Virus record (IMG/VR): IMGVR_UViG_3300023174_000048
Location: 96,001-160,000 of that record
DNA: 64,000 nucleotides
Reading direction: 5' to 3' (one strand)
Source of the DNA: a virus
Lineage: Duplodnaviria > Caudoviricetes
Made by a program: the position numbers and the translations under genes. The stretch's first letter is position 1, and every line of letters begins with the position of its first letter. The notes below the pieces were generated by a model. It did not search any database. It was given only the letters and a program-made list of their open reading frames with translations, and was not told the DNA's origin. Positions 1 to 64,000 of this stretch are shown here, piece after piece.

Positions 1-2
1 AT

Positions 3-182
3 AAATTATTCAACCCCCTTGGAAGCGGATTAGATGAAAAGTCATACAGTATTGTTGATAATGTCTGTAGACCATCAGATAAGTTCAGATCTGTTAATGA
101 AAAAGTCTTTAATTTATATCTTAATTTTTTATCCACAAAGAACATATCATGGTTAACTAGAGCAGAAAGAGAGATTATATAA
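3..182 (+). CDS. 3' end of a hypothetical protein truncated by the window start (KLFNPLGSG...WLTRAEREII*)
   Basis: Frame 3 is open from base 3 to TAA at 180-182, which overlaps the next ATG (TAATG). Translated by hand; not in the ORF track. Confidence 0.7.
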   Translation, partial: KLFNPLGSGLDEKSYSIVDNVCRPSDKFRSVNEKVFNLYLNFLSTKNISWLTRAEREII

Positions 183-505
183 TGCCTAAACTGAATAAAA
201 CACAAAAATATGCAATACAATGGTTACACTCAACAGGATTAAGTTCTGACGCTATAGCAAAAGAACTGAATGTAACCACAGAACAGGTTGCTTCATTAGT
301 GCCAAAAGTAGAAATAGTAGCAAGTCCAACAACAGCGACTATTCCTTCGGCAAAAGATTTGATGATAACCCACACATCTGGTAAAAAGATTAACTCTATT
401 GCCATAATGACAAAGGAGGCATCACAGATTGGAGACGAATCTAAAAAGTCTGCTCCACCACAGATTAATGAAGATAAAAAAGGAATCTTTAGACCAAAGA
501 AATAA
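182..505 (+). CDS. Small protein with N-terminal helix-turn-helix
   Basis: LSSDAIAKELNVTTEQVASLV resembles an HTH; coupled to the upstream stop codon. Confidence 0.55.
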   Translation: MPKLNKTQKYAIQWLHSTGLSSDAIAKELNVTTEQVASLVPKVEIVASPTTATIPSAKDLMITHTSGKKINSIAIMTKEASQIGDESKKSAPPQINEDKKGIFRPKK

Positions 506-506
506 T

Positions 507-929
507 ATGTATCCATCAAGATACTCAAATGGGAAAACTGTCTCTGCTGCTCAATATATAACAGAGTTGATATGTGAGCATAAGGCGACAATGGAAAAAT
601 TGGATCTTCATTATAGATTTTGGACCAATAAAGAATGGTCTAAGTACTATAGAGATCAGATAGCAACAGCAAATAAGTTATTAAAAAAATATAGTGCCAA
701 AGCTATTATCAGAGCCTTAAATGATAAAAAAGCAGAGAGAATCTATTCTTTGCGAGCACCTCATCTGTTGGCTATAATAGACCACCACGAAACTCTGCTA
801 GGATCAGAAAACACAGAGCTAACAGAGAATATTGACAGATCAGAGAAAAAAACTTTTAGACATAAAACAAATACAAAACAAGGCATACTTTCTAAGTTAA
901 AGGAATTAGATGATGGCAACAACTCTTAA
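507..929 (+). CDS. Hypothetical phage protein (about 140 aa) directly upstream of recA
   Basis: The track starts at 429, but the ATG at 507 lies 1 nt after the previous stop and is the likelier start. No motif recognised. Confidence 0.65.
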   Translation: MYPSRYSNGKTVSAAQYITELICEHKATMEKLDLHYRFWTNKEWSKYYRDQIATANKLLKKYSAKAIIRALNDKKAERIYSLRAPHLLAIIDHHETLLGSENTELTENIDRSEKKTFRHKTNTKQGILSKLKELDDGNNS

Positions 930-2964
930 AGAAGATGTAATTAAAAACTTTGGTGATGAGATTATATTGTCTGGCAATGCTATGGTAGACAAGAAAGTAT
1001 TAACCATTCCTGTTAGTCCATCATTAGATATTGCTTTAAATGGTGGTATACCAGAAGGTAGTTTTGTTGTTTTAACGGGACAACCCAAATGTGGTAAGCT
1101 ACAACGATTGACCGATTTAATTTATACTCCAAATGGTCGAGTAACTATTGGATCAATAAAATCAGAAGATATAATATGTAATCCTAATGGATCTACATCT
1201 AAAGTAATTGGTATTTATCCTCAAGGTAAAAAGGATATTTATCAGGTTAGTTTTAATGATGGTTCCAAAACCTATTGTGGACTAGAACATAATTGGTTGG
1301 TAGCAAAAAATAATCGAACAAATGACTACAAAGTTTTAACTTTACAAGAAATTATATCGGAAGGATTAAGACTAAATGATCGTTGGAAATGGAAAATTCC
1401 ACTAACAAAACCAGTTTATTTTAAGCAAACAAAAAAGCTTTCAATTGATCCGTATATTCTTGGATGTTTGATCGGTGACGGAGGATTAACACAAAAAACT
1501 CCAAAAATCACCACATCAGATCAGTTTATTCTAAGAAAATTCAAAATCTTTGTTAAAAAACGTGGCTTATCTATCAAGCAAGTGTCTCAATATGATTATA
1601 ATATAAGTGGAAAAATAGATTCAAACGTTTTAATTAGAAATACTATTACAAAAGATCTTAAAGAATTAAAACTTTATGGTTGCTCTTCGCATGATAAGTT
1701 TATTCCACAACACTACAGATACTCCTCTATATCAAATAGATGGAAACTTATACGCGGCCTAATGGACACAGACGGATCAAATGACAATGGACTTAGAGCA
1801 GAATATTCCACTGTTTCTGAAACATTGGCAAAAGATGTTCAAGAAGTTTTAGAAAGCTTAGGATACACCTGTCAAATAAAACACAGATTTACAGGATATG
1901 AAGGTAAAGAGGGTAAGCAATTTCCATCTTATAGATTATATATTCATGGTAACGATATTGATAAACTCTTTAGTTTACCAAGAAAGAAAAGTGGACATAT
2001 TAGAAGTAAGCCAGACCTTCATAGAACAATAGTTGATGTAGAAAAGGTTTCTCAAGAAGAAGCTATTTGTATTGAAGTAGATAGTCCTGATGGATTATAT
2101 CTAACAAATAATTTCATTGTTACTCATAATACGACAACATCATTAGCGTTTGCAGCAACGGCACAAAAAAAAGAATATGCTCATGGCTCATTTAAAGATG
2201 GTCGCCAAGTGTACTACCTTAACATTGAGGGTAGATTGAAGAAAAGAGATTTAGAAGGAATACCGGGACTAGACCTAAGTAGATTCCATATTATAGGAAG
2301 TCAACAAGGTAAGATTTTACACGGTGAAGAATATTTGCAAATTGGTGAAAGAATTATTAATGAAATACCAGGATGTGTTCTTATTATAGATTCATACTCT
2401 GCTCTGTGTACCGAAGCAGAAATCACCAGCGATATGGATAAAATGCAAAGAGCAGATGGCGCTAAGCTATTAGCAAAATTTTGTCGTAAAGTTGCCAACG
2501 TTATTCCCGTTAATCGTAATATTGTTATAGGTATTACTCACTTAATGGGTAATCCCACAGGTTATGGAGCAGAGTTTAAGGAAAAAAGTGGTCAAGCTAT
2601 TGCTTATCAGACTGATATTAAGCTCAGAGCCAAGACATTTAAACCGTGGATCGTTGGGACAGACAATACTCAAATAGGGCAGGAGATCGAATGGCAGGTG
2701 GTCTGTTCGGCACTTGGGCCTCCTGGGGCTGTGACAACCAGCTATGTTAGATATGGCCAAGGAATTGATAAGTATACAGAATTGATCAATTTAGCATCTG
2801 ATGTTGGTATTATTAATAAGGGCGGAGCTTGGTATACAATAACCGTACTTGATGATAAGCCAAAATTTCAAGGTACAGAAAAAGTTAGAAATTTTCTATT
2901 AGAAAATAAAGAAGCATACGATCTAGTTGAAAAGTCTGTTAAAGAGGTTTTAGGAATTAAATGA
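910..2964 (+). CDS. recA: RecA/UvsX-like recombinase interrupted by an intein
   Basis: SPSLDIALNGGIPEG; Walker A GQPKCGK/TTT rejoined after removing the intein; YLNIEG; Walker B LIIDS; C-terminal KGGAWY...KFQG. Confidence 0.93.
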   Translation: MMATTLKEDVIKNFGDEIILSGNAMVDKKVLTIPVSPSLDIALNGGIPEGSFVVLTGQPKCGKLQRLTDLIYTPNGRVTIGSIKSEDIICNPNGSTSKVIGIYPQGKKDIYQVSFNDGSKTYCGLEHNWLVAKNNRTNDYKVLTLQEIISEGLRLNDRWKWKIPLTKPVYFKQTKKLSIDPYILGCLIGDGGLTQKTPKITTSDQFILRKFKIFVKKRGLSIKQVSQYDYNISGKIDSNVLIRNTITKDLKELKLYGCSSHDKFIPQHYRYSSISNRWKLIRGLMDTDGSNDNGLRAEYSTVSETLAKDVQEVLESLGYTCQIKHRFTGYEGKEGKQFPSYRLYIHGNDIDKLFSLPRKKSGHIRSKPDLHRTIVDVEKVSQEEAICIEVDSPDGLYLTNNFIVTHNTTTSLAFAATAQKKEYAHGSFKDGRQVYYLNIEGRLKKRDLEGIPGLDLSRFHIIGSQQGKILHGEEYLQIGERIINEIPGCVLIIDSYSALCTEAEITSDMDKMQRADGAKLLAKFCRKVANVIPVNRNIVIGITHLMGNPTGYGAEFKEKSGQAIAYQTDIKLRAKTFKPWIVGTDNTQIGQEIEWQVVCSALGPPGAVTTSYVRYGQGIDKYTELINLASDVGIINKGGAWYTITVLDDKPKFQGTEKVRNFLLENKEAYDLVEKSVKEVLGIK
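1099..2130 (+). mobile_element. 344-aa intein with LAGLIDADG homing endonuclease and class 3 signature, inserted between P-loop Lys and Thr
   Basis: Starts LQRLTDLIYTPNG; block B YCGLEHNW; LAGLIDADG motifs YILGCLIGDGG and LIRGLMDTDGS; block F AICIEVDSPDGLYL; ends IVTHN followed by +1 Thr. Confidence 0.93.
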
Positions 2965-3380
2965 ATATTATTGATTTAGATGGAAATCAGATTAACTGGA
3001 GCCTAACTGGTCATATTTCTAAAGGAAGAATTCATGATAAGTCTTCTTTCCATTTAGCAGCCAGGAAATTACTAATAGATAGTTTTCCAACACTGCAAAT
3101 ACTAGAAGAAGTTCCTATTCCATTAAGAAGATCAGAAACACTATATCTTGATTTTTATTTACCGCTAATAAAAAGAGTAATAGAGGTTCATGGAGAACAA
3201 CACTATAAGTTTATTCCATTCTATCATAGTTCTAAAATGAATTTTTTAAAAGCACAAAAAAGAGATAATGAAAAAAAAGAATGGTGTGAAAAAAATGGTA
3301 TAACTCATACCGTATTGCCATATAATGAGCCAATAGAAACATGGAGAAAGATACTGTCTTATGAGCACACGAACAGCTAA
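2961..3380 (+). CDS. Vsr/DUF559-like PD-(D/E)XK endonuclease
   Basis: LYLDFYLP...VIEVHGEQHY...QKRDNEKKEWC pattern. Confidence 0.75.
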   Translation: MNIIDLDGNQINWSLTGHISKGRIHDKSSFHLAARKLLIDSFPTLQILEEVPIPLRRSETLYLDFYLPLIKRVIEVHGEQHYKFIPFYHSSKMNFLKAQKRDNEKKEWCEKNGITHTVLPYNEPIETWRKILSYEHTNS

Positions 3381-3858
3381 AGAAGATTTACAGCACTGGG
3401 ATAATATTCTAGACGAATACGAATCCTCAATAGCTCTGCCCAAATACTCTGCTCAATACGGAGTATCAGAGAGTGAGATTAATCAGTATTTAACAATGAC
3501 AAGAGATGAACTTGAAAAGATATCGCCAGAAGATTGTGCTCAAATATCTTATAGATTAGCCCAATTCTCGTTCCATGTTCAAAGAACAATAAATAGAGAA
3601 ATTGCCAGATGTAATTGGTCAGAAGAATCTATAAAAGAAACAATAGCTGATGAGATCAATAATTATAAAGGATATGGTTTTATAGAAAAATCTTTACAAG
3701 CGATTAAACATAATGACAAAGCCTCAGCATTAAATAGTATAAAGAAGTATGCAAAACAAAGAATTGACAGACTATCATATATTGCCAATAGTATAAAAAA
3801 TCTATCTGATATTATGATGGCTATACAAAGAACAAAGGTGCAACATGGACCCAAATGA
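3361..3858 (+). CDS. Helical hypothetical protein; possibly a UvsY-like recombination mediator
   Basis: The ORF is solid. The function is guessed only from size, helical character and position after recA. Confidence 0.4.
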   Translation: MSTRTAKEDLQHWDNILDEYESSIALPKYSAQYGVSESEINQYLTMTRDELEKISPEDCAQISYRLAQFSFHVQRTINREIARCNWSEESIKETIADEINNYKGYGFIEKSLQAIKHNDKASALNSIKKYAKQRIDRLSYIANSIKNLSDIMMAIQRTKVQHGPK

Positions 3859-4288
3859 GATTTTAAAAAACCCAGAACAAATTAAGGCACTAATCTCTCT
3901 TTTACAGGGATTGGTCGATCAGGTAACTCCAGAACAAGAGCCAGAAGAAGAAACCAAAAATAAGAGGGTGGCACCGTCCAAACCGGGGTCTACTATAAAA
4001 ACGAAAGGTGGTCAAAAAGTAGGAAACAACAAATCGATCAAATCCAAAAAAACACAGCCAACAAATATTAATGCATTTGAAAAAATGGCTGAGTTTAGAA
4101 TGCACAAGGATGATTGTGCTATAGATAAAAAACTATGCTCAAACGAGCCTGTGGCGAGGATGAGGGAATTTGAATTTGTTGATGTTGTTTGTCGTGTTTG
4201 CGGCAAAAAGGAATCTATTGCTCCATCACTACTATTTGATGCTCCTTCTCGATACAAGTGTAATAATTGCTCAACCCAATCTGGCTAA
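3845..4288 (+). CDS. Hypothetical protein with C-terminal zinc ribbon
   Basis: CRVC...CNNC pair at the C-terminus. Confidence 0.6.
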   Translation: MDPNEILKNPEQIKALISLLQGLVDQVTPEQEPEEETKNKRVAPSKPGSTIKTKGGQKVGNNKSIKSKKTQPTNINAFEKMAEFRMHKDDCAIDKKLCSNEPVARMREFEFVDVVCRVCGKKESIAPSLLFDAPSRYKCNNCSTQSG

Positions 4289-4291
4289 AAT

Positions 4292-5761
4292 ATGATTTTG
4301 TGTGATCCGTCGGCAGAAAGAGCCATTCTTAGTGGTATCTTAAAGTATGGTGAGGATGCCTATTTGGATATCGCTGATATCTTACAGGAATCTTCATTCA
4401 CCATAGATAGTAATCAGATAATATTCAAATGTCTGAAAAATATTTGTGAAAATGAACCAAAGACTAAAATTGATTTAGCATCTGTATACTCGTCAGCACA
4501 AGAACTGGGTTTATCTGAAGTTCTATCAAAAAAGGACGAGGCTCAGCATTTAAAGGCTATATTTGATTTTCCAGTTAATTTGGAAAATATTAGAAAATTC
4601 GCCTCTAAAATTAAGAAGCTAGAAATAGCAAGACTTCTTCATAAGGAAATGGATCAGGTCCAGGAAAGACTTCTGGATGTGACAGGAAGCGAATCCATAT
4701 CTAATATTATAGGAATAGCAGAAGAATCCATATTCAGCTTTTCCTCTTCGTTATCTAACGAGAGCGATGCTGCTCCAGCCTTTATTGCTGGAGATATTGA
4801 TAATTATATAGAATTTCTACAAATAAATAAGGTGGATCAAATTGGAATATCCACTGGATTTCCTGTTTATGATCAGGCTATTGGCGGAGGACTAAGAAAA
4901 GGAACGGTTAATGTTATTGCTGCCAGACCAAAGGTTGGTAAAACATTGTTATCCGATAATATTGGTTATTACATAGCAAGTAAATTAAAGATTCCAGTTT
5001 TGAATATGGATACGGAAATGACAAGAGAAGACCATATTCATAGAATTCTTGCCATGTCCTCTGAAATTGAGATCAATAAGATTGAGACTGGTAAATTTTC
5101 TGATACCCCAAGCACTTTCTCTAAGATACAAGAGGCTATCAAAGAGTTAAAAGAAAGTCGCTTATATCATAAGAGTATTGCTGGTAAGCCATTTGAAGAA
5201 CAACTATCTATAATGCGAAGATGGTTGGTCAAAGAAGTTGGACTTAATGACGATGGAACAGCAAAAGATTGCGTTATAATATATGACTATCTAAAACTAA
5301 TGGATAGTACGGGCATAAACCAAGACATGAAAGAATATCAGGTTCTTGGTTTCATGATGACGGCACTCCATAACTTTGCTATACAGTATAAGGTTCCAAT
5401 CTTATCATTCATTCAGTTGAATAGAGATGGAATCACAAAAGAAAGTACCGACACGGCCAGCGGATCTGACCGTATTATATGGTTGTGTAGCAACTTTACT
5501 ATTTTCAAAAGAAAGAGCGATGAAGAAATCGCTGAAGATGGACAAGACGCTGGTAATAGAAAATTAGTGCCCTTAATTAGTCGCCACGGAGGAGGACTAG
5601 ATGACAATGATTATATTAATTGTCATATGAAGGGGTGGTGTGCTAAGATAACAGAGGGTAAAACCAGACTAGAATTAATGAGCGGGTCGAACAAACAAAA
5701 GGACGGTTTCATAGTCGATGAAAACAATAATGAAGAAAAAAACGAAATACCATTCGTATGA
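4292..5761 (+). CDS. dnaB: DnaB-like replicative helicase
   Basis: N-terminal AERAILSGIL; GISTGF..YDQAIGGGLRKG; Walker A AARPKVGKT; IIYDYL; IQLNR. Confidence 0.95.
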   Translation: MILCDPSAERAILSGILKYGEDAYLDIADILQESSFTIDSNQIIFKCLKNICENEPKTKIDLASVYSSAQELGLSEVLSKKDEAQHLKAIFDFPVNLENIRKFASKIKKLEIARLLHKEMDQVQERLLDVTGSESISNIIGIAEESIFSFSSSLSNESDAAPAFIAGDIDNYIEFLQINKVDQIGISTGFPVYDQAIGGGLRKGTVNVIAARPKVGKTLLSDNIGYYIASKLKIPVLNMDTEMTREDHIHRILAMSSEIEINKIETGKFSDTPSTFSKIQEAIKELKESRLYHKSIAGKPFEEQLSIMRRWLVKEVGLNDDGTAKDCVIIYDYLKLMDSTGINQDMKEYQVLGFMMTALHNFAIQYKVPILSFIQLNRDGITKESTDTASGSDRIIWLCSNFTIFKRKSDEEIAEDGQDAGNRKLVPLISRHGGGLDDNDYINCHMKGWCAKITEGKTRLELMSGSNKQKDGFIVDENNNEEKNEIPFV

Positions 5762-6887
5762 TCAATATCAGTTAAAGCATTTATCTGATAAAGTATGCGA
5801 CGATATTGAAAATCTATTATTGTCTTTGGGAATAGATTCCTATAAGATGCTAGATAAGATGGTCACCATGAGTTGTCCTATTCATGGTGGAGATAATGAT
5901 TCAGCATTCAATCTGTATCATCAAGGGGATACGTATCGAGGTAACTGGAAATGTCGAACACATCAGTGCGAAAATGTTTTTAAATCATCAATAATAGGAT
6001 TTATTAGAGGGTGCTTGTCTCATCAAGAAGGATGGTCTAAGTCTGGTGATGATATGGTCTCTTTTAATGATGCCTTACAGTTTGCTATAAGCTTTAGTAA
6101 GCATGATCCGTCCGACCATAAACAAACAAGAAAAGCTAAAGAAAAAAATAACTTTGTTAACGCGGTTAAGAATATAACTCCAGATAGTCAAAATAAACCA
6201 CAACTAGTTCCTAGGTCTTTGGTCACTAAGGCACTAAATATACCATCAAAATATTTTATAGATAGGGGTTTTTCCAAAAACGTTCTTATTAAATATGATG
6301 TTGGAGACTGTATAGGACAAGGAAAAGAAATGAGCAGCAGGGCTGTGGTTCCTGTTTATGATAATGATATGACAGGAATGGCAGGATGTACTGGTCGTAG
6401 CATATTTGACAAATGCAACGAATGCTCGTGCTTTCATGATTCTCAACAATCATGCCCCGAAGATAAAGAAAAATGGTTAAGTTCTAAATGGAAACATAGT
6501 AAAAATTTTAAGACACAAGAATATCTATATAATTACTGGTTTGCTAAAGACTTTATTTTAAAAACTAAAACCGTTGTAATCGTTGAAAGTCCTGGAAATG
6601 TATGGAGACTAGAAGAATCTGGTATACATAACTCTGTAGCTATTTTTGGATCTTCTCTGAGCCATAAACAAAAAATGCTTTTAGACATATCCGGAGCAAT
6701 GAATATAGTTACTATAATGGATAATGATGTTGCTGGTCAAGAAGCGTCAAAACAAATAGAATTAAAATGTGGAAGAACATACAACATCAAGCATATCAAA
6801 TTATCCTCTAATGATGTTGCAGAAATGTCTCCCGATCAGATTAAGCAAGAAATTTTACCGCAAATACAGGACTATCAATTATGCTAA
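5718..6887 (+). CDS. dnaG: DnaG-like primase
   Basis: Zn-binding CPIH...WKCRTHQC; TOPRIM IVESPGNV and MDNDVAG. Confidence 0.9.
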   Translation: MKTIMKKKTKYHSYDQYQLKHLSDKVCDDIENLLLSLGIDSYKMLDKMVTMSCPIHGGDNDSAFNLYHQGDTYRGNWKCRTHQCENVFKSSIIGFIRGCLSHQEGWSKSGDDMVSFNDALQFAISFSKHDPSDHKQTRKAKEKNNFVNAVKNITPDSQNKPQLVPRSLVTKALNIPSKYFIDRGFSKNVLIKYDVGDCIGQGKEMSSRAVVPVYDNDMTGMAGCTGRSIFDKCNECSCFHDSQQSCPEDKEKWLSSKWKHSKNFKTQEYLYNYWFAKDFILKTKTVVIVESPGNVWRLEESGIHNSVAIFGSSLSHKQKMLLDISGAMNIVTIMDNDVAGQEASKQIELKCGRTYNIKHIKLSSNDVAEMSPDQIKQEILPQIQDYQLC

Positions 6888-7612
6888 TATTAGGAATCTC
6901 TGGAAGGAAGCAGTCCGGAAAAAGCACAATAGGCAATTTTATACTATCTCTATATCTTGCTAAGCTAGGATATTGTGAAAAAATTTATATGGATGAAGAT
7001 GGTCAATTATTGATTTCTGATATTCTGGGAGACACTAGGTATGAAGGTATTTTTGATATTAAAAAATTAGTGGATACATACAATGATCCAAGATTTATAC
7101 AAGCTATTAATAAGCTTAATTCAAAGGTAAAAATATACAATTTTGCTGATATTTTAAAAACAGACATCTGTATTAATATGCTAGGATTAACATATGATCA
7201 GTGCTACGGAACAGATGATAATAAAAACGAAATGACAAACATAGTATGGAACGATAAGAAACTATCTGCTAGAGATGTTATGCAAGTTGTAGGCACTGAT
7301 ATTTTTAGAAAATTAGATACTAATGTGTGGGTTAGATCCACTATTAATAAGATTATTAGAGATAAACCAGACCTTGCTGTTATTACTGATTGTCGATTTC
7401 CTAACGAAGTAGATTCTATTAAGCAAAGTGGTGGAAAGGTTATAAGATTAACTAGAAATCCATTTCAATCAGATCATCTAAGCGAAACAGTATTAGATAA
7501 AGACAACTATGATTGGTCTAATTTTGATTATGTAGTAGAAAATTCTGATATTACTCTTCTTGATCAATTTACTCAGATTAAAAAACTATTAGAGGAGATA
7601 TTACCATTATAA
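6881..7612 (+). CDS. Deoxynucleoside monophosphate kinase
   Basis: ISGRKQSGKST P-loop, FADILK, SARDVMQVVGTDIFR and ITDCRFPNE, as in T4 gp1/T5-type dNMP kinases. Confidence 0.88.
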   Translation: MLILGISGRKQSGKSTIGNFILSLYLAKLGYCEKIYMDEDGQLLISDILGDTRYEGIFDIKKLVDTYNDPRFIQAINKLNSKVKIYNFADILKTDICINMLGLTYDQCYGTDDNKNEMTNIVWNDKKLSARDVMQVVGTDIFRKLDTNVWVRSTINKIIRDKPDLAVITDCRFPNEVDSIKQSGGKVIRLTRNPFQSDHLSETVLDKDNYDWSNFDYVVENSDITLLDQFTQIKKLLEEILPL

Positions 7613-7614
7613 TC

Positions 7615-7655
7615 TTGTGTTTAAATAAATATTTGGTGTATACTATACTATACAC
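7615..7655 (+). promoter_or_regulatory. Possible promoter (TTGTGT-N18-TATACT) overlapping a 7-bp inverted repeat GTGTATA-N6-TATACAC
   Basis: Seen directly in a 57-nt intergenic gap ahead of the HNH gene. The -35 match is weak. Confidence 0.4.
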
Positions 7656-7669
7656 ATAAAGGGATTTAA

Positions 7670-8194
7670 ATGCAAAAAATATATAATATATCAAAAGAAT
7701 ATTTAATAGAGCATTATACGAAACAAAAAAAGAGTGCTCAAATAATTTGTGAAGAATTGAATATAAAATCTAAAACAGTAATATTTCGATTATTAAAAAA
7801 ATACAATATACCTATAAATGTAATCAGCAGAGAAGGCCGTCCCCGCAATAATACTAAAAAGTTTGGAGACATACATCAATCATATATTTATATTCTAAAA
7901 AATAGAGCAAAAAATAAAAACCTAGTGTTTAATTTAACTGGAAATGATTTGTGGTCTTTATTTTTAAAACAAAATAAAAAATGTGCCTTGTCTGGTCTAA
8001 CTATTATTTTTCCTTCTGCTTGGGGTGCTAAATCGAAAACACAAATTACTGCTTCTTTAGACAGAATAGACTCTACTCAAGGATATATTAAAGACAATGT
8101 GCAATGGGTACATAAAAAAATTAATAGTATGAAAATGGATATGACAGATCAAGAATTTATCTCTTTATGTAAAATGGTAGCAAAACACTCATGA
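7670..8194 (+). CDS. HNH-like endonuclease with N-terminal HTH; probable free-standing homing endonuclease
   Basis: KKCALSG...ASLDRIDSTQGYIKDNVQWVHKKINSMK His-Me finger pattern. Confidence 0.75.
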   Translation: MQKIYNISKEYLIEHYTKQKKSAQIICEELNIKSKTVIFRLLKKYNIPINVISREGRPRNNTKKFGDIHQSYIYILKNRAKNKNLVFNLTGNDLWSLFLKQNKKCALSGLTIIFPSAWGAKSKTQITASLDRIDSTQGYIKDNVQWVHKKINSMKMDMTDQEFISLCKMVAKHS

Positions 8195-9231
8195 TAATAA
8201 CATATTTTAGAAGTTCATCTTATAACACACATTCTCTTTGCGAACAGCAATATTTTGGTGAGTACGTACTGGGGTGGCGAGGATTGTCTGGCCAAAAAGC
8301 AGATAAAGGAACTATTACTCATAAAGTTCTTGAAATTTTAGCGGTTATGAAAAAAGCCGAGCAAGATGGACAAACTACTATTGATGACGATCTTATCGGA
8401 TTAGTTGATATTAATAATTATGATTTAAATAATTTAATAGAGAAAGTATATACCTATTATACTAATAATGCTCAGCACCATAAATGGTCAGCCAAAGATC
8501 ATAGAGACTGTAAAGACTGGGTTTATAAGGCTATAGAATTTAATGGCGGAATGTTTGATCCTAGAAAAAGAAATATTCTTTGTCCAGAACAACACTTTGA
8601 TTTTGAGATTAAAAAACCCTGGGCTAAATACTCTTATGATATTGGCGGAGAAAAACTTGAGGGCAATCTAGCACTAAAGGGCACAATTGACTTAATAACA
8701 CTGGTTAATGATTCTACAATAGAAGTAATAGACTGGAAAACTGGAAAAAGATTAGATTGGGCTACTGGAGAAGAAAAAACCCAAGAGAAGCTAGAAAAAG
8801 ATCCACAGTTAAAGATCTATCACTATGCAATAAAACATCTTTATCCTCATATTAAGAATATAATATTTTCAATATATTTTATTAATGATGGTGGACCATT
8901 CTCCATTTGTTTTCATGATTCTGATCTAGCATCAACAGAAGATATGCTAAGACAAAAATTTGAAGCAATTAAAAGCACTAAAAAGCCAAGACTACATAAA
9001 AGCTGGATGTGCAGTAAGTTGTGTCATTTTGGCAAAACAACATTTGATGGAACTCATATTCAGCCAATAGAGGAATACAGAGATGGACAAGTATGCAAAG
9101 TTGGTCAAACCATGACAAAGTGCGAACAGATAAAACATGACCTTGATCTTTATGGAATCGACACTACAATTGGATTGTACAAGAACAAGAATCATTCGTT
9201 TGGAAGTTACAAAGCCCCCGGATCAATATGA
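8191..9231 (+). CDS. Cas4/RecB-like PD-(D/E)XK exonuclease with probable Fe-S staple
   Basis: RSSSYN..SLCEQQYF; LKGTIDLI...IEVIDWKTG; QLKIY; C-terminal CSKLC...C. Confidence 0.85.
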   Translation: MIITYFRSSSYNTHSLCEQQYFGEYVLGWRGLSGQKADKGTITHKVLEILAVMKKAEQDGQTTIDDDLIGLVDINNYDLNNLIEKVYTYYTNNAQHHKWSAKDHRDCKDWVYKAIEFNGGMFDPRKRNILCPEQHFDFEIKKPWAKYSYDIGGEKLEGNLALKGTIDLITLVNDSTIEVIDWKTGKRLDWATGEEKTQEKLEKDPQLKIYHYAIKHLYPHIKNIIFSIYFINDGGPFSICFHDSDLASTEDMLRQKFEAIKSTKKPRLHKSWMCSKLCHFGKTTFDGTHIQPIEEYRDGQVCKVGQTMTKCEQIKHDLDLYGIDTTIGLYKNKNHSFGSYKAPGSI

Positions 9232-11096
9232 CAAAAACATATTCAGTTCTTCATGCTCATTCTCACTATAGTCTTTTAGACGGAATTAGTAAACCTAGTC
9301 AAATAGCGGAAAGGTGCGTTAATGCCGGAATTAAAACCTGTGCAATAACTGATCATGGAACTATTTCCGGATGTGTTCAGTTTTATCAGGCGATGAAGGT
9401 CAAAAAGATTAAGCCAATATTAGGTTGTGAACTTTATATATCTAAAAACGACTCCCTCATTAAAGAGAAAGAGAATAAAGATTTAAGTCATTTCCTCGTT
9501 CTTGCTAAAAACCTAGCAGGATGGAAGACCCTTGTAAAAATCATATCTGAAACTAATAGAACAGACAACTTCTATCATAAGCCTAGAATTAGTTTTGATA
9601 GATTGGCACCTATGCTGGACGGAAATATAATAGGATTTTGTGGTCATTTAGGATCAAGTATATCAGACTTGGTTCAGGAAAATCCCGATAACTATACTGA
9701 TAAGGCAATGTCTTTTATAGACTATATGAAAGAAATATTTGGCAAAGATAATTTCTTTTTAGAAGCCCAACTCATGGATCAGGAACTAAATCCTAAACAA
9801 AAAGAAATGACAGATATAATGAGACAATTATCTGTTAAGACTAAAACTAAAATAATAGCCACTCCAGACGCTCACTATTGTGAAAGAAAAGACGCTATTG
9901 ATCAAAGGATTTTATTATGTAATAATCTTAAGACAACTTTAATAGATATAAATAAGAAACTCTTGGCTAATGAGGAAGTGCCAATGGGTTGTTTTTTTAA
10001 ATCGGACAACTATCATATTCCAGATCCAGAAGAAATGACGAAGTGGCATACTAGCGAAGAAATTGAAAATACTCTATATGTTGATTCAATGTGCGAAGAG
10101 TATTCTATTCTTAGTAAGCCAGCCCTTCCTGCCTTTGAATGTCCAAACAACTCTAATCCAGAAGAATATCTGAGACAATTATGTAGAGATGGTTGGCGAG
10201 AGAAGATAATGAATGATATTCCAGAGTCTGAGCATACCAAATATGCAGACAGAGTAAAATTAGAATTAGATATTTTACAAAAAGCTGGATTATCTAGTTA
10301 CTTTCTTATAGTACAAGATATTGTAAACTATGTTAAAAAGAGTGGATGGCTTCCCGGAGCAGGAAGAGGAAGTGCTGCAGGATGTTTGGTGTCATATCTT
10401 ATTGGTATTACTCAAATTGATCCTATCAAATATAATTTACTGTTTGAAAGATTTTATAATGAGGGCCGTAATACTGCGGATCATATTTCCATGCCAGATA
10501 TTGATGTTGATGTTCCAATTAATAAAAGAGAACAGATCATCGAATATATTAAAAATAAGTATGGTTCAGACAAGGTTTCTCAAATGATTACATTTAATAC
10601 TATGAAAGGCAGAGGTGCCTTAAAAGAAGTATTAAGAGTGTATGACAATATCTCTTTTGAAGAAATGAATCGAATAACGAAGTTCATTCCTGACGAAGCA
10701 AAAATTGCTGACGAATTACAGGAAATGAAAGAAGATACCGGAGAGGCATCTATTATCAGGTGGGCACTAGAAAACAATGTTGACAAACTGAAGGAGTGGT
10801 GCTATATTAGTGATGATGGTTCTCTTGCCGGACCTTTGGCCAAAAGGTTTGAACAAGCCATTCGACTTGAAGGAACTAAATCTAATCAATCCAAACATGC
10901 CGCCGGTGTAGTTATTAGTAGTCAAAGTCTCAGTGCTATTTGTCCCATGGTTTATGATTCTAAAAATAAACAAGCAATAGCAGGGATGGAGATGCAAGAT
11001 TTGGAAAATTTAGGTTTAATCAAATTTGATATTCTAGGCGTTGCTATGTTAGACAAAATTATGACCATATCAGAAATTTTATGCAAAGGAGAATAA
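9228..11096 (+). CDS. dnaE: DNA polymerase III alpha, N-terminal part (PHP and palm)
   Basis: HAHSHYSLLDG, AITDHG, GAGRGSAAGCLVSY, LLFERF, MPDIDVD and KHAAGVV; ends at GLIKFDILG plus 16 aa. Confidence 0.95.
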   Translation: MTKTYSVLHAHSHYSLLDGISKPSQIAERCVNAGIKTCAITDHGTISGCVQFYQAMKVKKIKPILGCELYISKNDSLIKEKENKDLSHFLVLAKNLAGWKTLVKIISETNRTDNFYHKPRISFDRLAPMLDGNIIGFCGHLGSSISDLVQENPDNYTDKAMSFIDYMKEIFGKDNFFLEAQLMDQELNPKQKEMTDIMRQLSVKTKTKIIATPDAHYCERKDAIDQRILLCNNLKTTLIDINKKLLANEEVPMGCFFKSDNYHIPDPEEMTKWHTSEEIENTLYVDSMCEEYSILSKPALPAFECPNNSNPEEYLRQLCRDGWREKIMNDIPESEHTKYADRVKLELDILQKAGLSSYFLIVQDIVNYVKKSGWLPGAGRGSAAGCLVSYLIGITQIDPIKYNLLFERFYNEGRNTADHISMPDIDVDVPINKREQIIEYIKNKYGSDKVSQMITFNTMKGRGALKEVLRVYDNISFEEMNRITKFIPDEAKIADELQEMKEDTGEASIIRWALENNVDKLKEWCYISDDGSLAGPLAKRFEQAIRLEGTKSNQSKHAAGVVISSQSLSAICPMVYDSKNKQAIAGMEMQDLENLGLIKFDILGVAMLDKIMTISEILCKGE

Positions 11097-11097
11097 A

Positions 11098-11277
11098 ATG
11101 CAAAAACAATTTCATGAACTAGCGATTGGCGATAGGTTCACAGTTAATGGTGTTGAATATATTAAAACTGAAGAAGTTAGAGTTAGCTGTTGCAGAAGTA
11201 TCAATTGTTATGCTTCTTCTGACGCTAATCAAAAAGGACATTTTCCCGGAAATACAGAAGTTACAATAAATGGCTAA
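11098..11277 (+). CDS. Unlisted 59-aa protein between the dnaE halves (MQKQFHELAIGDRFTVNGVEYIKTEEVRVSCCRSINCYASSDANQKGHFPGNTEVTING)
   Basis: Translated by hand. AAGGAG lies just upstream inside the end of dnaE-N, and the stop overlaps the next ATG at 11270. Confidence 0.75.
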   Translation: MQKQFHELAIGDRFTVNGVEYIKTEEVRVSCCRSINCYASSDANQKGHFPGNTEVTING

Positions 11278-11965
11278 TCTACAAAAAATTTGTGTCTTTG
11301 ATTTGGAAACAGACGGAGTTAATCCTGATCTTTGCAGTCCAGTTCAAATTGCTGCGGTTATGGTTGATCCACTAAAATTAGAAATAGTTAAAGATTCAGA
11401 ATTCAATATTACCGTTAAGCCGTTGATACTAGAAGAAAAACCAGAGTATGTTTATTCTGATTCCGATGTTCTGGACTTTCATGCCAAGGTAAAAGGAAGT
11501 ACAAAAGATCAGATTTTAGAATCTTGGAAAGCATACCAGAAGCAAGAGCACGGATGGAATATGTTCATATCCTACCTGGAAATGTATCATATTAGATCCA
11601 GCGGTAAGAAGTCTTGTTTCACGGCACCTATTGCTGCTGGTTATAATATTAATAGGTTTGATCTTAGGATAATAGAAAGATTAAGTCAAAAATATAATAA
11701 TCTGAATAAAGAAGGACGATCCTCTTTGTTTTATCCTAGAGACGTGATAGATATCATGAATTTAGTATTTTATTGGTTTGAAGGAAATAGCGAACTAAAA
11801 AATTATACTCTAGATAACCTTAGAGATTATCTTGGTATAGATAAAGAAGGTGCTCACGATGCTCTTAAGGATGTTCAAGATACGGCAAATATCTTAATTA
11901 GATTTTTAAAGTTACACAGAAGCTTGTCAAATAAGATTAAGTTTAAATCATCATTTATTGGATAA
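11270..11965 (+). CDS. DEDDh 3'-5' exonuclease (DnaQ/epsilon-like)
   Basis: ExoI VFDLETDG, ExoII AGYNINRFD, ExoIII HDALKD. Confidence 0.9.
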   Translation: MANLQKICVFDLETDGVNPDLCSPVQIAAVMVDPLKLEIVKDSEFNITVKPLILEEKPEYVYSDSDVLDFHAKVKGSTKDQILESWKAYQKQEHGWNMFISYLEMYHIRSSGKKSCFTAPIAAGYNINRFDLRIIERLSQKYNNLNKEGRSSLFYPRDVIDIMNLVFYWFEGNSELKNYTLDNLRDYLGIDKEGAHDALKDVQDTANILIRFLKLHRSLSNKIKFKSSFIG

Positions 11966-11973
11966 ATTAATTA

Positions 11974-13599
11974 ATGGGTAAGTTTTTTACGTTTGATTGT
12001 GGTTGCAAGTTTCCGGTTATAGGCGATAATGAGAATTTTCCAAGAATAGATTTTTCTCCAAAATTATCTAATATCAACCTTAACTGTGAAAAAACATGGG
12101 ATTTAATATCTCTTGGTAATACCAAAGGATGTTTTCAATTAGAATCCAGACTAGGCCAAACAATGGCCAGAAAACTTAAACCCCATAATATTGAGCAGTT
12201 ATCTGGATTAATTAGTATTCTCAGGCCAGGATGTCTTGAGGCTATGAGAGATGGTAAAAGCGTATCAAACCATTATATTGATAAAAAGAATGGATTAGCA
12301 TCTATTGATTACTTTCATACTGCCTTAGAACCTATTCTTAAAGATACATATTCTGAAATGATTTATCAAGAACAGGCTATGTCTATTGCTAAAGAATTAG
12401 CTGGATTTAATCTTAAAGAAGCAGACGATCTTAGAAAAGCAATTGGTAAAAAACAAGCGGATAAAATGGCTAAGGTCAAAGAACAATTTATTATTGGTTC
12501 AAAAAATAAGGGACTGATAAACGAGCAGGAAGCAGAACAAATCTTTGAATGGATTGAAAAAAGTCAAAGATATTTATTTAATGCTAGTCATTCTATTAGT
12601 TATGCAATGAATGCTTATCTGTCTGCTTATGCTAAGGCCCATTTCCCAAGAGTCTTTTTTGCTTCGTATCTTAGGTTTGCCAAAGATAAGATAGATCCTC
12701 AACAAGAGATTAAAGAGTTGGTTAGAAATGCTATTGAAATGGATATTGAAATAAGAATACCAGACTTTAGAAATTTAAATGAATTATTCATACTCAAGGA
12801 TAAAAAGATATATTTTGGATTAACAGATATTAAGGGTGTTGGTAATTCAGTATATAAAAAGATTATCGATCTTGTTAAAGATTGTGATGTTAATGAATTA
12901 TCTTGGTCACAAACCATGTCTATAGTTCTTTTAAATATAAACTCTATTGCGGCCAAAGCAATGATTAGTTGTGGGGCGTTTGACTATTTTAAAAAGAATA
13001 GATCAGAATTGTTATTTGAATATGAGATATGCAGCGGCTTAACAAAGAAAGAGTTGGGATCTTTTAATGACTATATATCTGTTAAACCAGAATCTGGAAT
13101 ATTAGACATATTAAGACACATATATGACAATACTAAGCTTATAAAAGGTAGGAAAGAGGCTATTAATAACTATATACAATCTATGATACGTCCTCCATAT
13201 TCTTTGGTTGATAAAATAGAATGGCTATCTGATTCAGAAAATGGTCTACTTGGGGTGGGAATTACTTGTTCCAAATTAGATGCTTATGATGTAAGTTCTG
13301 CAAATTGTAATTGTAAAACATTTAAAACATCTTTAATTAAAGATAATATTATATTAGTTGGTGAAATTTCTAATATCAATGTTACCAAAACAAAAAATGG
13401 TAAAAACCCCGGATTGGAGATGGCATTTGTAACGATTGAGGACCAGTTTGGTACACTAGATACTGTGGTCTTTTTTCCAGAACCATTCTCTCAATATAGA
13501 TCGTATTTATTTATAGGAAGCATACTTGTATTTTCTGGTAATCGTAGTAAGTCGAAGGATGGGCTGATTGTGGAAAAGTGCTTTAATCCAGTTTCTTGA
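11974..13599 (+). CDS. dnaE: DNA polymerase III alpha, C-terminal part (fingers, HhH, OB fold)
   Basis: GNTKGCFQLES, LISILRPG, MIYQEQAM, ADDLRKAIGKK, YLFNASHSISYA, FGLTDIKGVG and OB-fold MAFVTIEDQFG. Confidence 0.95.
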   Translation: MGKFFTFDCGCKFPVIGDNENFPRIDFSPKLSNINLNCEKTWDLISLGNTKGCFQLESRLGQTMARKLKPHNIEQLSGLISILRPGCLEAMRDGKSVSNHYIDKKNGLASIDYFHTALEPILKDTYSEMIYQEQAMSIAKELAGFNLKEADDLRKAIGKKQADKMAKVKEQFIIGSKNKGLINEQEAEQIFEWIEKSQRYLFNASHSISYAMNAYLSAYAKAHFPRVFFASYLRFAKDKIDPQQEIKELVRNAIEMDIEIRIPDFRNLNELFILKDKKIYFGLTDIKGVGNSVYKKIIDLVKDCDVNELSWSQTMSIVLLNINSIAAKAMISCGAFDYFKKNRSELLFEYEICSGLTKKELGSFNDYISVKPESGILDILRHIYDNTKLIKGRKEAINNYIQSMIRPPYSLVDKIEWLSDSENGLLGVGITCSKLDAYDVSSANCNCKTFKTSLIKDNIILVGEISNINVTKTKNGKNPGLEMAFVTIEDQFGTLDTVVFFPEPFSQYRSYLFIGSILVFSGNRSKSKDGLIVEKCFNPVS

Positions 13600-13623
13600 C
13601 AGTGTACAGCGGCAGTTTATAAT
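13596..13623 (+). promoter_or_regulatory. Consensus sigma70-type promoter for ssb (TTGACA-N16-TATAAT)
   Basis: TTGACA at 13596-13601 overlaps the dnaE-C stop; TATAAT at 13618-13623; RBS AAGGAG at 13649-13654 precedes the ATG at 13662. Confidence 0.8.
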
Positions 13624-13661
13624 ATGGTAGTTGCGAGTTTTCTTTCTTAAGGAGTTGATTT

Positions 13662-14033
13662 ATGAATATTACGTTGCTAAAGGGTAATCTTGCTAGGGAT
13701 CCAGAACTAAGAAATGTAAATACTGGAGGAAAGCAAACATCAGTAGTTAATTTTACTGTTGCTGTTTCTCGTGAGTATACAAAGGCTAGTGGAGACAAGG
13801 ATAAGATTACTTCCTTTATAAATTGCGAAGCGTGGGATAGTGGTGCGGAAATGATATCTGAGTCATTCAAGAAGGGTGATCTGGTTATGGTTGAAGGATC
13901 TCTGAGAAATGATTCGTGGGAAAAGGATGGAGTTAAGCATAGTAGTCTAAAAGTTAGAGTAAATAACTTTTCAAAGATTACAAGACTTTCTAAGAATTCC
14001 AGACAGGATTCACAAGAGCCAGTAGCATTCTGA
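13662..14033 (+). CDS. ssb: Single-stranded DNA-binding protein
   Basis: LKGNLARDPELR, NFTVAV, FINCEAW, KKGDLVMVEGSL; short tail ending QEPVAF. Confidence 0.95.
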   Translation: MNITLLKGNLARDPELRNVNTGGKQTSVVNFTVAVSREYTKASGDKDKITSFINCEAWDSGAEMISESFKKGDLVMVEGSLRNDSWEKDGVKHSSLKVRVNNFSKITRLSKNSRQDSQEPVAF

Positions 14034-14060
14034 TAAATATATTTAAACCCTTTTAAAGAT

Positions 14061-14091
14061 ATGGGGGTGCTAATACCACCCCCGTATTTTT
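14061..14091 (+). terminator. Intrinsic terminator after ssb
   Basis: ATGGGGGTG-ctaatac-CACCCCCGT hairpin followed by ATTTTT. Confidence 0.75.
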
Positions 14092-14099
14092 ATCTTCTT

Positions 14100-15770
14100 A
14101 TGACAAAACCAAAACTTAAAATCTTAATGTGTTCCGAGGCTAGTTTTATAAATTCTGGTTTTGGAATTTATACAAAAGAACTACTGAATAGACTGTATGA
14201 TACCGATAAATATGATATAGCAGAATTTGCTTCTTATGGATTTGTTAATGACCCAAGAGACACTTCTATAAGATGGAAGTATTATGCTAATGCTGTTAAG
14301 GATGGAGATCCTAGGCACAAAGAATATTCTTCTAGGGGAGACAATCAATTTGGAAGATGGAGATTTGAAAAAGTTCTTTTAGATTTTAAGCCCGACGTTG
14401 TTATTGATATCAGAGACTACTGGATGACAGCTTATCAGAGGACTTCCCCTCTGCGTAAGTTTTTCCATTGGGTGTTAATGCCAACAGTAGACTCATCACC
14501 ACAACAAGAAGAATGGATTGATACTTTCTTAGACGCCGATGCCATATTCACCTATTCTGATTGGGGTGCAAAAGTATTAAAAGACCAAGCATCTGGTAAA
14601 ATCAATTATATAGATACAACATCGCCAGGAATAGACTGTAATGTATTTAAGCCAAAAGACAGAAATACAATCAGATCAAATTTTGGAATAAGCGAAGATA
14701 GCTTTGTTGTTGGTTCAGTAATGAGGAACCAAAAAAGAAAATTAATTCCTGAGCTTTTTGCAACATTCAGGATCATTCTAGATAAACTAGAAGCAAATAA
14801 CAATAAAGAGCTGGCAGATAAAATATTCCTATATCTGCATACAAGCTATCCAGATATGGGATGGGATATACCGGAAATACTAAGACAGAACAGATTGACC
14901 AATAAAGTATTATTCACATACTTATGCAAAAGCTGTGGTAAGGTTTCTTGTTCAAAATTTCAAGGACCGAGCAAAGTATGCGATAGATGCCTAGCCAAAG
15001 CGAGCAGTTTCCCATCTGTTACAGACGGGGTTAGCTCTGAGGAATTAAGCAACATATATAATATATTTGATTTATATGTGCAGTATTCTATTTGCGAAGG
15101 ATTTGGTATGCCACAAGTTGAGGCTGGTGCTTGTGGTGTGCCTATTGCTACTGTAAATTATAGTGCCATGTGCGACATAGTAGACAGACTCAATGCTTAT
15201 CCTATAAAAATTAAATCAGCATTTAAAGAACTAGAAACCAAAGCAATCAGAGTATATCCAGACAATCAGGATCTTGCTGAATACATTTTAGACTTAGCAT
15301 CTCAGCCAAAACCCATTCTGAATAAGAAGAGATTTGAAACACATGAACTAACACATAAACACTATGATTGGAATAACACTTTTAAGAAATGGGAAAAATA
15401 TCTAGATAGTCTAGATTCATCGGGCTATAGATCAAATTGGAATACCGGAGAATATCTTGAACCATTGAATACTCAAATCAATAATCCCAGTAATAGTAAT
15501 TTTGATAATCTTTTACATATCCTAAATAATAATATGAAAAATGCATCAATGATTGGTGATCAAAAAATGCTAGAGTTATTGAATAGCTCAGATTATGGAT
15601 TCGTTCAAAATGGACCAACAAGTATTCTAGGATATGGTTTTCAAGACCTTAAAGAATATATTAAAACCAATATAGACAATAACAATCAAGCAAAACAAGC
15701 AAAAGACAGTAATATTACATTTGATGAAGATTTTATCTTATATTCGAAGCTAAAGAATAAACAACAATGA
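14100..15770 (+). CDS. GT-B (GT4-like) glycosyltransferase with a Cys-rich insertion
   Basis: SGFG near the N-terminus; VMRNQKRK; CEGFGMPQVEAGACGVP (EX7E motif); CKSC...CDRC insertion. The start is moved from 14061 (inside the terminator) to the ATG at 14100. Confidence 0.88.
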   Translation: MTKPKLKILMCSEASFINSGFGIYTKELLNRLYDTDKYDIAEFASYGFVNDPRDTSIRWKYYANAVKDGDPRHKEYSSRGDNQFGRWRFEKVLLDFKPDVVIDIRDYWMTAYQRTSPLRKFFHWVLMPTVDSSPQQEEWIDTFLDADAIFTYSDWGAKVLKDQASGKINYIDTTSPGIDCNVFKPKDRNTIRSNFGISEDSFVVGSVMRNQKRKLIPELFATFRIILDKLEANNNKELADKIFLYLHTSYPDMGWDIPEILRQNRLTNKVLFTYLCKSCGKVSCSKFQGPSKVCDRCLAKASSFPSVTDGVSSEELSNIYNIFDLYVQYSICEGFGMPQVEAGACGVPIATVNYSAMCDIVDRLNAYPIKIKSAFKELETKAIRVYPDNQDLAEYILDLASQPKPILNKKRFETHELTHKHYDWNNTFKKWEKYLDSLDSSGYRSNWNTGEYLEPLNTQINNPSNSNFDNLLHILNNNMKNASMIGDQKMLELLNSSDYGFVQNGPTSILGYGFQDLKEYIKTNIDNNNQAKQAKDSNITFDEDFILYSKLKNKQQ

Positions 15771-16765
15771 ATATTTTATATATAGGACCATATCGACAAA
15801 AGGGTATTATTGGAATAACGTCTCTATTTGTTCTAATTAATATACTGTCTAAAGCTAATACCCATGTTAGTTCTAGACCTATCTATATTAATGGTGCTGA
15901 GCCAGTGGATGTTGGAAATGAAACAATTCTGTCTAGTGAAAAAAGTAGACTAGATAATTACGATATGGTTATCCAACATGTAGACCCAAAAGACTGTATA
16001 AAAATAAACTCAGTTAAGAAAAATGTAATCATACCTATTCTTAATGAAAGAATATTAGATGAAAATACTATTAATAAGCTTGCAGATTTCGACATGGTAT
16101 TGACAGATACGAAATATTCCTACTCCAGAATTGCAAATGCCGGTAATAAACTATCAAGTAAAACAAAGAACTATGATTACGATATTCCAATGTCTTCAAT
16201 ATCACAAAATAAATTCAATATAGGAACTTTGGGTCATACTAAAAAACTATATTTTATTGGTAGTTATAGACATAATATTGCTAATATTAATTATTTATGC
16301 AAGTCCTTCATAAGAAACACAGTAAACAATGAGTGTTCTTTGGTATTGTTTTTATTTGATATCGATGCCAAAATTAAAAATGATATTGAAAGCATGATAT
16401 CTAATATATATACAGAAAATAATATTAAGCATGCCATCAACAGAGTCCTTGTTGCACCAATAGACCCAACACTAGAGAATATACTTATTGCTCATCAAAC
16501 TGGCGATATTTTTATTGACTTACAAGACGATAATAGCAACACAGTAAATAGTAAATTTGCAACAATTCTTAAGAAATCAATCGTTTCATTCGGTGTTGAT
16601 GACTATGATTATAGTTATAATAGAAATCATACCATATATAGCACAGGATGTACGGGTGTTTCATATAAGTCAATAGAGACAAAAACAAAAAGAGCAATAT
16701 CAGATAATATATATAGTGAACATATAATACCATTTAAAAAACAGCATATTAATAAAATCATATGA
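15767..16765 (+). CDS. Divergent GT-B fold glycosyltransferase-like protein
   Basis: MNILYIGPY, YDMVIQH, KLYFIG and HQTGDIFID; no EX7E motif. Confidence 0.5.
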   Translation: MNILYIGPYRQKGIIGITSLFVLINILSKANTHVSSRPIYINGAEPVDVGNETILSSEKSRLDNYDMVIQHVDPKDCIKINSVKKNVIIPILNERILDENTINKLADFDMVLTDTKYSYSRIANAGNKLSSKTKNYDYDIPMSSISQNKFNIGTLGHTKKLYFIGSYRHNIANINYLCKSFIRNTVNNECSLVLFLFDIDAKIKNDIESMISNIYTENNIKHAINRVLVAPIDPTLENILIAHQTGDIFIDLQDDNSNTVNSKFATILKKSIVSFGVDDYDYSYNRNHTIYSTGCTGVSYKSIETKTKRAISDNIYSEHIIPFKKQHINKII

Positions 16766-17640
16766 GTATCACCAATTCAATTCTAAATATCGCTTACGGA
16801 ACTCTTAATAAAAGAATTAATCTTCTTTATTCTCCTGGCTCAATGTTGTTTGATAATATTTTTAATGATGTAGATAATATTAATTTATTTTTTGATGGAG
16901 ATGAGGTATCAGATTACTATTATGATTGTTATTTTTCTAATAATTTTTTAGACCATACAAATAATACTAAAAAACTATCAGATAAAGCACACCTAAAGGA
17001 TATTATAGCTTTTCATTACCCTCCTCCCCCAAGCTTTAAAAAAGAAGATGTAGTACTATTGCAAAATAATACTAAACACATTCATAAGATCTTTTTTGGC
17101 GAACATATTATGCAATCATGGAGATATCCTCAAGATAATAAAACAACAATTATTAATTATGGTATCCCTGTTACTGAATGGTCAGCAACAAGAGATAAGA
17201 ATGTATTAATATTTAATCTAGAAAATAATCCACAAATAGACACTTTACACAAAACAATATCTTCAAACATACCAAATACAGACATTATAAAAGCCATTAG
17301 TCCATCAAATATCTCTATTAATAATCTTGGACAATTTTTATCACAATACAAAGTCTGCATCGATCTTGGCAATACGGTCAATACTCTGTTTGCAATGTCT
17401 TGTGGGGTAGAATGTGTTTCTCCCATAACAAATGATAAAGATAATCCTCTTATGCACAATATTAGTGATTTTAATAGTATATTATATACTTTAACAAATA
17501 TTTTATCAAAAAATACAAGCGAGCAAACGCGACACGAAGGTTCAGAACTAATTTACTCAAAATATGATTATAATACATTCAAAAATAATATGGTGGAATA
17601 TATGACTAATTTTAAAAACAATGAGATATTTGTACTATGA
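16762..17640 (+). CDS. Divergent GT-B fold glycosyltransferase-like protein
   Basis: C-terminal YKVCID...LFAMSCGVECVS resembles the GT4 EAMACG segment. Confidence 0.5.
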   Translation: MSITNSILNIAYGTLNKRINLLYSPGSMLFDNIFNDVDNINLFFDGDEVSDYYYDCYFSNNFLDHTNNTKKLSDKAHLKDIIAFHYPPPPSFKKEDVVLLQNNTKHIHKIFFGEHIMQSWRYPQDNKTTIINYGIPVTEWSATRDKNVLIFNLENNPQIDTLHKTISSNIPNTDIIKAISPSNISINNLGQFLSQYKVCIDLGNTVNTLFAMSCGVECVSPITNDKDNPLMHNISDFNSILYTLTNILSKNTSEQTRHEGSELIYSKYDYNTFKNNMVEYMTNFKNNEIFVL

Positions 17641-18053
17641 GCAGACATTATAATATCACATATAAAAATTATGTGCCTAATAGTTCTAATAGCATTAATA
17701 TAGATTTATCTGAACTTGATAATATAATAAATCATTCATCAGATGGAATATATTGTTCCTGTTTAAACTATATAAAGATTGAAGAAATAGATGCTATCTT
17801 TCATAAGGTTCTTAATAAAACTAAGCCAACAGGAGTGGTAATATTTAGTATCATAGATGTTAAAAAGTATTCAAATGATTTTTTACAGAACCAAATAGGT
17901 GGACAGGAATTTTTAAGCAAACTTAATGGCGTTCAATCAATACTATCTATAGAAGATATATATACTAGAATTGATAATAATATTTTTACAATAAAACAAA
18001 TCTTGCAAGAAGGCGGAACTATTGATGTTGCCCTAGAAAGGATTAAGATATGA
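17637..18053 (+). CDS. Hypothetical protein; possibly a class I SAM-methyltransferase-like fragment
   Basis: DGIYCSCLNYI...VLNKTKPTGVVIF resembles the DxI...L..LkpgG motif. Weak match. Confidence 0.4.
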   Translation: MSRHYNITYKNYVPNSSNSINIDLSELDNIINHSSDGIYCSCLNYIKIEEIDAIFHKVLNKTKPTGVVIFSIIDVKKYSNDFLQNQIGGQEFLSKLNGVQSILSIEDIYTRIDNNIFTIKQILQEGGTIDVALERIKI

Positions 18054-18805
18054 GTAAATTTAATACATCTTGTAAAAAATGCTATTTTGCTCAAGAAGTA
18101 TCGTCTGGAAAGTCTTGTGAATTTTACATTCCAGATGCTATAGCTTCCAATAAAAAAATAGAAGTTATTGATAACTATAACTATATTCATAATTATTTAT
18201 GCAAATATGGACTATCAAAAGATAAAGCCGATGAAATATCAACTAATAAAAGTGAGATTGATCTTAAAGTATATGCAAAAAGCAGAGTAGCTCCAGCTTA
18301 TGATTTGTTCTGCATGGTAGGTGATAATGATGAGATAGAGAATATCTGTAATCAGATTATAAAATTAGAGATTAAACCAGAGCGCATAAATCTGTCATTT
18401 AAACGAGATTATGACATGAAAAGGGCTCAGTCTGCTTGTGATAAAATACTAGGTAATCAGATGTCTTGGAAATTACATTATTTTCTAGAAGACAAACCAG
18501 CATACGAAACCTTGCATATTGCAACATCCACAGATGATAAATTATCAAGCTGTAAATTTATATGGATAGTTAATCAAAAAATATTAGAGTCGGCTATAAA
18601 AAAAGATAGCATTAATAGAATTAATTATATAGTTAATGTAGACCAACCAGATGCTGCTATTCTAATGAGTGAAATATCAACAGATTATTTTTATGGAATA
18701 TTCCTCACAATAGAGAATATGAATGGAATATATAAAAATATCAATCATAACCTAGGCCAAGCAATAGAAGAATCATATAAAGACACTATAATACATTATG
18801 ATTGA
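18050..18805 (+). CDS. Hypothetical protein in the glycosylation cluster, with N-terminal CxxC...C
   Basis: TSCKKCYFA...CEF; ATGA-coupled to the upstream gene. Confidence 0.55.
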   Translation: MSKFNTSCKKCYFAQEVSSGKSCEFYIPDAIASNKKIEVIDNYNYIHNYLCKYGLSKDKADEISTNKSEIDLKVYAKSRVAPAYDLFCMVGDNDEIENICNQIIKLEIKPERINLSFKRDYDMKRAQSACDKILGNQMSWKLHYFLEDKPAYETLHIATSTDDKLSSCKFIWIVNQKILESAIKKDSINRINYIVNVDQPDAAILMSEISTDYFYGIFLTIENMNGIYKNINHNLGQAIEESYKDTIIHYD

Positions 18806-19475
18806 TGCTCTAATACTAGTACCAGAAATTACTAAAGGAATGAAGTCCATAGGATCTAAATCCTTACTAGAGATCAAAAAAAAATTATCAGTATTAGACT
18901 ATCAGATACAGTCGATTAGAAACATAGATAAGAATATTAAGATATCAATTTGCACCGGGTTTGATTCTGAAAAAATTATTAATACAATCAGTAATAACCA
19001 TGAAAATGTTCATTATATATATAACCAGGAGTATAAAACCACAAATCAAGCATACTCCATAAAGATATATTTAGAGCAACATACTCATTGTGAACAGCTA
19101 CTAATCATATCAAATGGAGTCTTATTAAAAGACAAATGCATAACTAAAAATATGCTAAACAGCGAATGTAAGGTATTCATTTTAAATAAAATTCGTGAAA
19201 ACTTTAATCTTGGATGTTCTGAGCAACAACAGTTTGAATATTTATTTTATGATCTACCAGAACTTTGGTCAGAATGTATTTATCTCAATAAGGAAGCATT
19301 GACAGTATTACAAAATTTATTTACAAGTAATTGTACATCTCAGATGTATCTTTTTGAACTGATCAATGAAATGATAAATAAAAATATACTATTCAAAAAA
19401 CAATATATAGATAAAAAATTAATTATGAAAATTTGTAATTTCAAGGACATAACTAAAGCTAAAAATTTTATATGA
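18798..19475 (+). CDS. Nucleotidyltransferase-fold protein (sugar-phosphate NTP transferase/LicC-like), divergent
   Basis: LILVPEITKGMKSIGSKSLLEI parallels IILAAGxGxRMxxxxPKxLLxI; also CTGFDSEKI and NQAYSI. Confidence 0.6.
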   Translation: MIDALILVPEITKGMKSIGSKSLLEIKKKLSVLDYQIQSIRNIDKNIKISICTGFDSEKIINTISNNHENVHYIYNQEYKTTNQAYSIKIYLEQHTHCEQLLIISNGVLLKDKCITKNMLNSECKVFILNKIRENFNLGCSEQQQFEYLFYDLPELWSECIYLNKEALTVLQNLFTSNCTSQMYLFELINEMINKNILFKKQYIDKKLIMKICNFKDITKAKNFI

Positions 19476-20206
19476 CAACATTATTAGTTCAAAACTCTAA
19501 ATCTAAATTTATACAAACTAGTGTATATTCTAATATTCCTAATACTAACATTATTGGGTCTAGCATAGATAGTCATCTATATAAGATATACTATTCACAC
19601 AATCCTACTCATGCCATATTTTGTGCAAACAGACTCACTGATGAGATTATTCAGTTTATATCAGACTTCTCTTCTACGAAGGTAAAATGTTTTATATATC
19701 ACGATAATTTATCTTTTGAGATATTAGATCAATTCAAAGAATTGCCGGTAACTCATATTAGCAAAATAAAAATTAAATCTGAATATAAATCTGTTTTATT
19801 GCCCAACAATCTAATTAATAGTCAATTATTTCATAATAATGCATCAATAACTAAAAAAGAATCAATAGTATGCTTCATTGATGATTATGAAACCATTCCA
19901 GAAAGTCTAAGCAATTATTTATATCCTAATACGACTATTCCAATAAAACTATTTAATAATTATAATATTCCTCATTATCAAAATCTTGGAATGTTAGACG
20001 AAACAAGCAAAGCAAATGTTTTACAGTCTCATAAGTATTATTTATCTATAGAAAATAATAAAAATGACTATTCGCTGGAGGCTAGTCTTTGTGGTAGTAT
20101 AGTTGTTGATATTGATAAAATTCAAAATTATGAAACAATAGAATATACAGAACCAAAAGACTATTACGATCTCGCAACTTTTATTAAAGAAAGTATTTTA
20201 ATATGA
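19472..20206 (+). CDS. Divergent glycosyltransferase-like protein
   Basis: VLQSHKYYLS...SLEASLCGSIVV resembles a GT-B C-terminal motif. Confidence 0.45.
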   Translation: MTTLLVQNSKSKFIQTSVYSNIPNTNIIGSSIDSHLYKIYYSHNPTHAIFCANRLTDEIIQFISDFSSTKVKCFIYHDNLSFEILDQFKELPVTHISKIKIKSEYKSVLLPNNLINSQLFHNNASITKKESIVCFIDDYETIPESLSNYLYPNTTIPIKLFNNYNIPHYQNLGMLDETSKANVLQSHKYYLSIENNKNDYSLEASLCGSIVVDIDKIQNYETIEYTEPKDYYDLATFIKESILI

Positions 20207-20658
20207 ATGACGTAGGTTTTGTTTTAGTTAAGCTTTTAAATGACGAGGCCCACAATAACGTACTTTCTGCTATAAAAGAAATAGAAAAAAATAATCCATA
20301 TAATCAAACTGTAATTTTTAATAGCTATTGTGAAAAGGCCAATCTATATAATTTGCCAGTATTACATCTAAGCCAATCACAATTTTTTAATGGAACTTTA
20401 TTTTTATTTGATTTGCCCAGTGTTATACTTACTAATAAATTTCCCAATCTAAAAAGAAGAATATTATATACCAATTCCTTACCGTGGTCTAGTAATCCAG
20501 GCACCAGATACGAAGAATGGAAATCTCTTTATGATCAAGATTCATTAGATATTTTAGTTAATAATAATGATATCTATAATATATATGATATATGCTGGAA
20601 AAAACCGATAGGAATATCTGAAAGGTTTAATTATGAAGAAATCTCAAAATTTATATGA
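20203..20658 (+). CDS. Hypothetical protein, last gene of the glycosylation-like cluster
   Basis: ORF coupled by an ATGA overlap; no firm motif. Confidence 0.55.
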   Translation: MNDVGFVLVKLLNDEAHNNVLSAIKEIEKNNPYNQTVIFNSYCEKANLYNLPVLHLSQSQFFNGTLFLFDLPSVILTNKFPNLKRRILYTNSLPWSSNPGTRYEEWKSLYDQDSLDILVNNNDIYNIYDICWKKPIGISERFNYEEISKFI

Positions 20659-21430
20659 TAGTTTAACAGACTCTGATAAACTTGGACTATTGCAAACTTT
20701 GTATATTGATCAAAAACATAGTTTTGCAGATATTGCATCTATGCATGGAACATATGCGAATAAAATTAGACGAGATGCTAAAAGACTTAAGCTAAGTATC
20801 AGAGATAAATCAGAGGCTCAAAAGAATGCTTTGAGTACTGGCAAGCACGAACATCCAACAAAAGGTAAAAAAAGAAATGACGCTGTTAAACAGAAAATAG
20901 GAAAGTCTGTTATGGACTCTTGGGATAATCTCACAGAAACAGAATTGGAACAAAGAAAACAGAAAGCTAAATTAGCTTGGGAAAAATTAGACGAAGATAC
21001 TAAGATTAATATGCAGCAATCGGCCATGAAAGCCGTTAGAGAATCTAGCAAAACAGGATCAAAACTAGAAAAATTCATACATAAAAAATTGTTGAGCTTA
21101 GGATATCAAGTTCAGTTTCATAAAGAGCAATCGTTGGTAAATACCAAGTTGCAGATTGATATCTTTTTGCCTACTATTAATACGGCCATTGAGGTTGACG
21201 GTCCAAGTCATTTTGAACCAGTTTGGGGAGAAAAGAGTTTGGAACGTAATGTTGGATATGACCAGAAAAAAGAAGGTTTAATAACTGGCAGAGGATGGCA
21301 TCTAATTAGAATTAAACAATTAAAAGATTATTCTCCTTCACGAGCATCATTGGTGGTTGAAAAATTGATACCGATTCTTGATAAATGTTCAAATGAAAAA
21401 ACTCCACAAAAAATAATAATAGAGGACTGA
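20633..21430 (+). CDS. Vsr-like (EDxHD-type) endonuclease with HTH and NUMOD3-like DNA-binding segments
   Basis: HPTKGKKRNDAVKQKIGKS; QIDIFLPTINTAIEVDGPSHF...YDQKK. Confidence 0.75.
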   Translation: MKKSQNLYDSLTDSDKLGLLQTLYIDQKHSFADIASMHGTYANKIRRDAKRLKLSIRDKSEAQKNALSTGKHEHPTKGKKRNDAVKQKIGKSVMDSWDNLTETELEQRKQKAKLAWEKLDEDTKINMQQSAMKAVRESSKTGSKLEKFIHKKLLSLGYQVQFHKEQSLVNTKLQIDIFLPTINTAIEVDGPSHFEPVWGEKSLERNVGYDQKKEGLITGRGWHLIRIKQLKDYSPSRASLVVEKLIPILDKCSNEKTPQKIIIED

Positions 21431-21434
21431 TTTT

Positions 21435-22163
21435 ATGGTTAAAAAGGAAAAGACAGAGAAAGTTGAAGAAGTTAAGGCTGACGTTGTTGATAAGAAGATT
21501 CCAAAGACTACGGATTTAGAATGGACCGATTATGTTTTAAGCCTATTATCAGAAGACGAAAAGATATCGGGCAATCCAACAACCGACGGATTAAGACGAA
21601 TTTTTGAAATTGCTCTTAATTGTAGAGTTGTTGTTTCTAGTTCTAAGGTTGTACAATCTCCTGATCCAAATAACGAAAAAAGAGCCACTGTGGTTCATTC
21701 TGTTGTGTATCTTTTAAATGATGCCTCTCCTGACAGGCCTGAATTTAATACCGTGTCTGTGGATGGAGCAGCAGACGTTTATTGGGGGAACTGTGACAAG
21801 GTTTATAGGAATCATCCGGTTGCCGTAGCAGAAACACGAGCAGAAGGCAGAGCTTTAAGAAGAGCCCTTAAACTAAGGAAAGTAGTAGCAGCAGAAGAAT
21901 TGGCCAAAGAAATTGAAGACAATCCAGACAACAGTAGTGTTTCTAAGATTAGTAATAATCAGATTAATTTTATTGACGTTATGGCTCAAAGACTTAATAT
22001 AAATGTGGTTAAGTTGTTTAATAATAATCAATTACCCACAGATAATGTCTATTCTGTTTCTCATGATGATGCTGTTAATATTATACGATTATTGTCAAAG
22101 TATCAACAAAATATATCAGAGATTTCAGAAGATATTATGGGATACTCTAGCGATTGGAAATAA
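21435..22163 (+). CDS. Putative Rad52/Sak-like single-strand annealing protein
   Basis: GLRRI...GAAD...PVAVAETRAEGRALRRAL; the AETRAxxRA helix is recalled from Rad52-like phage annealases. Confidence 0.45.
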   Translation: MVKKEKTEKVEEVKADVVDKKIPKTTDLEWTDYVLSLLSEDEKISGNPTTDGLRRIFEIALNCRVVVSSSKVVQSPDPNNEKRATVVHSVVYLLNDASPDRPEFNTVSVDGAADVYWGNCDKVYRNHPVAVAETRAEGRALRRALKLRKVVAAEELAKEIEDNPDNSSVSKISNNQINFIDVMAQRLNINVVKLFNNNQLPTDNVYSVSHDDAVNIIRLLSKYQQNISEISEDIMGYSSDWK

Positions 22164-22165
22164 AT

Positions 22166-22501
22166 ATGAAAGTTTTATACAGAGCGAGTGATAAGTTATC
22201 TTTTGAGCTTGAAGGATCTGGTCAAAAGGAAATATTTAAAGAGTTAGCACTAATCCAAGAGATTTTTGCTGAAGCTAAGTGCGGATTGTGCGGAAGTACC
22301 AATCTAAGATTTATAGTAAGGAATGTAGAAGGAAATGATTACTATGAACTTAGGTGTGCTGATTGTGGGGCTATATTAGCATTCGGTCAGCACAAGAAGG
22401 GCGGAACATTATTTCCAAAAAGAAAAGATGATGATGGAAATAATCTTCCAAACAGAGGCTGGCATAAGTGGACAGCTAAAGATACTAAAGACAAGAACTA
22501 A
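22166..22501 (+). CDS. Small zinc-ribbon protein
   Basis: KCGLCGS...LRCADCG. The ATG at 22166 is preferred over the TTG at 22154. Confidence 0.7.
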   Translation: MKVLYRASDKLSFELEGSGQKEIFKELALIQEIFAEAKCGLCGSTNLRFIVRNVEGNDYYELRCADCGAILAFGQHKKGGTLFPKRKDDDGNNLPNRGWHKWTAKDTKDKN

Positions 22502-22522
22502 TTCTTATTCTTTTTTAATTTT

Positions 22523-22567
22523 CGACAACCCTGCGTTCATCTTGGGCGCAGGTGTTGTCGTTTAATT
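22523..22567 (+). terminator. Hairpin at the convergence of the two transcription arms
   Basis: CGACAAC-CCTGCG pairs with CGCAGG-(T)-GTTGTCG and is followed by TTTAATT on the + strand. There is no U-tract for the - strand. Confidence 0.7.
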
Positions 22568-25500
22568 ATTCATATTCGTATGGTATCATTTCCCATGGAA
22601 AATAACTAGCAGCAACATCGGACTTATTTTCTATCTTATCAACGCTGCCAAAAAACGATCTGAATATCATTTCATTTTGTAGTTTAAAAAAGTCTGGTAG
22701 TGTTGTTGGTTCCAGACTGAATGTTAGAGGATTCCTTTGTAGTGCCACCCAAACATACAGACTATTATTTATATTACCTACTTGAGCATTAGCTAAGTCT
22801 GTCTCATATGGAACTGGTGGACTTGTAAAACTAGCTGGTCTAAATTCAGACTTTGATCCATATCTATAAACCGTAGATAAAATATCAACTCCTCTTAACA
22901 TTCTGGGTATTCTTTTTACCATTACTGATATGTTATTTGTATTGTCTAGATTAACGATATTACAAACTCTTGTTGGTTTTCCTATTCTAGTATTGCCTAA
23001 TGTCATCATTCCTTTTCCTCCTGGACTTCCAATATTCGTTTGACAACCACCAATTCCAGACAAATCTAAAGTATCACCAGAATTGTCATTACCTTGATTT
23101 TCATTTGTTAATGGAACAGCATATGATTCTGTTGATTCTATTGTCACCTCTGAACCTGGACCCAGAATATTATCCATGGTTTGATCGCCATTAATATTAA
23201 AATATCTTAGTTTAGTCAAAGTTTTCCATCCTGTAATAGCAGGATACTGTCTTTGAAATGCATTTTTTTGCTGAGTAATACTGTTACTATTTATTGTATA
23301 TGTAAACTCATTAACATTAGAAGTCATATTCTCTGTTGCACCAAAATCAAACTGTATTCCCTGATCAGGTTTAGTTGTAAAAAATGGACATATATTATTA
23401 TCTATATGAGGAGTAGAAATATCTAATACAGGATTAGCTTCTGTGCATTTATATTTTGTAGAAATTAATACTTTAGGATTACTTTCAAAGTCCTGGAAAC
23501 ATGATTGTTTACTGTCAATATTAATCCAGTAATGATCTTTATTTGCTTCTCTATAATGAATATAAATTGGACCAGACTGTTCTCCTTCATTTGCTCCTCT
23601 CCATTCGATTCCAGATAATACTGGTTCAATTTTTGGCAGTATGTATGGGGATATTCTTCTGGAGTCCGTTATTGGCAGTGATGATTTTAATTTATAGTTA
23701 GAGTAATCAGATCTGTTTAATTGATATATTGTATTATTTGCAGGAATATCAAAAACCGTTTGTTCATCTAATAATTGTATTATAGAGTTTTTCTCTTCTA
23801 ATAAATCTTTTATAGCAGCATATGTCTTTTTCTTGTTGCAAGCCGCGGCATTTGCTGGACTTGGTGTGTAGCAGTCTATCGGATCGTCCTCTAGTTTAGC
23901 GTAGTGTTTTTGTAAATATTTTAATTTAGAAGAATTTAATATTGTAGATGTTGATCCTGGAACCCCAACTGCTGCTTCAAGAGTATTGTCTACTCCTGTG
24001 CTCTCTATAGTAGATAGTCTGGAAATGACCCAACTAAGTTCACTAGTGGTAATAGATCTCATTGGTTTATATTCATAATACTTATTTTCTATCTCTAATT
24101 CGCCAGTACTTATTCCTGAAGTTAGTGAGTTGACTCCATCATCTGTTCGTATTATAGAAAAATTACTTGGTATATCATTATATGAAGATGAGAACTGTAT
24201 GTTTTTAACTATTGTATCATGATTCGTGGCATCATCGGTATCAGATTTAATATAATAATAATCCTTGTTTTCTTTTTCTTTTCTAAAGATTGGAGTTAAA
24301 ATATTTAGATCTTCTTTAGAGTATGAGAACCCATAGCTGGAATTAGAAACAAAACCAGTATTTTCTATCCCGCTTACAAAGATTTTTATCTTATTATGCT
24401 TTATCTTGTCGTTGTTTCTATTATTAAAAATATCATTAATTTCTTGTAATTGATTATTATGTATATTATTTGATAACATATTCTTATTCATAAACAAAGA
24501 CATATCTCCATAAGATCCAACCGAATGAGTTGTTGGAGCAATATCTGTTATATTGTTAAATACGTTTTTATTAATATAATCTGCTCCCCATATATTATAT
24601 TTTTTGCTTGTCTTATCTATAATTGTTGTTTCATCTTTATATGTTAAGAAAATATTCATTGTATTAGGAACAGACATTAGATTATATCCAGAAACACTAT
24701 TCTCAAACACTAATAAAGAATAGTATTTATTATTTTTGTAAATTAATCCTTTTTTACTTATTGTTGCATTAGTTGAGGAGGTTCCAGAACAACTAACTAT
24801 GTCACCCTTCTTAAATATATCATAAGGTATTTTACCTTTAACTAGTACAGCTTTGTTCTCTGATAAATCGATACTAGATAAAGAATTGGAAGATCCTAAA
24901 ATAGCATTATGCTGTAAATAATGGTTTGCTTTAGATAGTGCTGAAGGATCTAGTTTTAGATTTGTCCAAGTTTCATTATTTTTTGCAATACATATTTGTG
25001 ATGGATTTTCACATCCGTTTCCTGTAAATGCAACTCGAACTATGTCTCCTTCGTTTATGAATGAGTCTGATATAGCAGTGGGGAGTGGTAAACTTGGTAA
25101 ATTTGATCCACAGCTTAAATTTATTTGTTTAATAAAATTTTGATCAATTAAATCTTCAATAGAATTAATAAGATCAAATGAGAAATCACCCAAACCATCT
25201 ACTCCTCCAGATAATTTGATAAACTTATATCTATCTGGTTTTAGTATCGGTGTGTTATGATATTTAAAAATACTCGCTTCGGCAGTATACCATAAAGAAC
25301 TAGGTTTTTTAAAATTAATTAATATCTTTTCTGGAGAACCAAATGGATATTTAGCATAGCTCGGAAAATAAATCTGTCTTCCTTGATTCTCCAAGCTTTC
25401 ACTAAAACGAACTTCTTTAAAGTAATCAAAAATAGCATTATACCCCGGACTATTTACGGCACCTTCAAGACCAGCCAAAGCACCAACTAAAGTTCCCCCA

Positions 25501-28500
25501 GTTGTTGCTCCATAACCAGCCAAAGCTGCCATGATTTGTATTATAGCATAGTATGGGAATTCTGGCGGCCTAACCATAACACCTTGACCTGTTGGATCGT
25601 CCTGCGAGGTTAAGCAAGTTGTTGAGTCAGCTATACAGGAATATGGGGCATTATAATTAGCAATTGGTAATAAGTGTTTTTGACTACTAAGATCTGCAAT
25701 AAAACTGTAACCAGGATACGATGGATCTTTTTTATAGTCAAACAGAGATAATGCATCATTATTTCCATAAGAAGCCAAACTGGGATTAGTGGTAGGAGTA
25801 GAATCCCTAACTGGACCAACATGAAGTATTAATTCCCAATTGCATAATGAGTTATACAATAAATGTGATTTAGTTTTATTCTCTGTACTCTCTAAGCCAG
25901 ATAAATATTGATTATTTATTGTTGAATCTAGCACATTCATATCATCTTCTTCATCAAGAACCATAATATTCAGAGTAAATTTAGTTTTTCCATCAAGATC
26001 TCCTTCTCTCTGTTTTGGGGCACGATCAGGACCACACGGACCATCCATTGGACCCTTGTTTCTAAACAAAGTATTTGCAACAAATTTACTAAAATTATTA
26101 TTACTAATATTTAATCTATTGTGTTTTATAATAGAAGAATATTCGCAACATTCTCTGTCAGAGTATCCTGTTGCCGCAATGGTCGGCAAAATCTCATCAT
26201 TTGATCTTATAATATTTTGTAATCTAGAGGCTTGGCTTGTCATATAGGAATATTGTCCGCTAGGATGATAATATCCAGAGCCTAGCATATTCATATCGCA
26301 AGGAACATTAAATTTTGAGGCATGGTCTGAGAATTTAACACTAAAATTATAATTGTTATTTTGTATAGTCTCTTGATTTAATAAAACTAATTTAAATATA
26401 TTACCTGGTAATCCAGATGGACTATTCATTCCCACCAAATCCTTAAGATAGCTTTCAACTTTTGTATTATTTAATGATCCATCAATACTGGTTTGGTTAG
26501 GTCCATAATTACCAAAAAATATTCTTGGATTTAATGTTTGATCTAAAAATTCTTCACTACTTTTAAGAGGAGATGGTGGGGGATTTGCTGTGGAGCCAAA
26601 TCTGGAACTATCTTCAGCACTTGCATATTCTACATCTAGCCAAACCACCATATTTTTAGTATTAACATAGTTTAAAAAATTTAATTTAATCTCAATATCT
26701 TTGATTCCAAATGCATTTACTCTTGGAATCCTAAATTGCATTCGTCCGTCTGGTAATTGAATTTTATCTGGTAAAGAATTAGGCCCCGTAACAGCAAATG
26801 AATAATAGAAATTAGTTGTAGCTTGATCAGTTAAAAATTCATCATTAGCTATTGGAAAGTTATTAGTTGCCGTAGCTTCTATTCCTTTTGGTTCGCCACC
26901 AGCAAGTATTCTATATCCATGATTGCTAGAATTATTGCTATTTGTTATTTTTGTATCTATATAATTTTTATGTTTTTGATTATCATTGTATAATTGAATA
27001 TCTGCTCCTGGCGGCGGAGATTCACAAGAACAAGCAGGATCCCATTGAATTTCTTTTGCTATTCCTAGTGTTACTGAACTAGAAAAAGTTTTTGATTGTA
27101 TTATATTATTTTCGCTATTTATTGGTCCAGATCGTAGTCTTGTTATCTGGGGGCCTAGAAAGCTAAAAGAGTCTCTTGCTCCAGGATTAAACTTTAATAC
27201 TCCACATCTATTAGCATGTATAGAATATTCATTTCCTCCAGAATATGGTATCCACCCACTATTTGGATGAAAAACACCCTTACTAAATGGCAAAATTAAG
27301 CCAGTACCACTTACCATTACTGCTTTTTGATAGCATAATTTGTAAGTTGATGTGTCTGGGAAATTACGATAATTTAGTGGAAAACCAGTTATTACAGGAA
27401 GATTTGTTGACGCTCCTGGTCCAGCAACAATACCGTTGTCGTTAATTGAGGTCTGTGGTTTAGTTAGTCCATTAATCTCCACCCCTATAGAGTCTATAAA
27501 TTTTTTACTATATCCTCCATAAGCTTTGATTTTTGGTGCTTTCTTTGTGCTAATTGTTGGATAGTTAAAGTCTCCAACCTCTTTAATGTTTTTGGCTAAA
27601 TTTCTTGCAGAGTCCCATTCATAAGCGCGTAATGTGAATCCTTCAGGGTCTTTATTGGTTCGAATTGTTCTATTAAAGTTAACATTCCTGGTATTAACAA
27701 CATTTCCGTTGCTGTCAGTTTCAGAAATTCTGGAACTTGTTTTGACACTTCTAATTTTTGGAAAATATAAACTTAGGCATTGAGAACACTCGTCTTGGTC
27801 TGTTCTTATTTTTTCTAACCATACTGAATGCAGTTTTACTATTGTATTGTTGTTTTCATATATCAAAGTTAACGGACAAGTCTCTCTATATATATAATTT
27901 GAACTATAACCAAAAATATAATCTTTAGATAATGAATATACATCATCTTGGGCTCTTGTTCCTAATGTTCCTATAAATTCCCTAACAGAAAAATCTGTTT
28001 TTATTGGATAAATTACTCCATGATAATTACTAATTGCTATTTTATTTATCTTTGATATATTTGATTTTATAAGATCTTTATCAAGAATTAATGGAATATT
28101 TTCACTAACTATATATGAAGGAGTAACCAATGGAGGATATACCCAAGATATATTTTTACTATCCCAATATTTGCCATAAGAAACGGCATTTTCTTTCATA
28201 GCCCCGCCCTGACCAATAACTAACTGTCTACCATCAACAACATATATGGTTTTTTGTTTTTTAAATGTTCCAAATGGACTAGATATTGTGCATTGAAAAG
28301 TATATTTACCTGTATAATTTGTATAGAATATAACCTCATTAGAAGTTCCAGATAATAGTCCATTATCTCCAAAAGTTCCTTCTGGTCCACTCAGTTGTTC
28401 CCAAAAGAAAGAGTTTTGACTATTAATATAATTTATCAAAGATAGTTCAGACCCTTCGTCATAAGACTTCTCTATCTCTGCTATTGTCAAAGCAGATAAT

Positions 28501-30296
28501 TGTATTCCCGATTCTTGTAGCTTAGAACAATGTGGCTGAGTCGGACCAAATTGTAGATTAATTTCTGCTCCATCATTCACTACAGTAGAATAAATGTAAT
28601 CATATATTGTTTGATTATTAGCATCAAGACCCTGGTTAGCAGGATCATTATAATCTATATTATCTGATCGATAAACACGGGGGACATCTCCTTTATATGC
28701 CATGCTGGGAATAAATAATGTTTTAAGATCTAGAGAGACATCTCTAAAACGAGGTTTTCCAACATCATATAATGGTATGGTTATTTTTTTTGTATTATCA
28801 ACTAGAACATCTATATTTGCATTAAACTCATTTAGTTTTGTTTGTATTGTGGTGTTGTCAAAAATAATTCTTTGATTATTATATACTGAAGTATTTGTTA
28901 GGGTTTTACTACAATAATTATCTAAAACTTGTGTGATTGCAATACCTTTGTTGTCAAATTTTAAAACATCAGTCTTTGCAGAAATAGACGAAGTTCCTGA
29001 TAGTTTAAGATGTGCCCCATATTTTGATATTAATTTATAAAATAGTTGTGAATTATCATTAATTAAATTATTATTGATTGTTATGGGAGAAAATTTAGTA
29101 TCTAAATACAAAGACTTATTTGTCGTATCGTTAGTTGTATTTTGTAAAAATCTGCTAATATCTATTAATAAGTTTTTTAAGTTTAATATTTCACCATTAA
29201 TATCAACCAACGACTCATTGAGTTTACTTTCTATAATATTCCTTATTTCTATAGAGTCTAATGCTTCTATAGAAAAATCATCAATGAATGGACTAGTACT
29301 TAGTGCATGGGCAATTCTTTTATAGAATCTCGATCTTTTTAAATTTTTATTACTAAAAGATCTTTTTTCATCAAGTGTTAATATTCTATATATTGACGAA
29401 TATTTCTGATAAAGAGCGGATGAAACATATGATCTGCATGATATATTGTATGATAAGGAAGAAACTCTCTCAGCATCGCTATTATGAAAGAAAAAACAGT
29501 CTCCGTCAGGAATCCAGAGTATTGGATTCATATCCATCCTGTGCAAAGAAGATGTATTGTCATAAACATTCTCTGATTTATACATATTAGCTATTTTAAA
29601 TAATGGATTAGTCCCTAAAGTACTAAGTTCCACAATAGTTTTTCCTAATTCCTCGTCAAACACATAACTTCCATCTTTGATGGTTCTGCTCTGTGCATTA
29701 ATTGAATATAGTCTAGAATTATTTATTTTAATATAAACATTATTAGCATCTCCGCTTTTAACCAATCTTGATCCATTTGGAAAATATGTTAATGGTTGCT
29801 CTTTACCTCCGTGAATATTAGAATTATTAGTTATATCTTTTAGTCTAAACCAACAAAGAATTCCATAATATACAGAGTAAGGAGTATTCTGTCCATTTAA
29901 TAGCCAATCAATAGACATTTTAGCATTACTAGTTGTCCAGCTTTTAAAGTTTGGGGTGAAAGAGAAAAAACTCTCAATACCCAATTGTCCACTAGTTAAT
30001 AAAGGATTGCTATTATAACAGCTGCCGTGAGATGACAATAGTTTATTATCAACATATGTATCAGAATTAATAATTAATGGCTGCCATACATCTAATACAT
30101 CATCAAGAATGGAACTTGCTTGAGATTGTTGTATCAGAGCATCAAAAGACGGTGAACGAATTAATCCTCCTGGGTTGCTATCATTATAAGTTAATGTCCC
30201 ATTGGAACTGACTGTATACGGCAACAAGTCATCCAATAATGAATGCTTAATAATATTGCAATTGCTACTTTTGTCTATAATCCTTGAACTAAACAT
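22566..30296 (-). CDS. Giant virion/tail-associated protein (2576 aa) with PKD-like and proprotein-convertase P-domain-like segments
   Basis: FFWEQLSGP...GKYTFQCTISSPFG; GIKDIEIKLNF...MVVWLD...NWELILH; last gene of the tail arm. Confidence 0.6.
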   Translation of the reverse strand: MFSSRIIDKSSNCNIIKHSLLDDLLPYTVSSNGTLTYNDSNPGGLIRSPSFDALIQQSQASSILDDVLDVWQPLIINSDTYVDNKLLSSHGSCYNSNPLLTSGQLGIESFFSFTPNFKSWTTSNAKMSIDWLLNGQNTPYSVYYGILCWFRLKDITNNSNIHGGKEQPLTYFPNGSRLVKSGDANNVYIKINNSRLYSINAQSRTIKDGSYVFDEELGKTIVELSTLGTNPLFKIANMYKSENVYDNTSSLHRMDMNPILWIPDGDCFFFHNSDAERVSSLSYNISCRSYVSSALYQKYSSIYRILTLDEKRSFSNKNLKRSRFYKRIAHALSTSPFIDDFSIEALDSIEIRNIIESKLNESLVDINGEILNLKNLLIDISRFLQNTTNDTTNKSLYLDTKFSPITINNNLINDNSQLFYKLISKYGAHLKLSGTSSISAKTDVLKFDNKGIAITQVLDNYCSKTLTNTSVYNNQRIIFDNTTIQTKLNEFNANIDVLVDNTKKITIPLYDVGKPRFRDVSLDLKTLFIPSMAYKGDVPRVYRSDNIDYNDPANQGLDANNQTIYDYIYSTVVNDGAEINLQFGPTQPHCSKLQESGIQLSALTIAEIEKSYDEGSELSLINYINSQNSFFWEQLSGPEGTFGDNGLLSGTSNEVIFYTNYTGKYTFQCTISSPFGTFKKQKTIYVVDGRQLVIGQGGAMKENAVSYGKYWDSKNISWVYPPLVTPSYIVSENIPLILDKDLIKSNISKINKIAISNYHGVIYPIKTDFSVREFIGTLGTRAQDDVYSLSKDYIFGYSSNYIYRETCPLTLIYENNNTIVKLHSVWLEKIRTDQDECSQCLSLYFPKIRSVKTSSRISETDSNGNVVNTRNVNFNRTIRTNKDPEGFTLRAYEWDSARNLAKNIKEVGDFNYPTISTKKAPKIKAYGGYSKKFIDSIGVEINGLTKPQTSINDNGIVAGPGASTNLPVITGFPLNYRNFPDTSTYKLCYQKAVMVSGTGLILPFSKGVFHPNSGWIPYSGGNEYSIHANRCGVLKFNPGARDSFSFLGPQITRLRSGPINSENNIIQSKTFSSSVTLGIAKEIQWDPACSCESPPPGADIQLYNDNQKHKNYIDTKITNSNNSSNHGYRILAGGEPKGIEATATNNFPIANDEFLTDQATTNFYYSFAVTGPNSLPDKIQLPDGRMQFRIPRVNAFGIKDIEIKLNFLNYVNTKNMVVWLDVEYASAEDSSRFGSTANPPPSPLKSSEEFLDQTLNPRIFFGNYGPNQTSIDGSLNNTKVESYLKDLVGMNSPSGLPGNIFKLVLLNQETIQNNNYNFSVKFSDHASKFNVPCDMNMLGSGYYHPSGQYSYMTSQASRLQNIIRSNDEILPTIAATGYSDRECCEYSSIIKHNRLNISNNNFSKFVANTLFRNKGPMDGPCGPDRAPKQREGDLDGKTKFTLNIMVLDEEDDMNVLDSTINNQYLSGLESTENKTKSHLLYNSLCNWELILHVGPVRDSTPTTNPSLASYGNNDALSLFDYKKDPSYPGYSFIADLSSQKHLLPIANYNAPYSCIADSTTCLTSQDDPTGQGVMVRPPEFPYYAIIQIMAALAGYGATTGGTLVGALAGLEGAVNSPGYNAIFDYFKEVRFSESLENQGRQIYFPSYAKYPFGSPEKILINFKKPSSLWYTAEASIFKYHNTPILKPDRYKFIKLSGGVDGLGDFSFDLINSIEDLIDQNFIKQINLSCGSNLPSLPLPTAISDSFINEGDIVRVAFTGNGCENPSQICIAKNNETWTNLKLDPSALSKANHYLQHNAILGSSNSLSSIDLSENKAVLVKGKIPYDIFKKGDIVSCSGTSSTNATISKKGLIYKNNKYYSLLVFENSVSGYNLMSVPNTMNIFLTYKDETTIIDKTSKKYNIWGADYINKNVFNNITDIAPTTHSVGSYGDMSLFMNKNMLSNNIHNNQLQEINDIFNNRNNDKIKHNKIKIFVSGIENTGFVSNSSYGFSYSKEDLNILTPIFRKEKENKDYYYIKSDTDDATNHDTIVKNIQFSSSYNDIPSNFSIIRTDDGVNSLTSGISTGELEIENKYYEYKPMRSITTSELSWVISRLSTIESTGVDNTLEAAVGVPGSTSTILNSSKLKYLQKHYAKLEDDPIDCYTPSPANAAACNKKKTYAAIKDLLEEKNSIIQLLDEQTVFDIPANNTIYQLNRSDYSNYKLKSSLPITDSRRISPYILPKIEPVLSGIEWRGANEGEQSGPIYIHYREANKDHYWINIDSKQSCFQDFESNPKVLISTKYKCTEANPVLDISTPHIDNNICPFFTTKPDQGIQFDFGATENMTSNVNEFTYTINSNSITQQKNAFQRQYPAITGWKTLTKLRYFNINGDQTMDNILGPGSEVTIESTESYAVPLTNENQGNDNSGDTLDLSGIGGCQTNIGSPGGKGMMTLGNTRIGKPTRVCNIVNLDNTNNISVMVKRIPRMLRGVDILSTVYRYGSKSEFRPASFTSPPVPYETDLANAQVGNINNSLYVWVALQRNPLTFSLEPTTLPDFFKLQNEMIFRSFFGSVDKIENKSDVAASYFPWEMIPYEYE

Positions 30297-33200
30297 TATT
30301 TAATTGCCGTTAGTGTCCACTTTCCATTTAAGAATGTAAATATAGCTATAGCATTAGTTGTTACTGTGAATCCTAGAGGATTATCAAAATTAACGGTCAT
30401 TGTTGGAACAACTCCTGATCGTCTGCCTTGTACATAATGCATGTCTATTAGGGTCTGAGTTGCGCTAGTAATCTTACCTTTAACAATTAGAGATGGCTTG
30501 CTGACTGGCTCATAAAAACCTGTCTTTTTGTTGTATCTGCAAAGTAATTTTGTTCCTCGTGGAGCACAATATCCTGTTTTATCTTTAATATATATTAATC
30601 TTCTATACCCCTGTCGTAAAGGCTCGCTGCTAAATTCAATATCGTCAATATAACCTCTTGTAACATATGTCTCATCAAAATCTGGTTGTTTAATTAAATC
30701 TTCTTCAAGAGTAGCATATATCATTCTGTAAATATACTTCTTTTTTGCTTTTTTGTCTAAAAAGCTTTTTAGTGTGGTTATATCATTAGAGTTGGTAAGA
30801 ATATAAGGAGGATCAATCTCTTCTCCTCCGCCACCTCCGGCCCAAACCATTCTGTCTTGATCCCAAATTAGATCAATAGGACCAACTTTCCATAAGTCAG
30901 GACGCTCTGCCCAATTTAAATAAAAATCATTTAATTTAACTTTTTCTGACCACTTTCCGTTAAACTTTTGAGTTTTACTAATTATACTTCCTTTAAATCC
31001 CTGAGTATAATCAATTGGATTTCCATCTGTTGGTGGATTTCCAGGATCATATCCTCCCTCAACATCCATATTGTCTTCTATTTTAATAGTAGTTACATCA
31101 GTATTATTTATTGCTGCTGTAGTAAGTGATGACCATGATGATGGCAAATTCTCATAATTAAAAGTTTTAGAAAAAATATTGGTATTTCCGGATATGGTAA
31201 ATAGTTCGCCGACAGATAATGAGCTATATTTTTTAGTAGCCCCGCTATTAGTTAATTTAAGCTTAAATCTTTTTGGTCTACCAAAATTGTCATAGGCTAA
31301 TGGTTCATCAGCAGCATTAGGAACAGGATATCCGTCAGCATCATATCCCCAAGAGTGTAGTGTTAATGGTCCTCTTAGTCCGAAAAATCTTTGATTATTC
31401 TCGTGCAACATATTAAGAGCATCACTAGATTTATCCCTTATATGATATAAAGCTTCATCATAAGGATAATAGTCTAAATCATTGGATGGAACACCATCTG
31501 GATGATTAGTATGGGCCCTTAGATTTCTACTAGTCTCAAGCTTGTATCCCGTTTTATTTTGTGGAACTGATCCTCTCGCCACAATTTCTATACAATGGCG
31601 TAATCTGTCTCTGAAAATTCTACCCCCAGTAGTTAAGCCCCCTATATCTTCGTGTGCTCCGTCTGGATGAGCACCAGTATAGTTTTGAGAGTTAGAGTTT
31701 TTAAATTCTCCATATGGAACAACTATAGGATTTAATGTAATCAAATTAATTGGAATATCTTCATCTGTTACTATCTTAGCATTTAATTTTTCACCAGCAT
31801 TACCACACTTATCACATGTTATCTTTGTTGCTACTTCTGCTCTATCTCCATTTTCATTATATTGTACAACACTGATATCTCTAACTTTTGTGCCTCTACA
31901 AAATGGACAATTAGAGGTATTATGTAAAGAATATGAGAATGTTGAGTTCTTAAAGGTTGGATAAAAAGATACTGGAGATAATATTCCATCCAAACTCATT
32001 GCTGACTGCATTCCATAGTCTTTTGATAATTGATTTTCAAGCTCTTTTCTTTGAAATAATTGTACGGTCGATGTTACTCTTGCTATTGCTTTTAGTGACG
32101 ATACTGATGAAGCCGTCTCTAATTTGCTGCTTGATGGTTGACCAACATCTGAACTATTAACAAGAGCCCACTTGGTTGCTTTCGATGTTCGTGTATTAAA
32201 AGCTCCGGGACTACTAGATATGGAAAAATCATCAATTACTTTTGGAGTTCTTGATGGTTCATTAATAAGAGGAGAAGCCTGACCAACTAATACTGTGCTG
32301 GGACTCCAACTAAATAGTTTCGAAGACAGGTCTGAACTTCCAAATTGGGCATTATTTAATCTTTCTTGTAATATTAGATCTCTTTCTTTATTTTTTAAAT
32401 TAGTAATTTCCTGATTAATTTGAGAGATCTGTTTTCCTCTTTTCAGATTTAACCTATTAGCTCTTCTTATTCTGTCATTTTCTTCTTTATTAAATAGTCC
32501 TAATTTCCTCGTATATGTTCTGAATGAATAAGTTGTGGATATTCCCTGTTGTCCAACACTTGTTTGTATAGAGGTTATAATTGGACCATCAACAAAGTAT
32601 GATGGAGTTTTTAAGTCTAATACTTTGTATATTGCAGTAACTGTGTTTTCTGTATTAGGGGAGAAAGACATAGTTGCTCCTGGAATATATGATAAATTCA
32701 CAACAGAAGCTACGGAGTCTTTAACGTCTTTGTAACCATAACCAGATGGCGATATAATATGCAATCCTGTATTGGCTAATGCAAAATTACCACCTATATT
32801 AAATAATGGAAGTCCTGGCATATCTAATTGAGCAGTTTCTATAACGCTCTGGTAGTTCACTTTTGTTTGTATCTCTTTAAAAGCAACAATATCTAACTGA
32901 TGCATTCCTCCATAATTCCAAGGAACAAAATCATCATTAAATTCTATATTAACATTTGATATTAAATTGTTTAATGCTTTATCAACTTCTGCTTGCGTGG
33001 TTGCGCGACTTGAATATGTGCAAGTTAATGGAAACGTTGATGATTGAGTAACAAGCTGACCAGATGGGAAAATACCAGTACCCTCTAGTGCTGGATAATT
33101 AGTCCATGGTCCATAAACAAATTGATTTGATTTGATTGGAATACCGGCAAAAAAAGGATGAGCGGCTTTTGGTGCTAGCTCAACATTATTTGCAGTATGA

Positions 33201-36200
33201 TTAGATGATACGGTATATAGTCCAAGAAAATATGGATTATCACTATCGTCTAATACTATTGGACTAATATAGTTCAACATGTATCTTATCCAATCCATAT
33301 CCCAATCATCTTTTCTGGTAGTCTTTAAGTATATCATCAAGTCTTCAGCTGAAATGTTGGATATTACTGTTCTGTTAGGATCTTTAGCATTTTCTTCGCT
33401 AGATAAATTTAAATTAATTCCTGGAGAATCTATTAAGATTTTTGGATTTTCAAATCTAGTAGGATCTATATATATAAAACTTTCTTCAACTGATGTTGAT
33501 ACGTAAAGTTTTGATCTTGGCATTGATATGCCTTTTGTCATTGTCCCAGTAAGCTCTACTATCTCTGCCCCCCAAGCATCATACGATTTTACTATTGAAC
33601 CTAGAGTTAATGCTGTTGTCATACTTCCAGTAGGTACTATGCTGGTGCCAACAGTGGAGATATATTTTTGGTCAACTATAACATAGTCATTATTTGATAA
33701 AGAAGAAATATCTAATGATGGAAATATGTAGCTATCAGTACAACTTTTTGTTTTATATTCATTAAGAGTGAGCCAACTATCATAACTAAAATATGGATTT
33801 GCCTGTTCTTTTATAATGTCTTGAATTGGCGTAGTTTTATTAGCGGCCACACACTTTGCCTGTCTAATATAGTCATAATTATAATTATTGTTATAGCCCA
33901 ATAATGGCTGAATCTTACCAGTATCGTCCGTTAATGTCATCCATTGTGTTCCTCCAACAGCCATACTATCATCTATTATGTTTCCATATTCTTCCCAGGC
34001 CCCATCATTAGTTGGCGTATAATTATATCTTAAATTACCGTCTCCACTAAATATGTATCCGTATCCAACATTTGTGGGAAAAGCGAATCCGGTAACACTA
34101 TTTTCTCTATAGGTTCTTAATTGATCAGCAGACACCATGTATTTTTTGCCATAATACTTTGCAATGTCCGTAATAAATTTATGAATTATTTTTAAATCTT
34201 GCAAAGCTTTTTCTTGAATATATTGGCTACCATCATTTTTATCTGGATAAACGGCAGTTGGATATAATTCGTCTCCGGCAATATTAGGACCAAGTAATTT
34301 CCAATACCAGTCTGTTTCTTGAAAAGCAATTTTTTCAGCTTTATCAAGTTCCATACCCATATTATTCACTAGTTCATCTCGTGTTTTAATATAGTATGCT
34401 CTTCTTATTAACTCTATTAAGTCTGGCTTATATGTTTTTGCTAATGAATAAACAAGATAATTATCAAATCCTGCTATTGCTGCTCGTATCTCAGATTCTG
34501 TTAATACAAAAAATTCTACAGGGTCATAACTATTTAATATTCCAAGATTATTAAATGTTGTTGTTGGAGGATCCAGATTTGCTGTTTGAGGAAGAGCAAA
34601 GCCAGCTCCAGTTTCAAGATATGCTCGGCTAATTGGCACATTAAGCTTTGGTAATTCTGATATTCTTACTATTATAGATATTTGAGATGTCCAGGTGTCA
34701 TACCATACTGGACGTATTCTTCTAAAATCAGTATTTGCAGAATCATTGGCTCCTACCTTTAATCCAATTTTATTATCATAAACGAAACCAAAAAATGGAC
34801 ATATATTATCTAAATATAATGGAAACCATCTTCCCACAGAAGTGTCTGTTTGTGAGTATGCAATAGCATGACTATTTTTAAAGCACGGTTCATAGTTACC
34901 ATAATTAACATCAACACCGTCTAAGAGTTCATTTTTTGTATTCCATATATCATCTTTAGTACCAAAACCCTTTGAGGCAGCAGTTTGCATAGTATCTTCG
35001 TCATTAATTATGCTAACATATGCTGTCTCTAGTCTGCTTGATGTTCCAAGATAATCTGATATTTTTTTATTTCTTGAACTATTAAAGTTTGGAAATCTTA
35101 TTTTGCCGTGACCATATTGCTTAGTTGTAATAGTTGGAGCATCATTACCTATCGGCGCTCCATCAGCCAAAGAATAGTAGTTAACAAATTTTCTTGTTCT
35201 GGGATTATAAATGAAATTATTCTGAGTATATGCTAATCTATAACTTTTTACTTGGTATAATCTTTGTTGCTGTCCTCCAATAACCAAACATCTTGATGGA
35301 GTATCATTCTTTTCTTTTCCTATAGTATTTGATGATACTTGATAATTATTGCATTCTAATGATTTTATAGTATTTTCAATAAGATTTGTACTAGGTTGTT
35401 TTAGCCTTGATATTGCTTTAACTTTTATAACATGATAAAGTTTAGCACTATATACTCGTGGAATCATTTCTATGCTAAAGTCACAACCAGCTCTTTCTCC
35501 AATATCATTTAATAAATCGGTTATGCTAAGAAATGGTCCTGTGGTTCGTATATCATTTGGCAATCTTTTCTTTATTCTAGTATTATCTGTATATATAACG
35601 TCATGAAGATCTAATACAAATTGACATCTATTTGTTGAGGTAGTATCATTTGACATAGCATTTAAAGTTTGAGGATATACTACTCCAAATCTATTAAAAG
35701 CTGATGTTATTGGTTCATATAAATTACCATTATCCTCTCTTTGCATACATTTGGATATGATTCTTCCAAATGGAGAAAATGCTCTTTTTATAGCTTCGCT
35801 ACTTCTGTTAGGAGTACTTCCTTGACCTAAAACAGTATCTAATTTAAATGTGCTATCATGCGTTATTGAAGTTAACATCATTAAAGCGTCTAGAATAGAA
35901 TTTATACTAACTCCTCTATCGTCTGGTCGTGCTATTCCATAGTTTCCCTCACCGAAAGACTCTAAAAATCCATAAATGTTGAAAATATTAGGAATTGTTC
36001 CATGCTTTAAATCAGTATCACTATAATTAGCACCAAGCGATTTTAAATAATTCTTTGGACCACCATATATTGACGTAGATCCGGGGGCATCTGCTTTGCT
36101 AAAAATTGATCCAGCATATTTATCAACTATAATATAAGAAGAATTTAGAATAGCCTGTGGACCATTAATAATAACAGTATAATTTTTACCTCCGCTACCA

Positions 36201-36769
36201 ATATCTCGTGACCAAGATTGAACAAAGCCCCCAAATTGAAAATCCCCCATTTTAAAATAAACAGGAGTATCGATTATATCATACTTATATCCTGGATGAC
36301 TATCCTCAGCAACGTTTGAGTAAGTATTTTCTTCTTGTATTCTTGTTTTTCTTCCAAAAAATCCAGGATCAGGATCTTTCCAGTATTTTGATATTAATCC
36401 TTTGGTTTCTGATAATTCATAGTATACTTTTCCTGGAACTATTCTGTTTTCTATGGGAGTAGTCTCACTAGCTGCCGCCCCAGTATATTTATCAATAAAA
36501 CATCCTACTCCACTACAAAGAGTATAATGATCATCAGTATTGATAGTACCAGTGAACTGCGGATACATGCTTCCGTCATTTGGTTGGCCTGCTGTGAGAG
36601 AAGGAGACGGATCACAAGAGTAGACCAATTCATCTTCTACTAAATTAACTGTTAATTGTGATGGCTGTGTTCCCCAGCCGAAGTTGCTAGTGAAACTGGC
36701 TACACTAGCTCCTAAGAATAATGTTTGCGCAATTGGTTTATCTATATTTGAACATACTTTTGTTGGCAT
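30296..36769 (-). CDS. Large tail-tip/baseplate hub-like protein (2157 aa)
   Basis: N-terminal QTLFLGASVASFTSNFGWGTQPSQLTVNLVED; beta-rich; position in the tail module. The function is inferred. Confidence 0.5.
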   Translation of the reverse strand: MPTKVCSNIDKPIAQTLFLGASVASFTSNFGWGTQPSQLTVNLVEDELVYSCDPSPSLTAGQPNDGSMYPQFTGTINTDDHYTLCSGVGCFIDKYTGAAASETTPIENRIVPGKVYYELSETKGLISKYWKDPDPGFFGRKTRIQEENTYSNVAEDSHPGYKYDIIDTPVYFKMGDFQFGGFVQSWSRDIGSGGKNYTVIINGPQAILNSSYIIVDKYAGSIFSKADAPGSTSIYGGPKNYLKSLGANYSDTDLKHGTIPNIFNIYGFLESFGEGNYGIARPDDRGVSINSILDALMMLTSITHDSTFKLDTVLGQGSTPNRSSEAIKRAFSPFGRIISKCMQREDNGNLYEPITSAFNRFGVVYPQTLNAMSNDTTSTNRCQFVLDLHDVIYTDNTRIKKRLPNDIRTTGPFLSITDLLNDIGERAGCDFSIEMIPRVYSAKLYHVIKVKAISRLKQPSTNLIENTIKSLECNNYQVSSNTIGKEKNDTPSRCLVIGGQQQRLYQVKSYRLAYTQNNFIYNPRTRKFVNYYSLADGAPIGNDAPTITTKQYGHGKIRFPNFNSSRNKKISDYLGTSSRLETAYVSIINDEDTMQTAASKGFGTKDDIWNTKNELLDGVDVNYGNYEPCFKNSHAIAYSQTDTSVGRWFPLYLDNICPFFGFVYDNKIGLKVGANDSANTDFRRIRPVWYDTWTSQISIIVRISELPKLNVPISRAYLETGAGFALPQTANLDPPTTTFNNLGILNSYDPVEFFVLTESEIRAAIAGFDNYLVYSLAKTYKPDLIELIRRAYYIKTRDELVNNMGMELDKAEKIAFQETDWYWKLLGPNIAGDELYPTAVYPDKNDGSQYIQEKALQDLKIIHKFITDIAKYYGKKYMVSADQLRTYRENSVTGFAFPTNVGYGYIFSGDGNLRYNYTPTNDGAWEEYGNIIDDSMAVGGTQWMTLTDDTGKIQPLLGYNNNYNYDYIRQAKCVAANKTTPIQDIIKEQANPYFSYDSWLTLNEYKTKSCTDSYIFPSLDISSLSNNDYVIVDQKYISTVGTSIVPTGSMTTALTLGSIVKSYDAWGAEIVELTGTMTKGISMPRSKLYVSTSVEESFIYIDPTRFENPKILIDSPGINLNLSSEENAKDPNRTVISNISAEDLMIYLKTTRKDDWDMDWIRYMLNYISPIVLDDSDNPYFLGLYTVSSNHTANNVELAPKAAHPFFAGIPIKSNQFVYGPWTNYPALEGTGIFPSGQLVTQSSTFPLTCTYSSRATTQAEVDKALNNLISNVNIEFNDDFVPWNYGGMHQLDIVAFKEIQTKVNYQSVIETAQLDMPGLPLFNIGGNFALANTGLHIISPSGYGYKDVKDSVASVVNLSYIPGATMSFSPNTENTVTAIYKVLDLKTPSYFVDGPIITSIQTSVGQQGISTTYSFRTYTRKLGLFNKEENDRIRRANRLNLKRGKQISQINQEITNLKNKERDLILQERLNNAQFGSSDLSSKLFSWSPSTVLVGQASPLINEPSRTPKVIDDFSISSSPGAFNTRTSKATKWALVNSSDVGQPSSSKLETASSVSSLKAIARVTSTVQLFQRKELENQLSKDYGMQSAMSLDGILSPVSFYPTFKNSTFSYSLHNTSNCPFCRGTKVRDISVVQYNENGDRAEVATKITCDKCGNAGEKLNAKIVTDEDIPINLITLNPIVVPYGEFKNSNSQNYTGAHPDGAHEDIGGLTTGGRIFRDRLRHCIEIVARGSVPQNKTGYKLETSRNLRAHTNHPDGVPSNDLDYYPYDEALYHIRDKSSDALNMLHENNQRFFGLRGPLTLHSWGYDADGYPVPNAADEPLAYDNFGRPKRFKLKLTNSGATKKYSSLSVGELFTISGNTNIFSKTFNYENLPSSWSSLTTAAINNTDVTTIKIEDNMDVEGGYDPGNPPTDGNPIDYTQGFKGSIISKTQKFNGKWSEKVKLNDFYLNWAERPDLWKVGPIDLIWDQDRMVWAGGGGGEEIDPPYILTNSNDITTLKSFLDKKAKKKYIYRMIYATLEEDLIKQPDFDETYVTRGYIDDIEFSSEPLRQGYRRLIYIKDKTGYCAPRGTKLLCRYNKKTGFYEPVSKPSLIVKGKITSATQTLIDMHYVQGRRSGVVPTMTVNFDNPLGFTVTTNAIAIFTFLNGKWTLTAIK

Positions 36770-36770
36770 A

Positions 36771-38780
36771 TTAATAATCTAAATAATTTTTACTATTTGT
36801 GCATTGCTGATAAACCCATCCAATTGATTTTGAATATCTTCCATTAGTAGGATCCCATGATTGAGTATCATTGGTCACATAAACTTGTCCTTGGGCATTA
36901 TTATTATTCCTATTAAAATTAGCATTTCCGAATATGTATGAAGCCCTATCTCCAAATGGCTTTAATCCTTCAATAATTCCTGTTATAGTTTGATACACCG
37001 TTCCTCCCGTCCATAAAGGACAAGTGGTATTTTGCATAAAAAAGCCGCCCATACTAGATGGTGGAACCACTCCAACCTCGATGGTGACGCTTTTTCTTGT
37101 TGATGTTTTTGTTCCAAGATTTTGTAAAACTGGCCCTAATGATCGACCCAAAACGAAAGCTTCTCCAATAACATCTGTTGGCCCAGTTTCTTCAATACTA
37201 ACACTTTCATATAAAACACCACTTATTATTGTAAACTTATTATTAAACTCATAACTATATGATATGCTACCCTTTTTAGGATTATGTGTTTCAGAAGTTG
37301 ATATCGGTATAATATTTAATACAGAATTTCTAGAATATACTGGATTATTTGGGGGCTGTGGTGGATTAACTGCTCCTGGTATATATCCTTTTGTTCTGTC
37401 AGGACTACTCATCGGTATACAAGCTCTTCTGTACAAATATGGCTTAACTTCATTTATCCATCCACTAACAGCGTTAGCATACTTACTAGCCATTAAATTT
37501 TTAGTTACTGGTAATCCATTATCTGCTATTGCTGTATTAAATGATAAATTATCTAACAGTCCGGTAGATGAACTTAAATCAAATTTTAAAGGACTTCCAC
37601 TACCACTAACATATGGAAGTCCAGTAATTGCTGGATTACTAATACTTAATCCTATAATTTCTCCTTGAACTCTAACAGTATGAATATATTTATCGTCAGT
37701 GCTCATTTCTAATGAATAATCTTCAATAAAAGTTATTCCTGTTGGCATGGCTAACCAAGTATCAGTTATCTCATATCTGGCAGCATGAACATCAAAATTG
37801 GTGGATCTTAGATGATTATAAAAATATCCATCGGTTCCTCCTATTCCTCTCGTTAGCATTGGTGACCATAAAACGTTATCTGTTTTTTTATCAAAAATAG
37901 CAGATGATCGTTCCATCACCCATTTTTTAGCATTATTAAATGCTGATACTGCTAATGGTGGATATCTGTCAAAATCTATTTTATTTTGTTCATTTATTGG
38001 CAAAGTACTTTTACAAAATCCTGTTCCAGAAGGTATTCCTACGGCACTAATTGTTCTAGAAACTTTAAATTGAGGAATACTTAGATAATTAATATCAACT
38101 GGTGCTACTGCTGTTCCTCCAGTATTTGTTTGGTTCGATTTGGGTTCTCCAGCAGTATTTGTTGGAGCTGTTGGCTTTAATTGAGGATTATCATACTCTG
38201 TTTTTTGTATTACATTAATAGTTCCTTTACTGTAAATATAGTCTTCTAATGGTTCTATGCTCCAACTATCACTATAATCTTTAACATACCAACCACTGTA
38301 TGCCGGTTCCAAATATTCCAATACCGCCGTATAATCTGCGGTAAATATCCAATTATCATTACTCTTGTTAACATCAAAACTAACTAATCTAACACCACCA
38401 GCGCTAAATATGCTAGTTTCTACAGCGTTTGGTGCTGATTTGCATGTTATATCAAAACTTCCACAAGTATTTATTTTGAATATTTGATTTAATCCACTAA
38501 TTGCTGACATCATTGGACCGATGCCACTACCATTAGGTGATGCTTCTTTAGTAATAGTAACTTTACCAGTTAATGTTATTCTGTTGGTAAAAACCATAGG
38601 TTCTCCTGCTTCGTTTCTTTCAACAGAAGTGGAGAAATCAATGAATGGAGTTGGTCCAGCAACAGTGTGGATACCGCTACCGTTGAAATATACTCCAACA
38701 GCATTAGTAGGACCAAGAGCTTGTATAGTAGCAAAATCTTGTGTAGAATTTAGAGCTTCTAATGAATAAACCATAATCAA
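36771..38780 (-). CDS. Putative distal-tail/baseplate protein (669 aa)
   Basis: Beta-rich repeats of the YSxSxE...SxTISAxG type, directly upstream of the hub-like gene. Function from synteny only. Confidence 0.4.
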   Translation of the reverse strand: MIMVYSLEALNSTQDFATIQALGPTNAVGVYFNGSGIHTVAGPTPFIDFSTSVERNEAGEPMVFTNRITLTGKVTITKEASPNGSGIGPMMSAISGLNQIFKINTCGSFDITCKSAPNAVETSIFSAGGVRLVSFDVNKSNDNWIFTADYTAVLEYLEPAYSGWYVKDYSDSWSIEPLEDYIYSKGTINVIQKTEYDNPQLKPTAPTNTAGEPKSNQTNTGGTAVAPVDINYLSIPQFKVSRTISAVGIPSGTGFCKSTLPINEQNKIDFDRYPPLAVSAFNNAKKWVMERSSAIFDKKTDNVLWSPMLTRGIGGTDGYFYNHLRSTNFDVHAARYEITDTWLAMPTGITFIEDYSLEMSTDDKYIHTVRVQGEIIGLSISNPAITGLPYVSGSGSPLKFDLSSSTGLLDNLSFNTAIADNGLPVTKNLMASKYANAVSGWINEVKPYLYRRACIPMSSPDRTKGYIPGAVNPPQPPNNPVYSRNSVLNIIPISTSETHNPKKGSISYSYEFNNKFTIISGVLYESVSIEETGPTDVIGEAFVLGRSLGPVLQNLGTKTSTRKSVTIEVGVVPPSSMGGFFMQNTTCPLWTGGTVYQTITGIIEGLKPFGDRASYIFGNANFNRNNNNAQGQVYVTNDTQSWDPTNGRYSKSIGWVYQQCTNSKNYLDY

Positions 38781-38798
38781 ATATCCTTAGTATCTTAT

Positions 38799-41700
38799 TT
38801 ATGCTATATCAAACCAATTGTGAGAGTATCCTGTTCTCTGACTAAATCCAGCCCCATTCGTTACCAGTACAACGCTACTATTAGCAATTGTGATAATAAT
38901 TCTATTTCTATCTCCTCCATCTGTATAAGTCCACACTTTAAATATGGGACTAAGTAATCCATAATTCGGAATTACTCGATTCCAAGAGACCTTATTGTTT
39001 ATTGATTCATATACGTTTCCATCAGTTGTTGTGATAATATATCTCCCACTACTGCTAGTAGTCACATATATTCCATATCCGTATATTATTTTGTCTACAT
39101 TAAACATACTATTTTGTGTAGATGATGTTATAACACTCCAATATATTCCGTTACTACTGGTCATCACATTCATTCCTGCTCCATATTGTCTATTTCCTAT
39201 TATTATAAACTCATTATTAAGATATTCTAATGACGAACAAGGCACAATTTGTCCACTAAATGATCTTACTGTCCATGTTAATCCATCCGGAGATGTTGCA
39301 CAGGAGCCTGAGTTGTCTGTAGCAGCAACAATGATGTTGGCCCCATAAGCAATTCCTTTCCAATTAGCATAAGCTGGTAATGTAGAATAAGTAACATCTT
39401 TAACATTCCCATTTTGAAATTTAATTATAGCAACTTGAGAACTAGTATTTGATGTTAATATAAAGTTGTTATTAATAGGATCATATGTAGAATTAATCCA
39501 CAAGGCGCTAGTACTCGGTATCTCATTTGATATATCATATGATTGCCAAGTCATACCATTATCAGTAGAATAATTAATTATATAACTAGTATATGCTGCA
39601 GCAATAAATACTCCATTACCATAACAGATTGTTGTCCAATTTTGATTATCTGGTAAGTCCTTTAAAACAAAAGAATTACCATAGGTTTGAGATACCATAG
39701 CCTTGTTATTATTGTATGCTACAGCAACAGCATTAGCTTGAGGTATGGCACTAGTTGCTGTTGGAGTTATGGTTACTGTTGGAGTGGTGGTTGTTGTTAT
39801 AGTAGGAGTGATTGTTGGAGTTTGTGTTGATGTTATACTCGGTGTTATTGAAACTGTTGGCGTTATTGTTCTGGTTGGAGTAGCCGTGGCAGTTACACTA
39901 ATAGTAGGAGTAACTGTTATTGTTGGGGTAGTTGTAACAGTGTTTGTTATGCTTGGGGTTATAGTAATTGTTGGACTAACACTAGCTGTTGGAGTCGCAG
40001 TATTCGTGGAAGTTATTGTTGGCGTTGTTGTTCTAGTTGGAGTAGCAGTAGCAGTTGTACTACTAGTAGGGGTAACTGTTATTGTTGGACTAATACTAAT
40101 TGTTGGAGTCGCAGTATTCGTGGAAGTTATTGTTGGGGTGCTTGTTGGCGTATTTGTTACGCTTGGCGTGATTGTATTAGTAGGAGTAATTGATGGAGTA
40201 TTTGTCGTCGTTATAGATGGTGTGGGACTATTAGTTGAAGTTACTGTATTGGTAGGAGTTACTGTTTTCGTTGGTGTTGTAGTTAACGTAACACTCGGCG
40301 TTATGGTATTGGTAGCGGTATTACTTGGTGTTATAGTGCTTGTGTTCGTTTTAGTAGGGGTTATACTATTAGTTGGCGTATTGCTAGGTGTTGTTGTGGG
40401 TGTTTTTGTTTGTGTTGGGGTAGGGGTCAGAGTAGTAGACTGAGCAACAAAAGAGAACTCCCTCTCTGCTCCGTCATAAATAACCTCACCATTATTATTC
40501 AGTCTACCGGCTGCTGCTTTAAATGTATAGGTTCTTCCATTCACCATCCTTAATCTAACATCATTATAGTTTAGTGTTATGCTACCATTAGCATTTATGC
40601 CATCATAATCATCACTAAAATTAAGACTATCACAAGTTAAATAATAGCCACCAAAAATTGAGTTAGAGGGTATTGTTGGGGAGACAAAATTAATTGTAAA
40701 AGATTGTGCCGACGTTGTAACTGATACAGTTGGTTGCCCTATTGGTGAACCAATATTTAAAACAGGAACAGTCAAGCTAGCAGATCCAATTGTTCCACAA
40801 TTTGTTAGATTATTATCACAAGCACTAACATAAAAAGTTACAGTACTACCAGCAGATGGAAAAGTATTAGCTTCATAATAGCTTAAAACACTGTTGTTTG
40901 CAGTAATACCCTCATCTCCAATTCCAGGAACACTAGACTCTACTCTATAATTAATTGGTCCTGTGCTTGTTGATAATATATTTAAGTTTTCTGGATAATT
41001 CCAGGAAATACTAAAAGATGGCTGATTATTAGTAATAATAGTTTGTACAACAATGTTCGTAGGAGCAGTTGCTGGAAGATTAGCTGTTGATAATGATATT
41101 GATTGATTTAATAATGAAATATTAGGCAATAATTTACCATCAAAAAACAATCCTTTATATAAAGCTTGTATATTATCGTTAATAAAAACACTATTTTGAT
41201 AAATTAATTGTCCAAGATTTACCGGACTGCACATTGATTTGCTTGGAGTAACTGTTGGAGTAGATGTTTTAGTCGGGGTTGGAGTCTTAGTATTTGTTGG
41301 TGTTTTTGTCGGGGTTCTAGAATTAGTTACAGAAATTGTTGGAGTTATAGTAGGAGTAGATGTGTTTGTTGATGACGGCGTTTTAGTTTTAGTTACACTC
41401 GGAGTTACAGTTCTAGTAGGAGTTACTGTTAATGTACTTGTTTTTGTTGGTGTTTGAGTAACAGAACCTGTAGGAGTTTTTGTTAAAGAAACTGATGGAG
41501 TAACAGTATTTGATGGAGTAAGTGTCTGGGTTGGAGTTGGAGTTGGAGTGATACATCCAAGATTCGTTGGTCCATTAGCCACACCAGTTACTGAGTCTGC
41601 AGTTACTGATGTTGGAACAGAATCGCTTTTTGTAGAATAAGTCCAATAACCAGCTCCAGTTCCACCCTTATTTGGATCATAATAAGCAGCTTTATACCAT

Positions 41701-42470
41701 TCGTTCTCTGTTGGTATCCAGTAAGAGTTACTATTATTCTTTGATGGCTTACTAGTTCCTTGTATTATAAAACCAGATAAAGAATACACTCCATCCTCTG
41801 TAGTTGAGTTGGATGGAACTCCTGTTGGTTTCCCATTACTTAGCCAGTTCACATATCTTGCAACACAAAACCAATTTATAAAATTAACTGGTTTATCTCC
41901 CATGTTTGCAAGAGAAGCATAAGAATATGATCCTGAAATTCCTGATCTAGAAATGCCTCCTCTTTGTGCAATATCTCCCATTTGAGAAACCCACAAAGAT
42001 AAGCTGTTAGAAGATATTGCTACTGCATTTAAAAATTCAACATATTCATTATTAGTTATTAGATATTTTTTAATTTGATAAGTATAGCTCACAGATCCAA
42101 GATTATTATTAGAAGAGTCAGAACTATTATTTGTGTTATTAATTAAAACATAGTTCTGTGAGTCTATGCTTGCCGAACTTTTTGCTATTCTAAAACCCAA
42201 ATCACTTCTTTTAGAGTCAAAGAAGTTAATATCAGCATAAGTCTTTTTTAAAGAATCTCCATTGCTAGCAAATGATCCACCTCTAAAAATTGGATAGCTA
42301 TTACTTATAGTATCTAAAAGCTCATTAACATTTCCGCTTTGATCATATGTTCCGTAGTAACTAGGTTGTCCATTTGATCCTACAGAAGTAATATTACCAG
42401 TTAAAGCATTCCATGATGCTGAATTATTATAATTAGCGGTATTACAATTATTTAATAAATAACTCATCAC
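38799..42470 (-). CDS. Fibre/adhesin-like protein: permuted FGE-sulfatase (C-type lectin fold) domain, two Thr/Pro stalks, Ig/FN3-like region, Asp-box beta-propeller
   Basis: YGTYDQSGNV, RGGSF, GFRIA, KYLITNNEY, PTENEWYKAAYY; (TPT)n tracts; STDNGMTW, SPDGLTW, SSNGIYW. Confidence 0.8.
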   Translation of the reverse strand: MMSYLLNNCNTANYNNSASWNALTGNITSVGSNGQPSYYGTYDQSGNVNELLDTISNSYPIFRGGSFASNGDSLKKTYADINFFDSKRSDLGFRIAKSSASIDSQNYVLINNTNNSSDSSNNNLGSVSYTYQIKKYLITNNEYVEFLNAVAISSNSLSLWVSQMGDIAQRGGISRSGISGSYSYASLANMGDKPVNFINWFCVARYVNWLSNGKPTGVPSNSTTEDGVYSLSGFIIQGTSKPSKNNSNSYWIPTENEWYKAAYYDPNKGGTGAGYWTYSTKSDSVPTSVTADSVTGVANGPTNLGCITPTPTPTQTLTPSNTVTPSVSLTKTPTGSVTQTPTKTSTLTVTPTRTVTPSVTKTKTPSSTNTSTPTITPTISVTNSRTPTKTPTNTKTPTPTKTSTPTVTPSKSMCSPVNLGQLIYQNSVFINDNIQALYKGLFFDGKLLPNISLLNQSISLSTANLPATAPTNIVVQTIITNNQPSFSISWNYPENLNILSTSTGPINYRVESSVPGIGDEGITANNSVLSYYEANTFPSAGSTVTFYVSACDNNLTNCGTIGSASLTVPVLNIGSPIGQPTVSVTTSAQSFTINFVSPTIPSNSIFGGYYLTCDSLNFSDDYDGINANGSITLNYNDVRLRMVNGRTYTFKAAAGRLNNNGEVIYDGAEREFSFVAQSTTLTPTPTQTKTPTTTPSNTPTNSITPTKTNTSTITPSNTATNTITPSVTLTTTPTKTVTPTNTVTSTNSPTPSITTTNTPSITPTNTITPSVTNTPTSTPTITSTNTATPTISISPTITVTPTSSTTATATPTRTTTPTITSTNTATPTASVSPTITITPSITNTVTTTPTITVTPTISVTATATPTRTITPTVSITPSITSTQTPTITPTITTTTTPTVTITPTATSAIPQANAVAVAYNNNKAMVSQTYGNSFVLKDLPDNQNWTTICYGNGVFIAAAYTSYIINYSTDNGMTWQSYDISNEIPSTSALWINSTYDPINNNFILTSNTSSQVAIIKFQNGNVKDVTYSTLPAYANWKGIAYGANIIVAATDNSGSCATSPDGLTWTVRSFSGQIVPCSSLEYLNNEFIIIGNRQYGAGMNVMTSSNGIYWSVITSSTQNSMFNVDKIIYGYGIYVTTSSSGRYIITTTDGNVYESINNKVSWNRVIPNYGLLSPIFKVWTYTDGGDRNRIIITIANSSVVLVTNGAGFSQRTGYSHNWFDIA
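39750..40440 (-). repeat. Thr/Pro-rich low-complexity coding repeat (second stalk) containing a 56-nt duplication
   Basis: 39967-40022 and 40081-40136 match at 53/56 nt, with a period of 114 nt. Confidence 0.9.
41240..41550 (-). repeat. Thr/Pro-rich low-complexity coding repeat (first stalk)
   Basis: ITPTPTPTQTLTPSNTVTPS...TPTVTPS. Confidence 0.9.
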
Positions 42471-42487
42471 GTTTCCTTATAGGGCTA

Positions 42488-43987
42488 TCAACAACTTGTA
42501 GTTCCGCCACATTGAACCGTTAATGTGTCAGTAGCAGTTTCTCCTGATGTTAAATTAGTAGTAATAACCCTTAATGCTCTTGTGTTGCTGTCAGATAAAT
42601 CTGAAGTTAAGCGAGTACCAAAGGTTATATTTCCATTAATGTCAGTAACGGCTATGCCGCTAATTGGTAAAGTACTGATTTTCCCATCACTGATTGTTGG
42701 TATAAATTCATATCTGTATGCTTGAGCCGGTGAGCCAACAATAGTAGCCGTTAGGTCTCTTGTTCCGGTGCAACAAGGATAACTCAAACTTAGTAACGGA
42801 GCATTAGTAAATCCTACAGAGTATTTATCGAGACAATTAGAACAAATAATAGTAGACTCTGAGCTAGATACTTTAGAATTATTACAGTCTTGAGTTAGCT
42901 CCATCTTTAATTTGCATATTTTTTCTAATCTAGCAACACCATAAGATAATAATGTATTTATTGAATATGGCTCAACCCCAATAGTGTTTTGTGGACATAA
43001 CCCTGTTGATGCACAAAACGACAGTCTAACAGATACTGTTTGGTTATCGCTAGTTGGTACAATAACTCCACTATTTGGATATAAAACAATTGGCCAATTA
43101 GCATCAGAAGTAAAAAATCTATAACTATACTTTTCTCCAGCCTTAAGATTTGAAAGAGTAGCAGATACTGTTGTTTTGCTAGTTGTGGAACTGGTCAGAG
43201 TAACAGAGTTTGGTAGTGAAACTGTTGGTTTTGTTAAACAATTATCACAAACTATTGAAAAAGAAGTTTGAGTTTTTGTTTGCAAAGCACTAATATCGAT
43301 AGGAGTAATAGTTAGCTTAATTTTACCATAAAGTTCATCTCCAGCATAACACTGGTTAGACTGTTGATACTTTAGAATATCGCTTTGTGATTTCTGACAA
43401 TTATCTGATGAATTGCAAAAAGAAGCTAAGGAGCTAAGAATATATGTTTCTTTTGTTGATTGTATTGTGCCAGATGATGGCAGAATACTAATGGGCCAAT
43501 TGCCATCAATTCCTTCAAACTTATATGTATATTCCTGATTTGGAATTAATCCACTAATAGTTATTGGTATATTGTTAGCATTTTTAGTACTAGCATTAAG
43601 AGTAACATCAGGAGCTGATATATCTATATTGGGTAAACAGGTGTCACATTCTACTAAACATGAACGACTATAAACAACGTTATTATTATTAGAGTTGGTG
43701 ATAACTAGGTCTAAAACAGTATATAATGTTGTATTATCAACAGACAATGTTGTTTGTTTAAGATTAGTTGTTGGAATGTTATAAAACACACTAGGGTCAC
43801 TTGGTGAGCATGAAGCGGCACTCGGACAAAAGTATGCATAAGAATTTAGTTGTGGAGGATAAAAAACTCCTGAACGAGGCATAATTTTTACTGGCCAATT
43901 CCCGCCTCTATTATTAAAAATAAAGTTATATTGTTCTTTATCATCTAATCCGTCCACAGATACATCTATAAGCTTGATTGTTGACAT
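42488..43987 (-). CDS. Virion protein built from about 4 Cys-patterned beta-sandwich-like repeats
   Basis: The unit L...Y.Y.F....NWP....P.SG...FC.....C...C..CL recurs. Confidence 0.65.
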   Translation of the reverse strand: MSTIKLIDVSVDGLDDKEQYNFIFNNRGGNWPVKIMPRSGVFYPPQLNSYAYFCPSAASCSPSDPSVFYNIPTTNLKQTTLSVDNTTLYTVLDLVITNSNNNNVVYSRSCLVECDTCLPNIDISAPDVTLNASTKNANNIPITISGLIPNQEYTYKFEGIDGNWPISILPSSGTIQSTKETYILSSLASFCNSSDNCQKSQSDILKYQQSNQCYAGDELYGKIKLTITPIDISALQTKTQTSFSIVCDNCLTKPTVSLPNSVTLTSSTTSKTTVSATLSNLKAGEKYSYRFFTSDANWPIVLYPNSGVIVPTSDNQTVSVRLSFCASTGLCPQNTIGVEPYSINTLLSYGVARLEKICKLKMELTQDCNNSKVSSSESTIICSNCLDKYSVGFTNAPLLSLSYPCCTGTRDLTATIVGSPAQAYRYEFIPTISDGKISTLPISGIAVTDINGNITFGTRLTSDLSDSNTRALRVITTNLTSGETATDTLTVQCGGTTSC

Positions 43988-44004
43988 TACATTATACCTT
44001 TTAT

Positions 44005-45222
44005 TTATGAGTCTTGTATATTTTTTATATCTACAGATGAATTTATCGAGCTTGGTGCCGAATAATTCTTACATGTTAACTTTAAAACATTACTATAGTG
44101 AATAATAGTAGGATAATCTTGATCAGTTAAAGATGCTCTTAATGTTATCGAAGGTCTATACCACGACTGTTTAGTTACGTTATTATTTTGAGAAACGTAT
44201 GTCAAAACGTTATTAGTATTACTAGGATACTGTTCTGTTGACGGGCAAAATACACCGTCTATTTTTATTGAATCTGTTGCTGAAGTAATTTTTATTAGTC
44301 CTGTTGGATGAGAAACATAATAAGGCCATGTTGCAGATAGTGACTCTATTGAATATCTATATGTTTTATTTTTACTAAAATTTGTCAAATTAACAGATAG
44401 TGTTTCTTTTTGGTTCTTGACTCTGTCATCCTCATTAGTAATACTAGAAGATATTATAGCTTGTGGCAAACAATCTATACACTTTATAGTAAACTCATTA
44501 CTTAATACAGAGTCTCCATCATATGATTGTGGCGTTAATTCAAGTTGTAATATTATGTGCTTATCATTTAAGTTAGAAACTAAACATGAAACAGGAATAT
44601 TATATTCTATATTTGATACGTTACAGTTCTGGGTTGTTGGAGATAGAGTCAGTATTGATTGTATTGATCCAGAAGTTGAGGTGGATCTTAATGTTCCACT
44701 AATAGGGGTTATATTGGCTGGCCAATTACTATTAATGGTATTGAATTTATATGAATATGTTTCATTAATCTGTAAATTATCGGCATTAATATTTAAAAAA
44801 CTACTATTGCCTGTCCTTGTATTTAAATCGACTGAATCAATACTAACTCTTGGTAATATATCGGGATCAGCAAAATTGGTTACTGTTCCACCTAATACTG
44901 GTATGCTAAGTGGCAGAAATGATGTGTCTCTAACAATAAAATAATATGATAGTTTAGAGTCTAGATATTCTAATGTTGAATCGGGGTGTGGAATATAAGT
45001 ATATTTTGTATTTCCTAATTCGTCAGTGGTTTCTGTTAGTTTTGTCCAAAATTTTAATATTTTACCATTAATGTCCTGACTACTATAAATACTCCCGATT
45101 GACTGAATAAATCTATCATATATAATCTTGTCTGTTGTAGACAAATTTTGTGGTTTAGTTTTTAATGGTAGTTGTGCTTTGCCATTATAGTGTGTAATAA
45201 AAAATTGGCTATTTATAATCAT
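44005..45222 (-). CDS. Virion protein with two copies of the same repeat as 42488-43987
   Basis: NETYSYKFNTINSNWPANITPISG...CIDCLP and KTYRYSIESLSATWPYYVSHPTG. Confidence 0.65.
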   Translation of the reverse strand: MIINSQFFITHYNGKAQLPLKTKPQNLSTTDKIIYDRFIQSIGSIYSSQDINGKILKFWTKLTETTDELGNTKYTYIPHPDSTLEYLDSKLSYYFIVRDTSFLPLSIPVLGGTVTNFADPDILPRVSIDSVDLNTRTGNSSFLNINADNLQINETYSYKFNTINSNWPANITPISGTLRSTSTSGSIQSILTLSPTTQNCNVSNIEYNIPVSCLVSNLNDKHIILQLELTPQSYDGDSVLSNEFTIKCIDCLPQAIISSSITNEDDRVKNQKETLSVNLTNFSKNKTYRYSIESLSATWPYYVSHPTGLIKITSATDSIKIDGVFCPSTEQYPSNTNNVLTYVSQNNNVTKQSWYRPSITLRASLTDQDYPTIIHYSNVLKLTCKNYSAPSSINSSVDIKNIQDS

Positions 45223-45265
45223 ATTTAATCCATTTATTTATGGTTTGTACTAATAATTACACCAT

Positions 45266-46363
45266 TTAGATATTTGACATACATATAGAATCATTTAAAA
45301 CTCTGCCACCAAGCTTAATTATAGATACTTCTGGAATAGGGGCTGGTAAACTATCTTTTGCTAAAAGGGTTGTATTTTTAATAGGCAAAAAAATTATTAA
45401 ATTTGATAAACCAGTTGATACTTTTGGAATAAACTGTGCAATAATTTGATCTTTAACTTGATAGGTCCAATTATTATTCTGATCTAATACAGTATAAAGG
45501 GGAGACTCTATTGTTGTTGATTCTGTACTTGTGAAACATCCGAAAATTGTTGTTAAAGAATAAATTCCAGAATATTCAATAGAATTACCAATTTGTTGGT
45601 TTAATTCAAATACTGTGTCAGATACTATACTTTTAACCGTTATTATTGCGCTGCCTGATCCGCTATTCGCAAATACTATAATTATATTAGCATTTAATGT
45701 TACAGACTTACTGATAACTACTTTTGAGGCGGCTTCATCTATAGAAACAATTGACCCTAATAGTGTTCCGTCTTGCTTATATGCCAACATGCCAACAGAT
45801 AAGCTTGAGATATTAGCAAGAGTAATACTTGTTGATGATGATACTGCAGAAGATACTATTTTGGATACTCTGTTGAGTGATTGATCCAATCCTGGTCCTT
45901 GGATCGTTGATCCAACCATAACGGATGATGTTGATTCATTATTTCCAGTTATTTGTATTAAACTACCACCATTAGGTCCAAAATTAGAAGAACTAGAACT
46001 CAATAATTTACCTGTAACAGAAACCACAGATTCTGGATAACAAACTATTAATATATAATCAGTATATATGATAGTATTATTTGTGTCTTTTATTACTAAT
46101 CTTAATAGTGTTTTTGTTTGTGTTTTACGTAAAGATTTTATCTTAATAAATACTGTAGGATTAAATAAATTAGATCCAAAAATAGAATAAGAACCATTTG
46201 ATGGCTCAAAACTTATAATATTAGCCGGGCTCTGTGGAAGACTAACGGGAGTATCAAAATACAGTATATATTGATTCTTCTGTTTTAGATTAGATGGAGT
46301 TGGAAAGGATATAACTATCCCTTTTTCAGCCTCTTCTAAAGAATAATTAACAGTATTAATCAT
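45266..46363 (-). CDS. Hypothetical tail-associated beta-rich protein
   Basis: The ORF lies in the fibre block; no family recognised. Confidence 0.55.
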   Translation of the reverse strand: MINTVNYSLEEAEKGIVISFPTPSNLKQKNQYILYFDTPVSLPQSPANIISFEPSNGSYSIFGSNLFNPTVFIKIKSLRKTQTKTLLRLVIKDTNNTIIYTDYILIVCYPESVVSVTGKLLSSSSSNFGPNGGSLIQITGNNESTSSVMVGSTIQGPGLDQSLNRVSKIVSSAVSSSTSITLANISSLSVGMLAYKQDGTLLGSIVSIDEAASKVVISKSVTLNANIIIVFANSGSGSAIITVKSIVSDTVFELNQQIGNSIEYSGIYSLTTIFGCFTSTESTTIESPLYTVLDQNNNWTYQVKDQIIAQFIPKVSTGLSNLIIFLPIKNTTLLAKDSLPAPIPEVSIIKLGGRVLNDSICMSNI

Positions 46364-46376
46364 ATATTATATCCAG

Positions 46377-46943
46377 TTAAGATTGTGTAGCACATTTAAT
46401 AGTAATAATTTTTTCAATTAATTTTTTACTATCTGTAATTGAAGATACTATGAATTTAAATATACTAATATTTTGTTGATTATTTGAAATAGATAGATTT
46501 ACTGGAACAACACCTTTTCTTACAGATATTGTTTCATTAGTTGTTGTCCCTGGTTTTGGGATTGTGTATTCAGAATACTTTACAGACTGTACGTTAATAT
46601 CTGTTGGTAATGAATTTGTTGTCAATTCAACAAGCTCAAAAGAATACTGATAAGGATCTAATTTTAATTTACTAACTTCAAATTCTAATATTCCACCTAA
46701 GCAACAGAAATTTTCTACTATATCATTTCCTACTATTGTATTCTCATAATTTAGTACAATTTCTGGAGTAGGATCAAAGCAAATTTTTTGAGCTATCCAT
46801 TCTACTATGGATCCATCGGTAAGTTTTGTATACAGTCTTCCAGTAACGCTATTTATTACTAATTCTCCAACTAAAACCTGATCGACACTTGGAAAGCCAT
46901 TACCGCTTTCGTCTCTTTTTAATAGTAGTTTCATACTGAACAT
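46377..46943 (-). CDS. Small tail-fibre-related protein
   Basis: KLLLKR....FPSVDQVLVGELVINSVTGRLYTK matches the common fibre N-terminal motif KRxxxxxxPxxLxxGELxIN. Confidence 0.6.
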   Translation of the reverse strand: MFSMKLLLKRDESGNGFPSVDQVLVGELVINSVTGRLYTKLTDGSIVEWIAQKICFDPTPEIVLNYENTIVGNDIVENFCCLGGILEFEVSKLKLDPYQYSFELVELTTNSLPTDINVQSVKYSEYTIPKPGTTTNETISVRKGVVPVNLSISNNQQNISIFKFIVSSITDSKKLIEKIITIKCATQS

Positions 46944-49420
46944 ACTCCTGTAAATAATACTGTTCCGAAATCCCAGTTGCTTAATTGATCTGTTTGTTGT
47001 TGAGAAACAGCATCAGGATCATCTTCTGGTAGAACATTACCAGAACTATAAATATAAGAAAAAGCGCTTTGACCAAAAGAGTTCCATGCTGATATTCTAT
47101 AATAATAATTTATTTTAGATGTTGTGCCAGTAATTGTTTCTGTAGTATTAGTTATTAATTGATCAAGAGCGGAAACTGCAGGATCATAACTTGGATAATA
47201 TTGCCAAGTTAATCCATTATCAGATGATTCTTCTATTGAAAAACCCAATAAATTGGAAGATCCATTTTGTCCAGCGACCCAAGATAGTCTTATATCTGAA
47301 TATTCACTATTATCAAATGTCCTTACTTGGGTTAGGCCATATGGGGCTTTTGGAACAGATAATCCTGGAATTATTGTTGAAGAAGCATTGGAATATTCTC
47401 CTATTCCGATAGCATTTTGAGCAGCAACTCTAAATAGGTATGAGGTCAATGGTGACAACCCAATTATAGTAGCTTTATTAGAATATGCATTTGCTCTATT
47501 TATATAAAAATTATTATCATTGGGAATATCTGTCCATGTTGATCCGCCATTAGTAGAAAATTGTATTAGATAATTTATGATCTGACTATTGCCATCACTT
47601 TCTGGAATAGTCCAAGATATAGAGGATTCAGCATTTCCTGACCCATTATTATCAGGGTCTAGTATCACGCCAGATGGTTTACCAGGTATTGTTGGATTAG
47701 TCTTTGGTACTCTTGATATTATTTTACCATTTTTATCAATAGTTAATAAAGCATTAGTTATATATTTATTACTATTATTTGATAATGGAGATGGTCTTAA
47801 ATAAATATCTTCAGCAATAATATTAGGACTATAAGTTGTTCTGTTAACTGTTAAATCAGCATAGTCATAAATATATCCTGTTATCGTCACCTCTCCGATT
47901 TTATAGGTTCCAGTTGGTAGTGAACTTATAACATATGCGCCGCTGGTATTAATAGAAACTTTTGCTCTAGTATCATAACTCCATCCTGAAGGATTTACTT
48001 TTTCTCTGTCTAAATACTTTGTGAAGTATACTCCAGAAGCTGGAGATCCGCTAGCTGCGTTTGGTATATTAGCATCTATTTTAAATGCAGGAACTAAACC
48101 AGAGGGAATATTATTTGTATTTAGTCCAAAAATATTTTCATCATAGTTTCCATATCTTGTTTTTCTTTGTCCATAAACAAGGAAGTCTATATTTTCACCA
48201 AGCATATTAAATGCCGTATAAGTATCTGGTCTTATACTGATACTATTAAGTGTACTTGGTTTAAATTTTAATTGACTAGCTGGTAGTTCTTCTTGTATAC
48301 AACTATATTGGTTCTTTGCAGTTCTTCCCAACTGCATGTCCATATATGCTCCCTTAGTAACAGAGAAAGCATAACCATTGCCTGAGTATGAAGTACCACC
48401 GGACCAAGGTTTTGGAGTACAAATTTTAATAGCTAATCCTTGCACTGTTTGATCAGGCTCTCCATCAGGATCGACAAAATCAACATCAAAATATAAATCA
48501 CTTAATGGAGTAATTAAATCAATAGAGTCTTGTTCAGCACCGTATCTAACTTCTGCTGCAAATTTTACAAATGTAATTTCTCTAGTATCATTACGCACCA
48601 ATTCAATAGTATCAAAACCCACCCCAAATTCTGCTTCTAATATATCTTGCGTTAATGCTGTTGAGCTTATGCTAGCATCTGCCCATTTGGGTTTATTTAC
48701 ATAAAATATAATTCTACCATCCTCAATCTTGATGGGTCTCTTTGAGAACCTATTCCACAAAACACCGTCCGCATTAAGATAGACTGCGGGAGACCATTGT
48801 GCGGGTTGGTCTTTTCCCATGTGTGTTAAAATATTCCCCTTATATCCTTCAAAATTTGGAGCTATTTGTACTCCTTCTGCTAATTTTGTTAAGGCATTGA
48901 TTGTAACGGTTGCTGGGATTTCTGTACCATCAATAGTTGCAGATGGAACGTACTCTATCTCTGGGAATGCTTTTATTTCATGAGTATTAGGATTATCAAA
49001 ATTTCCAGAACTAATATAAAGAGGTCCATATGGCTGGTTTGGCATTGTTAGAGCATTTAATCCAGTATTAAAAATTAATTTATTTCCAGGAATTGCTGCT
49101 AAGTCATTGTCTCCGGATCTGTATATCAACGATCCATCAGATCCAGGATAAGAAGGTACTATATTACCACTAGAGTCTATTTTACTCATGTTTTGATATA
49201 ACAGGTTTTTAGATCTTAACCCACTAGTATCAACATACCCTTGAGATACTAACTGAATACCACTTGCTCCAACAAGCCACATATTTCCACTAGCAGCCAA
49301 TTGGATGTTCTTATCTCCCAGGATATTATAATATTTTCCATCTATTTTTTTATTTCCGGTGTTAATACTAACTCCGGGCCAGCCGCTAGGTCCAATAATT
49401 GTATACCAGGGATTACTCAT
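46931..49420 (-). CDS. Tail fibre-like protein with two C-terminal fibronectin type III domains
   Basis: PGKPSGV...ISWTIPESDGNSQIINYLIQFS...YLFRVAAQNAIG and PKAPYGL...LSW...YYYRISAWNSFG. Confidence 0.8.
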   Translation of the reverse strand: MSNPWYTIIGPSGWPGVSINTGNKKIDGKYYNILGDKNIQLAASGNMWLVGASGIQLVSQGYVDTSGLRSKNLLYQNMSKIDSSGNIVPSYPGSDGSLIYRSGDNDLAAIPGNKLIFNTGLNALTMPNQPYGPLYISSGNFDNPNTHEIKAFPEIEYVPSATIDGTEIPATVTINALTKLAEGVQIAPNFEGYKGNILTHMGKDQPAQWSPAVYLNADGVLWNRFSKRPIKIEDGRIIFYVNKPKWADASISSTALTQDILEAEFGVGFDTIELVRNDTREITFVKFAAEVRYGAEQDSIDLITPLSDLYFDVDFVDPDGEPDQTVQGLAIKICTPKPWSGGTSYSGNGYAFSVTKGAYMDMQLGRTAKNQYSCIQEELPASQLKFKPSTLNSISIRPDTYTAFNMLGENIDFLVYGQRKTRYGNYDENIFGLNTNNIPSGLVPAFKIDANIPNAASGSPASGVYFTKYLDREKVNPSGWSYDTRAKVSINTSGAYVISSLPTGTYKIGEVTITGYIYDYADLTVNRTTYSPNIIAEDIYLRPSPLSNNSNKYITNALLTIDKNGKIISRVPKTNPTIPGKPSGVILDPDNNGSGNAESSISWTIPESDGNSQIINYLIQFSTNGGSTWTDIPNDNNFYINRANAYSNKATIIGLSPLTSYLFRVAAQNAIGIGEYSNASSTIIPGLSVPKAPYGLTQVRTFDNSEYSDIRLSWVAGQNGSSNLLGFSIEESSDNGLTWQYYPSYDPAVSALDQLITNTTETITGTTSKINYYYRISAWNSFGQSAFSYIYSSGNVLPEDDPDAVSQQQTDQLSNWDFGTVLFTGVCSV

Positions 49421-49436
49421 GATTAATTTCCTCTAT

Positions 49437-52400
49437 TTAATTAAACCATCCAGGACCATTATTATTTGTATCACACCACCAAGGAATCTCATTATATGAT
49501 AGAGTGTTATCGGAACATAGCGAGATAGTATCTTCATCTAATCTTAATGGCTTAGCATTAAATGAACAACCAGCAGATATGCAACTCGCAACAGAGCCAA
49601 AAACAGAAGCATAAGGATTATTATATTGGGTTAATAGATTTATTGATGGAGATACTGTGGTTGTCCCTTGTGATGTAGGAGTATCTACCACTACTGGATC
49701 AGTTAACCCTGTAAAACTTTTTGCAGATCGTATGGTTCCGTCACCAACAACAATATGGTCAACATATAACCACCCACTAACACTAAGATTAGCATATAAT
49801 TTTGCTGCCGAACCTGTGATATCAATACCTGTAGCTATAATTTCTGGCTCACTACGCTTAATACTTACGGTAGATGTTCCTGTAAAATCGTTAGAATTAA
49901 CAGGACGATAGTAGGCTGCCTTATGCCATTCATTAAGATTGGGCAACCAATACTTTCTATACGATGACTTAACAACATTATAAGAATTACTTCCTATACT
50001 ATATATTGTATATGCTCCGACGCTTAAATTATAATCAATATCAGACTCACTTAGCGTAATACTTGCTCCATTATGTAGCCAATTAATGAATTTAATAGCA
50101 CTCAAGTAGCTAACAAAAACTACTGGTTTATCACCCATATTTGACTTTGTACTATACTCATATCCAGCATTACTAATACGAGTAATTCCTCCTTGAGCAT
50201 TACTACTCATTCTAATGTCATATAGTTCACGATCATTAATTTTTGCTACTGCATTTAAAAATGCACAGTATTGTGTATTTGTTACTTCGTATTTACCAAT
50301 ACGATAAATATTATTTACAACACCAAGATTATTAATAACTTGTTGAGAATAAACTGTTGGAGATCCTGCTGGGTTTTTAATATAAATAGGATTTAAATCT
50401 TCTATATTTTTAGGATTATTAACTCCAACAAAAGACATATTAAGACCATTTGTACTAGAGATATAAGTCTGGTCTGTTATACCTTGTAGACTAGCAATTC
50501 TAAACCCAACATAATTATATCCTGACGCTCTAATTAAGGACTCAATACTTTTTAAAACATTAGATCCTATTATGCTGTCATTTGCTGTAGAATAAGCTCC
50601 TCCCGCAATAAATTCTATACTATCTCTAGATTCTATTGCGTCTTGTTTTTCTATCCATTCAGCAGCATTACCGTTCTGATCGTATGTTCCATAGTAAGAC
50701 GGCAATCCATTAGTGCCCACACTAGACAATAATCCAGAAAAAATATTTCTACTATTATCATATGCGTAATTTGCAGATGAATACTGGTTTGATAATCCTA
50801 CTCCTGTAATATTAATTATTGTAGAAAACATATCCGAACGACCCGTGGCAAAACCCGAATAGATTCCAGAAGGTATTAATATTCTTCCTGTATTTGCTTT
50901 AATGAATAATGCTGGATCATCTCCAAGTCCATATACTGAGAAATTAATATCTTTTTGACCAGCATTAAATGTTGTATCTACTAATGGTCTAATGCTTAAA
51001 GTATTAGAAGATGAATTTGAAATTATTCCATCATCAACACTCTTAGTCATTGTTAAATATCCACCCTTAGTTATGGAGTAAATATTAACATTTGATGTTG
51101 TATTTTGTACGATACTTTCATCAACTAAAAGTCCAACAATAGCATTGCCATTTAACTCTAAACTAATAACTCTTCTATATAAATTAGATCCATTATATGA
51201 TATTACTATTTGGTCTCCAGGAGCAAACTCATCAGAAGGAACACTATCTGCGAAAGTAATTTGTCTTAAGCAAGCTGTTGCTGTTCGTGGAGAATATTTC
51301 GTCCAGACTATGTCTCTCTCAGTTAAGAAATAGTCATCTAGAGTATATATTCCAGTAATTGCTCCGTTTGCTGTTGTGCTCAATAATTTATTTGCTGGAA
51401 CAGGAATTCTTAATGATCCTGCTGAGTCAATACTGAGTGGACTATTAATTATTTTGCCACCAGAAACCATCAATAATCCGCTAGACCCTAAATTACTAAT
51501 GGTTATATTAGACGCATCAATATTTTGTGAAGATATGTTTGTTAAATATGATGTCCCTGTGGCATATAATGAGGCAGACGAGAATGTTATGGATGATTGT
51601 GGACTAACTGTTATTTGACTGCTACCATTAGTTAATAGTAGATTACCATTATTATTAATCTGTAATCTATTTCCACTATATCCAACATATGTAGAATCTA
51701 CTGTTGTTTGTATTGTTTTTATTCCTGTGACACCAGAAACTACTGTGATATCTAATGAGCCCTTTTCTCCATAAACTGTTGTATTGACTGCTCGTGATTC
51801 TATCTGGGCATAATTTGTTTGATTGCCTGTAGAGTTTTTAGCAGAAAGGTTGATCTGGGAAACTACGCTTCCACTAGTGATGTCTGTGGATGGTTTATGA
51901 TAAAGTGTTATATTTGCTGGATAACAAGATGTTCTATTCTCTAGTCTTAGACCCTCTTGACAAACCGTATTAACAATATGAAATACTGTTGATGGTCGTG
52001 AGCCTGAGGGAATGTTGATTCCTACTCTTCCGTCATAAGAAAAAAATAAATTTTTATTTAATGATCCACTTCCATAAACTATAAAATCACTACCATTACT
52101 ATTGTTATTAACAACAAATGGATATGTGCCGCTGGTCGGTATGATAGTATCTGCGGATGATGCTGAATTTGCTCCGATAAATACTCTTTGAGACCCTGAG
52201 TCCCAATACATTTCTGCATTATTGATGTCTGCACTCATTATAGAAAAAGTATCAGAATCATTATTTAATGACTGTACGCCCATTCTTTCTGGTGTCTTAT
52301 TATTTAGTACTACCCAATCCTTCCCTGTTGACGCCAATCTTGCATAATTATTAAACGAATCTAGTGTGCATACTAGCGAACCATCCTTATCATTTATAAA

Positions 52401-52892
52401 TAATGGGTTTGATGATTCTATTAGTTTTAATTCAATAATAATATTGTTTGACTGGTCTAATGATGGAAGATTAATACTGATAGATTTTGAAGAGCAGTCT
52501 ACAAGATACAAGGCGCTTATAGGATCTAAAGATAAATCTTTATCAATAACGATTGTGTTGTTTAGTCCTTTGTCAAAAGAACTTTGATTAGCAAATACAT
52601 AAAAATCATTACCAGAAGATGGAAAATCTACTGTATTGTTATTATTAGACGATGAAATAGTCTCAATTCTTTTAACAACAATATTACCAATATTATCAAA
52701 TACTATTTCTCCAACACCAGTTTCAAATAGGCGACTATTTAAGTTTCTGGCTATGTAAGGAATTAAATATCCTACATGATTGGTATTAAGAATATTATAT
52801 GTTTTTATAGCAGATACTGGCTTAATACCGTCATTTTCTATAACGAAATTAAATCCAATATTATCAAATACTCTTATTAGTTTGTTTGACAT
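49437..52892 (-). CDS. Tail fibre-like protein with a second permuted FGE-sulfatase domain
   Basis: SYYGTYDQNGNAAEW, GFRIA, YRIGKYEVTNTQYCAFLNAVA and YWLPNLNEWHKAAYY. Confidence 0.8.
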   Translation of the reverse strand: MSNKLIRVFDNIGFNFVIENDGIKPVSAIKTYNILNTNHVGYLIPYIARNLNSRLFETGVGEIVFDNIGNIVVKRIETISSSNNNNTVDFPSSGNDFYVFANQSSFDKGLNNTIVIDKDLSLDPISALYLVDCSSKSISINLPSLDQSNNIIIELKLIESSNPLFINDKDGSLVCTLDSFNNYARLASTGKDWVVLNNKTPERMGVQSLNNDSDTFSIMSADINNAEMYWDSGSQRVFIGANSASSADTIIPTSGTYPFVVNNNSNGSDFIVYGSGSLNKNLFFSYDGRVGINIPSGSRPSTVFHIVNTVCQEGLRLENRTSCYPANITLYHKPSTDITSGSVVSQINLSAKNSTGNQTNYAQIESRAVNTTVYGEKGSLDITVVSGVTGIKTIQTTVDSTYVGYSGNRLQINNNGNLLLTNGSSQITVSPQSSITFSSASLYATGTSYLTNISSQNIDASNITISNLGSSGLLMVSGGKIINSPLSIDSAGSLRIPVPANKLLSTTANGAITGIYTLDDYFLTERDIVWTKYSPRTATACLRQITFADSVPSDEFAPGDQIVISYNGSNLYRRVISLELNGNAIVGLLVDESIVQNTTSNVNIYSITKGGYLTMTKSVDDGIISNSSSNTLSIRPLVDTTFNAGQKDINFSVYGLGDDPALFIKANTGRILIPSGIYSGFATGRSDMFSTIINITGVGLSNQYSSANYAYDNSRNIFSGLLSSVGTNGLPSYYGTYDQNGNAAEWIEKQDAIESRDSIEFIAGGAYSTANDSIIGSNVLKSIESLIRASGYNYVGFRIASLQGITDQTYISSTNGLNMSFVGVNNPKNIEDLNPIYIKNPAGSPTVYSQQVINNLGVVNNIYRIGKYEVTNTQYCAFLNAVAKINDRELYDIRMSSNAQGGITRISNAGYEYSTKSNMGDKPVVFVSYLSAIKFINWLHNGASITLSESDIDYNLSVGAYTIYSIGSNSYNVVKSSYRKYWLPNLNEWHKAAYYRPVNSNDFTGTSTVSIKRSEPEIIATGIDITGSAAKLYANLSVSGWLYVDHIVVGDGTIRSAKSFTGLTDPVVVDTPTSQGTTTVSPSINLLTQYNNPYASVFGSVASCISAGCSFNAKPLRLDEDTISLCSDNTLSYNEIPWWCDTNNNGPGWFN

Positions 52893-52895
52893 ATA

Positions 52896-55800
52896 TTAGG
52901 TTCTCATTGGGCGATTGTTTGCGGCTGAGTTTAAATTGCCTTCAAATTGGGTTCTATCGTATTTAGCTACTGTATTTTGACTTGTAATAGCTCCAGCATA
53001 ATGACCAGCACTTTCTCCAGCACTTTTTCCAGCAGCAGAAGCGTGGTTTTGTACAGAGCCTACGTCTAATCTAACCGATTGTGTACCATTTATTTCTGCT
53101 GTTAATGATGTTGGTATTTGACTAGCAGTCTCTGACCAAGTATTTGCTGAACTAGCAATTGTTTGTGAGGCACTAGAGAATGTTTGGCCGAAATTGTTTA
53201 ATGTTTCAGTACTGCTTTGTATCATTTGACTATATGTTTCCATTCCTGATTCGAGTGCGGTGCTTAGTTGGTTCATAGCCTGTCCTACTGCAGCGCTAAT
53301 ACTAGACGATATATCATTAGATACACCACTACTACCACTACTGCCGCCACTACCTCCACTAACTAATCCAGCCTCAGCATAATATTTGGGCGCAACTATT
53401 CCACCATTGGCCAAATAGTTAACAATTCCACCTCTATTGAAATGGCCACTATTTATAGCATTAAGAAGAGGCATATGTTGCTGACTAGACTCTCTGTTAA
53501 CAACAAACTCTCCAGGAGTTAGCATGGCTGGTACAGTATCTGTTCCCTGAGATAATGATGGAACTAATGCTCCATTATTAGCATATACCAAGCCGCCAGA
53601 AGCATACATCATTCTACCACCAGCAGGCTTAGGAACATTCTGTATTTGTCTTTCTCTTTCTGCTTTTTTATATTCTTGTGACTGAGTGTAGTGGTCAGGA
53701 ATAAGTCCTTGCGCCCCTAACTCTTGTGTTCTCTGTTCTATTCTTTTTGATTCTGCTGCATTATCGGCCATTTGTCTGGTTGTGGATTCTGTTTCTACAA
53801 CTAATTGTGCTGCTGCTCTTCCAGGACTAAACATGTTCTCGCCAAAATTTTGAGCATACCCTTGCTGTCTTTGTCTATCATTTTCTTTAGCATAGTCTTC
53901 TGCTGTTTTTTCTCCGCTCATTATTGCTGCTGCTTCGGATGCGTAACTGCCAGCAGCATAACCTCCATAAGCAGCAACGGCGCCAATGCCTGTTGCGGCA
54001 GCAGGACTTGAGGTTCCTAGTCCAAAAACTTTTGCTCCATGACCAACAGAGTGTGCTGTGTGTCGTGCTTCTCCGATCATATCAATTCCTTCTCCAACCA
54101 ATGTTGCTGTGTGTCCTGTACCAAAATGGGCATCAAGATTAGATCCCATTGTTCTCATATTTAATGGATTTCTTCCTCTGGTAGCAACAGCGGACAATCC
54201 TGTAGAAGCAGCATTTCCAGCCAAAGAACTAGTTGTCATACCATGATGACCATGAGAATCATGACTGTCATGATCGTCAACATGACCACCATTACCATAA
54301 TATCTTACTAGTCCACCTTTATTATATCCATGGAATTTCATTAACTTCTTTAAAATTCTTTCTGCTATTTTATTGCCTTTTACTTTTTCGATATTTTCTA
54401 CTAATGTTGTTAGTAGTTCTGATGGATTCTTTTTTATAGCCGATGAGCTGTATCCATTCTTGCTCTTGCCACCACTAATAGAAGATAATCCACTAGGATC
54501 ATCAACAAATTTTTCTATTTCTTTCATTAAGGGCGATTTCTGTAAACTTCTTTTTCCAAAAGGATCTTTTTTACTACCTTTCGTACTTTTTTGAAATAGA
54601 TGACCAAGCTCGTGTTTCACAATACTCTCATCAGCATATTGAGATCCAAAAACTAGTTTTGATTCTGCTGTTGTCATACCAACTTTACTAGAATTTGTTA
54701 CTGGTCTATTTATTCCTTTTATTTGTCTACTAGCATTGATTTTGTCTAGATCAACCGATACGGATTGTGGTGTAGATTTTTCAACAAATTCTGATAAGAA
54801 CTTATTCCTTCGTGCTGGAGTAACATAATCAGCCAAATCACTTGCTAAATTCTCCTGAACTTGTCTGAATGACACCGGGTCTGTAACATTAACTTTTGAT
54901 TTTGTGGCTGTTGTTGGCTTAACTGGTTTAGTTGGAATAGTTGGTTTAGTTGGTTTGGGTTTTACTATAGATGGTCCGGCAACTGTTGTTTTAGCTTTTC
55001 CTAACACGCTTTGGGTCGCTGTGCTATTTGGAACACCTTGATTAACAAGATCTTGAATCTGTTGATATTGTGCTGCTGTTATTTTGGGCTTAACTTGTGG
55101 ACCGGGTGTTGGCATAGTCAAATCAATATTTGATAATTTTTCATCCAATGCTCTGCTTCTTGCTGCTTTAGCTTTGGCCGCTAGTCTACCATAATTACCA
55201 TCATACTCTAATGGATTAATATCGTCTATGCTTCTGATTTTGGTGGGAGCAGACTCTGGGAATGTTACTGGCTTTGCTGGTTTTAAATTCTTATAAGAAG
55301 AAGTAGTGCCTGATCTATTAAGATTTGGTCTTGAATAACTTGGGGCAATACCTCTAACTCCTATAACATCACCCATTTGAGTAGCAACATCTTGAACGCC
55401 CTCAACAAAATTATTAACTGCCCTTCCGGCTCCACGAGCACCAGGAATTCTACCACCCAATCTTCCTGCTCCTCTGGCAGTTGATGTAATAGCTCTATCT
55501 ACTGTTCCAGCAACTCTGCCAACACTAGCAGCACCAGGTATTTTACCAGCAGCCCTACCAACACTAGAAACACCAGGTATTCTACTAGCGACCCTTCCAG
55601 CAGCCCCTGCCATTCGACCGGCAACATTAAATACTGCTCCTTCAGCATTAACTAATGCTCCTGCGCCTTGAGTGCTTCCATACGCAGTAGTTTGAGCAAA
55701 TGCTGTACCAAAGCCAGCCCAACTATCCATACCACCAGCCAGCTCCACATTTCTAGCATCATTACGTTGTAATGCTGTTTGCTCACCAGTTTGTATCGGC

Positions 55801-58800
55801 CCCATACCAGCAACAGCTTGTCCGGCTTCAACAAAACTAGTTGCTCCAGCACCCATAGCCCTTAGTCCAACATCGGCGGCCGCAGAAGTTGCTGCAGAAT
55901 AAGCTCCCTGTTGATTATTTAGTCTGTCGCTGTTTGCCGTAAATGTTCTTGCTCTTATAGCAGCAACATCTTGAGCAGCCGCTATCTCTTGAGGAGATGG
56001 CATTGGTCTGCCATTAGCTCTAGCCTCATCATACATATTTTCGGCTGTTCTGTTTCTTAAATTATTTTCGTCTCCAATTTTAAAAGCTGTATCATCTCCA
56101 GACATAGCATATCCAATACCTCCAACAATAGGAGATGCAACTGTTGCAACTGCTCCGGCAGTTATATTTGCCGCCCCATAAAGGGCGTCTCCAATACCCT
56201 GAGTTACTCCTCCAACATATCCTACTGCTGCCGTAGCAGGATTGCTACTATTTATATATAATGATGCTTGTCTATCTTCTTCGGCTTTTTGCTGTTGTGC
56301 TCTAACCTTTTCTGCCGCACTAACTTGTTGGGCCCCTTCAAATTGTGCTATCGCTTCGCTATTTGCTTGATCCTGTAATAGTTGTTCTGTTGTTGGAACC
56401 TTATAGCTTGCAACAGATTCCTTATAAGGTTTAGGCATATATGATCTTTGTTCATCTCTATATTTGTCTCTTTGCTCTTCTTTAACTTTTCCTTCGGCTA
56501 AGAATTTATTAAATTTATTATCTATTTCTGCTGTTTGAGCATCTTCTTTAGCTTTATTTCTTTCATTGATTACTTGCTGTCTTCTTTGTTTCTTATAAGC
56601 TTCTCTATTTCCTTCATCATCTCTCCATGCTCCTGATTCTAATAGTTGGTTAAATTCAACATCAAATGCTTGTTCTTGAGCTGCTATTTGTGCTCTTTTT
56701 TCTATTCCTATTTTTGTGCTAGTAATAGCACTATCTGCTTCTCTCTTTTTCTTCGTGTCGCTTGAAGTTGTAGCCGTTTGAATTGAAGAAGATAATCCTG
56801 GACTAGCAGTTATTCTATAAACATTTTGTGTTTCTGCTTTTGCTCGTATTTTTGGATCATTACTATATTCTAATGGATCTGTAGCGCCAACAGATTGATA
56901 AGAATTTATTTGACTATTCGGCATAAACAACTGATTTGGATATTTTATCATTGTCTCAGTCGCTAGTACATTCGATGGTGATCCAAGAGGAAAGTTAAAC
57001 CAATCTCTGCGTGAGCTTTCTCTATCTCTAGTTGTTTTTTGAGACTCAAACCTTGGGGTATTAGGATCTCCTCCATATGTATAATTTGTTCCAGCAACAT
57101 AATCTCCAGGCAACGATACTCTAGGACTTGGAACCATTGGACCAATATTAACGCCTAATCTTCCATCCTGATTTTTAATTTCTGGTGTTCTCAAATTAAC
57201 AGAAGTATTAGTCTGGGTTGCTTGTTGAGTTTGCTGTGCCTCATAAGCTCTATTATCGGCTATGCGATTAACCATTCCTTCTAAAGGATTTCTTGTTTGG
57301 TATTTTGGATCATTTGGATCTGGCTTTTGTAAAACCTTATTGGTAGTATAAGATGCTAATCCTGTTTGAACACCAGAAGAGACCGCAGGATCAGTTATAT
57401 CAGGTCTTGCAGTAGTATACTGCTGTCTAATTCCTGATTCGATTGCGGCATTTTGTTGGGCAGCCTGTTGCTCATTGCTTGGTCTTGAGTAGCCTTCATT
57501 TATTCTAGAGGCCGTTGCTGGATCAAGACCGCTAGGATTTACTGCGTTGCTAGTTATTGGAGGCAACGCAGCACTAAATGATAGAGCACGTAAACTTCCT
57601 CTATTTCTACGATCAGAACCTAACTCTTTTAGGGCTGATCTTTCTTCTGGTGTTATCTCATTAGACTGAGCACCTTTACGATAAGCACTATTTACTAAAG
57701 AAGAAATATTACGATCTTTTTCTACAGTATATGGACCGACCTCTCTTTTTATTTGATTAGATTTCAATGTTGCATATTCTGTTTCTTCTTCTGGACTTCT
57801 TCCTTTGCTTCCTTTCATCCACAATGATCGTCTTCGTGAGTCTTCAGATTTGATTTTTTTCTTCTCGTCAATAGCTTCTTGAGTTGGTCTAATTTTTGTT
57901 GTTGTTCCTCTGCCCCACGGAATAACATCTGCTCTTACTAAAGGAACCGGTAATGATGGTTGTATTACTGGTTGTGAAAATTCTTGTGGAGACAGCGACG
58001 TTTGAGCTATTGGAGTATTTAATGCTGCTGTTTCAGCATCGCGTGCTTTTTCAAATCTTTCTGTAGCTCTTTTCTTTTCTTCGTTAAAAAAATTAGCACC
58101 AACAATAGCAGAATTAGGATCCTCCTTTATGCTACCATATCCTGCATCGTTAGCGCTTCTGAGCTGTGCATCGTTTTCTTTATTATTATAATTATCCCAT
58201 CTATTTTGAAATTCTGGTTCATATTTTTTGGCTTCTGATTGTCTTTCATCTTCTGTCATCCCCATCCATCTACCATCGCCTACCTGAGATTGTGCCCAGC
58301 TAGATGATGTTCTAGAAACTACCTCATCAGGTCTTCCTCCAGTTGCTTCTGACATCATCCATGATTCTTTTTGAGCATCTATTCTTTCTTCTTTTCTTTT
58401 TTGTACTTCGCCACCCTGTGCTAAATAAACCACTCCGCCCTTACTATAATTTCCACTATTAATAGCTTTCAATAATGGCAAGTGTTCTGAGGTTGATCTT
58501 GCATTAATCACAAACTCGCCCGGAGTTAACATAGCAGGAACAGTATCAGTTCCTTGTGGTTGGAAATTTACTAATTGACCTTCACTAGCATAAATTAATC
58601 CTCCGCGAGCCTTCGGAGGAGCAACTGGGGCGGCAACTCCGATATTTAATGGAACTTTAGCTCCGCCAGGAGCATTAATTCTACCTTCATTCATATCATT
58701 ATTAAGCATACTAGCTTCAACAGTTGTTCTAAGATCATCTATACTAACCTTAAGGTTGGCATTTGCTGATACTAGAGCCTGCTGAGATTCTAATAAAGCC

Positions 58801-61800
58801 AACTCTCCTTGTGCCTTAGTAGCATCAGCCTGTAATCCAACAGACTGTAAATATTTGCTAGAAGCTTCTTTCATTGCGGGATCAGCGTTAGGATTTTCCA
58901 TAGCAGCTATTGATTGCTGAACAAGAGGATTATTCATCATTCCACTCTCGATAGCCATACTCTTTGTTAATTGTAATTGTTGTTGTTTAAAATAGTCAGC
59001 AACAGCTTGGTCAGCACTTACCCCAGGCTTTCCTTTACCCTGAGCATATTGATTTCTAATATTTAATTCTTGAGCAGCTCTTACTCCAGGATCTTGTGAT
59101 AGGGCCAGTGTTTCTTTTCTTTGATTGGCTAATACTGTATTACCAGCCTTAGTAGCTTCTCTTACACTTCCTGTTTCTCTTAATGTTTGATTAAATGCTT
59201 TGCGAGCATCTCTTTGATTACTAGCACCATTTAATCCTCCAGAAAGATTTCTTTGAAGTCTTATAAATGTTTTATTAAGTTTATCAGCTTCTTCTGGAGT
59301 ATTTGTTAGTAATGTATTAACAAAACTTTCTCTATTCTTCTGAAGATCTCTAACATTCTTTAAATCATCAAATGCTTTTTCTACTAATTCTGTGCTACTT
59401 GCTAATGTGTCTAAAGCTTCTCTTGTATCTCTTAATTGATCGTCTAATGATCTTAGTTGTATAGCAGATTTTTTAAGTTCATCAGGATCGCTCATGCCCT
59501 GTCTTTTTTCTTCTACTGCTGTTCTTTGTGCTTGTAAGTCAACAATTCTATTTTTAATTCCACCAACAGAGGTTTCTCCGCCAGCTAATCCGGCCACATC
59601 ACCCATAACTCTTGCTTGTTTCTCATCATAAGTTTCACCAACGCCCGTCATAACCTCTCTAAGATTCATATCTCCTTGAGCTCTGATATCTCTAGCTTTC
59701 TTAAAATAGTTCTGAGCATCTTTTGCTGCTTTACTAGCATCTCTAAGACCTTCGGAGAAATCGGCTAATGCCCCTTGTTTAAACGATGATAATGCTTTTA
59801 CTGCTTCAAGCGTTTTAACTCCAAAGGCCCCAAGAATATTATCGGCATCTCCTAATCCTTCTCTAAAAGCGTCTAATTCTGCTTGAGGCGTATCATTTTT
59901 TTTCTTAGCTTCTTCTGCTAAATTATTTATTCTTGTTTCTGCTTGTTTTTTAAGGCTTGTCTTTTGTTCATCTGATAAGTTTGTTTTATCTATTTGTTCA
60001 TTAGTAGTTTTAATAGCCTCTGTTTTGGCTTCTTCAACTCCCAAGCTTCCCTTGGTACTTAATTTTTCTGCTATGCTTTTTGTTATAGCATTTGGTAATT
60101 GTTGTTGTAGTTGTGCTCCGCCTATTAACTGGTTCCTAGTTTTTTCATCAACTCCTGCTGTTGCAGACTGTAAGGCTTGATTAAAATCTTTTTCAGAATA
60201 AGCATTTGGATTTTCAAGAACATTTAATTCTCTTAACTTTGGACCATTATCTTCTGATTGTCCTCTTAATGCTGATCTGCTTTTTTCTGCCGATGATTTT
60301 CTAACATCAGATTCGAATTTAATTCTATTAACAGATTCACTAATAATATTTGATAATTTTTCAAAACTAGCTGCTAGTTTTCTGCCAGCTTTGTCTGCAG
60401 CCTCTAAAGCATCAGACATTTGTTTTGTTTTTATTGCAGATTGAACCTGAACATTTGTCAGTATTTTTTGATTAGCAACTTCATCTAATATTGCATCTTG
60501 TTTTTCTTTAGAAACCTTCTCATACCCACCTTCTTCCATAATTCTTGCTCTAACCGTTTTAAGAGCATCTTCATCTGCTAATACTAATGCTCTTCTAGCC
60601 CCAATTAATTCTTTATCTGCTTGTATAGATTCTACACTAGCTCCAGTATTAATTTTTTGTGATATTAAAGCAAATGCTTTGTCTCCACTATCAGCATTTC
60701 TTTCAGCTATCTTGCTATCTAATTCATTAAAATCTTGAGTATCCATCTTTGGCTTTTCTGCTCCGGATAGAAACTCTGTCCATGTTCTAGTTTTACCCTT
60801 TTCATTTTGTGCAACCTTAGTCTCAGCAGAAACAGCTTTTAGAGATGATTCTGAGGATCTAACAAGAGCCTTATCTAAAGCCTTTTGTAGATCTATATTA
60901 CCAAGATCTTTCTCAAAATCCTTGAAAGCCTTAGCCAAATCTTTTTCAGAAGCGGCCACTTCTTCAAATCGTAAATTCTTTTCCATCTCTAGAGCAGCAG
61001 TTTCTTGTGCTCCAGTAAAATCGGTAAAATAATCAGTAGCAGCATAGACTACTGTACCTAGTGCTGTTAATCCTCCTAATAGGGGATTTATAGCCATTAA
61101 TTGAGAAGCAGTTGTTAAACCGGTTGCTAGTGTTGATCCGGCCTGTTCAATAGCGGCCCCTTTACCAGCAGCAGCAATCTTTCCTTCGTCTGTGGAAGTA
61201 TCATACATTAGATTTGCAATATTTTTCCCTTGTCCACCAACTAATCCTGCCACCATTCCAACGTCTCCCAAAGCTGTTCCAATTCCTTGGGACATTGTTC
61301 CTGAGAAGTATCTTTCTTGAACAGCTTTTTTAATAGGACTATTTCTAATATCAGTTAAACCACCAGCGCCAACTCCTTTTTCTCCCTGCTCTTTGGCCAT
61401 CTCATTAATCATTTCTCTTCTTTTACTAACTTCTTCCTTAGCAAGAGAGAGTGCTTCTGATGCTGATTTGACTGAGACACCTCTAACAGTTCCAGCATTC
61501 TTATATTCTTCTAATCTCATTGCAATAAGCTGTTTATCCATCTGAGCTAATGTTTTACGATCAGTCATTGACTGAGAAACATAACTTTGAATATCAGCTC
61601 CGCCGATGCCCATTCCTGAAAGTTCTGATCTTTTAATTCCAGTAACTTTTTCTGTGGCTGATGAGAATGCCTGCTCTTTAATCTGTCTTTGTTCTTTTTC
61701 TAATCTTCTATTAGTTCTTCGTTCTAGTTTATCTTTATCTCCTAATAATGATGGATCTTTTTTGATTAAATCTTTTTCTATTTGTGATTTTCTTTGTGCT

Positions 61801-64000
61801 GTAATTAATTTTTCTTTTTTCTCAGCTTCTGTTAAAATGGCTTGCTGGGCACCACCCGAACCAAGAACTTTACCTGTTTTTGATTCTTTTAATCCTGCTT
61901 CTAAAAATTGTCGTTTTGCTACTGCTGTTTTAGCTTGATCTCTAACATTCTTTAATGCTTTTTCTGCTGCTATTATAGTGTCTATTGATGCTCCAGTAAT
62001 CTTGAGTCTTTCAACATCCTTAGTCATTGCCTTTTCAATATCTTTATAAGATATGTCAGCTCCTGCCCCAACTTGTTCAAGAACTTTCTTAAAGCTTATC
62101 ATGCTATAACCAGCTTCTTCAAAACCTTTTGTTAATAGTTTAATATTATTAACTAGTTCTGATGAAGCTTCTATACTTTTACTATCAATAGTTTCTGGTC
62201 TGGTTTTTAATTTTTGAACTGCTGGTTCAGCAAAACCTTTTAATCCTTTCATTATTTCTTCAATACTAAAAACACTACCTCCAGTAGCAAATCTTTGAAT
62301 TACTCCTCCACCAACTACTCCTCCCTTATTATAACCCTGTAATTTATCCGCTTTATTTAATGTCTCTAACTTGCCATATCCTATTTTTTCTGCTGCTTTC
62401 TTATTAACAACAAATTCACCAGGAGTTAATAATGCAGGAACAGTGTCCTTTGATGATATTCCTGCTTGTCCTCCTTGAGCAAAGGTCTCGATATTGGTTG
62501 GCTTCAAGGGAGATGATCCAACATATTTTAATGCTAATCCTAGTGGTTTTTCAAAAAGTTTGGATTCAAAAGAATTTACTAATTCGGGATCTCCAGATTG
62601 TATTCTGGACATAAGCTGACCCAATAAAGCCCCTTCTCTTACATCTCCTTCACTTCCGGCATAAATAGATTTTCTTGATCCTCCAGGCAAGGTAAACTCT
62701 GTTCCGTCTTCGGACTTTAATGTTTGAGATCCTTCTTGAACACGTACTCCAACCGACATCATCCCAGCGTCTGGATTTTTATCAAACTTACCTTTTAATC
62801 CGGTTTGATTTTCAGTAGGAGCATATTTATCTTTAAGAGTATCGTAATTATCATGCATCCATTGTACCACTAGTCCTTTTTGTAATTCATAATCTAAATC
62901 ATAAGTTTTTGGATCTAAAGTTTCATCAAAACTTAATACCATTGGTTTTCCTGATCTATCTCCTTGAGCAACAGTGAAGTTGCTTCCTCCATTAACTCTC
63001 ATCTTAGCTTGTTGTTCTGCTTTATTCTTTTCTGTATATAAGTAGAATCCTTCTCCTTGACCATATCCTTTAGCAATATTAGAAAGGGCACCTTTTTCTT
63101 TAAAGCTCTTTAAAACACTATCATCAACTCCGGTATTGCTTCCGTGATATAGTTTAACTTGTCCTCCAGTAGCATATCCTCTATTTTTTCTCCACATTTT
63201 TTCATCATTAGTTTTGGTCTCAAACTCTTTTGGCTTGCGACCTTGTTTTTCCATAGCCTCTTGTATTCTTTTTTGTTTATTAGCCTGGGCAAGTTCATAT
63301 CTTTCTTGTTCTGGTGATGTTTTTTTAGATGGTATTAGTCCAAATCTTTTGTTTATCTCCCAGTCTGGAATAGCATAGTCTTTATATCTATTATCTAATC
63401 GTTCTTCTAATTTTGCTGTGAGTTCTTCTTGGCTCATGCCCAAAGTCTTTGCTCGTGCGGCAATATCGGGTGGGGAATATGATCCTCTTACCCAGCCACC
63501 CTCGGAAAGCATTTGTATGTCTTCTTTGACGGGTTCTGGAATTCCATATTGTTGTCTAAAATGTTTTTGGAATTCTTCAACAGCCTTGCCTCTACTATTA
63601 CTATCTATTGTTCTTTTAACTTCTGTTGGAATATCAGGATCGATACCAAATATTTTTGCTGCTTTAGATCCGATGCCCATTGGAAAGTCAATCGGACGAG
63701 TTCTTAAAGCATCGTCTAATATTGTAGCATCTGCTGATCCAAAAATTTGTTCTAGTAAAGCGCCTTCAATATTACCCTGACCTAATGTTTCTCTTTGTTT
63801 TTTAGTTAATTTCTTTGGAGATATTCCAAGAAGTTTGGCTGCTCCGCCTACAATTTCTTCTGTTTGACCACTAAGATAATCAATTACATTTTGATATTGA
63901 TTTGGTAATCCTCTCTGAACTATTGAAGCATCTATTGATCTTTCTTGTCCAGACGAATCAACTCCAAGATTCCAAGTTTCTGGCCCTAATAATCCAGTAT
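52896..64000 (-). CDS. Giant tape-measure-like protein (>3,700 aa), 5'-truncated by the window edge, with embedded enzyme-like domains
   Basis: The frame stays open from the track start (63680) to base 63998, checked by hand. Long helical Ala/Lys/Glu-rich core; three DTVPA(M/L)LTPGEFV motifs; lies upstream of the tail genes. Confidence 0.8.
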   Translation of the reverse strand, partial: TGLLGPETWNLGVDSSGQERSIDASIVQRGLPNQYQNVIDYLSGQTEEIVGGAAKLLGISPKKLTKKQRETLGQGNIEGALLEQIFGSADATILDDALRTRPIDFPMGIGSKAAKIFGIDPDIPTEVKRTIDSNSRGKAVEEFQKHFRQQYGIPEPVKEDIQMLSEGGWVRGSYSPPDIAARAKTLGMSQEELTAKLEERLDNRYKDYAIPDWEINKRFGLIPSKKTSPEQERYELAQANKQKRIQEAMEKQGRKPKEFETKTNDEKMWRKNRGYATGGQVKLYHGSNTGVDDSVLKSFKEKGALSNIAKGYGQGEGFYLYTEKNKAEQQAKMRVNGGSNFTVAQGDRSGKPMVLSFDETLDPKTYDLDYELQKGLVVQWMHDNYDTLKDKYAPTENQTGLKGKFDKNPDAGMMSVGVRVQEGSQTLKSEDGTEFTLPGGSRKSIYAGSEGDVREGALLGQLMSRIQSGDPELVNSFESKLFEKPLGLALKYVGSSPLKPTNIETFAQGGQAGISSKDTVPALLTPGEFVVNKKAAEKIGYGKLETLNKADKLQGYNKGGVVGGGVIQRFATGGSVFSIEEIMKGLKGFAEPAVQKLKTRPETIDSKSIEASSELVNNIKLLTKGFEEAGYSMISFKKVLEQVGAGADISYKDIEKAMTKDVERLKITGASIDTIIAAEKALKNVRDQAKTAVAKRQFLEAGLKESKTGKVLGSGGAQQAILTEAEKKEKLITAQRKSQIEKDLIKKDPSLLGDKDKLERRTNRRLEKEQRQIKEQAFSSATEKVTGIKRSELSGMGIGGADIQSYVSQSMTDRKTLAQMDKQLIAMRLEEYKNAGTVRGVSVKSASEALSLAKEEVSKRREMINEMAKEQGEKGVGAGGLTDIRNSPIKKAVQERYFSGTMSQGIGTALGDVGMVAGLVGGQGKNIANLMYDTSTDEGKIAAAGKGAAIEQAGSTLATGLTTASQLMAINPLLGGLTALGTVVYAATDYFTDFTGAQETAALEMEKNLRFEEVAASEKDLAKAFKDFEKDLGNIDLQKALDKALVRSSESSLKAVSAETKVAQNEKGKTRTWTEFLSGAEKPKMDTQDFNELDSKIAERNADSGDKAFALISQKINTGASVESIQADKELIGARRALVLADEDALKTVRARIMEEGGYEKVSKEKQDAILDEVANQKILTNVQVQSAIKTKQMSDALEAADKAGRKLAASFEKLSNIISESVNRIKFESDVRKSSAEKSRSALRGQSEDNGPKLRELNVLENPNAYSEKDFNQALQSATAGVDEKTRNQLIGGAQLQQQLPNAITKSIAEKLSTKGSLGVEEAKTEAIKTTNEQIDKTNLSDEQKTSLKKQAETRINNLAEEAKKKNDTPQAELDAFREGLGDADNILGAFGVKTLEAVKALSSFKQGALADFSEGLRDASKAAKDAQNYFKKARDIRAQGDMNLREVMTGVGETYDEKQARVMGDVAGLAGGETSVGGIKNRIVDLQAQRTAVEEKRQGMSDPDELKKSAIQLRSLDDQLRDTREALDTLASSTELVEKAFDDLKNVRDLQKNRESFVNTLLTNTPEEADKLNKTFIRLQRNLSGGLNGASNQRDARKAFNQTLRETGSVREATKAGNTVLANQRKETLALSQDPGVRAAQELNIRNQYAQGKGKPGVSADQAVADYFKQQQLQLTKSMAIESGMMNNPLVQQSIAAMENPNADPAMKEASSKYLQSVGLQADATKAQGELALLESQQALVSANANLKVSIDDLRTTVEASMLNNDMNEGRINAPGGAKVPLNIGVAAPVAPPKARGGLIYASEGQLVNFQPQGTDTVPAMLTPGEFVINARSTSEHLPLLKAINSGNYSKGGVVYLAQGGEVQKRKEERIDAQKESWMMSEATGGRPDEVVSRTSSSWAQSQVGDGRWMGMTEDERQSEAKKYEPEFQNRWDNYNNKENDAQLRSANDAGYGSIKEDPNSAIVGANFFNEEKKRATERFEKARDAETAALNTPIAQTSLSPQEFSQPVIQPSLPVPLVRADVIPWGRGTTTKIRPTQEAIDEKKKIKSEDSRRRSLWMKGSKGRSPEEETEYATLKSNQIKREVGPYTVEKDRNISSLVNSAYRKGAQSNEITPEERSALKELGSDRRNRGSLRALSFSAALPPITSNAVNPSGLDPATASRINEGYSRPSNEQQAAQQNAAIESGIRQQYTTARPDITDPAVSSGVQTGLASYTTNKVLQKPDPNDPKYQTRNPLEGMVNRIADNRAYEAQQTQQATQTNTSVNLRTPEIKNQDGRLGVNIGPMVPSPRVSLPGDYVAGTNYTYGGDPNTPRFESQKTTRDRESSRRDWFNFPLGSPSNVLATETMIKYPNQLFMPNSQINSYQSVGATDPLEYSNDPKIRAKAETQNVYRITASPGLSSSIQTATTSSDTKKKREADSAITSTKIGIEKRAQIAAQEQAFDVEFNQLLESGAWRDDEGNREAYKKQRRQQVINERNKAKEDAQTAEIDNKFNKFLAEGKVKEEQRDKYRDEQRSYMPKPYKESVASYKVPTTEQLLQDQANSEAIAQFEGAQQVSAAEKVRAQQQKAEEDRQASLYINSSNPATAAVGYVGGVTQGIGDALYGAANITAGAVATVASPIVGGIGYAMSGDDTAFKIGDENNLRNRTAENMYDEARANGRPMPSPQEIAAAQDVAAIRARTFTANSDRLNNQQGAYSAATSAAADVGLRAMGAGATSFVEAGQAVAGMGPIQTGEQTALQRNDARNVELAGGMDSWAGFGTAFAQTTAYGSTQGAGALVNAEGAVFNVAGRMAGAAGRVASRIPGVSSVGRAAGKIPGAASVGRVAGTVDRAITSTARGAGRLGGRIPGARGAGRAVNNFVEGVQDVATQMGDVIGVRGIAPSYSRPNLNRSGTTSSYKNLKPAKPVTFPESAPTKIRSIDDINPLEYDGNYGRLAAKAKAARSRALDEKLSNIDLTMPTPGPQVKPKITAAQYQQIQDLVNQGVPNSTATQSVLGKAKTTVAGPSIVKPKPTKPTIPTKPVKPTTATKSKVNVTDPVSFRQVQENLASDLADYVTPARRNKFLSEFVEKSTPQSVSVDLDKINASRQIKGINRPVTNSSKVGMTTAESKLVFGSQYADESIVKHELGHLFQKSTKGSKKDPFGKRSLQKSPLMKEIEKFVDDPSGLSSISGGKSKNGYSSSAIKKNPSELLTTLVENIEKVKGNKIAERILKKLMKFHGYNKGGLVRYYGNGGHVDDHDSHDSHGHHGMTTSSLAGNAASTGLSAVATRGRNPLNMRTMGSNLDAHFGTGHTATLVGEGIDMIGEARHTAHSVGHGAKVFGLGTSSPAAATGIGAVAAYGGYAAGSYASEAAAIMSGEKTAEDYAKENDRQRQQGYAQNFGENMFSPGRAAAQLVVETESTTRQMADNAAESKRIEQRTQELGAQGLIPDHYTQSQEYKKAERERQIQNVPKPAGGRMMYASGGLVYANNGALVPSLSQGTDTVPAMLTPGEFVVNRESSQQHMPLLNAINSGHFNRGGIVNYLANGGIVAPKYYAEAGLVSGGSGGSSGSSGVSNDISSSISAAVGQAMNQLSTALESGMETYSQMIQSSTETLNNFGQTFSSASQTIASSANTWSETASQIPTSLTAEINGTQSVRLDVGSVQNHASAAGKSAGESAGHYAGAITSQNTVAKYDRTQFEGNLNSAANNRPMRT

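Follow-up and report, generated by a model that had tools for sequence, protein, structure and literature searches.

A probable circular permutant of the FGE-sulfatase/C-type-lectin fold in a putative tail adhesin of a large uncultured phage

The FGE/C-type-lectin (CLec) fold is a classic target of DGRs and a scaffold for hypervariable ligand binding, as exemplified by Mtd and TvpA. Mtd, from Bordetella phage BPP-1 (1yu0), is a phage receptor-binding protein that forms a trimeric fibre and bears its CLec-fold domain C-terminally, in canonical order and under DGR-driven variation. TvpA of Treponema denticola (2y3c) is a bacterial lipoprotein that contains a non-enzymatic FGE-type CLec fold, which runs in the canonical N-to-C direction, is diversified by a DGR and has its variable binding loops in the GNV...GFR part. 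The same fold, in the same canonical order, is found in pFGE/SUMF2 (1y4j), CarF (5aoh) and FGE/SUMF1 (1y1e), where FGE itself has a Cys pair and is a copper oxidase. Here we describe a domain of this type in a phage tail gene that is like TvpA in being non-enzymatic, as far as its residues suggest, and in the placement of its variable loops, but in which the two halves of the fold run from C to N. Its closest sequence relatives are canonical PF03781 domains in secreted or PEP-CTERM proteins, mainly from Planctomycetota and Verrucomicrobiota, and with Mtd it has no detectable sequence similarity.

The domain is at the N-terminus of P0001, an ORF in the window, which is the whole 64,000-nucleotide stretch of viral DNA that was analyzed. 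The ORF start is sound: the likely true start codon (ATG 42467) is preceded at 9 nt by a TAA stop and at 6 nt by an AAGGA Shine-Dalgarno sequence (42474-42478). Beyond the N-terminal domain, the protein has the following parts, the linkers being assigned from the translation and a composition scan.

38799..42470, minus strand: putative tail adhesin or fibre ORF P0001, 1223 aa
41226..41558, minus strand: Thr/Pro-rich linker 1, about aa 305-415
39729..40457, minus strand: Thr/Pro-rich linker 2, about aa 672-914
38802..39698, minus strand: C-terminal domain, about aa 925-1223, possibly a BNR/DUF6242-like beta-propeller

The C-terminal assignment is a lead only, as sialidase/BNR/DUF6242_C clusters, many of which are viral, scored 0.95 in an ESM Atlas feature search, while Pfam BNR gave an E value of just 0.25. 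P0001 is part of a tail-gene block in which an 829-aa neighboring ORF matches 'minor tail protein' PHROGs; a Pfam scan of the four largest neighboring ORFs (3594, 2576, 2157, and 669 aa) yielded no match. In a related contig the equivalent slot comes after a 4982-aa PhageMin_Tail protein, and the tail-module slot and gene order are kept in four related contigs (L004, L005, L163, and L164). This gene context suggests that P0001 serves a large uncultured phage as a flexible tail adhesin with Thr/Pro linkers. The nearest IMG/VR record (G001; 131 kb, 95% complete) carries the P0001 gene at 99% amino acid identity, whereas tblastn of P0001 aa 1-300 against GenBank phages returned nothing; the closest DnaE of a cultured phage is ∼35% identical, and no cultured relative of this phage was found.

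It was originally predicted that P0001 begins with an FGE-sulfatase domain whose two halves are swapped, with the cut just before ANY, and all of the motifs on which this was based are present at the residues given, namely ANY (12-14), YGTYDQSGNVNE (39-50), RGGSF (63-67), and GFRIA (92-96) in the first half and KYLITNNEY (135-143), KPVNFINW (193-200), and IPTENEWYKAAYY (252-264) in the second. In generalized form, the first half reads ANY ... YGTYDQxGNV ... RGGS ... GFR and the second KYxVTNxEY, KPVxxVxW, and IPTENEWYKAAYY. The Pfam FGE-sulfatase model (PF03781) matches P0001 in two stretches with 46 bits (cut-off 23.3; E 6.8e-12), and when the halves are scanned separately aa 21-97 correspond to profile positions 159-255 and aa 130-275 to positions 36-131, so the order of the halves is reversed. 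The protein is therefore a member of PF03781 by its gathering score and lacks the colinear half order of that family, and the two partial matches in reversed order are what had been anticipated for this model. The parts of the domain are as follows.

41577..42458, minus strand: permuted FGE-sulfatase/C-type-lectin-fold domain, P0001 aa 5-298, delimited by the AF2 model and the doubled-sequence profile match
42177..42446, minus strand: first half, equivalent to the canonical C-terminal half, aa 9-98 (Pfam profile 159-255; canonical-unit profile 188-280)
42291..42320, minus strand: variable loop 1, aa 51-60
42201..42260, minus strand: variable loop 2, aa 71-90, between RGGS and GFR
42153..42176, minus strand: eight-residue connector, aa 99-106, the gap between the two canonical-profile matches
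41574..42152, minus strand: second half, equivalent to the canonical N-terminal half, aa 107-299 (Pfam profile 36-131; canonical-unit profile 3-192)

A stronger signal was obtained with a profile of the canonical unit (282 positions) built from 80 canonical-order relatives, which matched aa 9-98 at positions 188-280 (70.7 bits, i-E 8e-24) and aa 107-299 at positions 3-192 (223.6 bits, i-E 2e-70), two reversed matches that are far beyond chance. When the domain was doubled in silico, a single colinear match to positions 3-280 was generated, and its score of 292.8 bits is close to the sum of the two separate half scores. The halves are complementary, overlapping by at most five canonical-profile positions, with nothing lost or duplicated. 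A profile of the permuted family likewise finds pFGE (1y4j), CarF (5aoh), and FGE (1y1e) with the halves reversed (E 1e-11 to 1e-5), and its residues 8-98 match chain 186-292 of TvpA. Very probably, P0001 aa 5-298 represent the FGE-sulfatase (C-type-lectin-like) fold in true circular permutation, forming one compact, non-catalytic domain with a putative binding role. In such a permutant the canonical C-terminal half would come first, followed by the eight-residue connector and the canonical N-terminal half, all within a single compact domain, and the new chain ends would lie within the extended loop found ahead of ANY in ordinary domains.

The predicted structure is consistent with this arrangement. 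A single-sequence AF2 run on aa 1-300 had a pLDDT of 29 and an alignment-based run was used instead; with an alignment of 87 sequences, AF2 returned a single compact domain (pLDDT 94.7, pTM 0.93) rather than two separate incomplete ones, the outcome that had been named in advance as evidence against a permutation. In an exhaustive structural search of 48,161 PDB representatives, only FGE/CLec-fold chains were found at Z ≥ 3.5, and chains unrelated to this fold gave short local matches with Z < 3.5. Each PDB relative matches either model residues 100-298 by its N-terminal part or residues 6-102 by its C-terminal part. Residues 6-102 superpose on the C-terminal parts of EgtB-IV (8vig; Z 5.8, rmsd 2.3, 85 aligned), Mtd (1yu0; Z 4.0, 86 aligned) and TaqVP (5vf4; Z 3.3), in Mtd on the variable-region part, while residues 100-298 superpose on the N-terminal part of CarF (5aoh; Z 6.3, 144 aligned) and on those of TvpA, PorK, pFGE, and PvdO. 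For TvpA, chain 52-239 aligns with model residues 100-296 (Z 6.0-6.1, 146-148 residues). Foldseek (PDB and BFVD) and an ESM Atlas shape search gave half-length matches only and no match to the whole domain. The model therefore has the FGE/CLec fold half by half, and AF2 confidence together with these half-by-half matches points to both halves forming one predicted domain.

The halves could instead be exchanged between chains, the C-type half of one subunit completing the N-type half of another in an oligomeric fibre head. Phage fibres are usually oligomers, and a half order that is unable to fold colinearly in the canonical way could favor swapping, but AF2 pairs the halves within one monomer, and the spacing between the C-type and N-type halves is short and conserved across the family. 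The connector, with strands predicted on both sides, links the old C-terminus (GFRIA) with the old N-terminus (YVLINN); it is only eight residues long and these strands are neighbors in the canonical fold, which is the geometry of a textbook intramolecular permutant. We consider inter-chain swapping improbable.

The same arrangement recurs in a second gene of the window, which carries a permuted unit internally.

49437..52892, minus strand: paralogue P0002, 1151-aa ORF
49863..50807, minus strand: permuted unit of P0002, aa 696-1010, with the C-type half at aa 704-802 and the N-type half at aa 853-1001

By BLASTP, P0002 is colinear with P0001 aa 1-300 (33% identity, E 4e-39), and its half order is reversed according to both Pfam and the canonical-unit profile. 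Apart from this paralogue, no further FGE pieces were found upstream of P0001 or elsewhere in the window. Among the top 150 relatives, 69 proteins have the C-type half first, and in 64 of the 69 the N-type half is last; in these C-first proteins the gap from C to N is tight (median 6 aa) and that from N to C is loose (median 60, up to 495), while 83 N-first proteins have the opposite pattern. The boundaries of the permuted unit are kept in about 85 units from representatives of 50%-identity clusters. Two pattern-seeded scans, ranked by similarity to the permuted query, covered IMG/VR and bacterial genomes. Among the IMG/VR matches listed, 90 of 104 matching ORFs have tight C-to-N units, whereas none of the 97 ORFs in the best 80 bacterial loci among the matches listed (one peptide pattern, at least 600 rows) has a permuted unit and 87 are canonical, as are all 87 complete units in these loci, often in tandem arrays. 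The permuted form is thus common in uncultured phages and did not turn up in the bacterial genomes sampled, and it behaves as a portable module, present in a second tail gene here and in many other tail modules from uncultured phages.

This conservation bears on whether the domain might be a decayed remnant, in which a broken array, frameshift or mis-assembly left two incomplete half-domains that have no function as a unit. Canonical tandem arrays are common in the relatives and trimming one of them would yield exactly the C-N order. Against decay, the halves are exactly complementary to within five profile positions, the unit boundaries are kept both in the cluster representatives and in the 90 IMG/VR ORFs, and the paralogue has the same half order at 33% identity. 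Moreover, the ORF is framed by a stop, a Shine-Dalgarno sequence and an ATG, the rest of the window contains no orphan half, and the AF2 model is confident. A functionless remnant is hardly credible on this evidence.

The original prediction also gave the permutation a purpose, which was to allow the chain to continue into a Thr/Pro stalk. This is not supported by the placement of 84 permuted units, which are N-terminal in 34 cases, internal in 30 and C-terminal in 20, and domains of canonical order are also found in tandem arrays that are followed by further chain.

What the domain does is suggested by the residues it lacks. P0001 aa 1-300 contain no His and only two Cys residues (9 and 202); Cys9, ahead of ANY, is the only one in the first half, and there is none in aa 63-96, so that the Cys pair between RGGS and GFR with which FGE binds copper is absent. 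An enzyme of the FGE/EgtB/OvoA type might be proposed from the Pfam FGE-sulfatase match, from the name 'formylglycine-generating enzyme' given by JGI to a 95%-identical protein (P0003), and from weak NCBIfam EgtB matches. Those matches are far under the cut-off, as TIGR03440 scores 28 bits where 360 are needed, and the iron-binding His residues of EgtB, OvoA, and SenA are missing from aa 1-300. The gene, with its linkers and propeller-like domain, is in a phage tail module, and among the nearest relatives of solved structure are TvpA, pFGE, and PorK, which are non-enzymatic. A catalytic role is very unlikely. With neither a catalytic Cys pair nor a His, the domain is probably the binding module of a tail adhesin, and a non-catalytic, ligand-binding module is the most likely assignment. 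Over 87 permuted units, variable loop 1 has a mean column entropy of 2.83 bits and 2.1 inserted residues per sequence, and variable loop 2, with a mean entropy of 2.94-3.43 bits, is the most variable part of the domain. These hypervariable loops, located between GNV and GFR, would bind a ligand on the host surface.

It had further been suggested that the RGGS...GFR surface is the ligand-binding face that is diversified in DGR-targeted C-type lectin folds. In agreement with this, the region is the most variable of the family and superposes on the variable-region parts of the DGR proteins Mtd and TaqVP, and both variable loops correspond in position to DGR variable regions. That the domain is a DGR target in this phage, with the permutation relocating the variable region, would also agree with the nature of the fold, but it finds so little in the genomes searched that we give it scant credence: there is no RVT_1 match to a DGR reverse transcriptase in G001; a blastn search of the window for a template repeat, with the two C-type halves as queries, recovered only a conserved 32 bp of the paralogue; and among 76 related viral loci there is no A-biased repeat of the C-type half, as each repeat comes from a paralogue and its mismatches fall on all four bases. 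In this the domain differs from both Mtd and TvpA.

Comparison with the bacterial units gives some indication of how the permuted form may have arisen. The Planctomycetota and Verrucomicrobiota domains in the best bacterial loci are 33-48% identical to the P0001 domain (tblastn), canonical ESM Atlas models from these phyla superpose with an rmsd of about 2 Å over 180-190 residues, and the motifs FLNAVA, GGI, NWLHNG, EWYKAAYY, and YGTxDQxGNV are common to both. In a tree of the units, one split (support 0.89) places all 84 permuted units on one side together with six of the 81 canonical units. The permuted units do not make up a clade of their own, as the largest pure group has 35 members and the six canonical units are nested among them, and we therefore make no claim of a single origin. 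One apparent permuted unit within the canonical clade (P0067) was rejected, being a fragment of a canonical array truncated at its N-terminus. We propose as the likely origin of the permuted unit a 'permutation by duplication', in which a tandem N-C-N-C array would have been cut down to C-N on one or a few occasions and the resulting unit would then have spread among phages. More broadly, we lean slightly toward the view that the C-to-N unit is an undescribed and largely phage-restricted family of hundreds to thousands of members, which one or a few such duplication-and-trimming events produced from the canonical tandem arrays of PVC-type bacteria, and that it now supplies a large clade of big-genome uncultured phages with their main exchangeable module for receptor binding.

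The permuted form appears to be undescribed, as had been suspected. No description of this FGE/CLec architecture was found in Pfam, NCBIfam or the literature searched, where coverage is incomplete and absence is thus weak evidence, and neither NCBIfam nor PHROGs has a dedicated model. With current profile libraries the rotated form appears as two weak partial matches labelled 'formylglycine-generating enzyme', so the putative receptor-binding modules of many uncultured phages are misannotated or missed, and a dedicated profile model would mend the annotation of permuted units. For protein evolution, the family would be a clean example from nature of how duplication leads to permutation, with the canonical tandem arrays, its likely precursors, and the permuted products, about 40% identical, both still abundant. 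If this account is true, the permutation shifts the hypervariable binding loops from the end of the chain to its front or interior. A binding scaffold with shifted termini could help in the design of phage receptor-binding proteins.

In the FGE-sulfatase domain of P0001, a 1223-aa putative tail adhesin, the order of the two halves is reversed relative to the canonical one, and four independent comparisons are concordant on this. PF03781 (FGE-sulfatase) matches P0001 with 46 bits (gathering score 23.3) in two stretches, and separate Pfam scans place aa 21-97 at profile positions 159-255 and aa 130-275 at positions 36-131. A sharper canonical profile of 282 positions, built on 80 canonically ordered units from close relatives, matches aa 9-98 at positions 188-280 (70.7 bits) and aa 107-299 at positions 3-192 (223.6 bits), the two matches being complementary with no part missing. 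Circular permutation is conventionally tested by doubling the sequence; done in silico with aa 1-300, this yields a single colinear match to positions 3-280 with 292.8 bits, approximately the sum of both parts, and at the sequence level the permuted-family profile matches the solved chains of pFGE (1y4j) and CarF (5aoh) in reversed order. The reversal is thus as the original prediction had it, and upon translation every motif that it listed lies at the residues it named. A connector of about 8 residues bridges the former chain ends, GFRIA (aa 92-96) at the C-terminus and YVLINN (aa 107-112) at the N-terminus, and the new chain ends correspond to the loop ahead of ANY in ordinary FGE domains.

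The P0001 frame begins two codons past a TAA, and the second codon of this GTG ORF as listed is an ATG (42467) with an AAGGA box 6 nt ahead of it, a Met that is also the start of the 95%-identical database protein P0003. A six-frame family-profile scan of the whole window finds FGE-like sequence in P0001 and its paralogue P0002 and no further piece upstream of P0001 or elsewhere, which together with the start signals excludes an exon-like piece further upstream. The two genes are laid out as follows.

38799..42470, minus strand: P0001, permuted FGE domain at its 5' end
41226-41558, minus strand: P0001 Thr/Pro-rich linker 1, about aa 305-415 (~110 aa; composition scan)
39729-40457, minus strand: P0001 Thr/Pro-rich linker 2, about aa 672-914 (~240 aa; composition scan)
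38802-39698, minus strand: C-terminal 300 aa of P0001, BNR/DUF6242-type beta-propeller-like (ESM Atlas language-model features, score 0.95)
49437..52892, minus strand: P0002 (1151 aa), internal permuted unit at aa 696-1010, 33% identical to P0001 and colinear with it (E 4e-39)

The middle region of P0001 matches an uncharacterised PHROG, and its Thr/Pro linkers are nearly without tandem repeats at the DNA level (TRF finds just two short arrays, near 39754-39817). A BNR/DUF6242-like propeller at the C-terminus is possible, as a lead only, and has no confirming profile match; many of the clusters nearest to this region in the Atlas feature search are viral. The long N-terminal part of P0002 has no Pfam match.

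AlphaFold2, given an alignment of 87 permuted units, models all 300 residues with a mean pLDDT of 94.7 and a pTM of 0.93 (aa 1-300 as a single sequence reach a pLDDT of only 29), and both halves are therefore predicted to build one rigid body. Foldseek against the PDB returns FGE-fold chains only (TM about 0.24), and with VIA-align, applied to Foldseek's list and 48,161 PDB representatives, Z >= 3.5 is limited to FGE/CLec-fold relatives. The model is matched half by half.

Model 100-298, N-terminal parts: CarF 5-177 (Z 6.3, 144 aligned); TvpA 52-239 (Z 6.0); further matches in PorK, pFGE, PvdO and CalU17
Model 6-102, C-terminal parts: EgtB-IV 334-442 (Z 5.8, rmsd 2.3, 31% identity); Mtd 155-380 (Z 4.0); TaqVP 134-381 (Z 3.3)

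For a predicted structure this is the pattern expected of a permutant when the aligners are sequential, and among the solved chains, BFVD models and ESM Atlas representatives searched none covers the whole domain colinearly.

Judged by sequence comparison, the permuted unit is a family and no accident. HMMER with aa 1-300 retrieves 6725 proteins at E <= 1e-3 (1541 at E <= 1e-30) from 1.84 billion representatives, and in the best 150 of these, on which the halves were mapped, opposite gap patterns indicate that canonical and permuted architectures coexist.

C-type (canonical C-terminal) half first: 69 proteins, N-type half last in 64; C-to-N gap tight (median 6 aa), N-to-C loose (median 60, up to 495)
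N-type half first: 83 proteins, C-type half last in 57; N-to-C gap tight (median about 0 aa), C-to-N loose (median 13)

Canonical and permuted units are about 40% identical, the canonical ones often standing in tandem arrays, and 85 of the 87 permuted units, once doubled, match the canonical profile colinearly over its full length. Their distribution is as follows.

IMG/VR (viral): 76 loci, 104 ORF pieces with matches, 90 tight C-to-N units, 2 full canonical units; up to 62% identity
GTDB species genomes: best 80 loci among matches listed, seeded by one peptide pattern; 97 ORF pieces with matches, 0 tight C-to-N units, 87 full canonical units; mainly Planctomycetota and Verrucomicrobiota MAGs, 33-48% identity

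Both scans were ranked by likeness to the permuted query, so that bacterial permuted copies, if common, should have come out on top; a restriction to phages is supported by this but not proven, given the one-pattern seeding and the best 80 bacterial loci. When the units are re-ordered and the junction columns left out, the tree places all 84 permuted units on the same side of a split (support 0.89) together with 6 of the 81 canonical ones, hence not in a pure clade, and the permuted units likely arose once or a few times.

The window derives from a large uncultured phage, with a 131-kb IMG/VR contig (95% complete) as its nearest record, and plus-strand replication genes (RecA, DnaB, primase, split DnaE) are followed by very large minus-strand genes. 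The RecA-like gene (910-2964, plus strand) carries a LAGLIDADG/Hom_end homing-endonuclease domain at aa 265-353, probably an intein, and DnaE, the alpha subunit of DNA polymerase III, is divided between two ORFs (9228-13599).

9228-11096, plus strand: DnaE part 1, PHP and polymerase core
11270-11965, plus strand: DnaQ-like RNase_T exonuclease ORF, between the two parts
11974-13599, plus strand: DnaE part 2, finger, HHH and OB

Near P0001, an 829-aa ORF matches minor-tail PHROGs. Four related phage contigs (L004, L005, L163, L164) share a gene slot in which fn3-like proteins are followed by the permuted-unit protein (414, 495, 614 or 944 aa, versus 1223 aa here), then by two proteins (550-700 aa and about 1900-2200 aa, in this order) and, in three contigs, by a third of about 2600-2750 aa. 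Upstream, L005 encodes a PhageMin_Tail protein of 4982 aa. A fixed slot in which length and unit position change is characteristic of adsorption proteins that can be exchanged. P0001 is preceded by two ORFs (499 and 405 aa; 42488-45222, minus strand) with weak fn3 or Pur_ac_phosph_N-like matches, and genes of this kind also precede the permuted-domain gene in L004, L163 and L164. ORFs of 2576, 2157, 669 and >3594 aa (22566-38780 and 52896-63998, minus strand) have no Pfam match at E <= 1e-3; the last, directly downstream of which P0002 lies, extends past the window edge and is syntenic with the 4982-aa PhageMin_Tail (tape-measure-like) protein of L005.

An enzymatic role for the P0001 domain is rejected: FGE has a copper-binding Cys pair between RGGS and GFR, whereas P0001 has no Cys there and no His in aa 1-300, and NCBIfam enzyme models score far under cut-off. 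We infer instead a lectin-like binding module. Among the 87 permuted units entropy is highest at aa 51-60 and 71-90, with nearly invariant flanking motifs, and the half holding these loops, which would set specificity, can be superposed on those parts of Mtd and TaqVP that carry their variable regions. No DGR was found as the source of variation in the nearest record, the window or related viral loci, and the variation seems to arise from ordinary divergence and module exchange. The proposal that the swap lets the chain continue into a Thr/Pro stalk does not fit the positions of 84 permuted units (34 N-terminal, 30 internal, 20 C-terminal). No functional reason for the permutation was found, and a neutral origin, in which a tandem array was trimmed to a C-to-N unit, would be enough to explain it.

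The architecture has no model in Pfam, NCBIfam or PHROGs, and no description of it was found in searches across about 8.4 million papers and preprints, which agrees with its having been proposed as undescribed. P0003 (JGI/IMG) bears the automatic name 'formylglycine-generating enzyme required for sulfatase activity', a label that probably misnames a non-catalytic binding domain. The permuted unit is no new kind of system; it is a real and widespread variant of a known fold, apparently undescribed so far.

Follow-up and report, generated by a model that had tools for sequence, protein, structure and literature searches.

A giant tape measure protein of an uncultivated phage with putative enzyme cassettes between conserved GG linkers

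RESULTS

Open frame and tape measure identity

The last part of the window, by which we mean the whole stretch of 64,000 nucleotides that was analyzed, is taken up by one minus-strand open reading frame (52896..63998) of 3,700 codons, as the sequence-only reading had stated. Its 5' end is open at the window edge; its translation is referred to here as P0001, and residue numbers for features within the window are those of P0001 unless another protein is named (Table 1). The upstream sequence beyond base 64000 was recovered, giving a complete protein of 5,565 amino acids (P0012), which contains P0001 letter for letter as its C-terminal two thirds. In a virus record that is 98% identical, the orthologue has 5,642 amino acids.

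Pfam and PHROGs scans of P0001 alone gave no match, and the assignment as a tape measure therefore needed upstream sequence from a relative. On the full-length orthologue, PF10145 (PhageMin_Tail) matched residues 185 to 391 above the curated cutoff (87.9 bits; E value of 1.1e-24), and 12 tape measure PHROGs together with PF10145 matched residues 17 to 505. This core sits at the N-terminal end, outside the window. PF10145 was matched with 93.6 bits in the relative G001, and in both G001 (95% complete) and G002 (100% complete, with terminal repeats) the giant frame is the only one with this domain. Genes downstream of the frame match minor tail protein PHROGs and fn3, and no chaperone or major tail protein was recognizable among the upstream genes. 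No match to a tail sheath family was found, so the uncultivated phage, with a genome of about 130 kb, is probably a siphophage. Judging from the N-terminal PF10145 core, its uniqueness in the two near-complete relatives and three copies of a tape measure repeat within the window, the frame is the C-terminal 3,700 residues of the phage's single tape measure protein, the identity that had been proposed for it.

It is highly improbable that the giant frame is an artifact of assembly or gene calling, or a nonvirion polyprotein with a borrowed tape measure domain. The genome is known from metagenomes alone and the upstream genes are unrecognizable, which would suit such an explanation, but the frame is uninterrupted in five independent IMG/VR contigs and in 62 database clusters, is the sole tape measure candidate in the two near-complete genomes and lies directly upstream of tail-like genes. 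With a frame that recurs in relatives and one PF10145 gene per near-complete genome, both an artifact and a second tape measure were rejected.

Table 1. Features of the giant frame within the window, from the N-terminal to the C-terminal end
Feature	Position (nt)	Strand	Residues	Sequence marks	Basis
"PD-like" module, C-terminal 174 residues	63477..63998	-	P0012 1810-2039 (whole module)	ends LSEGGWV	alignment A5, 23 modules
Charged helical linker between PD-like module and ART cassette	63177..63476	-	175-274	in just 2 relatives	predicted helices, low confidence
ART-fold cassette (predicted model)	62457..63176	-	275-514	start YATGG, end FAQGG; motifs YHG, GYGQGEGFY, DLDYE	structure matches, homologues
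Tape measure repeat, second of four copies	62229..62456	-		GG-rich tail	DTVPALLTPGEFV core at 518
Helical core, proline-poor, highly charged	58629..62228	-	591-1790		composition, hydropathy
Tape measure repeat copy	58389..58628	-		then YSKGGVV and LAQGGEV	DTVPAMLTPGEFV core at 1818
Variable region, Pro/Ser/Thr/Asn/Gln-rich, low hydrophobicity	56214..58388	-	1871-2595		composition
Gly/Ala-rich hydrophobic region	55299..56213	-	2596-2900	membrane-like segment 2610-2630	composition, hydropathy
C-terminal HExxH module	54279..54776	-	3075-3240	ends YNKGGLV and YGNGGHV	alignments A2, A10
His-rich patch	54237..54281	-	3239-3253	HVDDHDSHDSHGHHG	sequence
Gly/Ala-rich variable block	53634..54236	-	3254-3455		region most divergent from close relative
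Tape measure repeat copy	53319..53633	-		flanked by YASGGLV, FNRGGIV, LANGGIV	DTVPAMLTPGEFV core at 3487
C-terminal tail, Ser/Thr/Asn/Gln-rich, and stop codon	52896..53318	-	3561-3700		composition

Repeats, linkers and helical core

The repeat (DTVPAMLTPGEFV...GG) occurs in four copies in P0012, three of them in the window. With the copy at residue 3487 as the query, 51 GenBank phages were matched, and among the best 40 of these 51 nearly all of the matched proteins are annotated as tape measures. The short linker [FY]xxGGx[VILM] was observed 8 times in P0001, compared with 0.28 +/- 0.54 in shuffled sequences. Family-wide, an hxxGG motif lies at most 20 amino acids from 86 to 89% of module C-terminal ends, versus about 16% of random positions; the recurrence of xxGG linkers at module boundaries, noted at first from P0001, is thus above chance on both counts.

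Residues 600 to 1700 contain few prolines (with proline-free runs of up to 169 amino acids) and are highly charged, which fits the helical core that had been predicted; this core is conserved as two blocks, h1 and h2, in 20 to 44 relatives. The Gly/Ala-rich hydrophobic stretches described earlier were located at residues 901 to 1000 and 2601 to 2900 (31 to 43% G+A), and hydropathy indicates membrane-like segments at 967 to 985 and 2610 to 2630. Residues 1966 to 2280 are mosaic relative to the 98%-identical relative.

Enzyme-like modules

The modules of P0012 upstream of the window are, in N-to-C order, an SNase-like segment (recognized by motif only), a block termed B with an HExxH module, and a P-loop kinase-like segment with an NMNAT-like nucleotidyltransferase. 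These are followed by an alpha/beta domain with an E...D...ExK motif (the PD-like module), the ART-fold domain and, near the C terminus, a second HExxH module.

The PD-like module begins about 55 residues past the window edge. The sequence-only reading had described it as a PD-(D/E)XK-like segment, and the motif part of this description stands: a conserved E, ID[FY]P and [E/D/Q]xKRT are kept, with E139, D160, [E/D/Q]182 and K184 aligned in 23 sequences. The nuclease fold does not. In a first AlphaFold2 model, made for this module and the ART cassette together from 13 sequences, the PD-like part stayed below a pLDDT of 50; the model was redone with a deeper alignment and reached a pLDDT of 82, showing an alpha/beta globular domain. 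Searches with this model against PDB, AFDB clusters, Atlas and BFVD returned no nuclease and no known fold, and a wide VIA list was dominated by the N-terminal helix and probed the core poorly. A second-look structure search gave a best Z score of about 3, to small GTPases. With five structure libraries and this second look lacking a match, a PD-(D/E)XK nuclease fold was rejected for the module. A search for stand-alone homologues found none.

For the segment at residues 275 to 514, structural modeling supports an ADP-ribosyltransferase (ART) fold, in agreement with the earlier description of an ART-like segment. The model is of moderate confidence (core pLDDT of 70 to 87) and the fold-search Z scores are middling, but three structure libraries agree. 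The Foldseek list consists almost entirely of ARTs, and VIA aligned model residues 348 to 585 to KptA, TreX, pertussis S1, PltA, PARP16, Arr, DarT and diphtheria toxin with Z scores of 4.2 to 6.0; the best match was KptA (Z score of 6.0; root mean square deviation of 3.1; 85 residues aligned), followed by pertussis S1 and PltA (both 5.8), and about 25 further ARTs were matched. An ESM Atlas shape search returned PARP, DUF3990 and ART-PolyVal clusters (TM by hit, 0.51 to 0.53). Atlas features, which we treat as a language-model lead, reached 0.87 to ART-PolyVal clusters, and DUF3990 matched the segment weakly. The YHG, G[FL][YF] and DLDYE motifs are kept in 12 sequences, with YHG within the first predicted strand. 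The Pfam ART-PolyVal model (PF18760) had no match in the protein or in the genomes of relatives, even at an E value of 10 within a single genome.

The HExxH segment that had been noticed in the window is the single HELGH at residue 3129 (nucleotides 54600-54614). Across 28 paralogous or orthologous modules its H, E and H never vary, and these modules also share a conserved downstream Glu, located in SELLTTLV in the window copy. An hhalign comparison with the N-terminal HExxH module (probability of 92%; E value of 5.5e-7) identifies the two as paralogues. Profile and sequence searches of the HExxH modules against solved structures gave only noise and no link to zincins, Atlas features were weak and mixed, and a search for stand-alone homologues returned one fragment. 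Adjacent to this module, the His-rich patch of the sequence-only reading is present from residue 3239, but it is not conserved, and the 98%-identical relative G001 has another sequence at that place.

Among the modules upstream of the window, one is by profile comparison akin to HIGH-signature nucleotidyltransferases (NMNAT or NadR-like). Its profile matches 3gmi (2.1e-7) and, over 149 residues, the NadR-type NMNAT 9x6f (4.2e-5), and the matched part spans the HxGH and ISxT motifs. Over the full domain an NMNAT scored best, with PPAT and cytidylyltransferases also among the matches. Residues G227-H228 and S364-T366-R369 vary little or not at all, as is also true of Walker A, HxGH and ISxT among divergent relatives.

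Relatives and exchange of cassettes

P0012 belongs to a family of giant tape measures from uncultivated phages with at least 62 members of 3,000 to 7,279 amino acids. The collection comprises 131 clusters at 50% identity, and 71 of its proteins have at least 3,000 amino acids; the 62 proteins of this size with a tape measure core carry it at their start. Cassette presence and order vary among relatives, while the GG linkers and the core stay. One transfer appears recent: the ART cassette is 92.8% identical in amino acids (91.1% in nucleotides) to that of the relative L007, whose tape measure core is just 58% identical in amino acids, and the stretch of high identity coincides exactly with the cassette, with breakpoints at the [FY]AxGG linkers. 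By these comparisons the cassette moved recently between phages as a unit, and the suggestion that cassettes are swappable while linkers stay is borne out by the alignment of relatives.

With tblastn, the window part had no match among GenBank phages; when the N terminus was added (residues 1 to 2440), the core alone was matched, at about 24% identity, and none of the cassettes was found in cultured phages. Among cultured phages the core is closest to SPbeta YomI (about 24% identity), a tape measure annotated with a lytic transglycosylase. A Pfam census of 22 cassette zones of relatives recovered HIGH_NTase1_ass in 3, ADPrib_exo_Tox in one and DnaJ in one, and that of 16 C-terminal halves recovered one EF-hand and nothing else; no peptidoglycan hydrolase family was present in either set. 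The cassettes of P0012 itself were recognized by neither Pfam nor PHROGs.

DISCUSSION

The analysis presented here suggests that P0012 is a tape measure chassis with spliced-in, enzyme-like cassettes that would be delivered into the host at infection, a reading to which we give a probability of roughly 60%. The chassis would consist of the PhageMin_Tail core, the four repeat copies and the helical core of about 1,200 residues with its hydrophobic Gly/Ala segments. Globular cassettes would be spliced between these elements, each closed by an [FY]xxGG linker. An arrangement of several modules resembling enzymes, with recurring GG linkers between them, had been put forward for P0001, and it agrees with the motifs, the predicted ART fold, the kinship to nucleotidyltransferases and the association of linkers with boundaries. 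Since tape measures exit the tail before the DNA, the cassettes would be in the host envelope or cytoplasm as soon as infection begins. The spliced-in modules and their swapping among relatives suggest a tail ruler with a second task, the delivery of enzymes into the host. Because NAD+ and ATP are required by the ART and by the kinase-nucleotidyltransferase pair, these cassettes would act in the cytoplasm, either in host takeover or in countering an NAD+-depleting defense, and cleavage of the chain at the GG linkers may be the task of the HExxH modules. Against this reading, the lumen of a tail tube should have no room for several copies of folded domains of about 25 kDa.

A more detailed scheme is conceivable, and we offer it tentatively as the more doubtful extension of this reading. 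In it, which would amount to a class of phage effector delivery not described before, the tape measure would be a recombination-ready chassis whose GG-delimited cassettes are exchanged between phages; the injected kinase-NMNAT pair would rebuild NAD+ against NAD+-depleting immunity, the ART would modify host proteins, and the protein's own HExxH modules would cut the chain at [FY]xxGG.

Alternatively, P0012 could simply be a ruler of unusual size, made for an extremely long tail, with modules that are structural spacers or decayed domains without a catalytic role. The cultured Nodularia siphophage vB_NpeS-2AV2, of about 139 kb, has a tape measure of 3,404 amino acids and a tail of 795 nm (PMC6293099), so length alone requires no cargo explanation. 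The lack of any Pfam enzyme family in the protein and the retention of the helical blocks h1 and h2 in many relatives would also suit a plain ruler. However, HExxH with its Glu, Walker A/HxGH/ISxT and YHG/DLDYE are invariant or nearly so in dozens of divergent relatives, and cassettes are gained and lost while the core stays. Furthermore, two modules, the ART cassette and the PD-like one, came out of modeling as alpha/beta globular domains and not as helices. We therefore consider a plain ruler quite improbable.

The cassettes could also serve the particle or the cell envelope, either in self-processing during tail assembly or in local penetration of the wall or membrane. Tape measures can carry wall-degrading domains, and lytic transglycosylase, peptidase or Rpf motifs occur in other members of this protein class. 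The transglycosylase annotation of YomI points the same way, a role as wall peptidases or maturation proteases is conceivable for the HExxH modules, and the hydrophobic Gly/Ala segments suggest membrane insertion. Set against this are the absence of peptidoglycan hydrolase families from the cassette zones and C-terminal halves that were surveyed and the use by ART and HIGH nucleotidyltransferase families of NAD+ and ATP, both of which are cytoplasmic. On balance, a role confined to the particle or envelope seems unlikely.

Three kinds of protein brought into the host by phages have been described, namely, head-internal proteins, MuF or portal fusions and the N4 polymerase. If delivery by the tape measure chassis is true, a widespread family would add a new route for early effectors, via the sole tape measure, and would provide a modular design, found in nature, for putting cargo into phage tails. 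The family is also a source of new domains (one clade of ARTs, one of HExxH modules and a conserved alpha/beta domain without a known fold) and poses a structural puzzle, that is, where the tail keeps globular cargo amounting to about 1,800 residues in each chain.

By analogy, P0012 can be placed in the class of polyvalent proteins. As in that class, a very large phage polypeptide encoded among virion genes brings together enzyme domains that are unrelated, among them an ART and HExxH modules, in a mosaic architecture with predicted entry into the host along with the DNA (PMC5512222); with regard to the minimum of two disparate domains, P0012 has the predicted ART fold and the HIGH nucleotidyltransferase, plus the Walker A and HExxH modules. 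In the examples described so far the anchor is a MuF, portal or N4 virion RNA polymerase domain (PMC5512222), whereas here it is a tape measure. Other differences are that the Pfam ART-PolyVal model has no match, that the HExxH modules show no link to the described metallopeptidase clades and that P0012 has a kinase plus NMNAT-like cassette. The terms "tape," "NMNAT," "NadR" and "adenylyltransferase" are absent from the text of Iyer et al. 2017 (PMC5512222), and our literature search found no paper on a polyvalent array anchored by a tape measure.

Similar to SPbeta YomI with its transglycosylase, P0012 joins a tape measure core to extra putatively catalytic parts that would act during genome delivery. 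T5 Pb2 and the tape measure of mycobacteriophage TM4, with its Rpf motif, likewise have embedded enzymatic domains. While the inserts of YomI-type tape measures attack peptidoglycan, the modules of P0012 are similar to enzymes that act in the cytoplasm, and one protein has many of them, with shuffling between relatives. The Nodularia phage likewise has a very long tape measure, and it shares the DTVPAMLTPGEFV-type repeat; unlike P0012, it has no match to the cassette region (tblastn, residues 1 to 2440). In actinobacterial contractile injection systems, Sle1-type effectors are described as having a tape-measure-related scaffold with an exchangeable functional domain and as being packaged in a tail-like particle and ejected (PMC13277306, Nagakubo et al. 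2026). P0012 likewise has a tape-measure-related scaffold that carries exchangeable, putatively functional domains. The Sle1-type effectors have a single variable domain, at the C terminus, and are carried as cargo by a bacterial nanomachine, whereas P0012 is a phage tape measure with an internal array of cassettes.

Results

The giant minus-strand frame runs from position 63998 to a stop codon at 52896-52898; the window edge leaves it open after 3,700 codons (P0001), and taken alone P0001 had zero Pfam or PHROG matches. A library search returned a 5,565-aa protein, P0012, which includes P0001 letter for letter and thus is the complete product of the window's frame, with residue i of P0001 corresponding to residue i + 1865 of P0012. 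The virus record G001 (131 kb, estimated 95% complete), 98% identical to the window in nucleotide sequence, encodes the orthologue P0002 as one 5,642-aa frame. PhageMin_Tail (PF10145) matches full-length residues 17-505 (87.9 bits; E = 1.1e-24), together with a dozen tape measure PHROGs, and in both G001 and the complete relative G002, which has terminal repeats, PF10145 is confined to the giant frame, with no second frame carrying the domain. Of the four copies of a repeat with the core DTVPAMLTPGEFV in the full protein, three fall inside the window. When one copy served as a tblastn query, 51 GenBank phages matched; among the 40 matches listed, nearly all fall in genes that carry a tape measure annotation. 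Genes just downstream match minor tail protein PHROGs and fn3, none of the genes upstream is recognizable, and phage replication genes occupy the remainder of the window. A search for a tail sheath family found none, which is a weak negative. On these sequence matches, the giant frame is assigned as encoding a tape measure protein, as had been proposed.

That a frame of this length is an assembly or gene-calling artefact is an unlikely alternative. A profile of P0002 residues 1040-2210 hit 131 clusters in a set of 1.84 billion representative proteins (94 below E 1e-30, nearly all giants); 71 members are at least 3,000 aa long, 31 are at least 5,000 aa, and the maximum length is 7,279 aa. In all 62 proteins that have a tape measure core and reach 3,000 aa, the core comes first, and in nearly all of them a repeat comes next. 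The cassette region, made up of globular enzyme-like segments, was absent from GenBank phage records by homology search, the closest similarity there being to the core alone (~24% identity, SPbeta YomI and similar proteins). The family is large and uncultivated. Many stretches of 1,000 to 3,000 aa in the related giants P0011-P0141 carry no assignment.

The cassettes are closed by recurring GG linkers. The pattern [FY]xxGGx[VILM] occurs 8 times in P0001, compared with 0.28 ± 0.54 in shuffles, and hxxGG is found no more than 20 aa from the C-terminal end of 86% of HExxH (n = 36), 89% of PD-like (n = 46), and 88% of ART modules (n = 8), as well as of 3/3 C-terminal HExxH modules, compared with ~16% for random positions across the family. 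Cassette content and order vary between relatives, and hxxGG stays near the module ends; the B-HExxH pair, for instance, precedes the kinase-nucleotidyltransferase pair in some relatives and follows the PD-like module in others, and the ART and SNase-like cassettes are found in nine and four members, respectively. The ART cassettes of the window and of L007, a 206-kb contig with a related giant tape measure, share 92.8% protein identity and, over 696 nt, 91.1% DNA identity, whereas the tape measure cores are only 58% identical. This match is bounded exactly by [FY]ATGG and FA[QD]GG, and outside it the two genes share, at the nucleotide level, repeat cores only. In the comparison with G001, near-identity extends over the N-terminal two thirds, but P0001 residues 1966-2280 and 2978-3500, where the His-rich patch is found, have been replaced or have diverged strongly. 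In place of the block with this patch, G001 has unrelated Gly/Ala/Ser-rich sequence, and the patch is therefore a very recent variable insert. Both the linkers at module boundaries and the exchange of cassettes that the sequence-only reading had suspected are thus borne out. An unlikely alternative is a plain ultra-long ruler: in Nodularia phage 2AV2, a tape measure of 3,404 aa goes with a 795-nm tail (PMC6293099). What is shown here is a tape measure that serves as a chassis for conserved, enzyme-like cassettes, shuffled among relatives and bounded by GG linkers.

Coordinates of features in the giant tape measure, the window, and related contigs
Feature	Location	Strand	Remark
ART-like segment	P0001 275-514		ART fold by structure searches
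"PD-(D/E)XK-like" module	P0012 1810-2039		final 174 residues inside window
Window HExxH motif	P0001 3129		HELGH
Second HExxH module	P0012 ~962-1207		upstream, in full protein
His-rich patch	window 54237-54281; P0001 3239-3253		directly after GG linker
FGE-sulfatase-like frame	window 49437-52892	minus	1,151 aa; PF03781, E = 2.5e-11
FGE-sulfatase-like frame	window 38799-42470	minus	1,223 aa; PF03781, E = 6.8e-12
Two further giant frames	window 22566-36769	minus	2,576 aa and 2,157 aa
DNA polymerase frames	window 9228-11096 and 11974-13599	plus	N- and C-terminal halves of phrog_405
Intervening frame	window 11270-11965		231 aa
Terminase/UvsX-like frame	window 910-2964	plus	684 aa
Nuc_deoxyrib_tr-like match	L007 frame 6056-19999		tape measure residues 2243-2326; E = 0.013
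P0008	L012 8001-8729		stand-alone ART-cassette homologue

The ART-like segment has eight database homologues, some stand-alone at 239 to 302 aa and none with a Pfam family, and the motifs YHG, GYGQGEGFY, and DLDYE are kept in the alignment. The core of its AlphaFold model has a pLDDT of 70-87. With Foldseek against the PDB, the E-values were all non-significant, yet the matches were almost wholly ADP-ribosyltransferases, namely, tankyrases (20-23% identity), PltA, cholera and heat-labile toxins, diphtheria toxin homologues, ExoA, and KptA. A Foldseek-independent aligner gave Z scores of 4.2-6.0 between model residues 348-585 and ADP-ribosyltransferases (KptA, Rhs toxin TreX, pertussis S1, PltA, PARP16, Arr, DarT, PARP1, 2, 10, 13, and 15, and diphtheria toxin), and an ESM Atlas shape search returned PARP, DUF3990, and ART-PolyVal clusters (TM by hit, 0.51-0.53). 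ART-PolyVal clusters also came up in a language-model search (0.87), as a lead only; the DUF3990 match in Pfam was weak, and the ART-PolyVal HMM had no match. The agreement of three structure searches supports an ART fold for the modeled segment, in line with the original suggestion, and the cassette is a new clade of putative ADP-ribosyltransferases. P0008 (29% identity) is encoded on a contig that looks archaeal, next to a ribosomal protein operon, SecY, and an EMC3/TMCO1-like gene, a context that is not phage.

The HExxH module in the window ends in YNKGGLV and YGNGGHV. Across 28 copies of the upstream module, there is no variation in the H, E, and H, in the Gln that follows the second His, or in an EEFLTT further downstream; the C-terminal type keeps HExxH and SELLTTLV. 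Profile-profile comparison links the two types (probability, 92%; E = 5.5e-7), which are therefore paralogues. Metallopeptidases of polyvalent proteins show a zincin pattern, with an HExxH helix and then a Glu on a later helix (PMC5512222). The proposed motif is thus present and conserved, but sequence and profile searches found no link to solved zincins, and the modules are likely candidates for zincin-like peptidases.

The "PD-(D/E)XK-like" module is found in 56 family members. In 23 aligned copies, a helix Glu, ID[FY]P, and [E/D/Q]-x-K-R-T are conserved, and [FL]AxGG closes the module. The acidic/Lys motif is genuine and resembles an active site. The confident model built from this alignment (pLDDT, 82; pTM, 0.70) has a long helix, three long strands, and then helices with two short strands, and it had no match in PDB Foldseek, AFDB clusters, ESM Atlas, or BFVD. 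The wide VIA list was dominated by the N-terminal helix, and a second look gave small GTPases at a top Z of ~3. The nuclease fold is thus unsupported, and the segment is filed as a predicted conserved alpha/beta domain whose fold has no known match.

Upstream of the window, the most widespread cassette (~80 family members) joins a P-loop module (Walker A, AGSGK[ST]) to a nucleotidyltransferase. A 36-sequence profile matched 3gmi, a HIGH-type enzyme (2.1e-7); its match to 9x6f, a NadR-type nicotinamide-nucleotide adenylyltransferase (4.2e-5), extends over 149 residues covering both the HxGH and ISxT motifs; Pfam HIGH_NTase1_ass was found in 3/22 relatives. The P-loop part points, as a lead only, to AAA_33, PRK, and zeta-type kinases, and an SNase-like motif (DGDS...GFDAYE) was sighted by eye only. 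A Pfam census of relatives found DnaJ, EF-hands, and ADPrib_exo_Tox in one each, the last being a second ART type unrelated to that in the window. The weak Nuc_deoxyrib_tr-like match in L007, in a Gly/Ala-rich hydrophobic region, may mark another cassette type.

Elsewhere in the window, two more giants downstream in the tape measure gene block had no PHROG match and are probably tail fibre or baseplate proteins. The FGE-sulfatase-like domain of two frames by the tape measure is unusual in tail proteins and may be a glycan- or receptor-binding module. The two-frame DNA polymerase could be a split polymerase or reflect an inserted mobile gene. Terminase large subunit PHROGs match the first 400 residues of the 684-aa protein and a UvsX-like recombinase PHROG matches residues 408-573, an odd pairing that may be just common P-loop signal.

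Discussion

Tape measures carrying wall-degrading domains are already known, and the cassettes might act only at the envelope level or in assembly. The Pfam census of relatives included no peptidoglycan hydrolase families, and the ART and kinase-NMNAT-like pair depend on NAD+ and ATP of the cytoplasm, a point in favour of action in that compartment. Tape measure proteins exit the tail ahead of the DNA (PMC7824862); by analogy, this protein would leave the tail before the DNA, and its cassettes would enter the host at time zero, delivering several putative enzymes as the sequence-only reading had envisaged. HExxH modules may free pieces by acting at linkers, as proposed for polyvalent proteins. 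The storage of folded modules in a narrow tail is a difficulty for this model.

In the open-access literature searched, no phage tape measure was found to be described as carrying cytoplasm-type enzyme cassettes in an array. Conceptually, the nearest match is the polyvalent protein of Iyer et al. (2017), whose anchors are MuF, portal, and N4 polymerase; that paper mentions neither tape measures nor NMNAT-type enzymes (PMC5512222). A 2026 study of a bacterial injection system describes tape-measure-related effectors whose domains are exchangeable (PMC13277306).
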